This document shows positions 1-49,849 of a DNA stretch of 49,849 nucleotides, piece after piece (within the stretch, counting starts at the first letter, position 1; every line of letters starts with the position of its first letter). The stretch spans positions 1 through 49,849 of the forward strand of contig JALUTT010000052.1 of the NCBI GenBank assembly GCA_027021705.1, read 5' to 3'. The position numbers and the translations under genes were made by a program. The notes beneath the pieces were generated by a model. That model ran no database searches and was not told the origin of the DNA. It worked only from the letters and a program-made list of their open reading frames with translations. The stretch comes from Anaerolineae bacterium (GTDB taxonomy: Bacteria > Chloroflexota > Anaerolineae > S140-20).

Positions 1-117
1 TGCCCGCTGGAGTTGGCCGGCTACGACATCAGCCAGGTGCCGATGGCTTCCCTTTGCGCCGGCCTGAGCGTTGTCTGGCCTTTGGAGGCAACTCAGAATG
101 ATGTCCCAAACTCGTGA
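1..117 (+). CDS. 3' end of an unidentified gene running in from the left edge (partial)
   Basis: Frame 1 is open from base 1 (CPLELAGYDISQVPMASLCAGLSVVWPLEATQNDVPNS) to TGA at 115-117; too short to identify. Confidence 0.35.
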   Translation, partial: CPLELAGYDISQVPMASLCAGLSVVWPLEATQNDVPNS

Positions 118-135
118 CGGTCGCGGGGACCCCTC

Positions 136-165
136 TTGTCAAAACCAAACATTTGTGCTATAAAG
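136..165 (+). promoter_or_regulatory. Putative sigma70-type promoter for 176..436 and the GxxExxY gene
   Basis: TTGTCA (136-141), 18 nt, TG-C-TATAAA extended -10 (160-165), in an AT-rich patch. Confidence 0.45.
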
Positions 166-175
166 GGAGTGTGCA

Positions 176-436
176 ATGAACCTTTGGACCGTCGCCCTTC
201 TCGTCCTAGCCCTAAACCTTCCCTTCGGCTTCTGGCGAGCCGGGGTGGAAAAGTTCTCCCTCCATTGGTTCCTGGCGGTTCACCTGCCGGTTCCTTTCGT
301 CATCGCCCTGCGCTTCCTCTCAGGACTGGGCTGGCAGTTGATCACCTTCCCCGTCCTGGTCGGGGCCTTCTTCTTGGGGCAGTTCCTGGGAGGGAGGCTG
401 CACCTGTGGCATCGGAACCGGCAGCAAACGGCTTGA
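176..436 (+). CDS. Small integral membrane hypothetical protein (86 aa)
   Basis: ATG after GGGAG; about three hydrophobic segments (NLPFGFWR...WFLAVHLPVPFVIALR...FFLGQFLGG). Confidence 0.75.
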   Translation: MNLWTVALLVLALNLPFGFWRAGVEKFSLHWFLAVHLPVPFVIALRFLSGLGWQLITFPVLVGAFFLGQFLGGRLHLWHRNRQQTA

Positions 437-448
437 GGAGGCCGTTTT

Positions 449-910
449 GTGAAGGAGAAGCGGATCCAGACGCCTTACGATGACCTGACTTACCGGATCA
501 TCGGCTGTGCTATGGCTGTGCACCGCCATCGTGGTCCGGGGTATCGGGAGGACACCTACCAGCGTGATCTGGAGGTGCATTTCGCCGAGAGCGCATTGAC
601 CTATGAACCACAGAAACTGCTCGAAGTGTACGACAGTGCCCAGGGCGGCGTATTGGTCGGCTATTACATCCCCGACTTCATCGTTGAAGACACCGTGGTC
701 GTAGAGATCAAAGCGCTACCTGACTTGAGCGACAGCCATGTGGCTCAGGTAATTGGCTACCTGGCTGTGACGAACTGTCCGGTGGGTCTGTTGATCAACT
801 TCGGTAGACGCAGCTTGCAGTGGCGACGCATCCTGCCGCCGAGGAACATCACGGAGCACCGCATCAACCGACAGTGGTTGTTTGTACCGGAGTGGTTGAA
901 GCCGGAGTAA
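449..910 (+). CDS. GxxExxY protein, PD-(D/E)XK nuclease-like (PDDEXK_3 type)
   Basis: GAGGAGG RBS before GTG. Motifs IIGCAMAVHRHRGPGYREDTY (GxxExxY), PDFIVEDTVVVEIKA (PD...ExK), QVIGYL and GLLINFG are typical of the family. Confidence 0.92.
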   Translation: MKEKRIQTPYDDLTYRIIGCAMAVHRHRGPGYREDTYQRDLEVHFAESALTYEPQKLLEVYDSAQGGVLVGYYIPDFIVEDTVVVEIKALPDLSDSHVAQVIGYLAVTNCPVGLLINFGRRSLQWRRILPPRNITEHRINRQWLFVPEWLKPE

Positions 911-920
911 CTTGACAATG

Positions 921-2325
921 GGAAACGGATCGCTGTCAACGGATTGGGGAAGCGGATTGCTGTCAACGGATTAAGGGAGCGGATTGAACGAATCACTTCC
1001 CATCCGCTCAATCCGTTCTCAAATCCGTTGACAGCTCCGCTCAATCCGTTCTTGAATCCGCTGGCAGCTCCGGGAAACGGATTGCTGTCAACGGATTAAG
1101 GGAGCGGATTGAACGGATTACTTCCCATCCGCTCAATCCGTTCAATCCGTTCTCAAATCCGTTGACAGCTCCGCTCAACTCGTGGAAACGGATGGCTGTC
1201 AACGGATTGGGGGAGCGGATTGAACGGATTACCTTCCATCCGCTCAATCCGTTCAATCCGTTCTCAAATCCGTTGACAGCTCCGTTCAACCCGTGGAAAC
1301 GGATCGCTGTCAACGGATTGGGGGAGCGGATTGAACGGATTACCTTCCATCCGCTCAATCCGTTCAATCCGTTCTCAAATCCGTTGACAGCTCCGCTCAA
1401 CCCGTGGAAACGGATGGCTGTCAACGGATTAGGGGAGCGGATTGAACGGATTACTTCCCAATCCGCTCAATCCGTTCTCAAATCCGTTGACAGCTCCGCT
1501 CAACCCGTGGAAACGGATGGCTGTCAACGGATTAGGGGAGCGGATTGAACGGATTACTTCCCAATCCGCTCAATCCGTTCTCAAATCCGTTGACAGCTCC
1601 GCTCGATCCTGGAAACGGATGGCTGTCAACGGATTGGGGGAGCGGATTGAACGGATTACCTTCCATCCGCTCAATCCGTTCAATCCGTTCTCAAATCTGT
1701 TGACAGCTCCGCTCGATCCGTTCTCGAATCCGCTGGCAGCTCCGGGAGACGGATCGCTGTCAACGGATTGGGGGAGCGGATTGAACGGATTACCTTCCAT
1801 CCGCTCAATCCGTTCAATCCGTTCTCAAATCCGTTGACAGCTCCGCTCAACCCGTGGAAACGGATGGTTGTCAACGGATTGGGGGAGCGGATTGAACGGA
1901 TTACTTCCCAATCCGCTCAATCCGTTCTTGAATCCGTTGACAGCTCCGGTCGATCTGTGGAAACGGATCGCTGTCAACGGACTGGGGGAGCGGATTGAAC
2001 GGATTACTTCCCAATCCGCTCAATCCGTTCTCAAATCCGTTGACAGCTCCGCTCAACCCGTGGAAACGGATTGCTGTCAACGGATTAAGGGAGCGGATTG
2101 AATGGATTACCTTCCATCCGCTCAATCCGCTCAATCCGTTCAATCCGTTCTCAAATCCGTTGACAGCTCCGCTCAATCCGTTCTCAAATCCGCTGGCGAC
2201 TCCGGGAAACGGATCGCTGTCAACGGATTAAGGGAGCGGATTGAACGGATTACTTCCCATCCGCTCAATCCGTTCTTGAATCCGTTGACAGCTCCGCTCA
2301 ATCCGTTCTCGAATCTGTTGACAGC
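921..2325. repeat. Tandem array of 12 palindromic units (mostly 102-111 bp, some 134-152 bp)
   Basis: Units start with GGAAACGGAT (one GGAGACGGAT variant) at about 921, 1073, 1184, 1295, 1406, 1509, 1611, 1745, 1856, 1959, 2062 and 2205. Each has the outer inverted repeat GCTGTCAACGGATT...AATCCGTTGACAGC and inner GAGCGGATTGAACGGATT / ATCCGCTCAATCCGTTC arms. No unique spacers. Confidence 0.95.
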
Positions 2326-2351
2326 TATCTGTTCCAGAACCTATTCCCGCA

Positions 2352-5282
2352 ATGGCCCAAGACAAGATCGTCGTCCGAGGTGCTCGCGAGCACAATCTGA
2401 AGAACATCACGGTGGAAATCCCCCGGAACCGGCTGGTCGTCATCACCGGCCTCTCCGGCTCCGGCAAGAGCTCCCTGGCCTTCGATACCATCTACGCCGA
2501 GGGGCGTCGCCGCTACGTGGAATCCCTCTCCGCCTACGCCCGGCAGTTTCTGGGCCAGATGGAAAAGCCGGACGTGGACCAGATTGACGGGCTCTCGCCG
2601 GCCATCTCCATTGACCAGCGGGGCGTCAGCCACAACCCCCGCTCCACCGTGGGCACCGTCACCGAGATCTACGACTACCTGCGCCTCCTCTACGCCCGCA
2701 TCGGCATCCCCCACTGTCCTCAGTGCGACCGCCCCGTCGTCCGGCAGAGCGCCCAGGAGATCGTGGACGCCGTGCTGCGGATGCCCGAGGGCACCCGCAT
2801 CCAGGTGCTGGCCCCCCTGGTGCGCGGGCGGAAGGGGCACCACCAGGCCGTCTTCGACGAGGTGCGCCGGGCCGGCTTCGTCCGCGTCCGGGTGGACGGC
2901 CAGGTCCGCGACGTGGACGAGGAGATCCGGCTGGACCGCTACAAGCTGCACACCATCGAGGTGGTCGTGGACCGGCTCATCGTCCGCCACCCCTCGGACG
3001 AAGAGGAGGCCCGGCAGTTCCGCTCCCGCCTCACCGACTCGGTGGAGACCGCCCTGCAGATGGGCGAGGGAACGCTGATCGTCAACGATGTCTCCGCCGA
3101 CCCGCCGGTGGACCACTTCTTCAGCGAGCACCTGGCCTGCCCTACCTGCGGCATCAGCCTGCCGGAGATCGAGCCCCGCACCTTCAGCTTCAACAGCCCC
3201 CACGGGGCCTGCCCCACCTGCCAGGGGCTGGGCGTCCAGATGAAGGTAGACCCCCGGCTGGTTGTGCCCAACGAGGAGCTGAGCCTGGCCGAGGGGGCGG
3301 TGCACGCCTGGAGCGGCCCCGAGGGCTCCCGCCGGGAGCGGAACGGCTACTACAGCCAGTTGCTCCGGGCCGTGGCCCGCCACTTCCACATCCCGATGGA
3401 CCGGCCCTGGCGGGAGCTGACGCCCACCCAGCGCCAGATCATCCTCTACGGCAGCGGTCAGGAGCGGATCCCCGTCACCTACGTCAACGCCGAGGGGCAC
3501 CGGCGCATCTACCAGACCCGCTTCGAGGGGGTGATCCCCAACCTGGAGCGGCGCTACCTGGAGACCACCTCCGACTACGTCCGCCACAAGATCGCCGGCT
3601 ACATGAGCTACAGCCCCTGCCCCGACTGCGGGGGGACCCGGCTGCGCCCAGAGGCGCGGGCGGTCAAGGTGGCCGGCAAGCCCATCCACGAGGTGACCGC
3701 CATGTCCGTCAGCCAGGCCCTGGCCTGGGTGAACGAACTGCGGGGCGAGGGAACGTCGGGGGCCGCTTCCCCCCTCACCCCCCGCCAACGGGCCATCGGC
3801 GAGCGCATCCTCAAGGAGATCGCCGACCGGTTGCAGTTTATGGTCAACGTGGGGCTGGACTACCTGACGCTGGACCGGGCCGCCTCCACCCTCTCCGGCG
3901 GTGAGGCCCAACGCATCCGGCTGGCCACCCAGATCGGCTCCCAACTGGTGGGCGTCCTCTACGTCCTGGATGAGCCCAGCATCGGCCTGCACCAGCGGGA
4001 CAACGCCCGTCTGATCCGCACCCTCCAGGGGATGCGGGACCTGGGCAACACCCTCATCGTGGTCGAGCACGACGAGGCGACGATCCGGGCCGCCGACTGG
4101 GTGATTGACCTGGGGCCGGGGGCCGGCGAACAAGGGGGCTACGTCGTCGCCACCGGCACCGTCGAGGAGATCATGGCGCACCCCGACTCGCTGACGGGGG
4201 CCTACCTGGCCGGCCGCCGGACCATCCCGCTGCCGGAGCGTCGCCGGTCCGGCAACGGTCGGTGGCTCGTCGTGCGCGGGGCCCGCGAGCACAACCTGAA
4301 GGGAATTGACGTCCGCATCCCCCTGGGCCGCTTCGTTTGCATCACCGGCGTCTCCGGCTCCGGCAAGAGCACGCTCCTCATCGAGATCGTCTACAAGCGG
4401 CTGGCCCAACTCCTCCACGGCTCCCGCCAGCGGGCCGGCGCCCACGACACCATCGAGGGCGTCCAGTGGATTGACAAGGTGATCCACATTGACCAGTCTC
4501 CCATCGGGCGGACGCCCCGCTCCAACCCGGCCACCTACACCGGCCTCTTCACCCCCATCCGGGAGCTCTTCGCCGGCCTGCCCGAATCGCGGATGCGGGG
4601 CTACCGTCCGGGTCGCTTCTCCTTCAACGTCAAAGGGGGGCGCTGCGAAGCCTGCCAGGGTCAGGGCGTCCTCCAGATCGAGATGCAGTTCCTGCCCGAC
4701 GTCTTCATCCCCTGCGACGTCTGCCACGGGACCCGCTACAACCGGGAGACGCTCCAGGTGCGCTACAAGGGGAAGAACATCGCCCAGGTGCTGGAGATGA
4801 CGGTGGACGAGGCGATGGCCTTCTTCGCCGACATCCCCACCATCCGGCGGAAGCTGAAGACGTTGCAAGATGTCGGGTTGGGCTACATCCGGCTGGGGCA
4901 GCCGGCGACCACCCTCTCCGGCGGTGAGGCCCAGCGGGTGAAGCTCTCCCGAGAGCTCTCCCGCAAGGCGACGGGCCGCACCCTCTACGTCCTCGACGAG
5001 CCCAGCGTCGGCCTCCACGCCCACGATGTCGCCCGGCTGATCCAGGTGCTCAACCGGCTGGTGGACGCCGGCAACACCGTCGTCATCATCGAGCACCACC
5101 CGGACATCATCAAGGTGGCCGACTGGATCATTGACCTGGGGCCGGAGGGGGGCGACGGGGGCGGCTGGATCGTCGCCGAGGGGACGCCGGAGGAGGTGGC
5201 CCAGGTGGACGCTTCCTACACGGGGCAGTTCCTGCGGGAGATCCTCCGGGAGCGCCGGGAGTCCATCCCCACGCCCTTGTAG
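2352..5282 (+). CDS. uvrA: Excinuclease ABC subunit A
   Basis: [13 protein letters not shown], two Walker A motifs ([18 protein letters not shown]), two [11 protein letters not shown] signatures, CxxC zinc fingers; 976 aa. Confidence 0.98.
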
Positions 5283-5389
5283 GCCGGAGTTTCCCTTCCA
5301 ACCCAGAGCCGCGGAGGGGGTGAGGGCACAGAGGCTTTGGTGTTCTCATCCCCCCAGCGATTCGGCGATCGGCATTCGTTGACCATCCG

Positions 5390-7282
5390 GTGTCTGCACC
5401 CGAGTCTCTTCAGGAAACCCTCCAGAATCTTCCCACCCGCCCGGGCGTCTACCTGATGCACAACGCCCAGGGTCAGGTGATCTACGTGGGCAAGGCGGTC
5501 AACCTGCGGGCCCGCGTCCGTTCCTACTTCCACGCCAGCGCCCAGGCCGCCTCCCCTCGTATCGCCCACCTGGTGCGCGAGATCGCCCGCATCGAGTTCA
5601 TCGTCACCGACAGCGAGCTGGAAGCGCTGATCCTGGAAGCCAACCTGATCAAGCGCCACCGCCCCCGCTACAACATCCGCCTCAAGGACGACAAGCGCTA
5701 CCCCTACATCAAGGTCCACTGGCAGGACCCCTTCCCCAAGGTGACCATCACCCGCCGTCTGGAGCAGGACGGCGCCCGCTACTTTGGCCCCTTCACCTCC
5801 TCGGCCGCCGTCCGGGAGACGCTGGAGACGCTGCGGAAGCTCTTCCCCTACCTGACCTGCGACCGGACGATCACCGGCCGGGATGAGCGGGCCTGCCTCT
5901 ACTACGACATCCACCTCTGCGCCGGCCCCTGCATCGGGGCCGTCGGCCGGGAGGCGTACCGGGGGATCATCGCCGGCCTCATCAAGTTCCTGGAGGGGAA
6001 GACCGAGGAGGTGGTGGCCGACCTGGAGCGGCGGATGCAGCAGGCCGCCGCCGACCTCCGCTTCGAGGAGGCGGCCCGCTACCGGGACCGGCTCCAGGCC
6101 ATCGCCCACGTCGTGGAGAAGCAGAAGATCGTCTCCACCCTCCAGACCGACCAGGACGTCATCGCCTTCGCCCGCGAGGAGGGGGATGCCTGCGTCCAGG
6201 TCTTCTTCATCCGGGGGGGCAAGCTGCTGGGGCGGGAGTACTTCGTGCTGGAGGGGACGGAGGAGCAGGCGGACGAGGAGGTCCTGGCCGCCTTCCTCAA
6301 GCAGTTCTACGAAGAGGCTGCCTACGTTCCTCCCGAAGTGCTGCTGCCGGAGCAGATCGAGGAGGCGCGGATCATCGAGCAGTGGCTGCAGCGGAAGCGG
6401 GGCGACCGGGTGCGGCTGGAGGTGCCCCGGGAGGGGATGGGCCGGGACCTGGTGCAGATGGCGGTTGAGAACGCGGCGGAGACGTTGGCGGTCCTGCGGG
6501 CCCGCTGGCGCTCCGACAGGCTGCGCCAGGAGGAGGCGCTGCGGGTGCTCGGGGAGGTGCTGGCCCTCTCCCACCCCCCGGCCCGCATCGAGGGCTACGA
6601 CATCGCCCACACCCAGGGGCGGGAGACGACGGGGAGCATGGTCGTCTTCGTCCAGGGCGTGCCCCGCAAGGGCGACTATCGGCGCTTCACCCTGCGGACG
6701 GCTCAGAGCGGGGACGACTACGCGGCGCTGCGGGAGGTGCTCACCCGCCGGTTCCGGCGCTACGCCGAAGTGCGGCAGCGGCAGGCCCGAGGGCTTCCCT
6801 TGAACCGGGGGGAGGCAGCCTGGGCGCTGCTCCCCGACCTGATCCTGGTGGACGGGGGGAAGGGGCAGCTTCAGGTGGCCCTGGAGGTGCTGGAGGCGTT
6901 CGACCTGGTGGGGCAGGTACCGGTGGTCGGCCTGGCGAAGGAGGCCCACACGAAGAGCGCCACCGACGAGCGGCTTTACCTGCCGGGGCGGTCGGAGCCG
7001 CTGGCGCTGCCTCCGCGCTCACCGGCCCTCCTGCTCCTCCAGCGGGTGCGGGACGAGGCCCATCGTTTCGCCCTGGCCCACCACCGCACCCGGCGTCGGA
7101 AGGCGGGGCTGGCCTCCCGGCTGGAGGAGATCCCCGGCGTGGGGCCGGTGCGGCGTCGGCGGCTGCTCCAGCACTTCGGGAGCTTGGAGGCGCTGCGAGC
7201 GGCCAGCGTGGAGGAGATCGCCGCCCTCCCCGGCATCCCCCGCGCCGTCGCCGAGGCGATTAAGGAGCATTTGGTGGGATAG
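5390..7282 (+). CDS. uvrC: Excinuclease ABC subunit C
   Basis: GIY-YIG N-terminus (PGVYLM...IYVGKAVNLRARVRSYF), UVR domain (LRFEEAARYRD), RNase H-like domain (LVDGGKGQL, RDEAHRFA), C-terminal HhH (IPGVG). Confidence 0.97.
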   Translation: MSAPESLQETLQNLPTRPGVYLMHNAQGQVIYVGKAVNLRARVRSYFHASAQAASPRIAHLVREIARIEFIVTDSELEALILEANLIKRHRPRYNIRLKDDKRYPYIKVHWQDPFPKVTITRRLEQDGARYFGPFTSSAAVRETLETLRKLFPYLTCDRTITGRDERACLYYDIHLCAGPCIGAVGREAYRGIIAGLIKFLEGKTEEVVADLERRMQQAAADLRFEEAARYRDRLQAIAHVVEKQKIVSTLQTDQDVIAFAREEGDACVQVFFIRGGKLLGREYFVLEGTEEQADEEVLAAFLKQFYEEAAYVPPEVLLPEQIEEARIIEQWLQRKRGDRVRLEVPREGMGRDLVQMAVENAAETLAVLRARWRSDRLRQEEALRVLGEVLALSHPPARIEGYDIAHTQGRETTGSMVVFVQGVPRKGDYRRFTLRTAQSGDDYAALREVLTRRFRRYAEVRQRQARGLPLNRGEAAWALLPDLILVDGGKGQLQVALEVLEAFDLVGQVPVVGLAKEAHTKSATDERLYLPGRSEPLALPPRSPALLLLQRVRDEAHRFALAHHRTRRRKAGLASRLEEIPGVGPVRRRRLLQHFGSLEALRAASVEEIAALPGIPRAVAEAIKEHLVG

Positions 7283-7436
7283 CGGCGTAGCGGCCGGCGA
7301 CCTAATGGCCGCCGTCGCCGGCGTGCCGGTGGAAGAAGCCACGGGAGGCTGACCCGGACGGGCCGGAACACCCGCCGCCAACGGCGCTATACTCGACACC
7401 GGCCAACGCAAGCAGAGGAAAGGAGAAAACCGCCCT

Positions 7437-10400
7437 ATGCTTGACACAATAGTCAGCGCCGCGACCGAAGCCGTCTTCGGGTACCTGCTGGAAGAAGCGG
7501 GCCTGGCCGACCGCGTCCGCGCCCGGCTGAAGCGCGAACCGGCCCGCCTGGCCTTCCAGGCGGCGCTGGTCAATGCCTACACTGCTTTCGCCCGCCACTA
7601 TCCCCAATGGACGGAATCCCTTTTCGACCAGACCTTTCTCACCCGCGAGGATGTGGCGGCGGAACTGTCCAAATTCCTCACCCGCCACCGGCACCCCGAC
7701 CCGGCGGCCATCGCCCACGCCTGGGCGGCCTACTTCCCCGCTGCCGACCCCGACCGCCGTGAGGCCCGCGTGGACGAACTCACCCCCATCGTGGCCTGCT
7801 TCCTGGACTGGTTGGAGGCCGAACTCAAGGCCCAGGAGGCGTTGCAGCCCCTCTTCGACAGCCGGGCCCTGGAACGGCTGCCCGAGCTTGCGGAGGACGT
7901 CGCGGCCATACGGAAGACGTTGACCCAGGCCCTGGAGCGGGCCGCCAAGTACCAGGTGGTGGTCCGGCAGGCCCAGGGCCTGGTCATCGGCGACCACGCC
8001 CAGGTGACTCAGGTGTTCCACACCTACTTCGGCGCGGATTACGTCACCCTGAAGGAGCGCTACATCTCGCCCGAGCCCGTCTTCGACCGTGTCAAACTGG
8101 ACCGCTTCGCCGGCCGGCAATGGCTGGAAGCGGAACTGGACGCCTTTCTGAACGCCCCCAACCGGGATCGAGGGGTATGGCTGCTGGTGGGGGAGGCCGG
8201 GGTGGGCAAGACCACCTTCCTGGCCCACCTGGTGCAGACGCGGGGCTACCTGCACCTCTTTGCAGAGCAAGCCCCAGGCAAGGCCAACCTGCGCCAAGCG
8301 CTGGGCTCCCTGGCCGTCCAACTGGTGAGCCGCTACCGTTTGGAGCCTTACGCCCGGCGAGACACCCTGCCCCAGGACCTGATCGAGGCCCCTCACTTCT
8401 TTGAGCGGCTGCTGCGCGCCGCTGCCGAACAACTGATTCACGGCGAACGCTTGGTCATCGTGATTGACGCACTGGACGAGGCCGGCGCCCTGCCCGACCA
8501 GAATGTCCTCAACTTGCCCAAGGTTCTGCCCAGAGGCGTCTACCTGATCCTCTCCCAGCGTCCCGTTCCCGTGCCCCTGCGGGTGGACGCCCCCCTGGAG
8601 CGGGTGGAACTGCAGGCGGAAAGCGAGGAGAACCGCCGGGACGTGAAGAAATTCCTGGGCATGGTCAGCCTCCGCCCGGAGATTGCCGGACAACTGCGGG
8701 CGCAGGGGGAGGAGACGGACCGTTTTGTGCAGGTGCTGGCCGAGCGCAGCGCGGGAAACTGGATGTACCTGCACTACGTGCTGGACGAGATCGCGCGGGG
8801 GGAACGCCATCCCCTGGACCTGGATGCGCTGCCCGTGGGGCTCACCGGGTACTACGCCGAGTACTGGCAGCGCTGGCGGGACAGGGATAAGACCGCCTGG
8901 GACACCCGCTACGTTCCTTTACTGGCCACCCTGGGGGCTGCGCAGGAGCCGTTGTCCTTGGACCTGCTGCTCACGTGGAGCGGGGTGGAGCGCGCCCAGA
9001 GATACCGGATCCAGCTCCTGTTGCGGGAACAATGGCGGGCCTTTGTGTACGAATTGAACGTGGACGGGCAACCGGTGTACCGCCCCTACCATGCCAGCCT
9101 GCGGGATTTCCTGCACGGCCGGCTGGACGAGGAGCAGTGGCGACATCTTTCCCTTGCCCATGAACGCCTGGTGCAGGAGTTGATGGATCGGACCCGGGAC
9201 GCCCACCGCCGCATTGCCAAGTCCTACCTGGCCGACCCGGCCCGCTGGCCCGCCCACGGGGGCTACGCCTTTCGCCACCTGACCCACCACCTGGCCCAGG
9301 CGGGCATGGTTGGCGAACTGGCCGCGCTCATCGAAAACCGCGCCTGGTACGCCGCCAGCCGGGACCACGACCCCAGCCGCCGCCTCTTCGCCGAGGATGT
9401 GGCCCGGGCGCTGGGCCTGGCCGAGGCGGAGGTGCTGGAGGAGAAACGCCCGGACCGCCTGCCCCCCGTCGTGGCCTGGAGCCTGCTCCACGCCACCGTG
9501 CGCACCCTGGCCACCAACGTGCCCGTGGAAGCCCTGGAGGCCATGGCCCTGCTGGACGACGCCGACCGCGCCCGACGCTACGCCGCCTTGATCACCGACC
9601 CGGAGAAGCAGACCGAGGCCTACCGGCGGATTGGGGTGCGCCTGCACGAGCAGGGGAACACGGAGCAAGCGCGGGAGGCCCTGCAGCGGGCCCTGGCCGC
9701 CGCCGAGGGGATTGGAGTGGAGCCGTTTCGCGCCTGGGCCCTGGCCGCCGTGGCCCAGGCGATGGCCCAGGTGGGCGACCGGGCCGGCCTGCAGCGGGCC
9801 CTGGCCGCCGCCGAGGGGATTGGAGTGGAGCCGTTTCGCGCCGAGGCCCTGGCCGCCGTGGCCCAGGCGATGGCCCAGGTGGGCGATACGGACAAGGCCC
9901 GGGAAGCCCTGCAGCGGGCCCTGGCCGCCGCCGAGGGGATTGGAGGGGAGTGGTCTCGCGCCCGTGCCCTGGCCGCCGTGGCCGAGACGATGGCCCAGGT
10001 GGGCGACCGGGCCGGCCTGCAGCGGGCCCTGGCCGCCGCCGAGGGGATTGGAGGGGAACGGTATCGCGCCCGTGCCCTGGCCGCCGTGGCCCAGGCGATG
10101 GCCCAGGTGGGCGACCGGGCCGGCCTGCAGCGGGCCCTGGCCGCCGCCGAGGGGATTGGATGGGAGCCGCCTCGCGCCGAGGCCCTGGCCGCCGTGGCCC
10201 AGGCCATGGCCCAGGTGGGCGATACGGACGCTGCCTGGGAAGCCCTGCAGCGGGCCCTGGCCGCCGCCGAGGGGATTGGCGATGCCGATGACCGCGCCCG
10301 GGCCCTGGCCGCCGTGGCCCAGGCCATGGCCCAGGTGGGCGATACGGACGCTGCCTGGGAAGCCCTGCAGCGGGCCCTGGCCGCCGCCGAGGGGATTGGC

Positions 10401-12722
10401 GATGCCGAGGACCGCGCCTGGGCCCTGGCCGCCGTGGCCCAGGCGATGGCCCAGGTGGGCGATACAGACAAGGCCCGGGAAGCCCTGCAGCGGGCCCTGG
10501 CCGCCGCCGAGGGGATTGGAGGGGAGTGGTCTCGCGCCCGTGCCCTGGCCGCCGTGGCCGAGACGATGGCCCAGGTGGGCGACCGGGCCGGCCTGCAGCG
10601 GGCCCTGGCCGCCGCCGAGGGGATTGGAGGGGAACGGTATCGCGCCCGTGCCCTGGCCGCCGTGGCCCAGGCGATGGCCCAGGTGGGCGACCGGGCCGGC
10701 CTGCAGCGGGCCCTGGCCGCCGCCGAGGGGATTGGAGTGGAGCCGTTTCGCGCCGAGGCCCTGGCCGCCGTGGCCCAGGCGATGGCCCAGGTGGGCGATA
10801 CGGACAAGGCCCGGGAAGCCCTGCAGCGGGCCCTGGCCGCCGCCGAGGGGATTGGAGGGGAGTGGTCTCGCGCCCGTGCCCTGGCCGCCGTGGCCGAGAC
10901 GATGGCCCAGGTGGGCGACCGGGCCGGCCTGCAACAGGCCCTGGCCGCCGCCGAGGGGATTGACCGGGAGCGGTATCGCGCCTGGGCCCTGGCCGCCGTG
11001 GCCCAGACGATGGCCCAGGTGGGCGACCGGGCCGGCCTGCAACAGGCCCTGGCCGCCGCCGAGGGGATTGGCGATGCCGAGGACCGCGCCGAGGCCCTGG
11101 CCGCCGTGGCCCAGACGATGGCCCAGGTGGGCGACCGGGCCGGCCTGCAGCGGGCCCTGGCCGCCGCCGAGGGGATTGGCGATGATCCGTTCGGCTCTCA
11201 CGCCGAGGCCCTGGCCGCCGTGGCCCAGGCGATGGCCCAGGTGGGCGATACGGACAAGGCCCGGGAAGCCCTGCAGCGGGCCCTGGCCGCCGCCGAGGGG
11301 ATTGGAGGGGAACGGTATCGCGCCCGTGCCCTGGCCGCCGTGGCCCAGGCCATGGCCCAGGTGGGCGACCGGGCCGGCCTGCAGCGGGCCCTGGCCGCCG
11401 CCGAGGGGATTGGCGATGCCGAGGACCGCGCCGAGGCCCTGGCCGCCGTGGCCCAGGCGATGGCCCAGGTGGGCGACCGGGAAGGCCTGCAGCGGGCCCT
11501 GGACGCTGCCGAGGGGATTGGTGATGCCGAGGACCGCGCCCGTGCCCTGGCCGCCGTGGCCCAGGCGATGGCCCAGGTGGGCGACCAGGCCGGCCTGCAA
11601 CAGGCCCTGGCCGCCGCCGAGGGGATTGGAGGGGAGTGGTCTCGCGCCCGTGCCCTGGCCGCCGTGGCCGAGACGATGGCCCAGGTGGGCGACCGGGCCG
11701 GCCTGCAACAGGCCCTGGCCGCCGCCGAGGGGATTGGCGATGATCCGTTCGGCTCTCACGCCGAGGCCCTGGCCGCCGTGGCCCAGGCGATGGCCCAGGT
11801 GGGCGACCGGGCCGGCCTGCAGCGCGCCCTGGCCGCCGCCGAGGGGATTGGCGATGCCTATTGGCGCGCCTGGGCCCTGGCCGCCGTGGCCCAGGCGATG
11901 GCCCAGGTGGGCGACCAGGCCGGCCTGCAACAGGCCCTGGCCGCCGCCGAGGGGATTGGAGGGGAGTGGTCTCGCGCCCGTGCCCTGGCCGCCGTGGCCC
12001 AGACGATGGCCCAGGTGGGCGATCGGGCCGGCCTGCAGCGGGCCCTGGCCGCCGCCGAGGGGATTGGAGGGGAACGGTATCGCGCCCGTGCCCTGGCCGC
12101 CGTGGCCCAGGCGATGGCCCAGGTGGGCGACCGGGCCGGCCTGCAGCGGGCCCTGGCCGCCGCCGAGGGGATTGGCGATGCCGAGGACCGCGCCGAGGCC
12201 CTGGCCGCCGTGGCCCAGGCGATGGCCCAGGCGATGGCCCAGGTGGGCGACCGGGAAGGCCTGCAGCGGGCCCTGGCCGCCGCCGAGGGGATTGGAGGGG
12301 AGTGGTCTCGCGCCCGTGCCCTGGCCGCCGTGGCCCAGGCGATGGCCCAGGTGGGCGATACGGACAAGGCCCGGGAAGCCCTGCAGCGGGCCCTGGCCGC
12401 CGCCGAGGGGGTTGGAGAGGAATGGTCTCGCGCCGAGGCCCTGGCCGCCGCCGAGGGGATTGGATGGGAGCCGCCTCGCGCCGAGGCCCTGGCCGCCGTG
12501 GCCCGGGCCATGGCCCAGGTGGCGCAGCCCGGCGACGCCGAGACGGCGAAGGGGGCGGTAGACGCCTTCCGCCGGGCACGCGAACAGGGCCGCGAGGAGG
12601 TGTGGTTGTACATTGGGGCCTTCGCCCCCGTGCTGGCCAAACTGGGCGTGCTCGGCGAGGCGTGGCGGCGCATCCAGGCGGTGGAGGCGGTGGTCTGGGG
12701 AGGGCGTGAGGGGCAACCATAA
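7437..12722 (+). CDS. NLR-like STAND NTPase: N-terminal helical domain, NACHT/AAA_16-like NTPase, C-terminal TPR-like repeat array (1761 aa)
   Basis: AGGAG RBS. Walker A GEAGVGKT (8190-8213) and Walker B LVIVIDALDE (8451-8480), STAND-like GNWMYL and LPVGLTGYY segments, then 26 helical repeats. Confidence 0.88.
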   Translation: MLDTIVSAATEAVFGYLLEEAGLADRVRARLKREPARLAFQAALVNAYTAFARHYPQWTESLFDQTFLTREDVAAELSKFLTRHRHPDPAAIAHAWAAYFPAADPDRREARVDELTPIVACFLDWLEAELKAQEALQPLFDSRALERLPELAEDVAAIRKTLTQALERAAKYQVVVRQAQGLVIGDHAQVTQVFHTYFGADYVTLKERYISPEPVFDRVKLDRFAGRQWLEAELDAFLNAPNRDRGVWLLVGEAGVGKTTFLAHLVQTRGYLHLFAEQAPGKANLRQALGSLAVQLVSRYRLEPYARRDTLPQDLIEAPHFFERLLRAAAEQLIHGERLVIVIDALDEAGALPDQNVLNLPKVLPRGVYLILSQRPVPVPLRVDAPLERVELQAESEENRRDVKKFLGMVSLRPEIAGQLRAQGEETDRFVQVLAERSAGNWMYLHYVLDEIARGERHPLDLDALPVGLTGYYAEYWQRWRDRDKTAWDTRYVPLLATLGAAQEPLSLDLLLTWSGVERAQRYRIQLLLREQWRAFVYELNVDGQPVYRPYHASLRDFLHGRLDEEQWRHLSLAHERLVQELMDRTRDAHRRIAKSYLADPARWPAHGGYAFRHLTHHLAQAGMVGELAALIENRAWYAASRDHDPSRRLFAEDVARALGLAEAEVLEEKRPDRLPPVVAWSLLHATVRTLATNVPVEALEAMALLDDADRARRYAALITDPEKQTEAYRRIGVRLHEQGNTEQAREALQRALAAAEGIGVEPFRAWALAAVAQAMAQVGDRAGLQRALAAAEGIGVEPFRAEALAAVAQAMAQVGDTDKAREALQRALAAAEGIGGEWSRARALAAVAETMAQVGDRAGLQRALAAAEGIGGERYRARALAAVAQAMAQVGDRAGLQRALAAAEGIGWEPPRAEALAAVAQAMAQVGDTDAAWEALQRALAAAEGIGDADDRARALAAVAQAMAQVGDTDAAWEALQRALAAAEGIGDAEDRAWALAAVAQAMAQVGDTDKAREALQRALAAAEGIGGEWSRARALAAVAETMAQVGDRAGLQRALAAAEGIGGERYRARALAAVAQAMAQVGDRAGLQRALAAAEGIGVEPFRAEALAAVAQAMAQVGDTDKAREALQRALAAAEGIGGEWSRARALAAVAETMAQVGDRAGLQQALAAAEGIDRERYRAWALAAVAQTMAQVGDRAGLQQALAAAEGIGDAEDRAEALAAVAQTMAQVGDRAGLQRALAAAEGIGDDPFGSHAEALAAVAQAMAQVGDTDKAREALQRALAAAEGIGGERYRARALAAVAQAMAQVGDRAGLQRALAAAEGIGDAEDRAEALAAVAQAMAQVGDREGLQRALDAAEGIGDAEDRARALAAVAQAMAQVGDQAGLQQALAAAEGIGGEWSRARALAAVAETMAQVGDRAGLQQALAAAEGIGDDPFGSHAEALAAVAQAMAQVGDRAGLQRALAAAEGIGDAYWRAWALAAVAQAMAQVGDQAGLQQALAAAEGIGGEWSRARALAAVAQTMAQVGDRAGLQRALAAAEGIGGERYRARALAAVAQAMAQVGDRAGLQRALAAAEGIGDAEDRAEALAAVAQAMAQAMAQVGDREGLQRALAAAEGIGGEWSRARALAAVAQAMAQVGDTDKAREALQRALAAAEGVGEEWSRAEALAAAEGIGWEPPRAEALAAVARAMAQVAQPGDAETAKGAVDAFRRAREQGREEVWLYIGAFAPVLAKLGVLGEAWRRIQAVEAVVWGGREGQP
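9676..12520 (+). repeat. Intragenic array of 26 coding repeats (108 or 120 bp; 36 or 40 aa) with a hypervariable cassette
   Basis: Scaffold LQRALAAAEGI-[variable]-A[W/E/R]-ALAAVAQAMAQVGD-[RAG or TDKAREA] is nearly identical at DNA level between copies. Confidence 0.95.
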
Positions 12723-12755
12723 GGTGCGACGCACCTGGGAGGTGCGTCGCACCTT
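12721..12755. repeat. Perfect 16-bp inverted repeat (REP-like or terminator-like) at the NLR stop codon
   Basis: AAGGTGCGACGCACCT-GGG-AGGTGCGTCGCACCTT; each arm is itself nearly palindromic; no U-tract. Confidence 0.8.
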
Positions 12756-12756
12756 C

Positions 12757-12814
12757 AAAGCGGCGCAGCGGGCCGGGGTTGAACCCCCTTCGGGGGCGAG
12801 CACCCGGCCCACGA
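12757..12814 (+). repeat. 58-bp structured direct repeat, copy 1
   Basis: AAAGCGGCGCAGCGGGCCGGGGTTGAACCCCCTTCGGGGGCGAGCACCCGGCCCACGA; 54/58 identical to 14803..14860. Confidence 0.9.
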
Positions 12815-12828
12815 GAAGGAGACCGGCT

Positions 12829-13122
12829 ATGCCCAAAAATTTGCGGCGCAATCTCTTGCTCGCCACGCCCTGCAACCTGCTGTTTGCCCTCTGGGCGCCT
12901 CTCGCCGGGGTTTTCACCCTGGAAACCTGGCCGCCCCTGGTGGGCCTGCTGATCGGCGCGGCTTTGCTGGTGTTCACCGGCAGCGCGTGGGTGAATTATG
13001 CTCGCAAGCGATACGCCGAAGCCCGGCAACGGTTGCTGTGGACGCTGATGCTTGACCTGTTGACCGTTGCCCTTGCGTTTTTGTTTCGCTGGCTATATCC
13101 TGGATTGGCGGGCTGGCAGTGA
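12829..13122 (+). CDS. Small membrane hypothetical protein (97 aa)
   Basis: AGAAGGAG RBS then ATG at 12829, in frame with ORF 12613..13122; about three hydrophobic segments. Confidence 0.7.
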   Translation: MPKNLRRNLLLATPCNLLFALWAPLAGVFTLETWPPLVGLLIGAALLVFTGSAWVNYARKRYAEARQRLLWTLMLDLLTVALAFLFRWLYPGLAGWQ

Positions 13123-13136
13123 AAGGAGACTCGAAG

Positions 13137-14768
13137 ATGCGCCGTGTATGGATCGTGGCCCTCGTTTTCAGCTTCTTGTTGACCGCCTGCGGTGGGGCGC
13201 AGCCCACGCCCGCCGGGCCGCCGCCGACCGGGGTGGGCAATCCGCCGCCCCCAAACCGGCCCGGCAGCCCGCCGCCGACCCCTCAACCGCCCGCCGTGGC
13301 CACGGCTACCCCCACGGCCGACTGCACCGCCGGCGACCCGCAGGAATCGCCCATCTACAGCCACCAGGTGTACCTGACCACCTCGCCCGACGGCCTGACC
13401 TTCGACGGCGACGGGGCGCTGATCCTCGACCACGCCTCCGTGCCCGACCTGGTCATCGGGCCGGACGGCCGCCTGTGGGTCTATTTCGTCAACGGCGAGC
13501 CGGGGCATCACGGCATCTTCGCCGCCCGTCAGGCCGAAGACGGCTCCTGGGAAGTCCTGGGCTGCGTCACCCTGGACGGGCGGTTCAACGGCAACGCCGT
13601 GGACCCCAACGTCACCCGCCTGCCCGATGGCCGCCTCCAACTGGTCTATTTTGAAGGCAGTTTCGTCGGGAACGGGCCCAAACTCGGCCCCGACGACCCG
13701 CACCCCATCTACCGCGCCGTCTCGGAGGACGGGCTGCACTTCAGCGGGCAGGAGCAGTTGATCGCCGTGCCGGGCGTCACCGACCCCAGCCTGGTGCAAC
13801 TGCCCGACGGCTCCTGGCTGATGGCCCTGCAGCGCGAGGGGGCCACCCTGCTGGCGCGCAGCGCAGACGGCACGTCCTACGAACTGATCGAGCCGACCTT
13901 CCGGGAACCCGGCATCGGCGAACTGGGGCTGCTCCCCGACGGGCGCGTGGCGCTCTACCTCTCGCAAATCCACGTCTCCGCCGACGGCGGCCAGACCTGG
14001 GAGACCGTCCCCGGCCGGGTGCCCGGCAACGGGATGGACGCCTCCATCGTCGCCCTGCCAGATGGCGGCTACGCCTTCGCCTACAAGCGCATCGCCGGCG
14101 GCGCGGGGCAGCCGGGGAACCCGCCGCCCGCCGGTCAGCCGGGGCAACCGCCGCAGCCCACGCCTACCGGTGACGTGCACCCCGGCGCGCAGTCCACCGG
14201 AGCCCTGTCGCGCGAAGACTACCTGGCGCAGGTGGTGACCGAGACGCCGGCTTCCAGTCGGTGGCGCTATGTGACCACCCTGTTCGGCACGCTGGAGGCC
14301 GGGCAACGCTGCGATGTGGGCGGCTTCTGCCGCATCTTTTCGCAGGCCGATGGTGACGGCTACGACGTGACCTTCGGCGGGGCGTTCGACAACCGCGAGG
14401 TGGAAGAAGCCCGTCGCTACGCGGGCGATGTGCGCCGCACCCTCTCCGCCGACCTGAGCGCCTGGGGCGAGCCGCAGCAGTTCTCCACCCATCCCGGCGA
14501 CTACGCCATTGACACCGACGGGCAGTTCTACTATCTGCTCAACGCCCATCCCGATGGCTGGACGCTGGGCAAGTACGATGCCGATTTCAACCTGGTGAAG
14601 GAGGTCATCGTGCCGCTGCCCGCGGGGCACGCCGCTAACGACCAGATGCTGCGCGTCTGGGATGGCCGGCTCTACCTGAGCGGCATCTACAACCCGGACA
14701 ACCCGGACCTGCGCTCGAACAAGGACGCCAACCCCGATGAAGTGCTCTACACCCACGTCTGGGTTTAG
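13137..14768 (+). CDS. Lipoprotein with Pro-rich linkers and an Asp-box/BNR beta-propeller (sialidase/glycosidase-like fold); C-terminus possibly truncated
   Basis: AAAGGAG RBS; signal peptide with lipobox LLTAC; repeated SxDG motifs (TSPDGLTF, VSEDGLHF, RSADGTSY, VSADGGQTW). Confidence 0.8.
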   Translation: MRRVWIVALVFSFLLTACGGAQPTPAGPPPTGVGNPPPPNRPGSPPPTPQPPAVATATPTADCTAGDPQESPIYSHQVYLTTSPDGLTFDGDGALILDHASVPDLVIGPDGRLWVYFVNGEPGHHGIFAARQAEDGSWEVLGCVTLDGRFNGNAVDPNVTRLPDGRLQLVYFEGSFVGNGPKLGPDDPHPIYRAVSEDGLHFSGQEQLIAVPGVTDPSLVQLPDGSWLMALQREGATLLARSADGTSYELIEPTFREPGIGELGLLPDGRVALYLSQIHVSADGGQTWETVPGRVPGNGMDASIVALPDGGYAFAYKRIAGGAGQPGNPPPAGQPGQPPQPTPTGDVHPGAQSTGALSREDYLAQVVTETPASSRWRYVTTLFGTLEAGQRCDVGGFCRIFSQADGDGYDVTFGGAFDNREVEEARRYAGDVRRTLSADLSAWGEPQQFSTHPGDYAIDTDGQFYYLLNAHPDGWTLGKYDADFNLVKEVIVPLPAGHAANDQMLRVWDGRLYLSGIYNPDNPDLRSNKDANPDEVLYTHVWV

Positions 14769-14802
14769 AGGCCTGGGTTCTGCATCGTCATGGTGAGCCG
14801 CG

Positions 14803-14860
14803 AAAGCGGCGCAGCGGGCCGGGGTTGAACCCCCTTCAGAGGCAGGCACCCGGCCCACGA
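14803..14860 (+). repeat. 58-bp structured direct repeat, copy 2
   Basis: Four mismatches to 12757..12814; followed by AGGGGG and ATG at 14883. Confidence 0.9.
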
Positions 14861-14882
14861 AAAAGCGTATAGGGGGCCTGTC

Positions 14883-14912
14883 ATGCGCAAACGCTTCGTT
14901 GTGTTGAGTATA
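14883..14912 (+). pseudogene. Start of a probable secreted-protein gene cut off by a MITE-like element
   Basis: MRKRFVVLSI resembles a signal-peptide start, has an RBS, and runs directly into the repeated element at 14911. Confidence 0.35.
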
Positions 14913-15056
14913 CCCATGAGCGAGAGAGTGGTCCGTAGCGGGCCGTCCACGAATTTCTCACAAATGCACGAATGAGGCGGTCCTTCATTCGTGTATTCGT
15001 GCCCCCTTCGTGGACGGCTCTAGCCTCCCTATCTCCAAAGATATGGGTAATCACCG
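14911..15056. mobile_element. MITE-like element, CACGAAT-hairpin family, copy with eroded left end
   Basis: Highly similar to 23838..23991; right end TGGGTAATCACCG intact, left end reduced to TACCCA; internal GCCGTCCACGAA / TTCGTGGACGGC stem. Confidence 0.75.
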
Positions 15057-15060
15057 GGTT

Positions 15061-15336
15061 ATGAGTACCGCACAGAAATCCAAAAGACGCAAGCGCAAAG
15101 TCAGCAAAGCCCAAACGTACAACGCCTGTCGCCAAGCTGACCGGGCTCGTCGGGCGCGGCGCCGCGCCCGCACCGAGCGGCGGGAGCGGGAGCGCCGTCA
15201 GTTCAAGTTTCGCGTCAAGGTCGTGCGCTACTACAAGAAACCGCCGGTTGGCGCCCCCGGTTGGGCGCTACGCCGGACGGCACATAACCATCCGGGGGCT
15301 GGCCGGCATCCCCGGGATCGAGCCGATGGCAGGTGA
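15061..15336 (+). CDS. Arg/Lys-rich hypothetical ORF, possibly a gene fragment
   Basis: ATG 4 nt after the MITE end; MSTAQKSKRRKRKVSKAQTYNACRQADRARRARRR...; no recognised domain and no clear RBS. Confidence 0.3.
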   Translation: MSTAQKSKRRKRKVSKAQTYNACRQADRARRARRRARTERRERERRQFKFRVKVVRYYKKPPVGAPGWALRRTAHNHPGAGRHPRDRADGR

Positions 15337-15464
15337 CCCCCGTTGGGGAAACTCCTATCGCGACCCGCCCATAGAGATCATACCTTCCACAGCCTTCAGG
15401 TCCACCGCTTTGGCGATCTGGACCCCACCCACTGCCAACGTGGCAGCATGAGGAGAGTGTCAAG

Positions 15465-16028
15465 ATGCGTGTATACTCAACACATATGACCGAAACGGTT
15501 TCTTCGCGGCGACAAAAGCCGGTTAGGTGGCGCTCTTTGGTCTTGGTAGGGGGGCTTATCAGTTTAGGGGTGTGCGTGATTCTGGCGTTTTTGCTAACGC
15601 GGCCTGCCCGCGCTATCCCCATTCCCATGCAAGTCGCGGGGTATCCGCTGCGCGCGCATCTGTTTGGTCCCGACGCAGCCAGGGAGATCCGGGATATGCA
15701 CCGGGGCACCTTTCCCCTCACGGGTGCGGCTATTGGCATATATGGGAACAGGGATGCAACGGTCTGGGTGAGTGAGATATGGGGGGAGTGGGGGGCAGCG
15801 CTGCTCATGCACAGCATGACAAAGGCCATCGCGCGTGTGGATTCCCCTTTTGAGCCTGTAGGAGAACGACTGGTGGATGGGATACAGGTGTATGAGTTGA
15901 CGGGGATGGGACAAGCTCACTTTTACTTTCGGGTACGGAATCAGGTCTACTGGCTGGCCATCCGGCCCACGCGCGCGGAAGCCGGCCTGCGGGATATCCT
16001 CGCCTTTGCAAAGGGCATAGGTCGTTAG
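15465..16028 (+). CDS. Membrane-anchored hypothetical protein (187 aa)
   Basis: GAGGAGAG RBS; one N-terminal TM helix (LVLVGGLISLGVCVILAFLL); visibly more A/T-ending codons than the core genes. Confidence 0.7.
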   Translation: MRVYSTHMTETVSSRRQKPVRWRSLVLVGGLISLGVCVILAFLLTRPARAIPIPMQVAGYPLRAHLFGPDAAREIRDMHRGTFPLTGAAIGIYGNRDATVWVSEIWGEWGAALLMHSMTKAIARVDSPFEPVGERLVDGIQVYELTGMGQAHFYFRVRNQVYWLAIRPTRAEAGLRDILAFAKGIGR

Positions 16029-16159
16029 CGCCCGTGTCGGATCTCCTATGGAGGCGCTGTGCTTCCCCCGTACACTCCACCCTTGCCAGGTTGTGACTCG
16101 GCCTTTGTTTCTCCTCTTTTCTCTTTTCCAGCACTGAGGGCCGGGGACTGAGGATTGAG

Positions 16160-19100
16160 TCAAGGCGTCGGTGTCGCCTTCGGCGGGCGCGTTGGCGCAG
16201 GCGGGAGCGTCGGGGTCGGCGGCGCCGGCGTGGGCGTTGGGAGCGGCGTCGGCACCGGCGTCGCCGTCGGCGCCGGTGTCGGCGTCGGCGCGACCACCGT
16301 CACCACCACCCGCCCCTCGATCCGATTCCCCGCCTTGTCCACCGCCGTCACCCTCAGCGTGTAGGTCCCCGGCTCCAGGGAACGGGTGTCCCACTCTGTC
16401 AACACCCCGTCTACCACCGGCGTCAGGTGCGGCCCGCTGATCCAGCCCCAGCCCTGGGGGTCCATCCCCACGCCGTACTGGACCTCGTAACGGTCGAAGT
16501 TGGGCATCGTCACCCGCCCCATCACCCGGACCAGGCCCTGGACGACGGTGGAGCCGTTGGCCGGCTGGGTGATGACCACCTGGGGGCGCTCGGTGCCGGC
16601 GGTGCACTCGGCCTCCGGCGGCTCCTCCAGGGGGACGGCGAAGCCCCGGGCCTCGGCCCAGGCCCGCCCCGCCTCCGTCTCGTTCACCCACTTCCGCCCC
16701 TCCTCAGGCAGCACCAGGAAGACCTTCTCCACCACGTTCTCCTGGCAGAACTCGTTGGCCCGCAGGCCGGTGAAGGCGTCAATCCGCACCATCTGGTAGA
16801 AGTCGTAGCTCTCGTCCAGGGGAGGCTGGCCCTGGGCGAAGACCTCCCGCCGCCGGCGAGGGCAGTAGGGGGTGGGCATCGCGCCGGAGTCGGCGCAGAT
16901 CTCGTACTCGACGATCCCCTCGGGCCGCACGAAGTCGCGCACCGGCTGCCCTTCCAGCGCCGCTTCCATAAAGTCGTGCCAGATGGGCGTCGCCACCTGG
17001 TAGCCGCTCATCCCAGAGCCGATGGGGCGGTTGTCCGTGTTCCCCGCCCAGACGCCGACGACCAGGTCCGGCGTGTAACCGATGGTCCAGGTGTCGTAGA
17101 CGTGGTCCCGGTCGGTGCCCGAGGTGCCCGTCTTGACCGCCGCCGGGCGGGAGAGTTCCAGCAGGTTGGGACAGCCGAAGGCCGGGCAGCGGGCTTGGTT
17201 GTCGGCCAGGATGTCGGTGATCAGGTAGGCGTAGCGGGGGTCGAGGACCCGCCCTCCCCGCTGGCGGCCCACGATCTCCTGGTAGAGGGTGCCATCGGCG
17301 TACTCGATCCGCCGGATGGCCGTCGGCGGCACCCGGATGCCCTGGTTGGCGAAGACGGCGTAGGCCCCCGCCATCTCCAACAGCTTCACCTCGCCGCCGC
17401 CCAGGGTCAGCGAGAGGCCGTAGTCGTTGCGGGTCAGCGTGGTGATGCCCAGCCGGGCCGCCATCTCCTTCAGCCCCTCGACGGTGACGAACTGGAGCGC
17501 CTTGACCGCCGGGATGTTGTAGGAGTTGCCCAGGGCATCCCGTACCAGCACCGGCCCGTGGAAGCGATCGTCGTAGTTCTTGGGCACATAGGGCGGGTTG
17601 GGGCCGTTGGGGAACTCCGTCCGCACGTCCCAGATGAGGGTGGCCGGCGTCCAGCCCAGCTCAAAGGCCTTGACGTAGGTGAGGGGCTTGATGGAGGACC
17701 CGGGCTGGCGAGGCTGCAAGGCGACGTTGACCTGCCCATCAATGGTCTCATCGTAGAAGTCGAGGCTGCCCACCATGGCCAGGATCTCGCCGGTGTCAGG
17801 GCGGAGGACGACGATGGCTGCGTTGTCCACGCCGGCCTGGGCCAGCCGTTCCCGGTGGGCGGCCAGCGTCTCCTCGGCCAGGGCCTGGAGCCGGGGGTCC
17901 AGCGTCGTGTAGACGCGCAGCCCCACATCCCGGTAGAGGGCTTCCCGTCCCAGCTCGGCCTCCAGCTGCTGGCGGACGTAGGCGACGAAGTGGGGGGCGG
18001 GGAGATCGCGGCGGGGCGGCTTCAGGTCGCCGATGCGGGCTTCCATTTCGGCCTGGGCCGCCGCCGCCTGGTCCGGCGTGATGTAGCCCGCCTCCACCAT
18101 CAGGGCGAGCACCTGCTGCTGCCGCCGGAGCGCCCCCTCAGGATTGGTGAAGGGGTCCCAGGTCGCCGGGGCTTGGGGCAGGCCGGCCAGCAGCGATGCC
18201 TCGGCCAGGTTCAGGTCCCGCGCCCGTTTCTGGAAGTAGGTCTCGGCCGCCGCCTCGATGCCATAGGCCAGGTTGCCGTAGTTGATCTCGTTCAGGTAGA
18301 TCTCCAGGATCTCGTCCTTGCTGTAGCGGCGGGTCAGTTCGGTGGCCAGGACAGCTTCCTTGATCTTGCGGCTCAACGTCCGCTGGGTCCGCTCCTGGGG
18401 GGAGAGGAGCAGGTTGCGGGCCACCTGCTGGGTGATGGTGCTGGCCCCGGAGACGGCGTCCCGGGCCTTCACGTTCTGGTAGACGGCCCGCAGGATGGCC
18501 AGGGGGTTAAAGCCCGGATGGCGGTAGAAATCCCGGTCCTCGGTGGCGATGGTGGCCTGGATCAGGTAGGGGGAGATCTCCGAGAGGGGGACACGGGTGC
18601 GCCGCCCCCCCTGGGGGTCCACCAACTCCCAGAGCAGGTTGCCCTCCCGATCGAAGAGCTTGGTGCTGACGAAGGTGGTCTCCCGCAGCCGCAGCTCCTC
18701 GGGGGCCGGGAGCCGGCCGGCCAGGTAGATGTAGCCGGCCGTGGCGACGGCGACGGCGGCGAAGAAGAGGATGACCAGGAGCGCGACACTGAACAGGAAG
18801 AGCCGCACCAGACAGCCGGCGCCGGTGCGGGCGACCGCCGGACGCCGGCTCCGGGGGGGGATGGGGGGCGGGGTGGGGCGGGGGGCAACCGGGACGGGAG
18901 GACGGTAGCCCGTCCGCTGAGGAGGCGGGATCGGTGTGCCCCGTCGGGGGGAAGGAAGGGGTGGGGAGGCCGGCGGTTGGGCAGGCCGGGGGGTCGTCTC
19001 CGTCGTCATCGCCACCTCGGGGGGCTCCGCCGCAGAGGGCGTCTCCCCCGAGCCCAGCATCGGGGGGCGGGAGGGACGGCGCACGGCCGGCGAGGGCTGG

Positions 19101-19285
19101 GTATCGTCTAGCGACCCCGGCTTCTCCTCGCTCCCGCGCCGCACCTTCCGCATCCCCTCCCGGCTCAACCAACTGCGCAGGGGACGGCTGGGCACCGTCG
19201 GCATCTCGTCCGTGGGCTCCTCGGCCTCGGCCGATTCCGTTTCCGCGAACTCCGGTTCCCGCTCACCATCCATCGGCTCGCTCAT
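16160..19285 (-). CDS. Class A penicillin-binding protein (PBP1A family) with Pro-rich N-terminus and PT-rich tail
   Basis: Transglycosylase motifs ATEDRDFYRHPG, GASTITQQVARN, RKIKE; transpeptidase motifs GSSIKP (SxxK), SYN, KTGT. ATG at 19285 follows a GGAGG RBS; the ORF track extends to 19348. Confidence 0.95.
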   Translation of the reverse strand: MSEPMDGEREPEFAETESAEAEEPTDEMPTVPSRPLRSWLSREGMRKVRRGSEEKPGSLDDTQPSPAVRRPSRPPMLGSGETPSAAEPPEVAMTTETTPRPAQPPASPPLPSPRRGTPIPPPQRTGYRPPVPVAPRPTPPPIPPRSRRPAVARTGAGCLVRLFLFSVALLVILFFAAVAVATAGYIYLAGRLPAPEELRLRETTFVSTKLFDREGNLLWELVDPQGGRRTRVPLSEISPYLIQATIATEDRDFYRHPGFNPLAILRAVYQNVKARDAVSGASTITQQVARNLLLSPQERTQRTLSRKIKEAVLATELTRRYSKDEILEIYLNEINYGNLAYGIEAAAETYFQKRARDLNLAEASLLAGLPQAPATWDPFTNPEGALRRQQQVLALMVEAGYITPDQAAAAQAEMEARIGDLKPPRRDLPAPHFVAYVRQQLEAELGREALYRDVGLRVYTTLDPRLQALAEETLAAHRERLAQAGVDNAAIVVLRPDTGEILAMVGSLDFYDETIDGQVNVALQPRQPGSSIKPLTYVKAFELGWTPATLIWDVRTEFPNGPNPPYVPKNYDDRFHGPVLVRDALGNSYNIPAVKALQFVTVEGLKEMAARLGITTLTRNDYGLSLTLGGGEVKLLEMAGAYAVFANQGIRVPPTAIRRIEYADGTLYQEIVGRQRGGRVLDPRYAYLITDILADNQARCPAFGCPNLLELSRPAAVKTGTSGTDRDHVYDTWTIGYTPDLVVGVWAGNTDNRPIGSGMSGYQVATPIWHDFMEAALEGQPVRDFVRPEGIVEYEICADSGAMPTPYCPRRRREVFAQGQPPLDESYDFYQMVRIDAFTGLRANEFCQENVVEKVFLVLPEEGRKWVNETEAGRAWAEARGFAVPLEEPPEAECTAGTERPQVVITQPANGSTVVQGLVRVMGRVTMPNFDRYEVQYGVGMDPQGWGWISGPHLTPVVDGVLTEWDTRSLEPGTYTLRVTAVDKAGNRIEGRVVVTVVAPTPTPAPTATPVPTPLPTPTPAPPTPTLPPAPTRPPKATPTP

Positions 19286-19375
19286 CCCTTCCTCCATCCA
19301 TATCCGCATATCCAGCGCATCCGGGCGCATCCCACCGCGCCCTGCCATCGCCCCTCACGCAACAAGCAACACCGC

Positions 19376-20281
19376 TCACGCCCTCCGCCCCCCTCCCCGC
19401 CAATGCTTCCCCGTCTCCGGGTCCACGAAGAGGTTCCCCAACCGCAGGGCATCCACCCCGTCCAGGCCCGGCAGCGGGGTGCGGACGGTCAGGGTCCGGG
19501 TAGCCCGGTCGTGGTCCATAAGGACGCCCAAGGCCAGGGCGAAGCCCCGCGCATCCTCGAAGGCGAGGAGCCGGCGAGGTAGAAAGCCCATCCCCCCGAA
19601 GAGGGCCAGCCGGTCCCAGCGCACCGCCAGGTCGCGGGCCTGGGCGAAGTAGTCCCGGAAGCGGGTGATCCGATGGGCTTGGCGGACGGGGAGGGGCCGC
19701 CGCCGGACCGCCGGAGCGACGGGCATCTCGATGACGCGGACCCGCCGGCTCCTCCGCAGCGGGAAGAGGATGGGCTCCAACTCCCTCTGCCGGGCCAGGG
19801 CGAAGACGACGGTGGGCTCCAGAAGGGCGATGAGGGCCTCCTTCAGGGCTACTCCGCCCCGGTCGGGGGCGACCAGCCCGGTCGTGTCCACAACCACGGC
19901 CTTCGCGCCTTGGGCGATGGCCTCCCGCTGGAGGCGCGAGGCCCCCACCACCAGGGGGAGCATGTGGCCCCGAGGAGAGATGTTGCCCACGAAGACCCGC
20001 CGGCGGAGGCCGGCCGGCGGAAAGGTTGTCTCCCCTTCGCCCACCACCAGCGTCATCGTCGTCGGCGGTCCCAGCGTCGCCTGGCCCACGTCGCCGTCCA
20101 GGAAGGCAACCCGTCCGTGCACCTCCGCCAGCCGCCGGAAGAGGTAGCGGGCGAAGGTGGACTTGCCGCTGTCGGGAGCGCCGATAACCAGCAGCGTTCC
20201 CTGCAGCGGGGCCACATCCAGCCGCCGCCACCGCTCTGGCACCTGCAAGGCCATGGGGGAAGCCGTTGCGCTCGCCTCCAT
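19376..20281 (-). CDS. Clp1/Nol9(Grc3)-family polynucleotide 5'-OH kinase
   Basis: P-loop GAPDSGKST, LDGDVGQATLGPP, VVDTTG, and lid-like RRRPLPVRQAHR..RFRDYF. Confidence 0.85.
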   Translation of the reverse strand: MEASATASPMALQVPERWRRLDVAPLQGTLLVIGAPDSGKSTFARYLFRRLAEVHGRVAFLDGDVGQATLGPPTTMTLVVGEGETTFPPAGLRRRVFVGNISPRGHMLPLVVGASRLQREAIAQGAKAVVVDTTGLVAPDRGGVALKEALIALLEPTVVFALARQRELEPILFPLRRSRRVRVIEMPVAPAVRRRPLPVRQAHRITRFRDYFAQARDLAVRWDRLALFGGMGFLPRRLLAFEDARGFALALGVLMDHDRATRTLTVRTPLPGLDGVDALRLGNLFVDPETGKHWRGGGRRA

Positions 20282-20289
20282 CGCAGTTC

Positions 20290-20350
20290 CACGCCTTACG
20301 TTTCACGCCTTACGTTTCACGCCTTACGTTTCACGCCTGACGCTTTACGC
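20290..20350. repeat. Short tandem repeat (CACGCCTTACGTTT x3 plus a degenerate copy)
   Basis: Fills the HAD-Clp1 intergenic gap; the 14-mer is made of two 7-mers. Confidence 0.9.
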
Positions 20351-20354
20351 CCAC

Positions 20355-21095
20355 CTACCACCCGGTGATCACCCCGGGCAGTTCCCCCAGCCGCTCGACA
20401 ACCGCCTCCGGGATGATCCGGCCCTCGTGCTCGGCGTTGTCGCTGATGGGGCTGAAGCGGTGGACCCAGATGGCCCGCATCCCGGCCCGGTGGGCGCCCA
20501 GCACGTCGGCCGAGAGGGTGTCGCCGACGACGACGACCTCCGACGGGGGGAGCGCCCAGGTCTCCAGGATGAGCCGAAAGGGGCGCGGGTGGGGCTTGCG
20601 CAGCCCCAGGCCGGCCGAGGTGTGGATGGGGTCGAACCAAGGGCGCAGGCCGCTCCGGTCCACGATCCGCCGGACGTGGCTGTCGTCGTTGGTGTTGGAG
20701 AGGATGGCCAGGCGGTAACCGGCCTCCCGCAGCCGTTCCACCGTCTCAAAGGTGTCCTCGTAGGGCTCCCAGTAGTCGGCCAGGAGGGCGTAGAGGGCCT
20801 GGTGGGCGCTGTCCAGCAGGCTGTCGGGCAGGCCATCGGGCAGCGCCTCGCGCAGGGCCCGGAGCAGGGCCAGCCGGGCCGGGTACTCGTACAGGAGCGG
20901 GGTGCCCACCTCGCGCAGGATTTGCTGGTGGGCCTGGAAGCGCCGGTAGAGGTCCGGGGCCTCGATGGGCAAGCCATAGCGGGCCAGGCACGCCCCCAGC
21001 GCCGCGATCCGCCGGGGCTCCACCTCCCGCTCGTAGTCGGCCACGAAGTCCACCAGCGTCCAACCCAGGTCGAAGATAATGCCTTGTACGGTCAT
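20355..21095 (-). CDS. HAD-superfamily hydrolase (subfamily IA)
   Basis: IIFDLGWTL (motif I), ILSNT, RKPHPRPF, VGDTLSADVLGAHRAGM. Confidence 0.92.
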   Translation of the reverse strand: MTVQGIIFDLGWTLVDFVADYEREVEPRRIAALGACLARYGLPIEAPDLYRRFQAHQQILREVGTPLLYEYPARLALLRALREALPDGLPDSLLDSAHQALYALLADYWEPYEDTFETVERLREAGYRLAILSNTNDDSHVRRIVDRSGLRPWFDPIHTSAGLGLRKPHPRPFRLILETWALPPSEVVVVGDTLSADVLGAHRAGMRAIWVHRFSPISDNAEHEGRIIPEAVVERLGELPGVITGW

Positions 21096-21107
21096 CGTAC
21101 CTCTAGG

Positions 21108-23759
21108 TTAGGACCTTTGCTCCTCCGTAGGGACCTCTACCCCGCAGCAACTCGCCATCGCCTCGGCCACGATCTGCCGGATCTCCCGGAGGCGGCGCGG
21201 GGTGCGGGCCTCGAAGCGGAGGGAGAGCTTGGGCTCGGTGTTGGAAGCCCGGACCAGCGCCCAGCCGTCGCCGAAGTCCACCCGCACCCCATCAATGTCC
21301 AGGATCGGCCAGTGGTCCAGGAAGTGGTCGCGCACCGCCTCGACGATCTGGAACTTGCGGGCGTCGGCGCAGGGGATGCGGATCTCCGGCGTGCTGACGT
21401 AGCGGGGCAGGCTCGCCACCAGCGCCGAGAGGGGGGCGTCCTCCGAGGCGATGTAGGCCAGCAGCCGGGCCGCGCCGAAGATGGCGTCGCTGTAGCCGAC
21501 GGGCGGGTCATCGAAGAGGAGGTGGCCGCTGAGTTCGCCCCCCAACACCGCCTTCTCCTGGCGCATCCGCTCGGCGACGAAGGCCCCGCCACACTTGCTC
21601 ATCACCGGGATCCCCCCGCAGCGGACGATCTCGTCCACTAGGGCCTGGGAGCACTTGACCTCGAAGACGATCTTGGCCGGCCCCTTCCGCAGCAGGTCGC
21701 GGGCCAGCAGGGCCAGGTACTGGTCGGGGAGCACGATCTCCCCCCGCTCGTCCACCACCCCCAGCCGGTCCCCGTCGCCGTCGAAGGCCAGCCCCAGGTC
21801 GGCGCCCACCTCCCGCACCCGCCGGGAGAGGTCGCGCAGGTTATCGGCCACCGCCGGGTCGGGGGGGTGGTGGGGGAAGTGGCCGTCGGGCTGACAGTAG
21901 AGGGAGACCACCGAGCAGCCCAGCCGTTCCATCAGGCGGACGGCCAGGGGGCCGGCCACCCCGTTCCCCCCGTCAATGACGATCCGCAGCGGTCGCCGGA
22001 GCTGGACCTTGCTCTCGACGCAGGCGATGTAGTCCTCCTCGACCTCCCGCTGGGTCAGCGTCCCCTCCCGGCCCCCGATGAGGGCGTTGCGGGCGATGAG
22101 GCGCTCCAGGTACTGGAGCTCCTGACCGGCCAGGGCCTGGGCCCCCACCTGGAACTTGAGGCCGTTGAACTCGGCCGGGTTGTGGCTGGCCGTCACCATC
22201 ACGCCGCCGGCCGTGAAGAGGTGGTTGGCGGCGAAGGAGAGGACAGGTGTCGGCACCTGCCCCACGTCAATCACCTCGCAGCCGGCCTGGAGCAGCCCCC
22301 GGATGACCGCCTGCTGGAAGTCGGCCGAGGTGAGCCGCACGTCGCGCCCTGTGACGATCCGGTTGCGCCCCGTCTGCCGCTGCACGAAGGTACCGAAAGC
22401 CTGGCCCATCACCTCCATCACGCTGGCGTTGACCTCGGCGCCGGCGACGCCCCGCACGTCGTAGGCCCGGAAGGCGGCCCGGCTCACCGAGAGGCGGGTC
22501 TGGAGGGCGTAGTTGTAGAGCAGGTCCAGGATCGCCTCGGAGAGGCGGGCCGGGTCGTGGCGCAGCACCACCCGCCGATCCCCCTCGGGCATCTCCTCCT
22601 CGACCTCGACGGTCATCTCCCGCTCCACCAGGATCGCCCCCTCGATCAGCACCACCTCCTCGGGGGTCCCCTCGAAGAGGACGATCTGGGAGCGGCCCGT
22701 GGGGTCCCTCACCGGCACCGGCTGGGCCGACTGGCCCTGGTAGCGGGCCAGGATCGCCGGGTCCACCCCCTCGGTGGGGCTGACCAGCACGTAGTCCAGC
22801 TTGAAGCCGCAGTGCTCCTGGATGGCCCGCACGTGGTCGGCGACGGTGAACCCCTCCGTCTGGCCAGGCTGGGTCATAATGTTGCAGACGAAGACCTTGC
22901 GGGCCTGGCTCTCTCGGATCGCCTGGTTGATGGGCGGGATGAGGAGGGTGGGGATCAGGTTGGTGAAGAGGGAGCCGGGGCCGATGACGATGACGTCGGC
23001 CTGCTCGATGGCCCGAATCACCTCGGCGGTGGGTTGGATCGTCTCCGGTCGCCCCTGGTCCGGCTTCAGGAAGACCCGGCGGATGGGCGCGCCGGTCTTG
23101 CGAGCGGCGATGGCCGCCTCCCCCTCCAGGACGGTGCCGTCGGCGAACTCAGCCACCACCTCCACCCGGTCCAGGGTGGGGAAGAGGACCTCGTCGGCGG
23201 TGATGCCCAGGATGGTCCGCAGTCGAGCGAAGGCCGGTCCGCTGTTGACCGGCGGCAGGACGCCGACGATCTCCCAGGGGACCTGGTCGGCGATGCCCAG
23301 CAGGATGGAGAGGCCGTGGGTGCCGGCGAAGACGACGACCTGGGGCCGATGACGAGGGGTGTAGTAGCGGTAGAAGAGGTCCAACACCCCCCGCTCCCGG
23401 CCTGAGCGGGCGGTCGGGGCCAGCAGGGGGGCCAGCAGCCGCTGGCTCAGCTTAACGAAGGAGAGGAGGGTGAGGGTGATGCCCAGGCAGCCGACCAGGA
23501 GCCCCCGCTGGAAGCGGGGGATGAACTGGAGCGTCAGGTAGTAGACGAAGGGAGGGAAGGTGAGGGAGCGGTAGAGCTCGACAAGGATGTAGGCCACGCC
23601 CAGCCCTGAGAGGAGCACGCCGACGAAGAGCCCCAGGATCCAGCGTTTGATCCGCATCCCGGGCCGCAGCAGGGCCAGGAGCTTCCCCTTCGTGAGCGGC
23701 GGTCGTGGTCTCAGGCGCTTCCCTTTCAACGTTTTCCTCACGGCAAGGCTCGTTTTCAA
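21108..23759 (-). CDS. Fusion of a membrane-anchored YvcK/GlmR (CofD-like) domain and a phosphomannomutase/phosphoglucomutase
   Basis: N-half: LRPGMRIKRW plus 2 TM, ADVIVIGPGSLFTNLIP, VCNIMTQPGQT, RHDP. C-half: FRAYDVRG, TASHNP, FDGDGDR, GGELSGH, VRASNTEP. One uninterrupted 883-aa frame. Confidence 0.88.
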   Translation of the reverse strand: MKTSLAVRKTLKGKRLRPRPPLTKGKLLALLRPGMRIKRWILGLFVGVLLSGLGVAYILVELYRSLTFPPFVYYLTLQFIPRFQRGLLVGCLGITLTLLSFVKLSQRLLAPLLAPTARSGRERGVLDLFYRYYTPRHRPQVVVFAGTHGLSILLGIADQVPWEIVGVLPPVNSGPAFARLRTILGITADEVLFPTLDRVEVVAEFADGTVLEGEAAIAARKTGAPIRRVFLKPDQGRPETIQPTAEVIRAIEQADVIVIGPGSLFTNLIPTLLIPPINQAIRESQARKVFVCNIMTQPGQTEGFTVADHVRAIQEHCGFKLDYVLVSPTEGVDPAILARYQGQSAQPVPVRDPTGRSQIVLFEGTPEEVVLIEGAILVEREMTVEVEEEMPEGDRRVVLRHDPARLSEAILDLLYNYALQTRLSVSRAAFRAYDVRGVAGAEVNASVMEVMGQAFGTFVQRQTGRNRIVTGRDVRLTSADFQQAVIRGLLQAGCEVIDVGQVPTPVLSFAANHLFTAGGVMVTASHNPAEFNGLKFQVGAQALAGQELQYLERLIARNALIGGREGTLTQREVEEDYIACVESKVQLRRPLRIVIDGGNGVAGPLAVRLMERLGCSVVSLYCQPDGHFPHHPPDPAVADNLRDLSRRVREVGADLGLAFDGDGDRLGVVDERGEIVLPDQYLALLARDLLRKGPAKIVFEVKCSQALVDEIVRCGGIPVMSKCGGAFVAERMRQEKAVLGGELSGHLLFDDPPVGYSDAIFGAARLLAYIASEDAPLSALVASLPRYVSTPEIRIPCADARKFQIVEAVRDHFLDHWPILDIDGVRVDFGDGWALVRASNTEPKLSLRFEARTPRRLREIRQIVAEAMASCCGVEVPTEEQRS

Positions 23760-23780
23760 AGGATACCGTACACTCCCGTC

Positions 23781-23808
23781 ATTATAACCGGGATTGGGCA
23801 GGCGTCAA
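23781..23808 (-). promoter_or_regulatory. Sigma70-type promoter for the yvcK-pmm / HAD / clp1 / PBP cluster
   Basis: TTGACG-N16-TATAAT on the minus strand, 21 nt upstream of the start codon. Confidence 0.7.
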
Positions 23809-23837
23809 CGTGCTAAAGCTGCCAATGGCAAACTCCG

Positions 23838-23991
23838 CGGTGATTACCCACAAGTGAGCGAGAGAGTGGTCCGTAGCAGGCCGTCCACGAATTTCTCACC
23901 AATGCACGAATGAGGCGGTCCTTAATTCGTGTATTCGTGCCCCATTCGTGGACGGCTCGTCTCCCTATCTCCAAAGATATGGGTAATCACC
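23838..23991. mobile_element. MITE-like element (154 bp) with 13-bp terminal inverted repeats and internal CACGAAT/ATTCGTG hairpin
   Basis: CGGTGATTACCCA ... TGGGTAATCACCG; second copy at 14911..15056. Confidence 0.8.
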
Positions 23992-24004
23992 GGGAAACTC
24001 CTTC

Positions 24005-24033
24005 TTGACAGACGGCGTGGTCTCGTGTATAAT
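24005..24033 (+). promoter_or_regulatory. Consensus sigma70-type promoter
   Basis: TTGACA-N17-TATAAT, a perfect match. Confidence 0.85.
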
Positions 24034-24080
24034 CTGGGCGTCCCACCAACCCCATCTCACCCCGACCGGGGAGGTCACGA

Positions 24081-24161
24081 ATGGGTAACTCCGGCACGAT
24101 TCAGACCCGACGGCGCAGCGCCCCTGCGTCCCAGGGTGAAGTGCGCCCATTCGTGGACTGA
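24081..24161 (+). CDS. Putative 26-aa leader peptide MGNSGTIQTRRRSAPASQGEVRPFVD
   Basis: GGAGG at 24070-24074, ATG at 24081, TGA at 24159-24161; lies between a perfect promoter and a terminator. Confidence 0.5.
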   Translation: MGNSGTIQTRRRSAPASQGEVRPFVD

Positions 24162-24183
24162 GATCCCCCTCTCCACCTCCCCC

Positions 24184-24223
24184 AGCCGTGGGCGCACCCA
24201 CCCGCGCCCACGGCTTCTTTTTT
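24184..24223 (+). terminator. Intrinsic terminator or attenuator hairpin in the GNAT leader
   Basis: 12-bp stem AGCCGTGGGCGC / GCGCCCACGGCT, 8-nt loop, then TCTTTTTT. Confidence 0.8.
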
Positions 24224-24396
24224 CCCTAACTTTCCATCTGGGATCTCCCTCCAAGCCGTGGGCGTACCCGCCGGTGCCCGGCGGACTTGCGATCCGCCTG
24301 GGACATCAAAGCCGGGGCGGGAGCGCCAACTCCCGGGAACCCCACCCCTGATCTCTTCCGTGTTCTGTGTGCCTTGTGACTGGATGGAGAGAAACG

Positions 24397-26700
24397 ATGG
24401 AGATTCAGGCTCGCAACTTTCAGCAAGGTGACGAGGTGGCCTTGGCCGCCCTCATCAACGCCTGCGATCGGGTGGACCAGACCGACGCCTACACCACGCC
24501 GGAGCGGATCGCCCACGAGTGGCAGGACGAGACCTTCCAGCCGGAGCGGGATGGCTTCCTCCTCCTCGCCCGGGAGGGAACCCAGGAGCGGTTGGTGGCT
24601 GCCGGTGCCGTCCTCTTCGATGGCCGGCCGACCGACGGGGAGTACGTGGTCTTCGGCTGGCTGCTCGTCCACCCCGACCGGCGCGGTCAGGGGCTGGAGC
24701 AGCGGCTCTTGACACTCCTCGACCGCCGGGCCGGCGAGATGGTCGCCCCGCTGCCGGCCGGCCTCCCCCGCGCCCTGCGGATCGGCTGCCCTGAGCAGGT
24801 CACCACCACCCGACAGGCGCTGGAGGCCTTTGGGATGGTGCCGGTGCGCACCTTCCACACGATGGAATACGCCCCCCTCGATGAGAGCCTGCCGACCCCG
24901 GCCCCGCCCCCCGGCGTCCGGCTGCGCCTTTACCGGGAGGAGGACGACGAGCCCCTGTGTCGGGCCTTCAACGCCGCCTTCGCCGACCACTGGGGTGCGC
25001 ACCCCGTCAGCGCCGACCAGTGGGCCCGGTGGTTCAAAGCCCCTCCCTGGCGACCGGACCTCTGGATCGTCGCCGAGGAGGAGGGCAGCGGCGAGATCGT
25101 CGGCTTCTGCCTGGGCCGCATTGACCCCGAGGGCAACGCGGTCTACGGTCGGCAGGTGGGCTGGATCGAGGACCTGGGGGTCTGCCGCCCCTGGCGCCGG
25201 CGCGGGCTGGGCACGGCCCTCCTGCTGCGAGGGATGATCGCCCTGCGGGAGGCCGGGATGACGGCAGCCCGGCTGGGGGTGGACGCCACCAGCCTCACCG
25301 GGGCCAACCGGCTCTATGAGCGGGTGGGCTACCGGGTGATCCGCCGTCATCGGATCTACCTCAAGCCCATCCCCTTCGCGCCCGCCCTCACCCCCCGCAC
25401 CCTGGAGGGAGGGCTGGTGCTCCGCCAGGGCCGGCCCCAGGACCGGGAGGCCCTGGTCGCCTTCAACCGAGAGCAACTGGTCGAGGAGGAGGAAGAGGAC
25501 GAGGATGAGGACACCGATGCCATCATCGCCGATTGGACCCGCACCCTCCTCGGCGGATGGCACCCCACCACCGGGCCGGCCTGCTTCACCGTCGTCGAGG
25601 TGCCGGAGGAGGATCGGATCGTCTCCTCGGCGGTGCTCATCCCCCAGCGCTGGAGCTACGAGGAGGTGCCCTTCGGCGTGGGGCGGATGGAGTTGGTGAG
25701 CACCCACCCCGACTACCGCCGACGGGGGCTGGTCCGCGCCCAGTTCGAGGTCCTGCACGGCTGGTGCCAGGAGCACGACCTGCCCGTCCAGGCCATCACG
25801 GGCATCCCCTATTTCTACCGTCGGTTCGGCTACGGGTACGCCCTGGAGTTGGGCGGCGGATACCGGCTCCCGCCGTCGGCGGTGCCCTCGCGGAAAGGGG
25901 ACGAGGAAGCGCCCTTCGCCCTGCGCGATGCGACGCTGGAGGACCTACCGGCGCTGATGGCCTTCTACGAGCGGGCCTGCCGGGGCTCTCTGGTCCGCTG
26001 CCTGCGGAGCGAGGCGGTCTGGCGCTACCTGCTGACCCACGCCGTGGGCGACCGCTACCAGGTCATCGTGGACGGCGAGGGGAAGCCCGTCGGCTACCTG
26101 GCGACCTTCCAGCAACTGTGGCGGTCCGGCTACCCCCTGCGGGAGTTGGCGGTGGGAGAGGGGGTGGCGCTGGCGGCGGTGCTGCCGCCGGTGGTGCGGG
26201 CCCTGGGGGAGCAGGGGGAGGCGTTGGCCAAGAAGGCCGGGAAGCCCCTGGCGGGGCTCTTCTTCGCCCAGCAGCCGGCCCGTCTGGCCGCCTCCTGGCT
26301 GCGGGCCCATCACGCCGTGCCCCGGCCGGCCTACGCCTGGTACCTCCGCGTGGCCGACCTGGCCGCCTTCCTGCGCCGGATCGGGCCGGCCCTGGAACGC
26401 CGCCTGGCCAACTCGATCCTCGTCGGTCATACCGGTGAGCTGCGGCTGGACTTCTACACGGGAGGGCTGCGGCTGGCCTTCGAGGAGGGCCGGCTGGCGG
26501 AGGCGGAGAACCTGCCCCCCGGCGTGGAGAAGCCCCAGGCCGGCTTCCCGCCGGGGACCTTCCTCGCCCTCCTCTTCGGCTACCGCTCGCTAGACGACCT
26601 GCGGCGGGCCTATCCCGACGTCTGGACGGAGGGAGAGGCTCAGATGCTCTTGGAAGCCCTCTTCCCCCCACGCCCCTCCTGGGTCCTGCCGCTGCACTGA
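24397..26700 (+). CDS. Multi-domain GNAT acetyltransferase: tandem GNAT (MshD-like) half fused to an Eis-like half
   Basis: Acetyl-CoA motifs VHPDRRGQGL, VCRPWRRRGLG, THPDYRRRGL; GIPYFYRRFGY; SCP2-like C-terminus (ALLFGYRSL). ATG at 24397 after GGAG. Confidence 0.85.
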   Translation: MEIQARNFQQGDEVALAALINACDRVDQTDAYTTPERIAHEWQDETFQPERDGFLLLAREGTQERLVAAGAVLFDGRPTDGEYVVFGWLLVHPDRRGQGLEQRLLTLLDRRAGEMVAPLPAGLPRALRIGCPEQVTTTRQALEAFGMVPVRTFHTMEYAPLDESLPTPAPPPGVRLRLYREEDDEPLCRAFNAAFADHWGAHPVSADQWARWFKAPPWRPDLWIVAEEEGSGEIVGFCLGRIDPEGNAVYGRQVGWIEDLGVCRPWRRRGLGTALLLRGMIALREAGMTAARLGVDATSLTGANRLYERVGYRVIRRHRIYLKPIPFAPALTPRTLEGGLVLRQGRPQDREALVAFNREQLVEEEEEDEDEDTDAIIADWTRTLLGGWHPTTGPACFTVVEVPEEDRIVSSAVLIPQRWSYEEVPFGVGRMELVSTHPDYRRRGLVRAQFEVLHGWCQEHDLPVQAITGIPYFYRRFGYGYALELGGGYRLPPSAVPSRKGDEEAPFALRDATLEDLPALMAFYERACRGSLVRCLRSEAVWRYLLTHAVGDRYQVIVDGEGKPVGYLATFQQLWRSGYPLRELAVGEGVALAAVLPPVVRALGEQGEALAKKAGKPLAGLFFAQQPARLAASWLRAHHAVPRPAYAWYLRVADLAAFLRRIGPALERRLANSILVGHTGELRLDFYTGGLRLAFEEGRLAEAENLPPGVEKPQAGFPPGTFLALLFGYRSLDDLRRAYPDVWTEGEAQMLLEALFPPRPSWVLPLH

Positions 26701-26710
26701 GGGCGTACAA

Positions 26711-26742
26711 AGCGGGTTGCGGACGTCGGTCCGCAACCCGCT
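26711..26742. terminator. 14-bp perfect hairpin between convergent genes (bidirectional terminator or REP-like)
   Basis: AGCGGGTTGCGGAC-GTCG-GTCCGCAACCCGCT. Confidence 0.65.
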
Positions 26743-26766
26743 CGATGGTCCCTACCGCCGCCGGAA

Positions 26767-28182
26767 CTAGGGCGCAGCCTCCTCCAGCACCTGGTTGGCC
26801 TCCTCCTCCAGTGCGGCCAGGGTCTCCACGACATCCGCACCCTCGACGATCTTGGTCATCGCCTCCTCGATGAGGTCGCGGACCACGTCGTAGCCGGCCA
26901 CGGGCGGCTCGGTCTTGCCGTACTTGAGGAGCTCGAAGGCCTTGGCGTAGGCGGGGTTCTCGGCGAAGTAGTCCTTCATCCCCTCGGCCACCGACTTGCG
27001 GACGGGGAAGTAGTTGGAGACCTTGGCCCACTTGGCCTGCTGCTCCGGCTCGGTGAACCACTTGAGGAAGAGCCAGGCGGCCAACTGGCGCTCCGGCGTC
27101 GTCTTCAGGACGGAGATGCTGGCCCCGTAGATGTTCTGGACCGGATCCGGCGTGGTGTGGGGCAGCGGGGCCACGCTCCAGTTGAAGTTGGCTCCCTCGG
27201 AGACGGCGTCCTTGTAGTAGGGGAGACCGGAGGAGGAACCGATGGTGAAGAGGAGCTTGCCGGCGCCGAAGTCGGCCTGGTCCCCGTACCGCTCCGCCAC
27301 CAGGGTGGCGCAGCCGTCGGCGAAGAGCTCCTGCAGGAACTTCATCGTGTCCTGGGCCTCAGGCGTGTTCAGCGTGTAGGCCGTCTGGTCCTCGTTCATC
27401 AGGTCGCCGCCCCGGCTGAAGACCATCGAGGCGAAGCGGGAGGTGTCCACGGAGAGCTCGTAGCCCATACCCTCCCCAGGCCCCTTGGAGAAGGGCTGCT
27501 CCACCGCCTTGCAGGCCATCTCCCGGAACTCCTCCCAGGTCTCCGGCGGCTTGTCATAGCCCAGCTCCTTGAGCCAGTCCTCGTTGTAGTACATTACCTC
27601 CATCGAGCGGTTGGGCGGGAAGCCCAGGCGCATACCGTCCAGCTGGGCGCTGATGTCCTGGTTCAAGAAGGCGGGGAAGAAGTCCTGCAGCTCCTCCTCG
27701 GTGAAGCCCCAGGTGGGGCTGGTGACGTAGGGGTTCAGGTCTTCGACCGCCCCGGCGATGGCGTAAGAGGCGGCCTGGTTCTGGTAGGCCACGACCAGGT
27801 CGGGCACCTCACCGGCGGCGATGGCGGTCAGCATCTTCTCGTAGATCTGGCCGTAGTGGCCCTGGTACTCCCCGACGACGGTGATGCCCCACTCGTTGGT
27901 CTCGTTGAACTCCTGGATCATCTCCTGGAGCACCTCTTCCCGCTTGCGGGAGTGCTGGTACCAGTAGGTGATCGTCTGGCCACTGGGATCAATGCCCGCC
28001 AGAGGATCCTCCGGCCCTGCCGTCGGTGTGGGGGGCTTCGTTGGCTCCATCGGCTTTTCGGGAGCCTTGGTGGGCGCCGCCGGCGCTTCTGTGGGCTGAG
28101 CTGCACCGCCGCAGGCTGTCAGCAAGGCCGAGACAGCCATAATCAGCAGCAAAGCGATGGCCCATAGTTTGTTGAGCTTCAT
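26767..28182 (-). CDS. Carbohydrate / glycerol-3-phosphate ABC transporter substrate-binding lipoprotein (UgpB-like)
   Basis: AAGGAGG RBS; lipobox LLTAC; MYYNEDWLKELG, PPETWEEF, AAWLFLKWFT motifs. Confidence 0.92.
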   Translation of the reverse strand: MKLNKLWAIALLLIMAVSALLTACGGAAQPTEAPAAPTKAPEKPMEPTKPPTPTAGPEDPLAGIDPSGQTITYWYQHSRKREEVLQEMIQEFNETNEWGITVVGEYQGHYGQIYEKMLTAIAAGEVPDLVVAYQNQAASYAIAGAVEDLNPYVTSPTWGFTEEELQDFFPAFLNQDISAQLDGMRLGFPPNRSMEVMYYNEDWLKELGYDKPPETWEEFREMACKAVEQPFSKGPGEGMGYELSVDTSRFASMVFSRGGDLMNEDQTAYTLNTPEAQDTMKFLQELFADGCATLVAERYGDQADFGAGKLLFTIGSSSGLPYYKDAVSEGANFNWSVAPLPHTTPDPVQNIYGASISVLKTTPERQLAAWLFLKWFTEPEQQAKWAKVSNYFPVRKSVAEGMKDYFAENPAYAKAFELLKYGKTEPPVAGYDVVRDLIEEAMTKIVEGADVVETLAALEEEANQVLEEAAP

Positions 28183-28394
28183 TTGTTTCTCCTCCTTAAG
28201 GAAAGCTTCCGAGATAAGAGATCCCATTGAGGGTGGTGACAACTGGACCGGGTCCGGGCCCGCCTTTCCCGTTGGCCGTGAGCCAATCCGCGCGGGCCCC
28301 CTTGCATCACGATGGTTGGCGGTGGCATCACCTCCTTCCAGTGGTCTTGTTTCCAGTGGTCTTGTTTGGATTCCTGGCTACTCGACGATGGTTA

Positions 28395-28487
28395 CCCTCC
28401 CGCAGGTCACGCGATACCCGACGACAGCAATGGCCTATCAGAGGCTGCCTTGACACACTCCAGGCCGTGGGGGAACCTGCGGGAGGG
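28395..28487. mobile_element. 93-bp TIR element (CCCTCCCGCAGG family), copy A
   Basis: CCCTCCCGCAGGT ... ACCTGCGGGAGGG. Confidence 0.75.
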
Positions 28488-28501
28488 TCCACATTGGGGT
28501 T

Positions 28502-29368
28502 CTATCCTTTCAGGCCGCTGGTGATGATGCTCTCGGTGAACTGACGCTGGGCCAGGAAGTAGACGAGCAGCACCGGGATGATGGCGATGACCGCCCCGGC
28601 CATCATCAGGTGGGTATCCGGCCCCGCCTCGGTGATGAAGCTGTAGAGGCCCACGGAGATGGGGCGCCAGGTGGGGGTGCGGGTGGCAATGAGCGGCCAC
28701 TGCAGTTCGTTCCAGGCGAAGATGAAGGTCAGCGTCGCCACCGTCATCAGCGGGGCACGGGAGAGGGGAACCACCACCAGAAAGAGGAAGCGGATGTGGC
28801 CCGCGCCGTCAATGAGCGCCGCGTCGTACAGGTCCTTGGGCACCTGGGCGAAGAACTGACGTAACAGGAAGATGCTGAAGGGACTGCTCATAAAGGGGAT
28901 CGTCAGGGCGGCCAGCTTGTCGTACCAGCCCAGCGTCTTGATGATGAGGAAATTGGGGATGAAGGTCACGGCGGCCGGGATCATCATCGTGGAGAGGAAG
29001 AGCATAAAGATGACGTCTCGCCCGACGAACTCCATCCGGGCAAAGGCGTAGGCCGCCAGCGTGCAGATGAAGAGCTGCCCGAAGACGGTGACCAGGGTGA
29101 TGATAACGCTGTTGCGAAAGTAGAGGCTGAACCGAGCTTCCTGCCAGGCGTCCACGTAGTTGCCGAACTGGATCTGGCTCGGCAAGAGCACGCGGAGGTA
29201 AACCTCCCCTCGAGTCATGAAGGAGGTCAGGATCATCCACACCAGAGGGATGACCGCCGCCAGCGCCCCTATGGTCAGGATCAGGTAAAGCAGCACCCGT
29301 AGAGGATGGATCGGCCAGCGGCGGACGGGCCGGGGCTGGGCCGGGAGGGCCTGACTCTGGCTAGCCAT
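28502..29368 (-). CDS. Carbohydrate ABC transporter permease (UgpE/MalG-like)
   Basis: [20 protein letters not shown]-loop [15 protein letters not shown] end; ATG overlaps the upstream stop region. Confidence 0.93.
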
Positions 29369-30551
29369 AGAAGACTTTCTCCCCGATGACGCGGTTCTGG
29401 ATAAGGGTGAGCGAGAGGATGATGGCAAAGAGGATGAAGGCCAAAGCCGAGGCGTACCCATAGCGGGTCGCCTTGAAGAAGTTGTCGAAGATGTAGATGC
29501 TAACCGTGTCCACCGTCCGCTGGGCACCCGGGGTACGCATCACGTAGATGTGGGTGAAGGCCTTGAAGGTGCCGATGACGGCGACCATGCTCAGGAAGAA
29601 GGTGGTGGGGGAGAGGAGGGGCAGGGTGATGTGGCGGAAGAGCGCCCACCGTCCGGCCCCGTCAATCTTGGCCGCTTCGTAGAGCTCGGCGGGGATATTC
29701 CCCAGTCCCGCCAGGAAGATCACCGCGTCGTAGCCGACGAAGACCCAGATGTTGTAGAGCATCACCGAGACGAGGGCCAGGCTGGGACCACCCAGCCAAC
29801 TGGGGATCTCCAGCCCCGCCAGGTTGGTCAGGACTAGGTTGACCCCCTTGGGCTCGTAGAGCCACTTCATCGTGGGCAGGCCGATGGCGCTCAGGAAGAG
29901 GTTGGCCAACCCCTCATCGCGGGGGGTGAAGACGATGCCCCGGAAGACGGCGGCCGAGGCGACAACCGGCGTCACGTAGGTCATGAAGTAGATCATCCGG
30001 TAGAAGTCCTGGCCGCGCACGTTCTGGAAAAGGAGGTAGGCTAAGACCAAGGCGAGGGCCAGCTGGACGGGCACGGTGCCAACGGAGTAGAAGACGGTGA
30101 CGGAGATGGCCCGGAAGAGCCGGATGTCCCCCGTCTCCAGCATCACCGGGAACCCCGTCCACACGGCCCAGCCGGCGGCCATCAGGAAGATGGCGGTAAT
30201 CAGGCCGAAGATGAGACGTCGGTCGGAGGCGGCCTGGGTCGCCCGACGCCACACCCACCAGGCCAGGAGCAGGAGGAAGAGCCCCAGGATGAAGATGGCG
30301 AAGCCTCGGGGCTCGCCCAGAGCCCTCAGGTAGTGCCGGAATCCTAGGAAGGCCCCTTTCTTGACCCGCCACTTGTGGAGGCTGACGTAGACGGCGTAGA
30401 GGACGGGCAAAAGGCCAAAGGTCAGGGTGATGAGCGTCGCGGGGCTGATGAAGAGGTAGGCGAGGAGGTTTTCCTGAAGGCGTCGCTTCGTGCGGCCCGT
30501 CAACAACCCCTGACGGGCCACGGCTGGCGTCGTCCGGGTGTAGGAGGTCAT
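29361..30551 (-). CDS. Carbohydrate ABC transporter permease (UgpA/MalF-like)
   Basis: [39 protein letters not shown]. Confidence 0.93.
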
Positions 30552-30616
30552 AGCCTGTCCTTTCGGGCGGATGCTGAACCGGCGACTGATACCAGACTTG
30601 CTCTTCAGTTGTCCTG

Positions 30617-30645
30617 AGTTTAACGCATATCGGCCTAATTGTCAA
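30617..30645 (-). promoter_or_regulatory. Sigma70-type promoter for the ABC operon
   Basis: TTGACA-N17-TAAACT on the minus strand. Confidence 0.65.
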
Positions 30646-30680
30646 CCGTTCAGGCCGGTGATCGGCCTACAAGGGGGTGT

Positions 30681-31163
30681 TCAAAAGATCCACTGGGCGA
30701 AGGCACCGGCCAGCAGTGGGACAACCAGCCCCATCCCCCAGCGGACGGCGGTGAAGCGCCAGCCCATAAAGGGGACCTCGAAGCCCAGCCGCAGCAGCGC
30801 CACCATCGCCCAGGAGGTCACCAGCGTCACCGCCGGCCCCAGCCCTGCGCCGGCCTCGTAGAGGGTGGCGATGAGGGGGAAGACGACATAAGGACCACCG
30901 GGCAGCAGGATGCCGGCCGCCTCGCTCAGCAGCAGCCCCGTCCAGCCGGACCCCGGCCCGATCCACGCCTGGACCAGCCGCTGAGGGGCCAAAACGTCCA
31001 CGTACCCAACGATGAGAAAGGCGGCGATGAGGAGGGGCAGAGTGCGCCGTAGCGTCCGCCAGCCCTCGACGACCCCCCGCCGATGGCTGCCGTCGCCCCG
31101 CTGCCAGGCGTGGAGCCAGAGGAGCAAGGCCAGGCCACCCAGGAGGAGCGTGACGGTGTTCAC
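30681..31163 (-). CDS. Predicted permease half (DUF318/ArsP-like)
   Basis: GTG start overlaps the upstream TGA; WIGPGSGWTG, LPGGPYVVFPL; paralogous to 31160..31687. Confidence 0.75.
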   Translation of the reverse strand: MNTVTLLLGGLALLLWLHAWQRGDGSHRRGVVEGWRTLRRTLPLLIAAFLIVGYVDVLAPQRLVQAWIGPGSGWTGLLLSEAAGILLPGGPYVVFPLIATLYEAGAGLGPAVTLVTSWAMVALLRLGFEVPFMGWRFTAVRWGMGLVVPLLAGAFAQWIF

Positions 31164-31687
31164 GGGGCTACTGCCTTTCGGATGCGCTCCATCTGCTGAC
31201 CGAAGAGGGTCTCGGCCAGCAGCCCCATCAGCGGCGGGACGGGGAGGGTGACAAGGAGGCGGATCAAGGTCAGGTGAGCTCCCAGCAGAGCGAACTCCAA
31301 GGGCAGCCGCGTCACCGACCAGAGGTTCTTGGCGGTGACGAAGGCCACCAGCACGCCCAGCCCCGCCCCCGACCGCATCAGAGCCGCCGCGATGGGGTAG
31401 TAGGCGTAAGGGCCGCCGGGGATCAGGGCTCCTCCCAGGCAGGCCAGGGCAATCCCTTGCCAGCCCGACTCGGCCCCCAGCCAACGGGCGGCCCGGTCGC
31501 GGGTCACCAGCGTCTGGACGAGCCCGGCGATGAGGAAGGCGAAGACCAACAGCGGGATGACGCTCACCAGCGTCCGACCGCCGTCCACGAAGCCGGCCAG
31601 GACCAGGGCAGGCCCTCCCTGCCACCAGGCGATGCCGGCCAGAAGGGCCGCCACGAAGATTAGGGCGATGGTCGTGCGGTCAGGCAT
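31160..31687 (-). CDS. Predicted permease half (DUF318/ArsP-like)
   Basis: GGAGAG RBS; WLGAESGWQG, IPGGPYAYYPI, LPLEFALLG. Confidence 0.75.
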   Translation of the reverse strand: MPDRTTIALIFVAALLAGIAWWQGGPALVLAGFVDGGRTLVSVIPLLVFAFLIAGLVQTLVTRDRAARWLGAESGWQGIALACLGGALIPGGPYAYYPIAAALMRSGAGLGVLVAFVTAKNLWSVTRLPLEFALLGAHLTLIRLLVTLPVPPLMGLLAETLFGQQMERIRKAVAP

Positions 31688-31700
31688 AGCTCTCTCCGGG

Positions 31701-31755
31701 TTTGGTCGGGTGGTCGCTTGGTCGCTTGGTCGGGTGGCCGGGTGGCCCTCGGTCT
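31701..31755. repeat. Short octamer tract (GGTCGGGT / GGTCGCTT)
   Basis: Same octamers as the 46716..47100 tract. Confidence 0.7.
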
Positions 31756-32529
31756 TCACCCCTCGGTTCCTTGCTCCGGGGAGCCCAGCAGGTCGTAGAG
31801 GGTGCGCCGCAGATAGTTGAGGTGCAGCAGCCGCAGCAGGGGACCGACCAGTTGCCGGAAGCGCTGGTAGCGGGCCATCCTCTCCGCTTCTTCGCCGCCG
31901 TCCTGGCAGAGGCCGGCGAAGAGGGCGCGTTCGTGTCGGGCTACCTCTTGGGCCCAGCGGGCGTAGAAGCGCAGGTCCTCCGGCGTGAAGCCCATCGCCA
32001 GCAGGCCGGCCAGCACCCGGAGCAGGTGGACCGCCTCTTCGTCGAAGCGGCCCGTCTTGGGGCAAGGGAGCACCAGGCCCAGCGCCTCCAGCTCGCGGAC
32101 CTGGGCCTCTGTCAGGCCGGCCTGGGCGGCGGCCTCCGATCGGGAGAGGGGATGGAAAGCAGGGTCGAAGGCTTCCTCGTGAAGAGTGCGCTCCATCACG
32201 AGGAAGCGGTAGGTGGGGTCCTCTTCCATCCGTTGGAGCAGCGCCTTGATGGTCTCCAAGGGGAGCCGGCGGTGGGTGCGCAGCTCCAGGATGAGACGCA
32301 GCCGTTCAACGTCGGCGGGGCAGTAGAGACGGTGACCGCCAGGGGTGCGGCGAGGGGTGATCAACCCCTCCCGCTCCCAGAAATGCAGCTTGCTGGCGGT
32401 GACCTCGGGGCAGCTCTCCCGCAGCCGCTCGACCACCTGACCGATGGTGAGCAGCGATTCCGAGGCTAGGCGGTCACTGCCCGCTCCTGCTCCCGTTCCT
32501 CCTGCTCGGCCTTCTGCTCGGCCAGCCAC
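31756..32529 (-). CDS. MerR-family transcriptional regulator (start uncertain)
   Basis: [11 protein letters not shown]...[24 protein letters not shown], plus a second HTH-like segment ([13 protein letters not shown]). Confidence 0.85.
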
Positions 32530-33473
32530 TTCTCGGCCTCCATCGCTGCCGCCGCTCCCATCCCGGCCGAGGTGACGACTTGGCGAAAGATGGGATCGGC
32601 CACCTCGCCGGCGGCGAAGACCCCCGGCACGTTGGTGTGCATCCGTCGGTCCACCACCAGGTAGCCCCGCTCGTCAATCTCCAACTGCCCCTGAAAGATG
32701 CCCGTGTTGGGGATGTGACCGATGAAGATGAAGACCCCATCAATGGGCATCACCCGCTCCTCGCCCGTCTTCACGTTCTTCAGGCGCACCGCCTCGACCT
32801 TCTCCTCACCGAGGATCTCCGTCACCACGGTATCCCAGATGAAGTCAATCTTCGGGTTGGCGAAGGCCCGTTTCTGGAGGATCTTGCTCGCCCGGAGCTG
32901 GTCCCGCCGGTGAACGACGGTGACCTGGCGGGCGAACTTGGTCAGGAAGAGGCTCTCCTCCATCGCGCTGTCCCCCCCGCCGACGACAACGACCTCTTTG
33001 TCCTGGAAGAACCAGCCGTCACAGGTGGCACAGTAGCTGACGCCCCGGCCGGTCAGCTCCGCCTCGCCGGGCACCTGGAGCTTCCGGGGCGAGGCCCCGG
33101 TGGCGATGATGACGGCGCGGGCCAGGTAGTTGCCGTTGTAGCCGGTCAGCACGAAGGGGTGTTGCTGGAAATCCACCGCCGTGATGGTGTCCAGCTCCAC
33201 ACGAGCACCGAAGCGCTCCGCCTGTTCCTGCATCCGCTGGACCAGTTCCGGCCCCTGGACGCCCTCCGGGAAGCCGGGGTAGTTCTCCACCTCACTGGTG
33301 AGGGCGACCTGACCGCCGATCTCGCTTCCGGTCAGAACCAGCACATCCAGGTGGGCTCGGGCGGCGTAGAGGGCCGCCGTCAGGCCGGCCGGCCCGGAGC
33401 CGATCACGATCACGTCGAACAGCTTATCGGTCGTCGGTTCACCAGCAGCAGGCATTCCCAAACTGAACTCCAT
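32466..33473 (-). CDS. trxB: Thioredoxin-disulfide reductase
   Basis: [41 protein letters not shown] before ATG at 33473. Confidence 0.96.
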
Positions 33474-33500
33474 CGCGCTCACCTCCTCATCTTTCGTCTT

Positions 33501-33675
33501 TGGTCGAGTAGTCCTTGGTCCTCAGTCCTCAGTCCGCCGCCTGGTCCGGTGGTCGGCGGTCGGTCAGGCAGTCCTCGGTCCTCAGTCCTCAGTCCACCGC
33601 TTGGTCCGGTGATCGGCGGTCGGTCGGGCAGTCCTCGGCCCTCGGTGCCTCCCCTGGTCGGCGGTCGGCGGTCGG
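33501..33675. repeat. Heptamer-based tract (GTCCTCA / GGTCGGC) with a 60-bp tandem duplication
   Basis: 33517-33576 and 33577-33636 are near-identical; lies in the groES-trxB intergenic region. Confidence 0.85.
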
Positions 33676-33676
33676 T

Positions 33677-33710
33677 AAAGAAGAGCCCCACGCGCTCCAC
33701 CGTGGGGCCC
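33677..33710 (-). terminator. Probable intrinsic terminator after groES
   Basis: GCCCCACG / CGTGGGGC stem followed by TCTTCTTT on the minus strand. Confidence 0.55.
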
Positions 33711-33735
33711 TCCGCTGGCCGGAGAGAAGGGCGGA

Positions 33736-34011
33736 TCAATCTTCCACGATCCGCGCCAGGACGTCCGATTCGTCCATCAACAGGTACTCTACCCCTCCGA
33801 TCTTGATCTCCGTGCCGGTGTACTTGGGGAAGATCACCTTATCGCCCACGGCCAGGTTCGTGGACATCTCCTCTTCGTCCCCTACGGCCTCTACGATCCC
33901 CTGCTGAGGCTTTTCCTTGGCCGTCTCCGGGATGTAGATGCCGCTCTCCGTCACGGTCTCCTGGTCCAACGGGCGAATGAGTACACGAGCACCCAACGGT
34001 TCGATCTTCAT
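33736..34011 (-). CDS. groES: Co-chaperonin GroES
   Basis: MKIEPLGARVLIRP, TESGIYIPETAKEKPQQG, VGDKVIFPKYTGTE; GAAGGAGG RBS. Confidence 0.95.
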   Translation of the reverse strand: MKIEPLGARVLIRPLDQETVTESGIYIPETAKEKPQQGIVEAVGDEEEMSTNLAVGDKVIFPKYTGTEIKIGGVEYLLMDESDVLARIVED

Positions 34012-34114
34012 CGCTTCCTCCTCCTTCAGCGTAAGGTTTTCGGGATTGGTGCGAATCCGGGATCCCCTCAACTTGTTTGCCTCGGTGTCTCCCGCGCCTC
34101 GGGGGCGGGTTGCA

Positions 34115-34375
34115 TCACTTGAGCCCTAGGAGCCGATCAATCTTCTCCCGGTTGAAGCCCACGACGATCTTCCCGCCGATGTCCAGCACGGGGACCCCCG
34201 ACTGGCCGCTGCGCCGGACCATATCCCGCGCCGCTGCCGGGTCTCGGGAGACATCCACATCCTTGAAGCGGATGCCGCGCTGGCGCAGGTAGCGTTTGGC
34301 CGCCCGGCAGTAGGTGCAGGTGGGCGTGGTGAAGATGATCACACGGGGTTGCTTCTTCTTCCTCGCTGTCGCCAT
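34115..34375 (-). CDS. Glutaredoxin-like protein (YruB/NrdH-like)
   Basis: FTTPTCTYC, SGQSGVPVLDIGG, VGFN. Confidence 0.9.
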   Translation of the reverse strand: MATARKKKQPRVIIFTTPTCTYCRAAKRYLRQRGIRFKDVDVSRDPAAARDMVRRSGQSGVPVLDIGGKIVVGFNREKIDRLLGLK

Positions 34376-34430
34376 AGCCCTCTCTGTCTCCTCCTCCCGC
34401 GATGGGCTTCCCGGCCCAGGGCCGGGTATA

Positions 34431-34459
34431 ACTATACCTCAGACCTCTTAGATGCGCAA
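34431..34459 (-). promoter_or_regulatory. Putative promoter for grx-groES
   Basis: TTGCGC-N17-TATAGT on the minus strand. Confidence 0.5.
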
Positions 34460-34501
34460 GTCGCCGAAAGGTTTCATAGGGCTCCCCAATGCTCTACTGG
34501 C

Positions 34502-34596
34502 CCCTCCCGCAGGCCACGCGGTGCCCGGCAACTGCCTCAGCCCATCGAAGGCCGTCTACGACGCGCTTCGGGCCGTGGGGGGGACCTGCGGGAGGG
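34502..34596. mobile_element. 95-bp TIR element (CCCTCCCGCAGG family), copy B
   Basis: CCCTCCCGCAGG ... CCTGCGGGAGGG; interior alignable with copy A. Confidence 0.75.
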
Positions 34597-34722
34597 TTCC
34601 CCCCAAGGGTTAGAGCGCCGAAAGGTCCTGAAGGTTTCACCAAAGGCCCGGCACCGTTGAGATGCCGGGCCAGGTAGGAGCTCCCTCCGGGGAGGAAGCG
34701 GACGGGAGCCGGGGGGTGGATG

Positions 34723-35892
34723 CTACCGATCCTCGATGGGCACGTACTCCTCGTGGGCCGGCCCCACGTAGACGAAGCGGGGGCGGAAGATGCGGTTGTC
34801 CATCCGCTGCTCGTAGGCGTGGGCCACCCACCCGGCCACCCGCGAGGTGGCGAAGATGGGGGTGAAGAGCTCAGAGGTGATCCCCATCGAGGACATCACG
34901 ACGCCGGAGTAGAAGTCCACGTTGGGCCAGATCCCCTTGGGGCCCAGGGTCTCGATCATCACCCGCTCGATGGTGCTGGCGATCTCCAGCCAGCGCTCGG
35001 TGCCGGCCCTGCGGGTCACCTCCTCGGCGTACTGGCGCAGGATGACGGCCCGGGGGTCCATCGCCTTGTAGACCCGGTGGCCGAAGCCCATGATCTTCTG
35101 CTTGCGGGCCAGGGCCTTGCGCACCCAGGCCTCGGCGTTCTCCGGGTCGCCGATCTCCGCCAGCATCTGCATCACCCGCTGGTTGGCCCCGCCGTGCAGG
35201 GGCCCCTTCAGGGCGGCGATGCCGGCCACCACCGCCGAGTACATGTCGGCCAGGGTGGACTTGACGACGATGGTGGCGAAGGTCGAGGCGTTGGCCCCGT
35301 GATCGGCGTGCAGGATCAGGATGACGTCCATCACCTTCGCCAGGAAGGGGTCAGGCTCCTCGCCGAAGAGCATCCACAGGAAGTTGGCAGCGTGGGAGAG
35401 GTCGTGGCGGGGATGGATGGGCTCCAGCCCCTTCCGCGCCCGCCCGATGGCCGCCGTGATGGTGGCCACCTTGGAGACGATCTTGATCGCCTCCCGCTCG
35501 TGGGCCTCCGGCGTGTCCTCCTCCGCCTCCTCGTCGAAGCTGGAGAGGCAGGAGACGATGGACCGCAGGACGGCCATCGGGTTGGCATTGTAGGCGCCGG
35601 CCCGGCTGCATATCAGCCCGTAGAGCATCTCGGGGATCTCCCGATACTGGACCATCCGCGCTTTGAAAGTGCGCAGTTCCTCCTCGGTGGGCAGCCGGTC
35701 GTAGAAGAGCAGGTAGAAGACCTCCTCAAAGGTGGAGTGCTCGGCCAACTGCTCGATGGGAATGCCGTGGTAGTAAAGGCGACCATTCTGACCATCCACG
35801 TAGCTCTTGGTCGTCTCCCGAGCGATCACCCCTTCCAGCCCTTTGGCGAAGGGAACTTCACCGGGTTTGGCTACCAGCTTGACATCGGCCAT
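34723..35892 (-). CDS. gltA: Citrate synthase (type II / methylcitrate synthase family)
   Basis: GLEGVIA, HADHGANASTF, GPLHGGAN, MGFGHRVYK..DPR, PNVDFYSG; GAGGAGG RBS. Confidence 0.93.
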   Translation of the reverse strand: MADVKLVAKPGEVPFAKGLEGVIARETTKSYVDGQNGRLYYHGIPIEQLAEHSTFEEVFYLLFYDRLPTEEELRTFKARMVQYREIPEMLYGLICSRAGAYNANPMAVLRSIVSCLSSFDEEAEEDTPEAHEREAIKIVSKVATITAAIGRARKGLEPIHPRHDLSHAANFLWMLFGEEPDPFLAKVMDVILILHADHGANASTFATIVVKSTLADMYSAVVAGIAALKGPLHGGANQRVMQMLAEIGDPENAEAWVRKALARKQKIMGFGHRVYKAMDPRAVILRQYAEEVTRRAGTERWLEIASTIERVMIETLGPKGIWPNVDFYSGVVMSSMGITSELFTPIFATSRVAGWVAHAYEQRMDNRIFRPRFVYVGPAHEEYVPIEDR

Positions 35893-35957
35893 CGCGAACC
35901 TCCTCGGTCGGTGAGGCCCCGGTCTCCCGGACCGGGGCCGGGAAATAGAGCGGTCTA

Positions 35958-36653
35958 TCAAGGATGGCGATGCGCGTCGGCGTTCACCGTGACCGGCATC
36001 CCCACGGCTTCCTGCATCCGGGCCACCAGCATCCACTCCGGCGCAGCCCCTTCGAGGAAGTACTGCCCCGCCTCGTCAATCACCGTCCTGGGCACGCCGT
36101 AGACGTGGTAGCGGTCGGCCAGCTCGGGGAACTCCAGGGACTCCACCATATCGGCCCGCACCTTGGGACTGGCCACCGCCAGGTGGTGGGCCAGCACCAC
36201 CGCCCGGGGGCAGTAGGGACAGGTCGGCGTGACGAAGACCTGGAGGTGCAGGGGTTCGGGGAGCGCCTCCAGGAAGGCCATCGTCTCCGGCATCAGGTCC
36301 ACACGGCCCGCCGAGACGGTCAGGATGGCGTCCAGGAGCGAGCCGAACTCGTAGCCCGAGGGGATGCCGAAGAAGCGGACCCCATAGTCGGTGCCGTCGG
36401 CCCGCATCGGAACGATGGCGGGGGCCTTGTCCACCCCCAGAGCCATCGCTTCTTCCCGGTCCTGCGAGAGGTCATAGACCTCGACGGCGATCTTGTCGGA
36501 GAGCGCCGCGACCTCTTCCACCAGTTGGCGGGTCTCGGCGCAGTACTGGCACTGGAAGGGCTGGGTGAAGACAACAACACGCACCGGCTCCATCAGCCCT
36601 GTCAGCATCGTCCGCACCTCTTCTCGAATGGCGTCATCCAGCAAAGGCATCAT
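35958..36653 (-). CDS. Protein disulfide oxidoreductase (PDO / AhpF N-terminal-like, two thioredoxin folds)
   Basis: CQYC and FVTPTCPYCP; GIPSGYEFGSLL. Confidence 0.9.
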   Translation of the reverse strand: MMPLLDDAIREEVRTMLTGLMEPVRVVVFTQPFQCQYCAETRQLVEEVAALSDKIAVEVYDLSQDREEAMALGVDKAPAIVPMRADGTDYGVRFFGIPSGYEFGSLLDAILTVSAGRVDLMPETMAFLEALPEPLHLQVFVTPTCPYCPRAVVLAHHLAVASPKVRADMVESLEFPELADRYHVYGVPRTVIDEAGQYFLEGAAPEWMLVARMQEAVGMPVTVNADAHRHP

Positions 36654-36677
36654 TCCTCTCCTTGGGTAATTTGTTCA

Positions 36678-36772
36678 TCCTCCCGCAGGTTAGGCGCGTT
36701 TCCGAGGCGAAACCGTGCTTCCCATAGCCCATCGGGGCTGAAAGCACCCTCGACCGATGACCTGCGGGAGGG
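36678..36772. mobile_element. 95-bp TIR element (CCCTCCCGCAGG family), copy C
   Basis: Close reverse-complement copy of 40804..40898, including about 15 bp of flank (TAGGCTGAA.GATA). Confidence 0.8.
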
Positions 36773-36859
36773 TAGGCTGAATGGATACGAATGTCCAACG
36801 AACGGTGAACCACCATCCCTTAGATGCATCGGAGGGGAAAAGGTTGCACGGGAGGAACG

Positions 36860-36887
36860 TTGACATCCCCCCAGCAGGGGGTATAAT
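36860..36887 (+). promoter_or_regulatory. Consensus sigma70-type promoter
   Basis: TTGACA-N16-TATAAT upstream of 36964. Confidence 0.75.
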
Positions 36888-36963
36888 GCCCTCAGACGTT
36901 GGACCGGAGCACGGCGAGGCGACCTGCACGCCGTCCCCTCCCCATCCCTAGAGGTCGCGCCCT

Positions 36964-38694
36964 ATGGGTTTCCACGAGGATCCTATGCGCCCCCTGGGCG
37001 AGTGCCTGTTGGATACCGACCTGACCCACCTGCGGATCATCGCCCGACTCTGGGGTCTGGAGCTGAAGGCGGGCCGGCAGCGGGAGGCGGCCCTGGAGCT
37101 GGCCGAGAAGATGGTCGCGCCGGAGGTGGTGGCCGAGGTCTGGGAAGCGCTGCCGCCGGAGCAGAAGGCCGCCCTCCAGGCCCTGGTGGAGGCCGGCGGC
37201 TGGATGCCGACTCCGGTCTTCACCCGCCGCTTTGGCCAGGTCCGCATGGTTGGGCCGGGCCGGCTGGAGCGGGAACGGCTCTGGGAGGCCCCCCTGGGGC
37301 CGGCCGAAGCCCTCTGGTTTCGGGGGCTCCTCTTCAAGGGCTTCCGGCAGGGGGCGGAAGGCCCCCAGGAGGTCCTCTTCATCCCGCCGGAACTGCTGGC
37401 CCTCCTGCCCCACCCCCCGACCCCTCCTGCCCCCACCCTGGAGATCCGCCCCATCCCCGACCCACCCCACCGACGGCCCGCCGACGACGCCCTCCTGGAC
37501 GATCTGGTCGCCCTCCTGGCCTTCTTGGTCAGCGAAAGGGTGCGCCCACGGGCGGATGGGGGATGGCCGGAGAGAGCTTGGGAGGCGTTGCGCCCCCACC
37601 TGCGGGAGCCCGACGGGGAGCGGTTCGCCTTCCTCCTCGCCCTGCTGGAGGGGTTGGGGTGGACACGCCGGGTCGAGGGTCGGCTGGCCCTGCGCTCCCG
37701 GCCCGTCATCGCCTGGCTCCAGGCCCCCCCCGAAGCCCAGCGTCGGACGCTGGTAGAGGCCTGGCGCGGCCTGACCGGCTGGAACGAGCTCTGGCGGCTG
37801 CCCACCCTCCGGCCCGAGGAGACGGGCACCTGGCACAACGACCCCCGTCAGGCCCGGGAGGCCCTCTTCCGCCACCTGGCGGTCCTGGAGCCGGGGGCCT
37901 GGTATGCCATCGCCGACTTCATCGCGGCGGTGCGGGCGGTGGACCCCGACTTCCAGCGGCCCGGCGGCGATTACGAGACCTGGTACATCCGGGACGCACT
38001 GACGGGGGAGTACCTGAGCGGGTTCGAGAGCTGGGAGCGGGTGGAGGGGGCGCTGCTGCGGGCACTCATCGGTGGGCCGCTGCACTGGCTGGGGCTGGCC
38101 GACCTGGGGGCGCTGGATGCGGAGGCCCCGCCCTACGCCTTCCGGCTGACGGCGGCGGGGGCCGTCGCCGTGGGCCGGGGGCAACCCGAAGGGGAAGCGG
38201 CGGGCCGCGCCCCCCCTCCCCTCGTCGTCCGGCCCGATGGGACGGTGCGGGTGGCGGCCGCCCGTCGCCACGACCGCTTCCGGCTGGCCCGGGTGGCGGA
38301 CCTGGTGCGCAAGGGGCCGACCTACACCTACCGCCTCACAGCGGCCTCGCTGGAGCGGGCTCGGCGGCAGGCCATCACCATCCCTCAGATCATCGCCTTC
38401 CTGGAAGAGGCGAGCGGACAGCCCCTGCCCAAGCCGCTGGCCCAGGCCCTGGACCGCTGGGCCACCCGGGGGGTCGAGGTGGAGGGGGAGCCGGTGGTGC
38501 TCCTGCGGGTGCGCACGCCCGGCCTCCTGCGCCGGATCGCCGAATCCCCCCGCGTCGGGCGCTACCTACTGCGGGTCCTGAACCCCCAAGAGGCCCTCGT
38601 TCGGCAGGCCGACTGGCCCCGCCTGGAGGCCGCCCTGGCCGAGATGGGGCTGCTGGCCGGGGTGCAGAGTCCGGCGGGCGGCGGGGGGGAGTAG
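36964..38694 (+). CDS. Helicase-associated domain protein (XPB/Ssl2 N-terminal-like, Helicase_C_3)
   Basis: C-terminal LVVRPDGTV...YTYRLTAASLERARRQAI...IIAFLEEASGQPLP; no Walker motifs. Confidence 0.8.
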   Translation: MGFHEDPMRPLGECLLDTDLTHLRIIARLWGLELKAGRQREAALELAEKMVAPEVVAEVWEALPPEQKAALQALVEAGGWMPTPVFTRRFGQVRMVGPGRLERERLWEAPLGPAEALWFRGLLFKGFRQGAEGPQEVLFIPPELLALLPHPPTPPAPTLEIRPIPDPPHRRPADDALLDDLVALLAFLVSERVRPRADGGWPERAWEALRPHLREPDGERFAFLLALLEGLGWTRRVEGRLALRSRPVIAWLQAPPEAQRRTLVEAWRGLTGWNELWRLPTLRPEETGTWHNDPRQAREALFRHLAVLEPGAWYAIADFIAAVRAVDPDFQRPGGDYETWYIRDALTGEYLSGFESWERVEGALLRALIGGPLHWLGLADLGALDAEAPPYAFRLTAAGAVAVGRGQPEGEAAGRAPPPLVVRPDGTVRVAAARRHDRFRLARVADLVRKGPTYTYRLTAASLERARRQAITIPQIIAFLEEASGQPLPKPLAQALDRWATRGVEVEGEPVVLLRVRTPGLLRRIAESPRVGRYLLRVLNPQEALVRQADWPRLEAALAEMGLLAGVQSPAGGGGE

Positions 38695-38745
38695 CGGCGA
38701 GGGCCGAGGGCCGGGGGCCGAGGACCGAAGGCTAAGGGCGGCGGA

Positions 38746-39105
38746 CTAACAGGTCAAGTGCAACGCAGCGACCACCTTCTGCTGCCCCCGCAGCCGGTTG
38801 TAGCTCCGGCAGGCGGCGTCGGTGGGCTGGGCGATGAGGCGGATGCCGGCCTCCTGCAAGCGGCGGCGCGTCTCCGCCGGAACCTCCATCCGCCCGTACT
38901 TCCCCTGCCCGACAACGAGGACCTCCGGCGGATCGCGCAGCACCTCCTCCAGGTCCTCGGGGGCCAGGGAGTGGCCCTCAACCCGCCACCAAGGATGGAA
39001 GACCCGGTCGGGGAAGACGATGACATCCCGCCGGTAGGTCCGACCGTCTATCACGATCTCGCCGAAGGCGTAGCGTTCGATGGTGGGCGCGGTCATCTTG
39101 TCCAC
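38746..39105 (-). CDS. Mth938-like domain protein (DUF498)
   Basis: YAFGEIVIDG, EVLVVGQG.YG.M, TDAACRSYN, AALHLTC. Confidence 0.88.
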   Translation of the reverse strand: MDKMTAPTIERYAFGEIVIDGRTYRRDVIVFPDRVFHPWWRVEGHSLAPEDLEEVLRDPPEVLVVGQGKYGRMEVPAETRRRLQEAGIRLIAQPTDAACRSYNRLRGQQKVVAALHLTC

Positions 39106-39112
39106 TTTTCCT

Positions 39113-39166
39113 CTGTCAACGAATGTTCAACGAATAAACGAATGGGCCGCAGCCGCTCGTTGACAG
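39113..39166. repeat. Solo hairpin related to the 921..2325 array unit
   Basis: CTGTCAACGA ... TCGTTGACAG stem enclosing repeated AACGAAT. Confidence 0.6.
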
Positions 39167-39220
39167 GGCTCGGCATTGCGAAAAGCCCTGGCCCCAACCG
39201 CCCGCCCCTGACGACCGCCG

Positions 39221-40726
39221 TCAGGGGGTCGGGGTGGGAGAGGGCTCCTGGGGAGGAGAGCCGTCGGGCGGCACGGTGGGCCGGGGCGTGCGCGTCGGCG
39301 TCGGAGTCGGTGTGAAGGTGGATGTCGGCGTGAAGGTGGGCGATGGCGTTAGCGTCGCCGTGGGCCGAGGCGGCGGCGGCGGCGGTGGGGTCGGCGTGAA
39401 GGTCGCTGTGGGCGTGGGCGTCGCCGTCGGCGGCACGATGATCACGGGCCTCTGGGTCGGCGTCGGCGTCCGGGTGGGCAGGGCGATGAGCGTTGTCACG
39501 ATGACCTCTTCAATGGGCCTGGTGGGCGAGGCCACCAGCCCCCCTGGCCGCAGGGGCCGAGGCGTGCGCGTGGGCGTGGGGGAGGGCGACGGTGTGGACG
39601 ACGGGGTTGGCGAAGGGGACGGCGAGGGAAGCGTCGCCGTCGGGGAGCCAGCGGTGGTTGGTGATGGGGTGGGGGTAGGTGTGGCCGTCACCGTCGTGAC
39701 GGCGGCCTGCCCCAACTGCTGGAGCCCCCCCGTCAGCAGGACGATCAAGGCCAGGATGAGGAAGCTGGTCAGGCCGATGGCCGTCCCGGTGTAGGCGATG
39801 CGACGGCGGGAGGGTCGGGTCTTGGCCAGCAACACGGTGGTCAGCCCCTCCCGGCTCTCGGCGGGGATGACCAGCGGCGCGGAATCGTGCTCCGGCTTCA
39901 GCGGGCCGAAGAGGGCCTCGTACATCTCCTGGGCGCTCTGGAAGCGGAAGTCGGGCTGGAGGGCCATCGCCCGCATCACCGCCGCTTCCGTCGCCGGACT
40001 GATGTCGTCGCGGACGGCCCGGATGGGCACCAGGCTCTCCGGGTTCACGATCCGCTGGGTGGCCGTGGGAGGAGGTTCTCCCGTCAGGGCGTGGTAGAGG
40101 GTGGCCCCCAGCGCGTAGATGTCGGAGCGAACGTCGGTGGTGCCGGTCTTGGCGTCGTACTGCTCCGGCGGGGCGTACTCGGGTGTCCCCAGCCCCCGCA
40201 TCACCGTCCGGGTGTGGGGATCGTTGGGGTCCAGCAGCTTGACCAGCCCGAAGTCCACCAGCATCGCCTGGCCCTCGGGCGTGATGATCACGTTGGGCGG
40301 CTTGATGTCCCGGTGGATCACCCCCCGCTTGTGACAGTGGATGAGGGCTTCCAGCAACTGCTGGGCCCAATCCAGGACCTGGGCCTCGGAGAGTCGGCCC
40401 TCCTGGGCGATCACTTCGTCCAGGCGACGCCCCTCGACGAAGTCCATCACCAAGTAGGCGTTCCCCCCCTCCTCGAAGTGGTCGGTGACCCGGGGCAGGT
40501 TGGGATGGCGCAGGCTGGCCAGCACCTGGGCCTCCTGCCGGAACTGCTCCCGGAGCTGGGGCAGCCGGGCAGGGTCCAGGCGGGGGTCGGGGATCATCTC
40601 TTTGAGGGCACAGGGGACGTTGAGTTTGAGGTCGAAGGCCCGATAGATGGCTCCCATCCCCCCCTGGCTCAGGAGCGCGTCCACCCGGTATCGGTCGTGA
40701 ATGATCTGTCCCGGAGTCAGGGGCAT
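39221..40726 (-). CDS. Hanks-type Ser/Thr protein kinase with TM helix and PT-rich C-terminal tail
   Basis: [41 protein letters not shown]. Confidence 0.95.
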
Positions 40727-40803
40727 CGCAATCCGCTATCCGCTACCCACATCGCCGCCCACACAGGCCCGTCCGCTATCGCGATCTGTATCTGTTCAGC
40801 CTA

Positions 40804-40898
40804 CCCTCCCGCAGGTCACCGGTCGAGGGCCCTTTCGGCCCCGATGGGCTATTGGAAGCACGGTTTCGCGTCGGAAACGCGCCTAACCTGCGGGAGGG
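40804..40898. mobile_element. 95-bp TIR element (CCCTCCCGCAGG family), copy D
   Basis: CCCTCCCGCAGGT ... ACCTGCGGGAGGG; inverted copy of 36678..36772. Confidence 0.8.
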
Positions 40899-40916
40899 TG
40901 AACCGTTACCGCGATT

Positions 40917-41219
40917 TTACCATGTGATGCGGAAATCCGCGAATTCCCCCCGATAGGGCTCGTACTGGACCTCCACTCGATCCACCCGGGCCGAGGGGGA
41001 GCCGACGTGACACCACTCCACCATCCGACGCACCGCCTCCTCGTCCCCCTCGAAGAGGGCCTCAACCCGACCGTCCCACAGGTTGCGCACCCAGCCGGTG
41101 ACGCCCAGCCGGCGGGCCTGGCGGCGGGTGTAGTCCCGAAAGTAGACCCCTTGCACGCGCCCGGAGATGAAGACGTGGGCCCGAACCTTCTTCTTTCCCT
41201 CGTCCATCGCGTGCCTCAC
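40917..41219 (-). CDS. acyP: Acylphosphatase
   Basis: ISGRVQGVYFR, GWVRNLWDGRVE. Confidence 0.93.
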   Translation of the reverse strand: MRHAMDEGKKKVRAHVFISGRVQGVYFRDYTRRQARRLGVTGWVRNLWDGRVEALFEGDEEAVRRMVEWCHVGSPSARVDRVEVQYEPYRGEFADFRITW

Positions 41220-42421
41220 TCAAGCTCTCTGCCCTCCAACTGCTTCAGGACGTACTGCTGGATCGCCTGGGGGGTGGGCAACTCCCGCACGATGACGCCA
41301 TCCCGCACCAGCGGCTTGAGCAGCGGTTCCATCCAGGCCCCGCAGGTGCAGCGGACCCGCTCCGAGGGCTCGGAGGCCCGCTCGTGGGCCGGCCAGTGGC
41401 GGACCTGGGAGGCCCCGCAGTCGGGGCAGCGCCAAAGCTGCTTGCCCCCCGACATCTTGCCCCGCTTGGCCATCGGCTCCCCTTCGATCTCCACGATGTC
41501 GAAGGCGAAGTCCACCGTCGGGGCGTTGGAGATGGCGGTGCCCACCCCGTAGCCGTCGGCGACCGGGTTGAGCCGCAGGATCGTCTCCTCGTCAATGCCG
41601 CCGCTGACGAAGAGGCGGACGTTGTAGTACCCCCGCAGGTCCAACTCCCAGCGCACCTCCTGGAGGATGCGCAGGAAGTCCCCCCGGCGAGAGCTGGGGG
41701 TATCCAGCCGGACGCCGAAGAGGGCCTCCCCCAGCGCCTCGGCCACCCGCACCGCCTCGAACTTCTCGTCGTGGAAGGTGTCAATGAGGGCGATCCGCTT
41801 CACAGAGGGCGCGACCACCTCGTGAAAAGCCTTGACCGCCTCGACGGTGTCCCCCATCACCAGGACGAGGGCGTGGGGCATCGTGCCCGTCGCCTCGACG
41901 CCCACCAACTCGGCGGCGGCGATGGAGGAGACGCCGTTGCAGCCGCCGATGTAGGCGGCCCGCTCGATCATCGGGGCGATGGCCGGGTGCATCCGCCGGG
42001 CTCCGAAGCTGAGGACGATCCGGTCGCCGGCGGCGACCCGGGCTCGGGCGGCTGCCGTCGCCACCCCCGTTGCCTGGCAGAGGAAGCCGAGGAAGGCGGT
42101 CTCGTAGAGGCCGAAGGCGGTGTAGGGGCCCTCCACCAGCATCACCGGGTCGTAGGCGGAGAAGAGGGTCCCCTCCTCCAGCGTCCAGACGGTCACGCCC
42201 CGCATCCCCTCGAAGAGGCGGGCGACCTCTTCGACGCCGGCCAGCACCGCCCAGGGCCAGTTCCGGGGGAGGGATTTGGCCCGCACCTCCGCCGCAACCT
42301 CCCGGTCCACGCCTCGGGCGGCCAGGATCTCCATCGTGCGCTGGAAGTAGACGTCGGTCACCTTGCCCGCTTTGATCTCCGCGTCCGTCGCGGTATGGAA
42401 GAGCCGTTTTTCCTGGTTCAT
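41216..42421 (-). CDS. pncB: Nicotinate phosphoribosyltransferase (archaeal-like, C-terminal Cys cluster)
   Basis: TDVYF, SFGARRMHP, GTMPHA, LIDTF, GVRLDTPSSRRG, SGG, GVGT. Confidence 0.9.
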   Translation of the reverse strand: MNQEKRLFHTATDAEIKAGKVTDVYFQRTMEILAARGVDREVAAEVRAKSLPRNWPWAVLAGVEEVARLFEGMRGVTVWTLEEGTLFSAYDPVMLVEGPYTAFGLYETAFLGFLCQATGVATAAARARVAAGDRIVLSFGARRMHPAIAPMIERAAYIGGCNGVSSIAAAELVGVEATGTMPHALVLVMGDTVEAVKAFHEVVAPSVKRIALIDTFHDEKFEAVRVAEALGEALFGVRLDTPSSRRGDFLRILQEVRWELDLRGYYNVRLFVSGGIDEETILRLNPVADGYGVGTAISNAPTVDFAFDIVEIEGEPMAKRGKMSGGKQLWRCPDCGASQVRHWPAHERASEPSERVRCTCGAWMEPLLKPLVRDGVIVRELPTPQAIQQYVLKQLEGRELE

Positions 42422-42918
42422 GCTTCACCCTCCCGTCGGAAGAAGCCCATCACCTGACTCAACCCCAGGACGGCCAGCGCCCCCAGGAGGAGCGCGCCAC
42501 CGAAGCCGATCCTGACCCGGACCGCCAGGGCGGCGCCGGCCAGGAGGAGGCCCAGGGCCTCCACGAGCAGCAACCGCTGCAGGTGGCGGCGCTCCAGCCT
42601 CTCTCGGTCCCCCATCGGGTCCCCGTCGCCCAGCCGGCGGGCAAAAGCGTCCAGGTCCCAGGCGGCGAGGGCCGCGCCGGTGCCGAGGAGCGCCCAGCCG
42701 GGGGCGACCCCCCGCCCGAGGCCGAAGGCCGCCGCCCCCACCAGGGCGATCAGTCCGCCCGAGGCGGTCCAGCCCCAGCCCCGCCGCCGCCCCACCAGCC
42801 AGAGCCCTCCCACGACGATGACGGCGAGGCCCCAAAGCTCCCCGCCGCTCAGGGCGTAGCCGAGGGCCAGCGGGCCGGCCGCCAACAGGATGCTGAGGTC
42901 GAGAGCCTTCGTCACCAT
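42418..42918 (-). CDS. Membrane hypothetical protein of the MoxR/DUF58 module
   Basis: Multiple TM segments; AAWDL...LG motif; translationally coupled to pncB. Confidence 0.75.
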   Translation of the reverse strand: MVTKALDLSILLAAGPLALGYALSGGELWGLAVIVVGGLWLVGRRRGWGWTASGGLIALVGAAAFGLGRGVAPGWALLGTGAALAAWDLDAFARRLGDGDPMGDRERLERRHLQRLLLVEALGLLLAGAALAVRVRIGFGGALLLGALAVLGLSQVMGFFRREGEA

Positions 42919-42922
42919 CGCG

Positions 42923-44236
42923 TCACCTCAGGGTGGCGGGCGCCCGCCCCACGATCTGAGGCCCCCCGCGCACCCAGAGGGAGCGCCGGCTCAGGGTGGC
43001 GTGGACGGTCCGATCGAAGGGCTGGTCCACCGGCCAGTCCAGCACGCCGATGCCTGCCTGGCGCAACTGGCGGAAGAGGAGCGCCCGTTCCAGCCGGGCG
43101 ATCCGGGTGGCCAGCCGGACCTCCGGCCGATCGGCCATCGCCCCCACCTCGAAGGCGATGGGGTCGGGGCTGACCACCAGCAGGGAGTAGCCCCGCGCCC
43201 GAAGCTGGATGAGGGTCGGCAGGTCTTCCTGGGCCAGCGGACTGACCAGGACGAGCTGGGAGTGGGGCGGGAAGAGGCGGGTGGGAAGGTACTCCAGCTT
43301 CTCGAAGACCAGGCTCTCCCCCATCTCGGCGCGAGCCAGGGCCTGGAAGATCCGCTCCCGCTGGACCTTGCCGTAGCCGGGGAAGGTCCAGTCCACGAAC
43401 CGTCCGTAGAGGAGCAGCCCCACCCGGTTGCCGTCGTTCAGGAAGGCTTCGGCCAGGGCCGTCGCCGCCTGGATGGCGTACTCGAAGAGGGACTCCTCGC
43501 CCCGTCGGACGTAGCGCCGCCGGCGGGCATCCAGGATCACTCCCACGTCGGCGATCCGCTCCTGGCGGAACTCGTTGGTGAAGAGGGCCCGGGGGTGGCG
43601 GGCTCCCGCCTTCCAGTTGATCCAGCGCAGGGGATCACCGGGCTGGTAGCTCCGCACGCTGAAGAACTCCACGCCAGGGCCGCCCCGACGGGCGGGGATG
43701 AATCCGGCGTAGACCCGCGTCCGCCAGGGCCGGATGGGAACCTGCCGCAGCTTGAGCGGGGTCGGCAGGACGAGGAGCCGACCGGGGGCCGGCAGGAGGG
43801 TCCGCCGTTGGAAGAGGCCCAGGTGGTCGCTGGCCCCCACCTGGAGACCGGGGAAGAGGTAGTAGCCGCGCGGCCCTGCCACCGTGTAGCGCAGCTCGCA
43901 GGTAGCCCCGGCGGGGAGGGAGGTGAGGCGCTGCGGCTCCCCCTCGACCACTCGGAGGGGCGGTGGGACCAGGTCCTCCAGCAGGAGTTGCTCTAGGGGC
44001 TCCCCTTCGTTGGTGATGGTGAGGGTGACGGTGACGGGGGCCTCCGGCGTGGTCCGGTCGGTGCTCAGGTGGCGGGCGATCGCCAGCCGCAGCGGCGCCG
44101 GCCCGTACAGGAGCCCCGCGCTCAAGTAGAGCAGGAGCGGGATGGCCAGGGCCAGCAGTTCCCCCCGCAGGGTGATCAACCCCATCAGGAGCAGCCCGTA
44201 GATCAGGCCGCCCAGCAGCAAGGCTCTCCTCTGCAT
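42923..44236 (-). CDS. DUF58 domain protein (vWA-like MoxR partner)
   Basis: GVEFFSVRSYQPGDPLRWINWKAGAR, VILDAR, NRVGLLLY; ATG at 44236. Confidence 0.9.
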   Translation of the reverse strand: MQRRALLLGGLIYGLLLMGLITLRGELLALAIPLLLYLSAGLLYGPAPLRLAIARHLSTDRTTPEAPVTVTLTITNEGEPLEQLLLEDLVPPPLRVVEGEPQRLTSLPAGATCELRYTVAGPRGYYLFPGLQVGASDHLGLFQRRTLLPAPGRLLVLPTPLKLRQVPIRPWRTRVYAGFIPARRGGPGVEFFSVRSYQPGDPLRWINWKAGARHPRALFTNEFRQERIADVGVILDARRRRYVRRGEESLFEYAIQAATALAEAFLNDGNRVGLLLYGRFVDWTFPGYGKVQRERIFQALARAEMGESLVFEKLEYLPTRLFPPHSQLVLVSPLAQEDLPTLIQLRARGYSLLVVSPDPIAFEVGAMADRPEVRLATRIARLERALLFRQLRQAGIGVLDWPVDQPFDRTVHATLSRRSLWVRGGPQIVGRAPATLR

Positions 44237-44247
44237 CGTGCAAATCC

Positions 44248-45210
44248 TCAGGCCCCGTTGACAACGGGGACGGCGACGGAGCGGACGATGTCGGCGATGA
44301 CATCCTCGGCGGCGTGCTGGTTCATCCAGAGGTCGGGTTGCAGGATCAGCCGGTGGGCGAGGGCCGGCGTGGCAAAGCGCTTCACATCGTCGGGAAGCAC
44401 GTAGTCCCGACCGTCCAGGACGGCCCAAGCCCGGGCCAGCTTGAGGAGGGCGAGAGAGCCCCGGGGGCTGGCCCCCACGACCACCCGCCGATCCCGGCGC
44501 GTCTCGCCCACCAGGTCCACGATGTAGCGTTCGATGTCGGGGTCCAGGTAGACCCCCTCGACGGCCTGCCGCATCGCCAACAGCGTCTCGGCGTCGGTCA
44601 CCTGCTCCAGCTCGATCTCATCCTGCTGCCAGCGCTGGCGGCGGCGCAGGATCTCCTGCTCCTCCTCCGGCTGGGGATAGCCCACCGAGAGCTTCAGGAG
44701 GAAGCGGTCGAGCTGGGCTTCCGGCAACGGGAAGGTCCCTTCGTACTCGATGGGATTCTGGGTGGCGAGGACGACGAAGGGCTCCGGCAGCCGCATTGTC
44801 TCCCCCTCCAGCGTCACCTGGCGCTCCTGCATCGCCTCCAGGAGGGCAGACTGGGTGCGGGGCGAGGCCCGGTTGATCTCGTCGGCCAGGACGATGTGGG
44901 CGAAGAGGGGCCCCCGGCGCAGGACGAAGCGGTCCTGCGAGCGGTCGTAGACGTAGCCGCCGGTGATGTCGCCGGGGAGCAGGTCGGGGGTGAACTGGAT
45001 ACGCTTGAAGGTGAGGCCGAGGACGGTGGCCAGGCTCTTGGCGATGAGGGTCTTGCCCAGCCCCGGGTAGTCCTCCAGCAGCACGTGGCCGCCGGCCAGG
45101 ATGGCGGCCAGGATCATCTCCAGCAGCGTCCGTTTGCCCACGATGGCCCGCTCGACTTCCCCGATCACCCGGTTGGCGAGGGCAGAGACATCGGCAACTT
45201 CGAGGATCAC
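44248..45210 (-). CDS. MoxR-family AAA+ ATPase
   Basis: HVLLEDYPGLGKT, RIQFTPDLLPGD, LADEINRASPRTQSALLEAM, ATQNPIEYEGTFPLPEAQLDRF. Confidence 0.96.
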   Translation of the reverse strand: MILEVADVSALANRVIGEVERAIVGKRTLLEMILAAILAGGHVLLEDYPGLGKTLIAKSLATVLGLTFKRIQFTPDLLPGDITGGYVYDRSQDRFVLRRGPLFAHIVLADEINRASPRTQSALLEAMQERQVTLEGETMRLPEPFVVLATQNPIEYEGTFPLPEAQLDRFLLKLSVGYPQPEEEQEILRRRQRWQQDEIELEQVTDAETLLAMRQAVEGVYLDPDIERYIVDLVGETRRDRRVVVGASPRGSLALLKLARAWAVLDGRDYVLPDDVKRFATPALAHRLILQPDLWMNQHAAEDVIADIVRSVAVPVVNGA

Positions 45211-45211
45211 G

Positions 45212-45814
45212 TTAGCGCTCCAGTTGGGTTTCCAGGAATCGGATCACGGCTTCCAGCTCCACATCCAGCGGGGAGGGGGGAGGGGCTCCCCGCAGACGAC
45301 GCCAGAGCAGGCTGAGATGGCTGGACGGCCCCCAGAGCCCCCTCCCCAGCCCGGCCTGCAGGTAGGCCCGGACTTCCGGTGGCATCGCCAGCGACCCCTC
45401 CTCCAGTTGGCGCTTCACCTGCTCCGGCGGGCACTGCTGGCGGTAGGCCAGGAGGTCGAGGGCCAATCCCCCCAATCGGTGGGCCAGCCGCCACCGGGAG
45501 TAGTCGCCCTCCTCGGCCTGGCGGATCCACCGCGCCCAGGCAGCCACGCGGCCCGGCTGCTCCCGTTGGGCTGCCTCGGCCCGCTCCTGGGCCCTGCGCC
45601 ACCCGATCAAGCTCCCCCCGGCGATGAGGAGAGCGACGCCGACGAAGAGACTCCAGAGCAGCAGTTGCGGGATGCTCTCCAGGAGGATGCGGACCACCCA
45701 GTAGAGCTGCAGCAGAGGCAGGATGATGAGCTCCCGCACCAGCCCCCGCAGCAGCAGGGTCAGGGCCGCCGTCAGAACCAGGGCGAGGGCCAGGGGGAAG
45801 AGCCGCGCACGCAT
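45212..45814 (-). CDS. Membrane hypothetical protein of the MoxR module
   Basis: N-terminal TM helices; TAATG overlap with the upstream gene. Confidence 0.75.
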   Translation of the reverse strand: MRARLFPLALALVLTAALTLLLRGLVRELIILPLLQLYWVVRILLESIPQLLLWSLFVGVALLIAGGSLIGWRRAQERAEAAQREQPGRVAAWARWIRQAEEGDYSRWRLAHRLGGLALDLLAYRQQCPPEQVKRQLEEGSLAMPPEVRAYLQAGLGRGLWGPSSHLSLLWRRLRGAPPPSPLDVELEAVIRFLETQLER

Positions 45815-46698
45815 TAGACCTCCCGGCAAGCCTGGACGATGGCCTTCAGACAGGCCACCGCTTCGTCCTCTTCCTGGGGGGCCGGCCTCCTGGCCCCATA
45901 GCGGACCCGCTCGAAGAGGCGGGTGAGCCGGCGGACGGGGGCTTCAGGGAGACCCGCTGCCTCCAGCCGCCGCTCGAACTCCCGGGGCGTCATCGTCCGG
46001 GGGCGCTTGATCCCCCGCTCTTCGTCCAGGACCCGGCTCATCTCGACGTAGCAGCGGATGACGGTGTCCTGCCAGTCGCCACCGTCCTGCAGGGCCTTCA
46101 ATGCTGCCTGGGCCTCCTGGGCCAATCGCTCCAGAGGGCCGGCGGGGGCCGGCGGACGCAGGTGACGCCACAAGAGCCAGATCGCACCCACCAGCAGCAA
46201 GGCGAGGGCCAGGGCCAGCCCCAGGCTCAGCGTCGGGATGAGCCAGGGGGGAAGGCGGGCAACGAGCTCGGCCAGGACGGAGGAGGGGGGCCGGGCCGGA
46301 CCGGTGGGAGAGGGCATCTTCGGGAGTTGAAGCTCCTCGCCCCGGGCGAGGGGATTGCGCTCCCGGAAGGCGCGGAGCAGCAGGTAGAGGGCCAGGATCC
46401 AAACGAGGAAGGCGATCTCCCCACCGGCCTGCCGTCGCTTCGCCTTGGGGGCGCGGATGAAGTGCAGGAAGGCGAGGGGCAGCAGCAGGATGGTGAACGC
46501 GGCCAGGAGCTGGCTGATGCCCAGCAGCAGCCTCTGAGCCGACAGGCTCTCGTCGCTGCCGCTGAGGAGCTGCAGGATGCGCTCCGGCACGAGGGGCTTT
46601 CCCGGTTGGAGCTCCAGTCCTGAGAGGCCGGCGGCGAGCACGACGATGGCTGCAATGGCCACGCCGACGATGAGAAGGATACCCGCTCTCTGATTCAT
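45814..46698 (-). CDS. DUF4129 domain membrane protein
   Basis: C-terminal VIRCYVEM...TMTPREF...LTRLFERVRYG. Confidence 0.85.
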   Translation of the reverse strand: MNQRAGILLIVGVAIAAIVVLAAGLSGLELQPGKPLVPERILQLLSGSDESLSAQRLLLGISQLLAAFTILLLPLAFLHFIRAPKAKRRQAGGEIAFLVWILALYLLLRAFRERNPLARGEELQLPKMPSPTGPARPPSSVLAELVARLPPWLIPTLSLGLALALALLLVGAIWLLWRHLRPPAPAGPLERLAQEAQAALKALQDGGDWQDTVIRCYVEMSRVLDEERGIKRPRTMTPREFERRLEAAGLPEAPVRRLTRLFERVRYGARRPAPQEEDEAVACLKAIVQACREV

Positions 46699-46715
46699 CA
46701 GTCCTCAGCTCGCCC

Positions 46716-47100
46716 CTTGGTCAGGTGGTCGCTTGGTCGCTTGGTCGAGTGGTCGCTTGGTCAGGTGGTCGGGTGGTCGCTTGGTCAGGTGGTCGGGTGG
46801 TCAGGTGGTCCTTGCCCCTTGCCCCCTGCCCCTTGCCCCTTGGTTCCGTGGTCGCTTGGTCGCCTGGTCGGGTGGTCGCCTGGTCGGGTGGTCGCTTGGT
46901 CGGGTGGTCGGGTGGTCAGGCGGTCCTTGCCCCTTGCCCCCTGCCCCTTGCCCCTTGGTCCCGCGGTCGCTTGGTCGCCTGGTCGGGTGGTCGCCTGGTC
47001 GGGTGGTCGGATGGTCAGGTGGTCCTTGCCCCTTGCCCCCTGCCCCTTGCCCCTTGGTCCCGTGGTCGCTAGGCCGCTAGGCCGCTAGGCCGCTAAGCCG
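46716..47100. repeat. Composite octamer/heptamer tandem-repeat tract
   Basis: GGTCGCTT, GGTCGGGT and GGTCAGGT octamers; three CCCCTTG heptamer blocks (46807, 46922, 47021); ends in CGCTAGGC repeats. Confidence 0.92.
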
Positions 47101-47136
47101 CTAGATCTCGGCTCAGCGGTCCGACTACCCAACCGG

Positions 47137-47164
47137 ATTATAATCCCGCCGGGGGGGATGTCAA
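47137..47164 (-). promoter_or_regulatory. Consensus promoter for the DUF4129-MoxR-pncB-acyP operon
   Basis: TTGACA-N16-TATAAT on the minus strand; the -35 overlaps the murJ stop codon. Confidence 0.7.
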
Positions 47165-48858
47165 GAAGAGGGGGTGCCCCGCTCGGAGGCCGGCGCGCCC
47201 AGTTGACCCCGACGCCGGAGGAGGAGAAGGAGGACACCGCCATCGGCCCGCAGCAGGGCCATCAGCAGCGCATAGGTGATGAGGCCCACGCCGGCCGCCC
47301 CACCGACGATCAGGAGCTCGCCGACCACCTGGCCGCTCCCCAGCCCCAGGCGGATCAGGTAGTCCTCCAGGAAGCGCATCGCCAGCCAGGTGAGCCCGCC
47401 CATCACCAGCGAGGCTCCCAGCGCCCGGACGGCCAGGGAGCCCAGGCCATGCTCCCCCCATCCTCCCAGCCGGCGTCGCAACAGGTAAGCGGTGATCAGG
47501 GCGTGGCTGGTGAGCTGAAGGGAGTTGGCCAGGATCAGGCCGTTCAGGGTGAGGGGCATCACCAGCGTGGGGCCGAGGGCGGCCAGGAGGTAGATGCCCA
47601 CGCCGAAGACGCCCACCAGGGCCGGCGTCCAGGTATCCTTGCGGGCGTAGAAGGCGAAGATGAGGGGTTGGTCCACGGCGTAGGGGACCAGCCCCAGCAG
47701 GGCGAACCAGAGGGCCTGCATCGTGTGTTCGGTGTCGTAAGGGGTGAAGTCGCCGTGCTCAAAGAGGAGGGCGATCACCGGTCGGGCCAGGACGAAGAGC
47801 CCCACGGTGGCGGGGATGGTGAGGAGCAGGACCAGCTTGAGCCCTTGGGCCAGCGTGGTTTTGAAGGCGGCCTGCTCCGTCGGGCTGTCCCCCAGGGCGT
47901 AGCGGGAGAGGGTGGGCAGGATGGCGACGGAGACGGCGGTGGCGACCAGCCCCAGGGGGAACTGGATGAGGGTGGCGGCGTAGTTCATCCAGGCGATGCT
48001 GCGCTCGCCGGTTCGGGAGGCCAGGTTGTAGCTGAGGGCGACGGCCAACTGGCTGACGACCAAGCTGAGGCCGATGGGGATGTAGAGACGAGCGATGCGG
48101 CGCAGGCCGGGGTGACGGAGGTCCAGGGTGAAGCGCAACCGGGCATCGCGCAGCGCCGGCAGTTGCAGGAGGGTCTGGAGCACCGCGCCCACCAGGAGCC
48201 CGACGGCCAGGCTGGCGACGCCCCAGCGGTGGCTCATCACCAGGGCGACCACGACGATGCTGGCGTTGAAGATGGCGGCGGTGAAGGCGGGAAGGGTAAA
48301 ACGGCGCAGCGCGTAGAGGAGGCCGGTGAAGATGCCCGAGAGGGTCATGAAGAGGACGGCGGGCACCGTGATGCGCAGCAGGCGGGCCGTGACGGCCAGC
48401 GGTTCCGGGTCCAGCCCGCCGCTGAGCAGCCAGGCGACCTGAGGGGCGAAGAGCTCCACCAGGAGCACGAAGACGACCAGGACCACCGTCACCAGGCTCA
48501 TCAGCGAACTGACCAGGAACCAGAGGTCATCCCGGCGGCCCTGGGGGGTGTACTCGCTGAAGACGGGCACCAGCGCCGAGCTGATGATCCCGCCGATGAG
48601 CAGGTCGTAGAGGATGGTCGGGACGACGGCGGCGACCTGGAAGGCGCTCACCATCCCCGTCGCCCCGAAGAGGTCTGCCTTGACCGTCTCCCGGACCAGC
48701 CCCAGGACCCGGCTGGCCACGTTGCCCAGGGAGATGATGGAGGCGGCCCGCACAATGCGGCGGGTGTCCTCCCGCACCATAGGGACCGGCACCGGGAGCG
48801 GCTGGCTGGGCTGGGTATCCTGGGGGAGCGAGAGGGGGAGAGGGCTGGTGTCACTCAT
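47161..48858 (-). CDS. murJ: Lipid II flippase MurJ (MviN)
   Basis: SRVLGLVRE, SSALVPVF, QLPAL, QFPLGLVATAVSVAILP, FYARKDTWTP; many TM helices. Confidence 0.93.
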   Translation of the reverse strand: MSDTSPLPLSLPQDTQPSQPLPVPVPMVREDTRRIVRAASIISLGNVASRVLGLVRETVKADLFGATGMVSAFQVAAVVPTILYDLLIGGIISSALVPVFSEYTPQGRRDDLWFLVSSLMSLVTVVLVVFVLLVELFAPQVAWLLSGGLDPEPLAVTARLLRITVPAVLFMTLSGIFTGLLYALRRFTLPAFTAAIFNASIVVVALVMSHRWGVASLAVGLLVGAVLQTLLQLPALRDARLRFTLDLRHPGLRRIARLYIPIGLSLVVSQLAVALSYNLASRTGERSIAWMNYAATLIQFPLGLVATAVSVAILPTLSRYALGDSPTEQAAFKTTLAQGLKLVLLLTIPATVGLFVLARPVIALLFEHGDFTPYDTEHTMQALWFALLGLVPYAVDQPLIFAFYARKDTWTPALVGVFGVGIYLLAALGPTLVMPLTLNGLILANSLQLTSHALITAYLLRRRLGGWGEHGLGSLAVRALGASLVMGGLTWLAMRFLEDYLIRLGLGSGQVVGELLIVGGAAGVGLITYALLMALLRADGGVLLLLLRRRGQLGAPASERGTPSS

Positions 48859-49390
48859 CGCCACCACCCTCCGGGTGATGGCGCGAGGGAGGTATCCCGA
48901 CCTCCGGCGTCCCCATCACGGCCAGGATGCGCTGGAGGAGGGCCGTCGTCGAATGGCCGGGCAGGTAGGGGAGGGAGAGGACCCGACCGCCGTAGGCCCG
49001 GACCGCCGGGGCTTCGGGCAGCGGTTTGCCGCCGGGGCCGTAGTCCCCCCCTTTCACGTAGAGGTCGGGCCGGAGGGTGGTGACCAGCCGCTCCGCCGTC
49101 ACCTCGTCGAAGATGACCACCGCATCCACAGGCTCCAGGGCGGCCAGAAGCCGGGCCCGCTCCCGGGCCGGTACCAGCGGACGTCCAGGGCCCTTGAGAC
49201 GCCGGGTCGAAGCGTCGCCGTTGACCCCCACCACCAGCCAGTCGCCCAGTGCCCGGGCCCTCTCCAGGTAGTCCAGGTGGCCGACGTGGAGGAGTTCGAA
49301 GTGGCCGTTGGTCAGAACGACTGTCTCCCCGGCCGCTCGCCGTCGCTCCCGTTCTGCCAGCGCTTCGTCCAGAGTCAGCACCCGTCCCAT
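48851..49390 (-). CDS. RfaE/HldE domain II-like adenylyl/cytidylyltransferase
   Basis: TNGHFELLHVGH (HxGH), VGVNGDASTRRLKGPGRP, YVKGGDY, HSTT. Confidence 0.9.
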   Translation of the reverse strand: MGRVLTLDEALAERERRRAAGETVVLTNGHFELLHVGHLDYLERARALGDWLVVGVNGDASTRRLKGPGRPLVPARERARLLAALEPVDAVVIFDEVTAERLVTTLRPDLYVKGGDYGPGGKPLPEAPAVRAYGGRVLSLPYLPGHSTTALLQRILAVMGTPEVGIPPSRHHPEGGGDE

Positions 49391-49428
49391 CACACCTCGG
49401 CTCTGCTCCTCGGTTACGATAAGCCCCA

Positions 49429-49523
49429 CCCCCCTGCAGGCCACGATTGACCGCACCAGCGGGATCCAACCTCCGACCAGGATACCACCCCATCCCTGAA
49501 GAACGCCCAAACCTGCGGAAGGG
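49429..49523. mobile_element. Degenerate 95-bp TIR element (CCCTCCCGCAGG family), copy E
   Basis: CCCCCCTGCAGGCCAC ... ACCTGCGGAAGGG; same 95-bp length as copies B-D. Confidence 0.55.
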
Positions 49524-49570
49524 CACCAACACCCTCATTCTACCCCACTTCGGCTTCGGGGGCAAGGACC

Positions 49571-49598
49571 TTGACATCCTTCCGAAGTGTGGTATGAT
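49571..49598 (+). promoter_or_regulatory. groEL promoter
   Basis: TTGACA-N16-TATGAT with TG extension. Confidence 0.8.
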
Positions 49599-49609
49599 AG
49601 GGACCATTG

Positions 49610-49636
49610 TTAGCACTCCAACCGTGGGAGTGCTAA
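49610..49636 (+). promoter_or_regulatory. CIRCE element (HrcA operator)
   Basis: Perfect TTAGCACTC-N9-GAGTGCTAA. Confidence 0.97.
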
Positions 49637-49692
49637 CGTTATGTCTTGCATTCTGCAATAGACCACACTCGGATCAAGGAGGACATACGATT

Positions 49693-49849
49693 ATGGCGAA
49701 ACAGCTGGTCTTTCACGAGCAGGCGCGAGCGCGGCTGAAGCGAGGGATTGATGTCCTGGCCGAAGCGGTCGTCACCACCCTGGGCCCCAAGGGGCGCAAC
49801 GTGGCTCTGGACAAGAAGTGGGGCGCCCCCACCATCACCCACGACGGCG
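49693..49849 (+). CDS. groEL: Chaperonin GroEL (5' partial)
   Basis: [62 protein letters not shown] runs off the right edge. Confidence 0.97.

Follow-up and report, generated by a model that had tools for sequence, protein, structure and literature searches.

The stretch of DNA analysed, referred to as the window, comprises 49,849 nucleotides of contig JALUTT010000052.1 from an Anaerolineae bacterium (genome G000). Close to its start a gene of the GxxExxY family is followed by an array of hairpin units that contain no gene, and both lie in one block.

437..2339, forward strand: whole block of leader, GxxExxY gene and hairpin array, missing in its entirety from a variant allele
449..910, forward strand: GxxExxY / PDDEXK_3 nuclease gene, 153 aa, GTG start (PF13366, TIGR04256, protein tree, structural model)
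921..2326, forward strand: gene-less hairpin units in tandem, linkers conserved (Tandem Repeats Finder, arm search)
932..945, forward strand: orphan left arm GCTGTCAACGGATT before unit 1
959..1035, forward strand: hairpin unit 1, 77 nt
1084..1169, forward strand: hairpin unit 2, 86 nt
1195..1280, forward strand: hairpin unit 3, 86 nt
1306..1391, forward strand: hairpin unit 4, 86 nt, folded as RNA and as DNA
1417..1494, forward strand: hairpin unit 5, 78 nt, folded
1520..1597, forward strand: hairpin unit 6, 78 nt
1622..1707, forward strand: hairpin unit 7, 86 nt, one mismatch in the right arm
1756..1841, forward strand: hairpin unit 8, 86 nt
1867..1944, forward strand: hairpin unit 9, 78 nt, one mismatch in the left arm
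1970..2047, forward strand: hairpin unit 10, 78 nt, one mismatch in the left arm
2073..2167, forward strand: hairpin unit 11, 95 nt, one 9-nt step more
2216..2292, forward strand: hairpin unit 12, 77 nt
2312..2325, forward strand: terminal orphan right arm, one mismatch, with the right edge of the block just past it

The original prediction placed the ORF at 449..910 in the GxxExxY family and profile searches agree. The match to TIGR04256 (GxxExxY) has an E value of 2e-32 and 112 bits against a curated cut-off of 35; that to PF13366 (PDDEXK_3), the only Pfam match of the gene, has 1.5e-30 and 106.4 bits against a curated cut-off of 22. Across 18 orthologues the motif residues G31, E34 and Y37 are invariant, as are the catalytic D62, D76 (within PDF), E86 and K88 (the ExK of VEIK). 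The protein, with the catalytic residues of its clade conserved, is predicted to be a nuclease by activity. The C-terminal tail, NRQWLFVPEWLKPE in the window protein, also has three residues invariant in the 18 orthologues (W143, L144 and P147), and the kept tail QWLFVPDWL is found only in the hairpin-associated clade to which the window protein belongs (support 98/99). The clade gene is single-copy per genome.

An AlphaFold2 model of the protein (pLDDT 90.2) displays an alpha/beta nuclease core. The nearest folds are PD-(D/E)XK nucleases, Cas4 SSO0001 (Z 8.1, rmsd 4.2, 113 aligned), R.SwaI (Z 7.8), Cas4 Pcal_0546 (Z 7.1) and Hjc (Z 6.9), with tRNA-splicing endonucleases also among the matches at Z 5-6, values within the range that the structure-comparison tool grades as a common arrangement. 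Foldseek aligns the model to 4ic1 with an E value of 1.2e-4. With Cas4/RecB-like and Hjc-type nucleases the protein has the fold and the catalytic D...D...ExK residues in common. Unlike Cas4 there is no CRISPR context here and, unlike either Cas4 or Hjc, the protein has the clade-specific tail and no sequence-level relative in the PDB, where a search by sequence gave no matches.

The array sits between co-directional protein-coding genes. Tandem Repeats Finder reports periods of about 111 and 103 over 921-2326, together with a higher-order period of 450 with 92% matches. The 14-mer GCTGTCAACGGATT occurs 26 times in the whole window when one mismatch is allowed, every time within 932-2325, against 0.03 in shuffled sequence. 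Cutting at these arms yields 12 complete hairpin units of 77-95 nt, all in the same orientation. Each arm begins with GCTG and consists of the 14-bp terminus and 9-nt steps of the AACGGATT type. Eight linkers are 24-25 nt long and three are 48 nt, each of the latter with an extra half arm. Other short-period repeats of the window (46600-47200, 33400-33800, 31600-31850 and 20200-20450) do not have the same inverted architecture. The description given in the original prediction is therefore borne out by the cutting and the unit listing: an array starting 10 nt past the GxxExxY stop codon, 12 units with 14-bp outer stems, gain or loss of 9-nt steps, and recurring alleles TTGGGG/TTAAGG/TTAGGG and TACCTTCC/TACTTCCC. 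The absence of unique spacers, also claimed, follows from the conservation of the linkers.

The units fold into long hairpins as RNA or DNA and from either strand (z -7.5 to -9.9). An Rfam search found nothing above gathering score, only sub-threshold microRNA-like hairpin matches. A guide array of CRISPR or TIGR type is rejected, as the linkers are conserved strings of 24-25 or 48 nt. Intrinsic terminators are likewise rejected since no terminator-like site was found within 921-2326.

Gene and array behave as one insertion/deletion block. In a 371-nt contig of public run X2, position 436 is followed by 10 other letters and then by 2340, so that both are missing as a single piece of 1903 bp; this contig, with a depth of 9.9 and a shorter side of 44 nt, is the sole basis of the empty-site allele and comes from one run. 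It fits the expectation that relatives would lack gene and array together. Upstream of uvrA, two genomes of the same family have neither gene nor array, but synteny is not conserved there. An 868-nt contig of run X1 covers 125-990 and so runs across the junction of gene and array. Public contigs cover the array interior only as short pieces with alternative joints, so the number and order of units rest on one assembly. The window copy lacks a left arm and could be immobile itself.

The repeat is not confined to this array. In G000 there are 495 arm copies in 116 clusters, against 4 for a reversed control, and BLAST places the hairpins at 78 sites on 59 contigs; 456 of the 495 arms lie outside called ORFs. 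Many contigs of this genome end in hairpin repeats, which therefore break short-read assemblies. The 14-mer is present in 52 of 401 genomes of the class and in none of three genomes of the same family, and the hairpin repeat is identical to the base in many genome records labelled Chloroflexota. Units are more alike inside a cluster (89.6%) than between clusters (68.8%), and for 69 of 95 the nearest neighbour is in the same cluster. Arrays thus grow mainly by local duplication, which requires no dedicated enzyme. Compensatory changes keep the hairpins symmetrical (GC to AU in 14 of 79 hairpins, AU to GC in 5 of 79). Of 77 hairpins in other genomes 1% have a direct repeat of 4 nt or more, versus 3% of re-paired flanks. 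The hairpins are dispersed, intergenic and without target-site duplications.

Does the gene travel with this repeat elsewhere? A survey starting from the hairpins seemed to oppose a pairing: the 142 ORFs beside hairpins at 80 loci in other genomes are varied housekeeping genes, with one PDDEXK_3 gene and one DDE transposase. A search starting from the protein, in 400 other genomes of the class, revealed the association. All 11 non-self orthologues with at least 63% identity to the window protein (63-80%) have 14-mer arms adjoining the gene, allowing two mismatches, and in 10 of the 11 the arms are on both sides. The upstream hairpin is found some 40-155 nt ahead of the gene; the downstream left arm begins 0-17 nt past it or overlaps the stop codon. 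With the window included the 12 genes represent 9 distinct flank contexts, related genomes not being independent. Gene and repeat family thus co-occur with a fixed geometry in many genomes. An orthologue of the arm-A clade in G122 (L118), whose upstream flank spans only 120 nt, has no 14-mer arm on either side but lies between the halves of an exact inverted 12-mer.

The arm sequence follows the protein phylogeny. Orthologues at 50-59% identity lie between arms that are related but different, with steps GCACGACACGGATT, GCACCACACGGATT, GCACGACACTGATT or GCACGACACGGAG, and the proteins with arms A and B form sister clades (99/95 and 90/98) within the 98/99 clade. In G342 the outermost arms have changed together across the gene, to GGTGTGAACGGATT and AATCCGTTCACACC. 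Arm numbers vary widely. G136 has two copies of its own arm, G194 has three with two at the gene, G304 seven with five at the gene, and G025 four exact 14-mers with three at the gene; in G200, 48 copies are dispersed.

The tendency extends to the wider family. An exact inverted 12-mer brackets 26 of 45 GxxExxY loci compared to 123 of 3318 genes of G000, and in a sample of the phylum 17 of 27 such loci compared to 2 of 56 shifted controls. The predicted enrichment of this hairpin family near GxxExxY genes fails within G000, where one of six such loci is within 100 bp of it (P=0.15), because the other five are different paralogues. Four of these five lie within stepped repeats of their own; arms are on both sides at three, and C36 has them downstream only. 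For the cognate orthologue clade the proposed pairing stands, and the association with orthologues and the co-variation of arm and protein support the analogy drawn with RAYT and REP.

That analogy merits a closer look. The REP/REPIN-RAYT (TnpA_REP) systems (PMC2817692, PMC3116915, PMC3337134, PMC8266576 and 10.1101/2022.05.22.493013) share with ours a single-copy gene flanked by palindromes that are also dispersed, gene-less, in intergenic DNA, a repeat sequence peculiar to each enzyme clade and repeats clustered in arrays. The enzyme, however, is a PD-(D/E)XK nuclease here and an HUH/Y1 transposase (PF01797) in RAYT. REPs are, in a passage of PMC3733652, short palindromes (20-40 bp), one end of which carries a GTAG or CGTC tag, whereas the repeats here are fold-backs of 77-95 nt built of 9-nt steps, without such a tag. 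The relation would therefore be one of working alike, not of membership. A RAYT as the partner of the hairpins is rejected, since a PF01797 search of G000 and five hairpin-bearing genomes gave no consistent flanking: arms flank none of eight Y1_Tnp loci in G010, G015 and G025, and one of the two Y1_Tnp genes of G000 has them, on the 3' side only.

REPs within BIMEs alternate in orientation, whereas the 12 units here share one and each is itself a long hairpin. Otherwise the array resembles the BIMEs of E. coli, tandem palindromic mosaics with conserved linkers in intergenic DNA (in a passage of PMC2817692). Insertion sequences and their MITE derivatives offer a third comparison. The simplest copies consist of terminal inverted repeats around one gene (G136; such repeats surround the gene also in G194, G125, G010 and G342), the gene-less hairpins resemble two element ends joined, and presence/absence polymorphism is seen in the run X2 contig. 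Correia/NEMIS is an example of such MITE derivatives. Unlike insertion sequences, however, the system encodes no transposase of a known family and shows no target-site duplication, and its gene is single-copy where theirs are multi-copy.

We put at roughly 60% the probability that the window holds one copy of a two-part selfish DNA system, a GxxExxY PD-(D/E)XK nuclease gene and a cognate fold-back repeat that is mobilised or maintained in trans. In the usual form, arms or whole hairpins would bracket the single-copy gene with gene-less hairpins dispersed in intergenic DNA. The window copy would have lost its left flank, its right-hand hairpin having been amplified to 12 units by local tandem duplication. 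The nuclease may bind the stepped arms, probably as several protomers, and cut element ends that have been extruded in hairpin or cruciform form. The fold-back would then be copied or re-inserted by host replication and repair, and gene-less units would thereby be mobilised or maintained in trans, in the way that RAYTs act on REPINs. No lone PD-(D/E)XK nuclease is known that suffices for transposition.

Other readings of the pairing should be considered. The gene could be selfish in the manner of homing genes, the hairpins being owned by the host or spread otherwise; the nuclease would cut an intact hairpin and recombination would copy the gene into or beside it. PD-(D/E)XK homing endonucleases exist, and in G136, G194, G125 and G010 the gene occupies the position of a hairpin loop, left arms preceding it and right arms following it. 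There are also hairpins in genomes where the clade gene was not found. G015, G067, G106, G147 and G089 are among the genomes with 14-24 exact arms in which profiles detect no clade gene; the first three have only ordinary paralogues, G147 has no paralogue and G089 has an internally deleted remnant. By marker genes the completeness of these genomes is 86-99%, which leaves absence of the gene unproven. Against homing, the clade gene occurs once per genome despite tens to hundreds of targets (one gene for the 495 arms of G000) and in most arm-A loci it is not inside a hairpin but has a complete one on each side. G136 has no arm copies beyond the two that bracket the gene, hence no other target. 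We judge a homing gene unlikely.

Alternatively the pair might be domesticated, with hairpins that serve the host in nucleoid organization or supercoiling, as proposed for BIMEs, and a nuclease whose task would be to maintain or resolve them, for instance through removal of extruded cruciforms, and not to spread them. The single-copy gene is in keeping with this, as are the strictly intergenic position of the hairpins and the ordinary housekeeping genes that adjoin them in many genomes. The element family is also rare on plasmids (7 of 72,556 records, every match below 60% identity) and had no match in the phage records searched. However the distribution of the 14-mer is patchy, with its absence from the same-family genomes, and the protein tree does not match the host families, one of which (f43) appears in both arm clades. 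Genes are broken, too: two of 12 clade-A genes have an in-frame TAG (G175 and G212), G212 nonetheless carrying 18 exact arms. Together with the presence/absence polymorphism, these observations fit a dispensable selfish element better and make domestication a distinctly weak candidate.

The hairpins might instead act in transcripts, as stabilizers, terminators or processing sites of the mRNA of the gene, or as dispersed RNA hairpins processed by the nuclease. A unit is very stable as RNA (about -60 kcal/mol, z about -10), neither promoter-like nor terminator-like sites were found between the co-directional genes in 921-2326, and the stop codon of orthologues adjoins or overlaps an arm. Yet both strands fold about equally well and no T-run follows the stems in the array. 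Where the genes flanking a cluster of G000 are co-directional, the units have the same orientation in six cases and the opposite in 10, and clusters also lie between divergent (8) and convergent (7) genes. The asymmetry of wobble pairs is inconsistent: in G000 units A.C exceeds G.T by 67 to 20, mostly owing to one inherited arm variant, and for the inner stem across genomes the trend is opposite to that of the outer stem. The closest folds are moreover those of DNA nucleases, the tRNA-splicing endonucleases notwithstanding. The co-transcribed RNA envisaged in the original prediction is thus unsupported, unit orientation being independent of the direction of flanking genes, and a role in transcripts is very improbable. 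A chance neighbourhood, or an array misassembled from dispersed repeats, is scarcely credible and as regards the pairing is already contradicted, for although the enrichment within G000 alone is not significant, contigs often end in hairpin repeats and public-run contigs inside the array show alternative joints, the 11 orthologues elsewhere have arms at the same geometry, the arms co-vary with the protein and the run X1 contig spans the start of the array.

Returning to the two-part selfish system, a search of the literature, with subscription journals and supplements outside its scope, found no description of a pairing between GxxExxY genes and hairpins. Among the matches listed, no paper on GxxExxY concerned repeats and nothing relevant was seen on a foldback or hairpin mobile element with a nuclease. 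No paper combining PDDEXK with REP/RAYT terms was found in the literature searched and, by title, nothing relevant on REP elements in Chloroflexi. A passage of a 2012 survey gives the GxxExxY/PDDEXK_3 nuclease family as 'Unknown' (PMC3424549). The pairing suggests a type of selfish DNA element that has apparently not been described.

A broader proposition, which we advance tentatively and consider rather less likely than not to hold in full, is that the large orphan family of GxxExxY/PDDEXK_3 proteins in bacteria and archaea provides the enzymes of widespread fold-back mobile elements not described so far. A small structure-specific nuclease, with no transposase or recombinase, would recognise stepped inverted arms and, helped by host repair, propagate hundreds of gene-less hairpins as well as the element that carries the gene. 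If true, DNA mobility would have a further route besides DDE, HUH, serine and tyrosine chemistry, and this route would account for many intergenic hairpin repeats that are so far unexplained.

The pairing itself would give an orphan nuclease family a testable function and explain the origin of a hairpin repeat kept across many Chloroflexota-labelled genome records. Sequence-specific, co-evolving pairs of nuclease and hairpin are a possible source of new DNA tools. Long-lived intragenomic replicators, for which REPIN/RAYT is the paradigm, would also gain a second, unrelated class of enzyme through the pairing.

The GxxExxY gene (PDDEXK_3, a PD-(D/E)XK-fold nuclease family), the hairpin array and the adjacent uvrA are placed in the window, contig C52 of a 5.19 Mb assembly (G000; 183 contigs, 66% G+C), as follows.

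449-910, + strand: GxxExxY/PDDEXK_3 open reading frame, 153 aa
from 10 bases past the stop codon of 449-910 to 2326: tandem hairpin array
from 2352: uvrA

The 14-mer GCTGTCAACGGATT, allowing one mismatch, occurs 26 times in the window against 0.03 expected. Cutting at these inverted ends, or arms, leaves 12 complete units, each a hairpin of 77-95 nt, with linkers of 24-25 nt in eight cases and 48 nt in three, and one orphan left and one orphan right arm. The units adopt a long fold on either strand (z-scores -7.5 to -9.9). The original prediction of a gene followed by a 12-unit array was accurate in all details checked, with the caveat that the count of 12 rests on one assembly, because public contigs reach the array interior only in short stretches that are joined in alternative ways. 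No promoter-like or terminator-like sites were found inside the array and no Rfam family reached its gathering score. GC3 is 0.73 in the GxxExxY gene and 0.94 in uvrA.

Other repeats occur in the window. Positions 1-124 form the terminus of an element found with 100% identity at 20 or more other places, nearly all contig ends; it is therefore probably an insertion sequence at which the assembly broke. Depth in sequencing run X1 is about 2000-3500 here and 76 over the GxxExxY gene. At 9680-12450 a tandem repeat of 108-bp period (24.7 copies, 84% matches) lies within a 1761-aa ORF (7437-12722) and appears to code for a repeat protein. At 46718-47104 and 33510-33676 there are arrays of 8-mers (GTGGTCGC type) and 7-mers (CCTTGCC) whose higher-order periods are 99-115; they differ in architecture from the hairpin array since no inverted arms were found in them.

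In G000 the hairpin family is found at 78 places spread over 59 contigs. There are 268 exact copies of the 14-mer and 495 with up to two mismatches, compared to four for a reversed control; the 495 form 116 clusters, 67 with at least two arms, and 456 lie outside called ORFs, which make up 86% of the genome. Searching with a profile built from the units of the window picks out 110 near-complete ones. Flanking genes are oriented ++ at 15 clusters, -- at 14, -+ at eight and +- at seven, and many clusters sit at contig ends. Unit orientation shows no agreement with that of co-directional neighbour genes (same in six clusters, opposite in ten). Units are 89.6% similar inside clusters and 68.8% across them, and 69 of 95 have their nearest neighbour among the units of their own cluster. 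Because units resemble their cluster mates most, the arrays are taken to expand mainly by local duplication. The largest array, C147:22438-24606, has 40 arms, a loop insertion of about 100 nt in two units, and a G variant (AATCCGCTGACAGC) as most of its right arms.

Does the hairpin keep company with the nuclease? Taking the hairpin as starting point, the predicted enrichment at GxxExxY genes fails in G000: seven matches mark six loci, and of these the window locus alone is within 100 bp of the family (1 of 6, P=0.15). A scan for complete hairpins in one genome per species gave at least 80 loci, those listed being labelled mostly Anaerolineae, Caldilineaceae or Chloroflexota. The 142 ORFs adjoining hairpins among the matches listed are ordinary housekeeping genes, with PDDEXK_3 found once, a DDE transposase once and Y1_Tnp never. 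The listed loci include 11 from one Abditibacteriales-labelled MAG (L007, L029, L037, L043, L046, L049, L063, L065, L071, L078, L080) and one exact hairpin in a Poribacteria-labelled record (L005), reflecting either cross-phylum transfer or mis-binned contigs.

A Y1 transposase can be set aside as partner, with arms at one of two Y1 genes in G000, on the 3′ side only, and at none of eight loci in three other hairpin-bearing genomes. The former, an IS200-like gene at about 16091-16508 (C14:15300-18015), has hairpin-family arms downstream and, upstream, another kind of tandem repeat with a period of about 300 bp. Beside the gene is a segment of about 0.8 kb bounded by direct repeats, each about 130 bp long (16596-16722, 17539-17672).

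The picture of coupling was reversed once the search started from the protein. With the window protein as query against 400 further genomes of the class, orthologues form a sharply separated set in which all 153 residues are covered, C-terminal tail included. Every one of the 11 non-self orthologues with 63% identity or more has arms next to the gene, on both sides in ten. The geometry is fixed, with an upstream left arm at -120 to -155 and a downstream left arm at 0 to +17 from the match end, the latter overlapping the last codons in several genomes. The 12 genes with the window-type arm (arm A), window included, occupy nine contexts judged by flank similarity; three genomes of other families carry the gene with arms on both flanks, and in G025 three of the genome's four exact 14-mers sit at it. 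The 18 lower-identity loci of the same search, one from an unpublished genome on which no conclusion rests, have no arms at up to one mismatch.

Two loci are of note. At G009:C48 (L097/L107) a hairpin-gene-hairpin cassette lies between two ABC-transporter genes, with an intergenic direct duplication of about 66 nt, roughly 85% alike, around the whole cassette (L097 1237-1302 and 2150-2220). At L113 (G010:C4), 1495-2283 on the minus strand, the frame between the arms is open for 263-280 aa, with about 115 extra N-terminal residues lacking a Pfam match before the PDDEXK_3 domain, four left half-units upstream and right half-units downstream.

Arm and protein vary together. Maximum-likelihood analysis of 40 GxxExxY proteins, from which the unpublished locus and genes that are broken or partial were omitted, puts the hairpin-associated ones in a single clade (98/99), with subclades for arm A (99/95; arm A in 10 of 11 rows) and for a related second type, arm B (90/98; 7 of 8 rows). 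Among orthologues of 50-64% identity, related but different arms bracket the gene at six of eight loci: GCACGACACGGATT in G304 and G194, TGCACCACACGGATT in G136, arranged as a plain inverted pair, GCACGACACTGATT hairpins in G200 and GCACGACACGGAG-type steps in G125 and G086. At the G122 and G157 loci no arm of these types was found. Genome-wide, the second arm type numbers two copies in G136 (both at the gene), three in G194 (two), seven in G304 (five), 11 in G125 (three) and 48 in G200 (over more than 25 contigs). The outermost left arm and its right-hand counterpart across the gene carry matching changes in G342, and across 79 hairpins stem pairing is retained by double changes (GC to AU in 14, AU to GC in five). 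The pairing of nuclease and hairpin originally proposed, by likeness to RAYT and REP, is supported by this co-variation and the 11 orthologues, and we hold with high confidence that gene and hairpin family are parts of one element.

At L122 (G157), L125 (G125) and L126 (G086) no stop codon ends the nuclease ORF ahead of the downstream repeats, which are read through as SASGS/SVPPS-type low-complexity sequence, two entering a further domain. In G259 two arm-B-clade-like copies (C109, C172) both start 56 from a contig end, a shared offset that suggests a multi-copy element.

Repeats also surround other members of the family. Of the five remaining GxxExxY loci in G000, four have their own stepped repeats, local or nearly so (one to three places each). 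At C162, C116 and C145 arms flank the gene on both sides (ACACGGAT, CACAAAG/CACGAAG and GACGCAGA/GACGCAAA); at C36 a set different again is downstream only. Flanks with at least 100 positions in multi-copy 16-mers occur at five of six loci versus 15.7% of 3580 genes. Bracketing by an exact inverted 12-mer is seen at 26 of 45 GxxExxY loci, compared with 123 of 3318 G000 genes; in a phylum-wide sample it is seen at 17 of 27 loci and at 2 of 56 control intervals obtained by shifting.

Asp62, Asp76, Glu86, Lys88, the GxxExxY motif and the tail Trp143-Leu144-Pro147 are invariant in 18 orthologues. No PDB chain matches the window protein by sequence. The AlphaFold2 model is confident (pLDDT 90.2) and its nearest structural neighbours are PD-(D/E)XK nucleases, first Cas4 SSO0001 (Z 8.1, Foldseek E 1.2e-4), then R.SwaI, Cas4 Pcal_0546 and Hjc, with Z values that may reflect only a common arrangement. 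A table of PMC3424549 gives PDDEXK_3 function as 'Unknown'.

Joint absence of gene and array was a further check proposed at the outset. One X2 contig (371 nt, depth 9.9, 44 nt on the shorter side), among public contigs compared with window 1-3000, joins 436 to 2340 with ten other letters between, so that both are missing as a single 1903-bp block; X2 contigs carrying the gene, with 5-11 differences, are also present. Two same-family genomes have neither upstream of uvrA, but their neighbourhood differs.

Several observations argue against simple dependence. Of 401 class genomes, 52 contain exact arms, and several of these have 10-24 arms with the clade gene not found; the orthologue profile detects only ordinary paralogues in G015, G067 and G106, nothing in G147 and an internally deleted remnant in G089. 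Two clade-A genes contain an in-frame TAG. Hairpin ends show no target-site duplication. Six or more complementary flank bases are seen at 6 of 77 hairpins versus 1.7% for re-paired flanks, a minority being nested in a locus-specific palindrome; flanks are rich in purines on the left and in pyrimidines on the right.

The window element belongs neither to the REP/RAYT family, as described in the portions of the literature consulted, nor to a known IS family, because the defining features of each were looked for and not found. The literature searched yielded nothing joining PDDEXK with REP or RAYT; the GxxExxY passage retrieved does not concern repeats, and no title retrieved was relevant to REP repeats in Chloroflexi or to fold-back hairpin/nuclease mobile elements. 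By analogy, a REPIN/RAYT-like or IS/MITE-like relation would best fit the mode of action. The nuclease would recognise the stepped arms and cut the fold-back DNA, gene-less hairpin units may be carried along in trans, and the window array is probably the right-hand unit amplified locally in tandem.

What the first reader, a model, noticed from the sequence alone, without database searches (positions are those of the whole stretch)
9676..12520. NLR-like receptor with a combinatorial repeat sensor: constant scaffold and hypervariable cassette in 26 units
Seen: the scaffold DNA is almost invariant, but the cassette after AEG(I/V) reads, in order, GVEPFR-AW, GVEPFR-AE, GGEWSR-AR, GGERYR-AR, GWEPPR-AE, GDADDR-AR, GDAEDR-AW, GGEWSR-AR, GGERYR-AR, GVEPFR-AE, GGEWSR-AR, DRERYR-AW, GDAEDR-AE, GDDPFGSH-AE, GGERYR-AR, GDAEDR-AE, GDAEDR-AR, GGEWSR-AR, GDDPFGSH-AE, GDAYWR-AW, GGEWSR-AR, GGERYR-AR, GDAEDR-AE, GGEWSR-AR, GEEWSR-AE, GWEPPR-AE. 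Cassette, the W/E/R site and linker (RAG vs TDKAREA/TDAAWEA) are partly reassorted. The variable residues are aromatic or charged, as expected for a binding surface. Established: fungal HET-E-type NLRs diversify specificity by shuffling highly conserved repeats, and bacterial STAND proteins act as phage sensors. Inference: a recombination-programmable immune or non-self receptor whose specificity is set by unit order.
Basis: partly seen in the sequence, partly recalled or inferred. Interest (0 to 1): 0.85.

Follow-up and report, generated by a model that had tools for sequence, protein, structure and literature searches.

The report
Bacterial NLR with near-identical TPR repeats
This is one large gene of a hot-vent Chloroflexota bacterium built like an innate-immune NLR receptor, whose sensor is a row of about 26 almost identical repeats that differ only at a few surface positions; this design is already known from fungal and some bacterial NLRs.

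Summary
One ORF (7437-12722, +, 1761 aa) encodes an N-terminal helical domain, a NACHT P-loop NTPase, and 25 repeat units plus a fused, truncated 26th (9681-12521). Units are 36, 38, 40 or 42 aa long. Outside seven variable codons the unit DNA is 97.5% identical. Variation sits at unit positions 13-16, 19 and 26-27. The cassette, the W/E/R site and the linkers are reassorted.

The repeats are 40-residue-type TPRs. The variable sites form one stripe on helix A, and positions 19 and 26 are canonical TPR positions 2 and 9 of the concave binding face.

The same variable positions recur in three paralogues and in Thermoflexus and Chloroflexus homologues. Bacterial NLRs with highly internally conserved TPR or WD repeats are already in print (Dyrka 2014, 2020), and this scan met the kind before on other DNA. 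So this is a new member of a known kind.

"Recombination-programmable, specificity set by unit order" is not shown:
- No donor pool and no nearby reverse transcriptase were found.
- Exact internal repeats reach 284 nt.
- A second public assembly with identical flanks has only 7 units.
- Only k=31 contigs were available, so unit order and number remain unverified.

An immune role is inferred, not tested.

The parts
7437..12722 (+). Single CDS of 1761 aa (P0001), including the stop codon: an NLR-like STAND protein
7437..7973 (+). N-terminal all-helical domain (aa 1-179), probably of the NNH2 type (NACHT N-terminal helical domain 2). It is the presumed effector or adaptor.
   Evidence: AF2 with a 51-row alignment gives pLDDT 85.2 and an all-helical model. 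There is no significant PDB match: best Z 5.3 and Foldseek E >= 0.43. Homologues P0105, P0106 and P0109 reach Pfam NNH2 above its cut-off. The window's own domain gives no hit at E <= 1.
7950..8030 (+). Strand-like linker YQVVVRQAQGLVIGDHAQVTQVFHTYF (aa 172-198) between the N-terminal domain and the NTPase
   Evidence: Low pLDDT of 43-57. Related ...ITGD[HN]N.V motifs lie before P-loops elsewhere in the genome.
8145..8879 (+). NACHT / NPHP3_N P-loop NTPase core (aa ~237-481). Walker A GEAGVGKT lies at 8190-8213 and Walker B LVIVIDALDEAG at 8451-8486.
8880..9614 (+). Helical arm between the NTPase and the repeats (aa 482-726)
   Evidence: Conserved in homologues. The part covered by the sensor model (aa 640-726) is helical but has low pLDDT without an alignment.
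9615..9680 (+). Divergent capping TPR (aa 727-748) that sets the TPR register
   Evidence: Pfam TPR_2 matches residues 727-756 to profile positions 2-31
9681..12521 (+). Array of 24 full units (36, 38, 40 or 42 aa) plus a fused, truncated pair (units 25/26, 12381-12521). The hypervariable codons are at unit positions 13-16, 19 and 26-27.
   Evidence: The AF2 model has pLDDT 82-95 along the array.
12213..12242 (+). 12-nt slip duplication (AMAQ) inside unit 23. The same unit is present in the second assembly, P0002.
12522..12719 (+). C-terminal cap (aa 1696-1761, including REEVWLYIGAFAPVLAKLG). It is shared with the NB-ARC paralogue on contig C92 and with homologue P0009.
12721..12755 (.). Perfect 16-nt-arm hairpin overlapping the stop codon. 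It belongs to a small dispersed family with 6 full copies in the genome.

Best explanation
**What it is.** The gene encodes a bacterial NLR-type STAND protein of a Chloroflexota-wide family. It has three parts:
- an N-terminal helical domain, probably of the NNH2 type;
- a NACHT ATPase switch;
- a long TPR-like solenoid as sensor.

**What is shown.**
- The domain order.
- An intact P-loop.
- An array of helix-turn-helix units whose DNA is kept nearly identical, except at a few codons on one stripe of helix A.

**What is inferred.**
- The scaffold is homogenised by unequal crossing-over and gene conversion within the array (concerted evolution).
- Selection keeps different residues at the ligand-facing positions, so gain, loss and shuffling of units alter the binding groove.
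- By analogy with Avs, bNACHT and fungal HET-E-type NLRs, binding of a foreign or danger-associated protein in the groove would release the ATPase, drive oligomerisation and bring the N-terminal domains together to act. What the N-terminal domains then do is unknown.

**How diversification works.** It is passive: ordinary homologous recombination within the array. It is not a dedicated programmed system.
For: **Architecture.**
- Pfam NACHT, NPHP3_N, TPR_12 and TPR_2 all score above their cut-offs.
- The NTPase shows weak similarity to the PADLOC models Avs1b and STAND_TPR.

**Family.**
- 109 homologues were found at E <= 1e-3. Nearly all those that carry a name (one is a Streptomyces protein) are Chloroflexota: Thermoflexus, Chloroflexus, Roseiflexus, Anaerolineales and Ardenticatena.
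- The same N-terminus and NTPase are fused either to this repeat type or to WD40 repeats.

**Modularity typical of NLRs.**
- The paralogue on C73 carries a Trypsin_2 effector on the same NTPase (51% identity).
- The paralogue on C92 has an NB-ARC NTPase with the same repeat subtype and the same C-terminal cap.

**Concerted evolution.**
- Scaffold pS is 0.045, against 0.37 in the cassette.
- Whole blocks are duplicated exactly.
- Variable sites are reassorted.
- An out-of-register fusion (units 25/26) and a 12-nt slip are visible.

**Binding face.**
- AF2 puts helix A at unit positions 14-31 and the loops at 10-13 and 32-33, with pLDDT 82-95.
- The Pfam TPR_2 register of the capping repeat makes position 19 equal to TPR position 2, and position 26 equal to TPR position 9.
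- Magliery and Regan list positions 2, 5, 9, 12, 13, 33 and 34 as the variable, concave-face, ligand-contacting positions (passages).
- Positions 15/16, 19 and 26/27 are spaced i, i+3/4, i+7/11, which is one helical stripe.

**Same pattern elsewhere.**
- The same positions vary in C162, C92, C73, P0010 and P0012.
- The best sequence matches among solved structures are the Pins/LGN TPRs.

**Literature.**
- Bacterial NLRs with WD or TPR repeats of 80-90% internal identity are described (passage).
- Variable sites of fungal NLR TPRs lie on the concave face (passage).
Against: - No experiment or genomic context links this gene to defence. Its neighbours are uvrA and uvrC upstream, and a small membrane protein, a lipoprotein and PBP1 downstream.
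- The N-terminal domain has no known activity and no structural match. Its NNH2 assignment rests on homologues only.
- pN/pS in the cassette is about 1 (0.98). This does not prove positive selection.
- No model coordinates were available, so the "one face" claim is inferred from register and periodicity.
- A solenoid of 26 units is far longer than any characterised Avs sensor. How such a length would read a ligand is unclear.
- Unit order and number may be partly assembly products.
Confidence: 0.65

Rival explanations
1. The array as printed is partly an assembly product. The units and their internal combinations are real, but their number and order (26 here) do not reflect one real molecule.
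For: - Exact internal repeats of 284, 240 and 152 nt exceed short-read k-mers.
- The genome is a 183-contig draft. Small contigs such as C119, C183 and the end of C162 are made of related repeats.
- A second public assembly, P0002, shares an identical 760-aa prefix and 134-aa suffix but has 7 units. Only 1 of its 5 unit adjacencies is shared, and 2 of its 6 unit strings are absent from the window.
- Only k=31 contigs of the runs were available. None links the unique flank to a cassette.
Against: - In the likely source run X1, the summed contig depth over unit 1 is 2512-3437, against 62.5-79 on the unique flank. That is about 32-55 unit-equivalents, so it does not point to fewer than 26. The tool warns that this is not a copy number and that other organisms add to it.
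- Cassette, W/E/R site, Q/E-A/T site and linker all lie within about 100 nt, which single reads cover.
- Homologues from other assemblies also have 20 or more near-identical units, for example P0012.
Confidence: 0.45
2. The protein is not an anti-phage sensor. It is a STAND switch used for another purpose in a filamentous bacterium: kin or non-self recognition between cells, as in fungal HET-E; regulated cell death during development; or a signalling scaffold.
For: - NLR architectures are enriched in multicellular bacteria, including Chloroflexota (passages).
- The fungal proteins with the same repeat regime are allorecognition genes (passages).
- There is no defence-island context.
- The N-terminal domain has no nuclease, protease or other recognisable killing activity.
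Against: - The paralogue with the same NTPase carries a trypsin-like effector, as in Avs2-type defence proteins (Avs2 from the search listing and abstracts).
- The characterised bacterial STANDs with TPR-like sensors that I know of sense phage proteins (abstracts).
- There is no DNA-binding output domain.
Confidence: 0.25
3. A dedicated programmed diversification system acts on the array. It would be either silent donor cassettes, as in antigenic variation, or a diversity-generating retroelement.
For: Cassette-like replacement of a short patch inside an invariant scaffold looks superficially like both. DGR-diversified conflict sensors exist in multicellular bacteria (abstract).
Against: - No copy of the scaffold lies outside the array above 72% identity over a long match. 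The nearest copies belong to other intact STAND genes.
- There is one reverse transcriptase in the genome, on another contig (C85), and no template repeat.
- Cassette types differ at many bases rather than at adenine-templated sites only.
Confidence: 0.03

Closest known systems
Fungal NLRs with highly internally conserved repeats: Podospora HET-E, HET-D and NWD (WD40), and the NB-ARC/TPR and NACHT/ANK loci of Dyrka et al. 2014 (passages)
   Same: - Tripartite NLR layout.
- Repeats about 85% identical to each other.
- Variation confined to a few positions that map to the binding face.
- Repeat shuffling and concerted evolution.
   Different: - This protein is bacterial, from Chloroflexota.
- The units are 36 or 40 residues, against the 42-residue TPR_10-type length that I recall for the fungal loci.
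- There are 26 units, against 21 in the longest fungal TPR example quoted in that paper.
- The N-terminal domain is unrelated to HET or HeLo.
- Positive selection and repeat-number polymorphism are shown in fungi but not here.
Bacterial NLR-like proteins with near-identical TPR or WD repeats, noted by Dyrka et al. 2020 (passage), citing Marold et al. 2015 and Hu et al. 2017
   Same: The same phenomenon in bacteria. [quoted passage not shown]
   Different: - This family (NNH2-like N-terminus, NACHT, 36/40-aa units) is not named there.
- The Marold paper could not be read. That it describes 42-residue repeats is my recollection only.
Antiviral STAND NTPases (Avs1-5, Avs7 and others) and bNACHT proteins
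   Same: - STAND ATPase with a C-terminal helical-repeat sensor and a swappable N-terminal effector.
- One paralogue here has a trypsin-like effector.
- Activation by ligand-induced oligomerisation is the model I borrow from them.
   Different: - Similarity to Avs1b is weak and limited to the NTPase (E 7.9e-8, 28 bits).
- As far as I know, characterised Avs sensors are divergent repeats, not DNA-homogenised arrays. A 2026 survey preprint has no hit for 'hypervariab' or 'tandem repeat'.
- There is no defence-island context.
Pins/LGN and kinesin-light-chain type TPRs of 40-42 residues (TPR_12)
   Same: They are the best sequence matches among solved structures (5a7d, 4a1s). They share the G-D-x-x-x-x-R-A start of helix A.
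   Different: They are eukaryotic scaffold proteins with no NTPase, and their repeats are divergent.

Membership tests
STAND / NACHT NTPase | P-loop with Walker A GxxxxGK[ST] and Walker B hhhhD[DE]; profile match above the curated cut-off | tested here: met
   GEAGVGKT at aa 252-259 and LVIVIDALDEAG at aa 339-350. Pfam NACHT scores 29.1 bits (cut-off 26.7) and NPHP3_N scores 32.4 bits (cut-off 24.8).
NLR-type tripartite architecture | N-terminal effector or adaptor, central NOD, and C-terminal superstructure-forming repeats in one polypeptide | tested here: met
TPR repeats | Helix-turn-helix units with the TPR small/large residue pattern and a profile match | tested here: met
   TPR_12 scores 80.6 bits (cut-off 30.1; 7 stretches) and TPR_2 scores 52 bits. 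AF2 gives alternating helices of 18 and 12-16 residues. The top Foldseek matches are long TPR and HEAT solenoids with low TM-scores. Unit length is 36/40 rather than the canonical 34.
Highly internally conserved (HIC) NLR repeats (Dyrka 2014 criterion: over 85% identity over at least 100 aa) | Repeats of one protein about 85% or more identical to each other | tested here: met
   Mean pairwise identity among 22 units is 85.8% (amino acid) and 89.9% (DNA), and 97.5% outside the 7 variable codons
HIC NLR repeats | Variable positions map to the ligand-binding face | tested here: inconclusive
   Register, predicted secondary structure and published TPR positions put positions 19 and 26 at TPR positions 2 and 9 on the concave face. 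No coordinates were available to measure this.
HIC NLR repeats | Positive diversifying selection at the variable codons | tested here: inconclusive
   pN/pS is 0.98 in the cassette and 0.18 in the scaffold. This is a crude Nei-Gojobori count on recombining repeats.
HIC NLR repeats | Repeat-number and repeat-order polymorphism between individuals | tested here: inconclusive
   P0002 has 7 units against 26, between identical flanks. Both are metagenome assemblies of a repeat that short reads cannot order.
Avs (antiviral STAND) families in PADLOC | Full-length match to an Avs model | tested here: not met
   Only a partial NTPase match to Avs1b: residues 209-481 against profile positions 188-463 of 1924, at 28.1 bits
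NNH2 (Pfam PF22734) N-terminal domain | Profile match above the cut-off of 27 bits | tested here: inconclusive
   The window's own domain gives no NNH2 hit at E <= 1. Homologues P0105 (28.9 bits), P0106 (29.5) and P0109 (35.7) pass, while P0035 (24.5) does not and P0047 (27.0) sits at the cut-off. The Atlas feature score of 0.88 is a lead only.
Diversity-generating retroelement target | Nearby RT and a template repeat; adenine-specific variation | tested here: not met
   There is one RT in the genome, on contig C85. No template-like copy was found.
Antigenic-variation type cassette system | Silent donor copies sharing the scaffold | tested here: not met
   The own-genome DNA search finds nothing outside the array above 72% identity over a long match. 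The draft genome is 94.9% complete.

The most novel reading that the evidence does not exclude
The two public versions of this gene have identical 760-aa and 134-aa flanks but 26 versus 7 units, with a different order and one cassette (DRAEHR) absent from the window. They could be real alleles in natural vent populations. In that case a bacterial NLR sensor is being rebuilt by intra-array recombination on the timescale of strain divergence. This would be the bacterial counterpart of het-e/het-d allelic diversification, and it could be tracked in metagenomes with long reads.
Probability: 0.35. Interest if true: 0.6.

Novelty: new member of a known kind. Interest (0 to 1): 0.36.

Why it matters
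The locus is a clean and very long bacterial example of the "constant scaffold, variable patch" repeat sensor that fungi use for non-self recognition.

- It comes from a thermophilic, probably filamentous lineage.
- Paralogues in the same genome swap the effector (a trypsin-like protease) and the NTPase (NB-ARC).
- If the array really varies between strains, it would allow a direct test of whether bacteria diversify NLR specificity by repeat shuffling.
- The near-consensus units could also serve as a natural, thermostable scaffold for binder design.

As it stands, it adds a member to a known kind, not a new principle.

Tried and rejected
**Reads.**
- Only Logan k=31 contigs were on offer.
- I laid the unique flank plus one unit (8400-9800) and did not send the array, because the tool turns away long repeats.
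- No contig bridges the flank to a cassette, so order and number could not be tested.
- Runs X2, X3 and X5, from other studies, hold only diverged relatives (95% identity or less) with other cassettes. I draw no conclusion about habitat or strains from them.

**Searches for further alleles or relatives.**
- The metagenome-contig scan returned only the window's own contig plus three distant fragments.
- A search for shorter proteins with the C-terminal 202 aa found 6 hits, none above 54% identity. So there are no further alleles.
- Among 40 relatives' genomes, 3 had any match and none had an orthologue. The best was 45% identity, in G018.

**N-terminal domain.**
- Foldseek against PDB gave no hit at E <= 0.001. 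VIA-align wide gave a best Z of 5.3, below the background for helical bundles. The many membrane-bundle rows are not evidence.
- Pfam at E <= 1 gave only a chance-level DUF848 hit.

**Other checks that led nowhere.**
- Foldseek on the sensor model gave generic long solenoids with TM 0.1-0.3.
- The promoter and terminator scan found none in 7200-12900.
- The DGR and donor-cassette ideas were rejected.
- The long antisense ORFs across the array (8919-12977 and 9592-13029, minus strand) were rejected as products of GC-rich repeats. Only the plus frame continues the NACHT protein and matches TPR profiles.
- The Marold 2015 paper is not held.
- The eLife 2020 conflict-systems paper and a 2026 Avs survey preprint have no passage about homogenised repeat sensors under the terms I searched.
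Full report
**The observation.** The window is a whole 49,849-bp contig (C52) of a 183-contig draft genome of 5.19 Mb, 94.9% complete. One intact ORF runs from 7437 to 12722 on the plus strand and encodes 1761 aa. Tandem Repeats Finder reports a 108-nt period with 24.7 copies at 84% matches over 9680-12450.

Splitting the protein at the LQ[RQ]AL.AAEG anchor gives 25 unit starts. Twenty-four are full units of 36, 38, 40 or 42 aa. The last is fused out of register to one more cassette (12381-12521).

At the DNA level the 11-codon start of the unit has 4 variants, and 17 of 24 units are identical there. The 14-codon helix segment has 8 variants that differ by one to three bases or by one 12-nt slip. 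The cassette has 10 DNA types.

For the 22 of 24 full units with a 6-aa cassette:
- Mean pairwise identity is 85.8% (amino acid) and 89.9% (DNA).
- Outside seven variable codons, DNA identity is 97.5%.
- Entropy exceeds 1.4 bits only at unit positions 13, 15, 16 and 19.
- Positions 3, 14, 26 and 27 vary moderately.
- Scaffold pN is 0.008 and pS is 0.045. Cassette plus W/E/R site has pN 0.36 and pS 0.37.

Reassortment is real inside single units. GDAEDR occurs with E, R and W. GVEPFR occurs with E and W. GGEWSR occurs with ET, QA and QT. Cassettes occur with several linkers. The caveat is that the "26 units" are built from about five base cassette types and contain exactly duplicated multi-unit blocks of 284, 240 and 152 nt.

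**What the protein is.**
- *NTPase.* Pfam finds NACHT (29.1 bits; cut-off 26.7) and NPHP3_N (32.4 bits; cut-off 24.8) at residues 237-379. Walker A (GEAGVGKT, aa 252-259) and Walker B (LVIVIDALDEAG, aa 339-350) are present.
- *Repeats.* TPR_12 scores 80.6 bits and TPR_2 scores 52 bits.
- *Defence libraries.* PADLOC gives only weak matches limited to the NTPase: Avs1b at 28 bits and STAND_TPR at 30 bits.
- *N-terminal domain.* The first 180 residues fold, with a 51-row alignment, into a confident all-helical domain (pLDDT 85.2). It has no meaningful match among solved structures: best Z 5.3, Foldseek E >= 0.43. The domain itself matches no Pfam family. Alignable homologues P0105, P0106 and P0109 reach Pfam NNH2, "NACHT N-terminal helical domain 2", above its cut-off. 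I therefore call it NNH2-like by transitivity.
- *Linker.* A strand-like linker with low confidence (aa 172-198) follows the N-terminal domain.

**Family and genome context.** A search with residues 1-750 found 109 proteins. Nearly all that carry a name (one is a Streptomyces protein) are from Chloroflexota: Thermoflexus, Chloroflexus, Roseiflexus, Anaerolineales and Ardenticatena. The same N-terminus and NTPase are fused either to this repeat type or to WD40 repeats.

The genome itself holds paralogues:
- C73 has a Trypsin_2 N-terminal domain on the same NTPase (51% identity) and divergent repeats of the same type.
- C162 has the same NTPase (49% identity) and near-identical repeats, and runs close to a contig end.
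- C92 has an NB-ARC NTPase joined to the same repeat subtype and the same C-terminal cap as the window's gene.

This shuffling of effector, NOD and sensor modules is the hallmark of NLR families.

The neighbours are ordinary. Upstream lie uvrA and uvrC. Downstream lie a small membrane protein, a lipoprotein, a class A PBP and others. There is no defence island and no mobile element.

**Where the variable residues sit.** AlphaFold2 on residues 640-1761, without an alignment, gives pLDDT 82-95 along the array. Every unit shows:
- helix B from position 34 to position 9 of the next unit;
- a loop at positions 10-13 (G-I-G-x);
- helix A at positions 14-31;
- a turn at positions 32-33 (G-D).

The 8-aa cassette GDDPFGSH lengthens the loop.

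The Pfam TPR_2 match of the capping repeat (residues 727-756 on profile positions 2-31) fixes the register:

| Unit position | Canonical TPR position |
|---|---|
| 19 (W/E/R) | 2 |
| 21 | 4 |
| 24 / 25 | 7 / 8 |
| 26 (Q/E) | 9 |
| 27 (A/T) | 10 |
| 28 | 11 |

Magliery and Regan report that TPR positions 2, 5, 9, 12, 13, 33 and 34 are the most variable, lie on one face, and are exposed on the concave, ligand-binding side (passages).

Cassette positions 15 and 16 lie three and four residues before position 19, on a one-turn N-terminal extension of helix A. So positions 15/16, 19 and 26/27 form a single helical stripe, with invariant alanines at 22/23 between them. Position 13 is the last loop residue before that helix.

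The best sequence matches among solved structures are the 40-residue TPRs of Pins/LGN. The tool returns no coordinates, so the "one face" claim is an inference and not a measurement.

The same positions (12-16 and 19) are the variable ones in C162, C92 and C73, in the Thermoflexus protein P0010, and in the Chloroflexus protein P0012, where 21 units were matched. This argues that the pattern is a property of the family and not an accident of this assembly.

**How the pattern arises.** Synonymous divergence of the scaffold (0.045) is eight times lower than that of the cassette (0.37). The scaffold is therefore being homogenised while the cassettes are old or protected. That is concerted evolution by unequal crossing-over and gene conversion.

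Footprints of such events are visible:
- exact block duplications;
- reassorted sites;
- a 12-nt slip in unit 23;
- an out-of-register fusion of units 25 and 26 at a shared ALAA stretch.

Both the slip and the fusion are also present in the second assembly, so they are stable.

pN/pS is about 1 in the cassette and 0.18 in the scaffold. This is compatible with diversifying selection but does not prove it.

Nothing points to a dedicated mechanism:
- The own-genome DNA search finds no copy of the scaffold outside the array above 72% identity over a long match, and those copies belong to other intact genes.
- The only reverse transcriptase is on another contig.

**Is the array as printed real?** This is the weak point.
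- Exact repeats of up to 284 nt cannot be ordered by short-read k-mers.
- The protein collection holds a second version, P0002, from another public assembly on an 8,765-bp contig. Its first 760 and last 134 residues are identical to the window's protein, but it has 7 cassette units. Four of its 6 unit strings equal window units 23, 24, 7 and 25. Two are absent from the window: one is a new cassette-linker combination, and one has a new cassette, DRAEHR. Only 1 of 5 adjacencies is shared.
- The six runs that hold the flank are all hydrothermal-vent metagenomes, kept only as k=31 contigs.
- Laid on 8400-9800, the likely source run shows depth 62.5-79 on the unique flank and 2512-3437 summed over unit 1. 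That is about 32-55 unit-equivalents. It argues against an over-assembled array. However, the tool states that such sums are not copy numbers, and other organisms contribute.
- No contig links the flank to a cassette.
- Other collections gave no further allele.

So the two versions may be real alleles, or one or both may be wrong paths through the repeat graph. I cannot tell which.

**Comparison with what is known.** Dyrka et al. 2014 describe fungal NLRs in which 21% of TPR arrays are over 85% internally identical. These arrays show repeat-number polymorphism and carry their variable and positively selected sites on the concave TPR face. The longest TPR example quoted there has 21 motifs (passages).

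Dyrka et al. 2020 state that bacterial NLRs, including those of Chloroflexi, also have WD and TPR repeats with 80-90% internal identity. They suggest the same regime of rapid diversification, citing Marold 2015 and Hu 2017 (passage). The Marold paper itself was not available.

This scan has met the kind before on other DNA: an Acidobacteria NLR with a six-codon variable patch (e1-3772532) and a Ktedonobacterales NLR-like gene with near-identical TPRs (e1-2705577). I did not test those notes.

The finding is therefore a new member of a known kind. It stands out for its length (26 units as assembled), its 36/40-residue unit, its NNH2-like N-terminus and its vent Chloroflexota host.

**Verdict.**
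- The NLR-like reading and the binding-surface reading are supported.
- The [quoted passage not shown] goes beyond the evidence. Diversification is most likely passive concerted evolution, unit order is unverified, and an immune role is inferred only by analogy.
- Interest is moderate to low. The most novel reading still open is true allelic variation of the array between natural populations, at about 0.35.

Noticed in passing
window 12721-12755: A perfect hairpin (16-nt arms, 3-nt loop) overlaps the stop codon of the NLR gene. Six full copies with at most 5 substitutions, and 37 arm matches, are scattered over the genome. It is probably one of the REP-like palindromes that earlier notes report for this genome. 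No T-tract follows it, and the terminator scan did not call it.
   Followed up: partly
G000 contigs C73, C162, C77, C88, C117, C144, C181, C175 and window 7980: A short motif of the type ...IGG(D/G)V..S(I/L)(L/I)ITGD(H/N)N.V occurs 10 times in the six-frame translation. It mostly lies just upstream of P-loop (STAND-like) domains. The window's copy is degenerate. It may be a shared strand-forming linker or signalling motif of this genome's STAND proteins.
   Followed up: partly
G000:C92:84769-87915 (-), locus L014: A paralogue with an NB-ARC NTPase (69.4 bits) carries the same repeat subtype and the same C-terminal cap as the window's NACHT protein. Its array is 68-74% identical in DNA. So the sensor module has been exchanged between two NTPase classes.
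   Followed up: partly
G000:C73:50021-55690 (-), locus L012: A 1890-aa paralogue has an N-terminal Trypsin_2 domain (56.5 bits), the same NTPase (51% identity) and a long array of divergent repeats of the I.D...RA.AL type.
   Followed up: partly
G000 contigs C119 (1516 bp), C183 (1005 bp) and the end of C162: Short contigs consist of related repeat units. This is a sign that repeat arrays of this family broke the assembly elsewhere.
   Followed up: no
L019 (G018:C93), 1237-2535: In a genome of the same class, the window's N-terminal domain (54% identity over aa 46-169) is joined to an NB-ARC-like P-loop and then directly to a C-terminal cap, with no repeat array. The first helix lies in another reading frame. 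This looks like a decayed or frameshifted relative.
   Followed up: no
window 8919-12977 and 9592-13029 (-): Very long antisense ORFs (1352 and 1145 aa) cross the array. Their GC3 is as high as that of the true frame. They are by-products of GC-rich repeats and could mislead gene callers.
   Followed up: partly
window 449-910 and 2352-7282: A PD-(D/E)XK_3 nuclease-family ORF lies at 449-910. It is followed by uvrA (2352-5282) and uvrC (5390-7282) directly upstream of the NLR gene.
   Followed up: no
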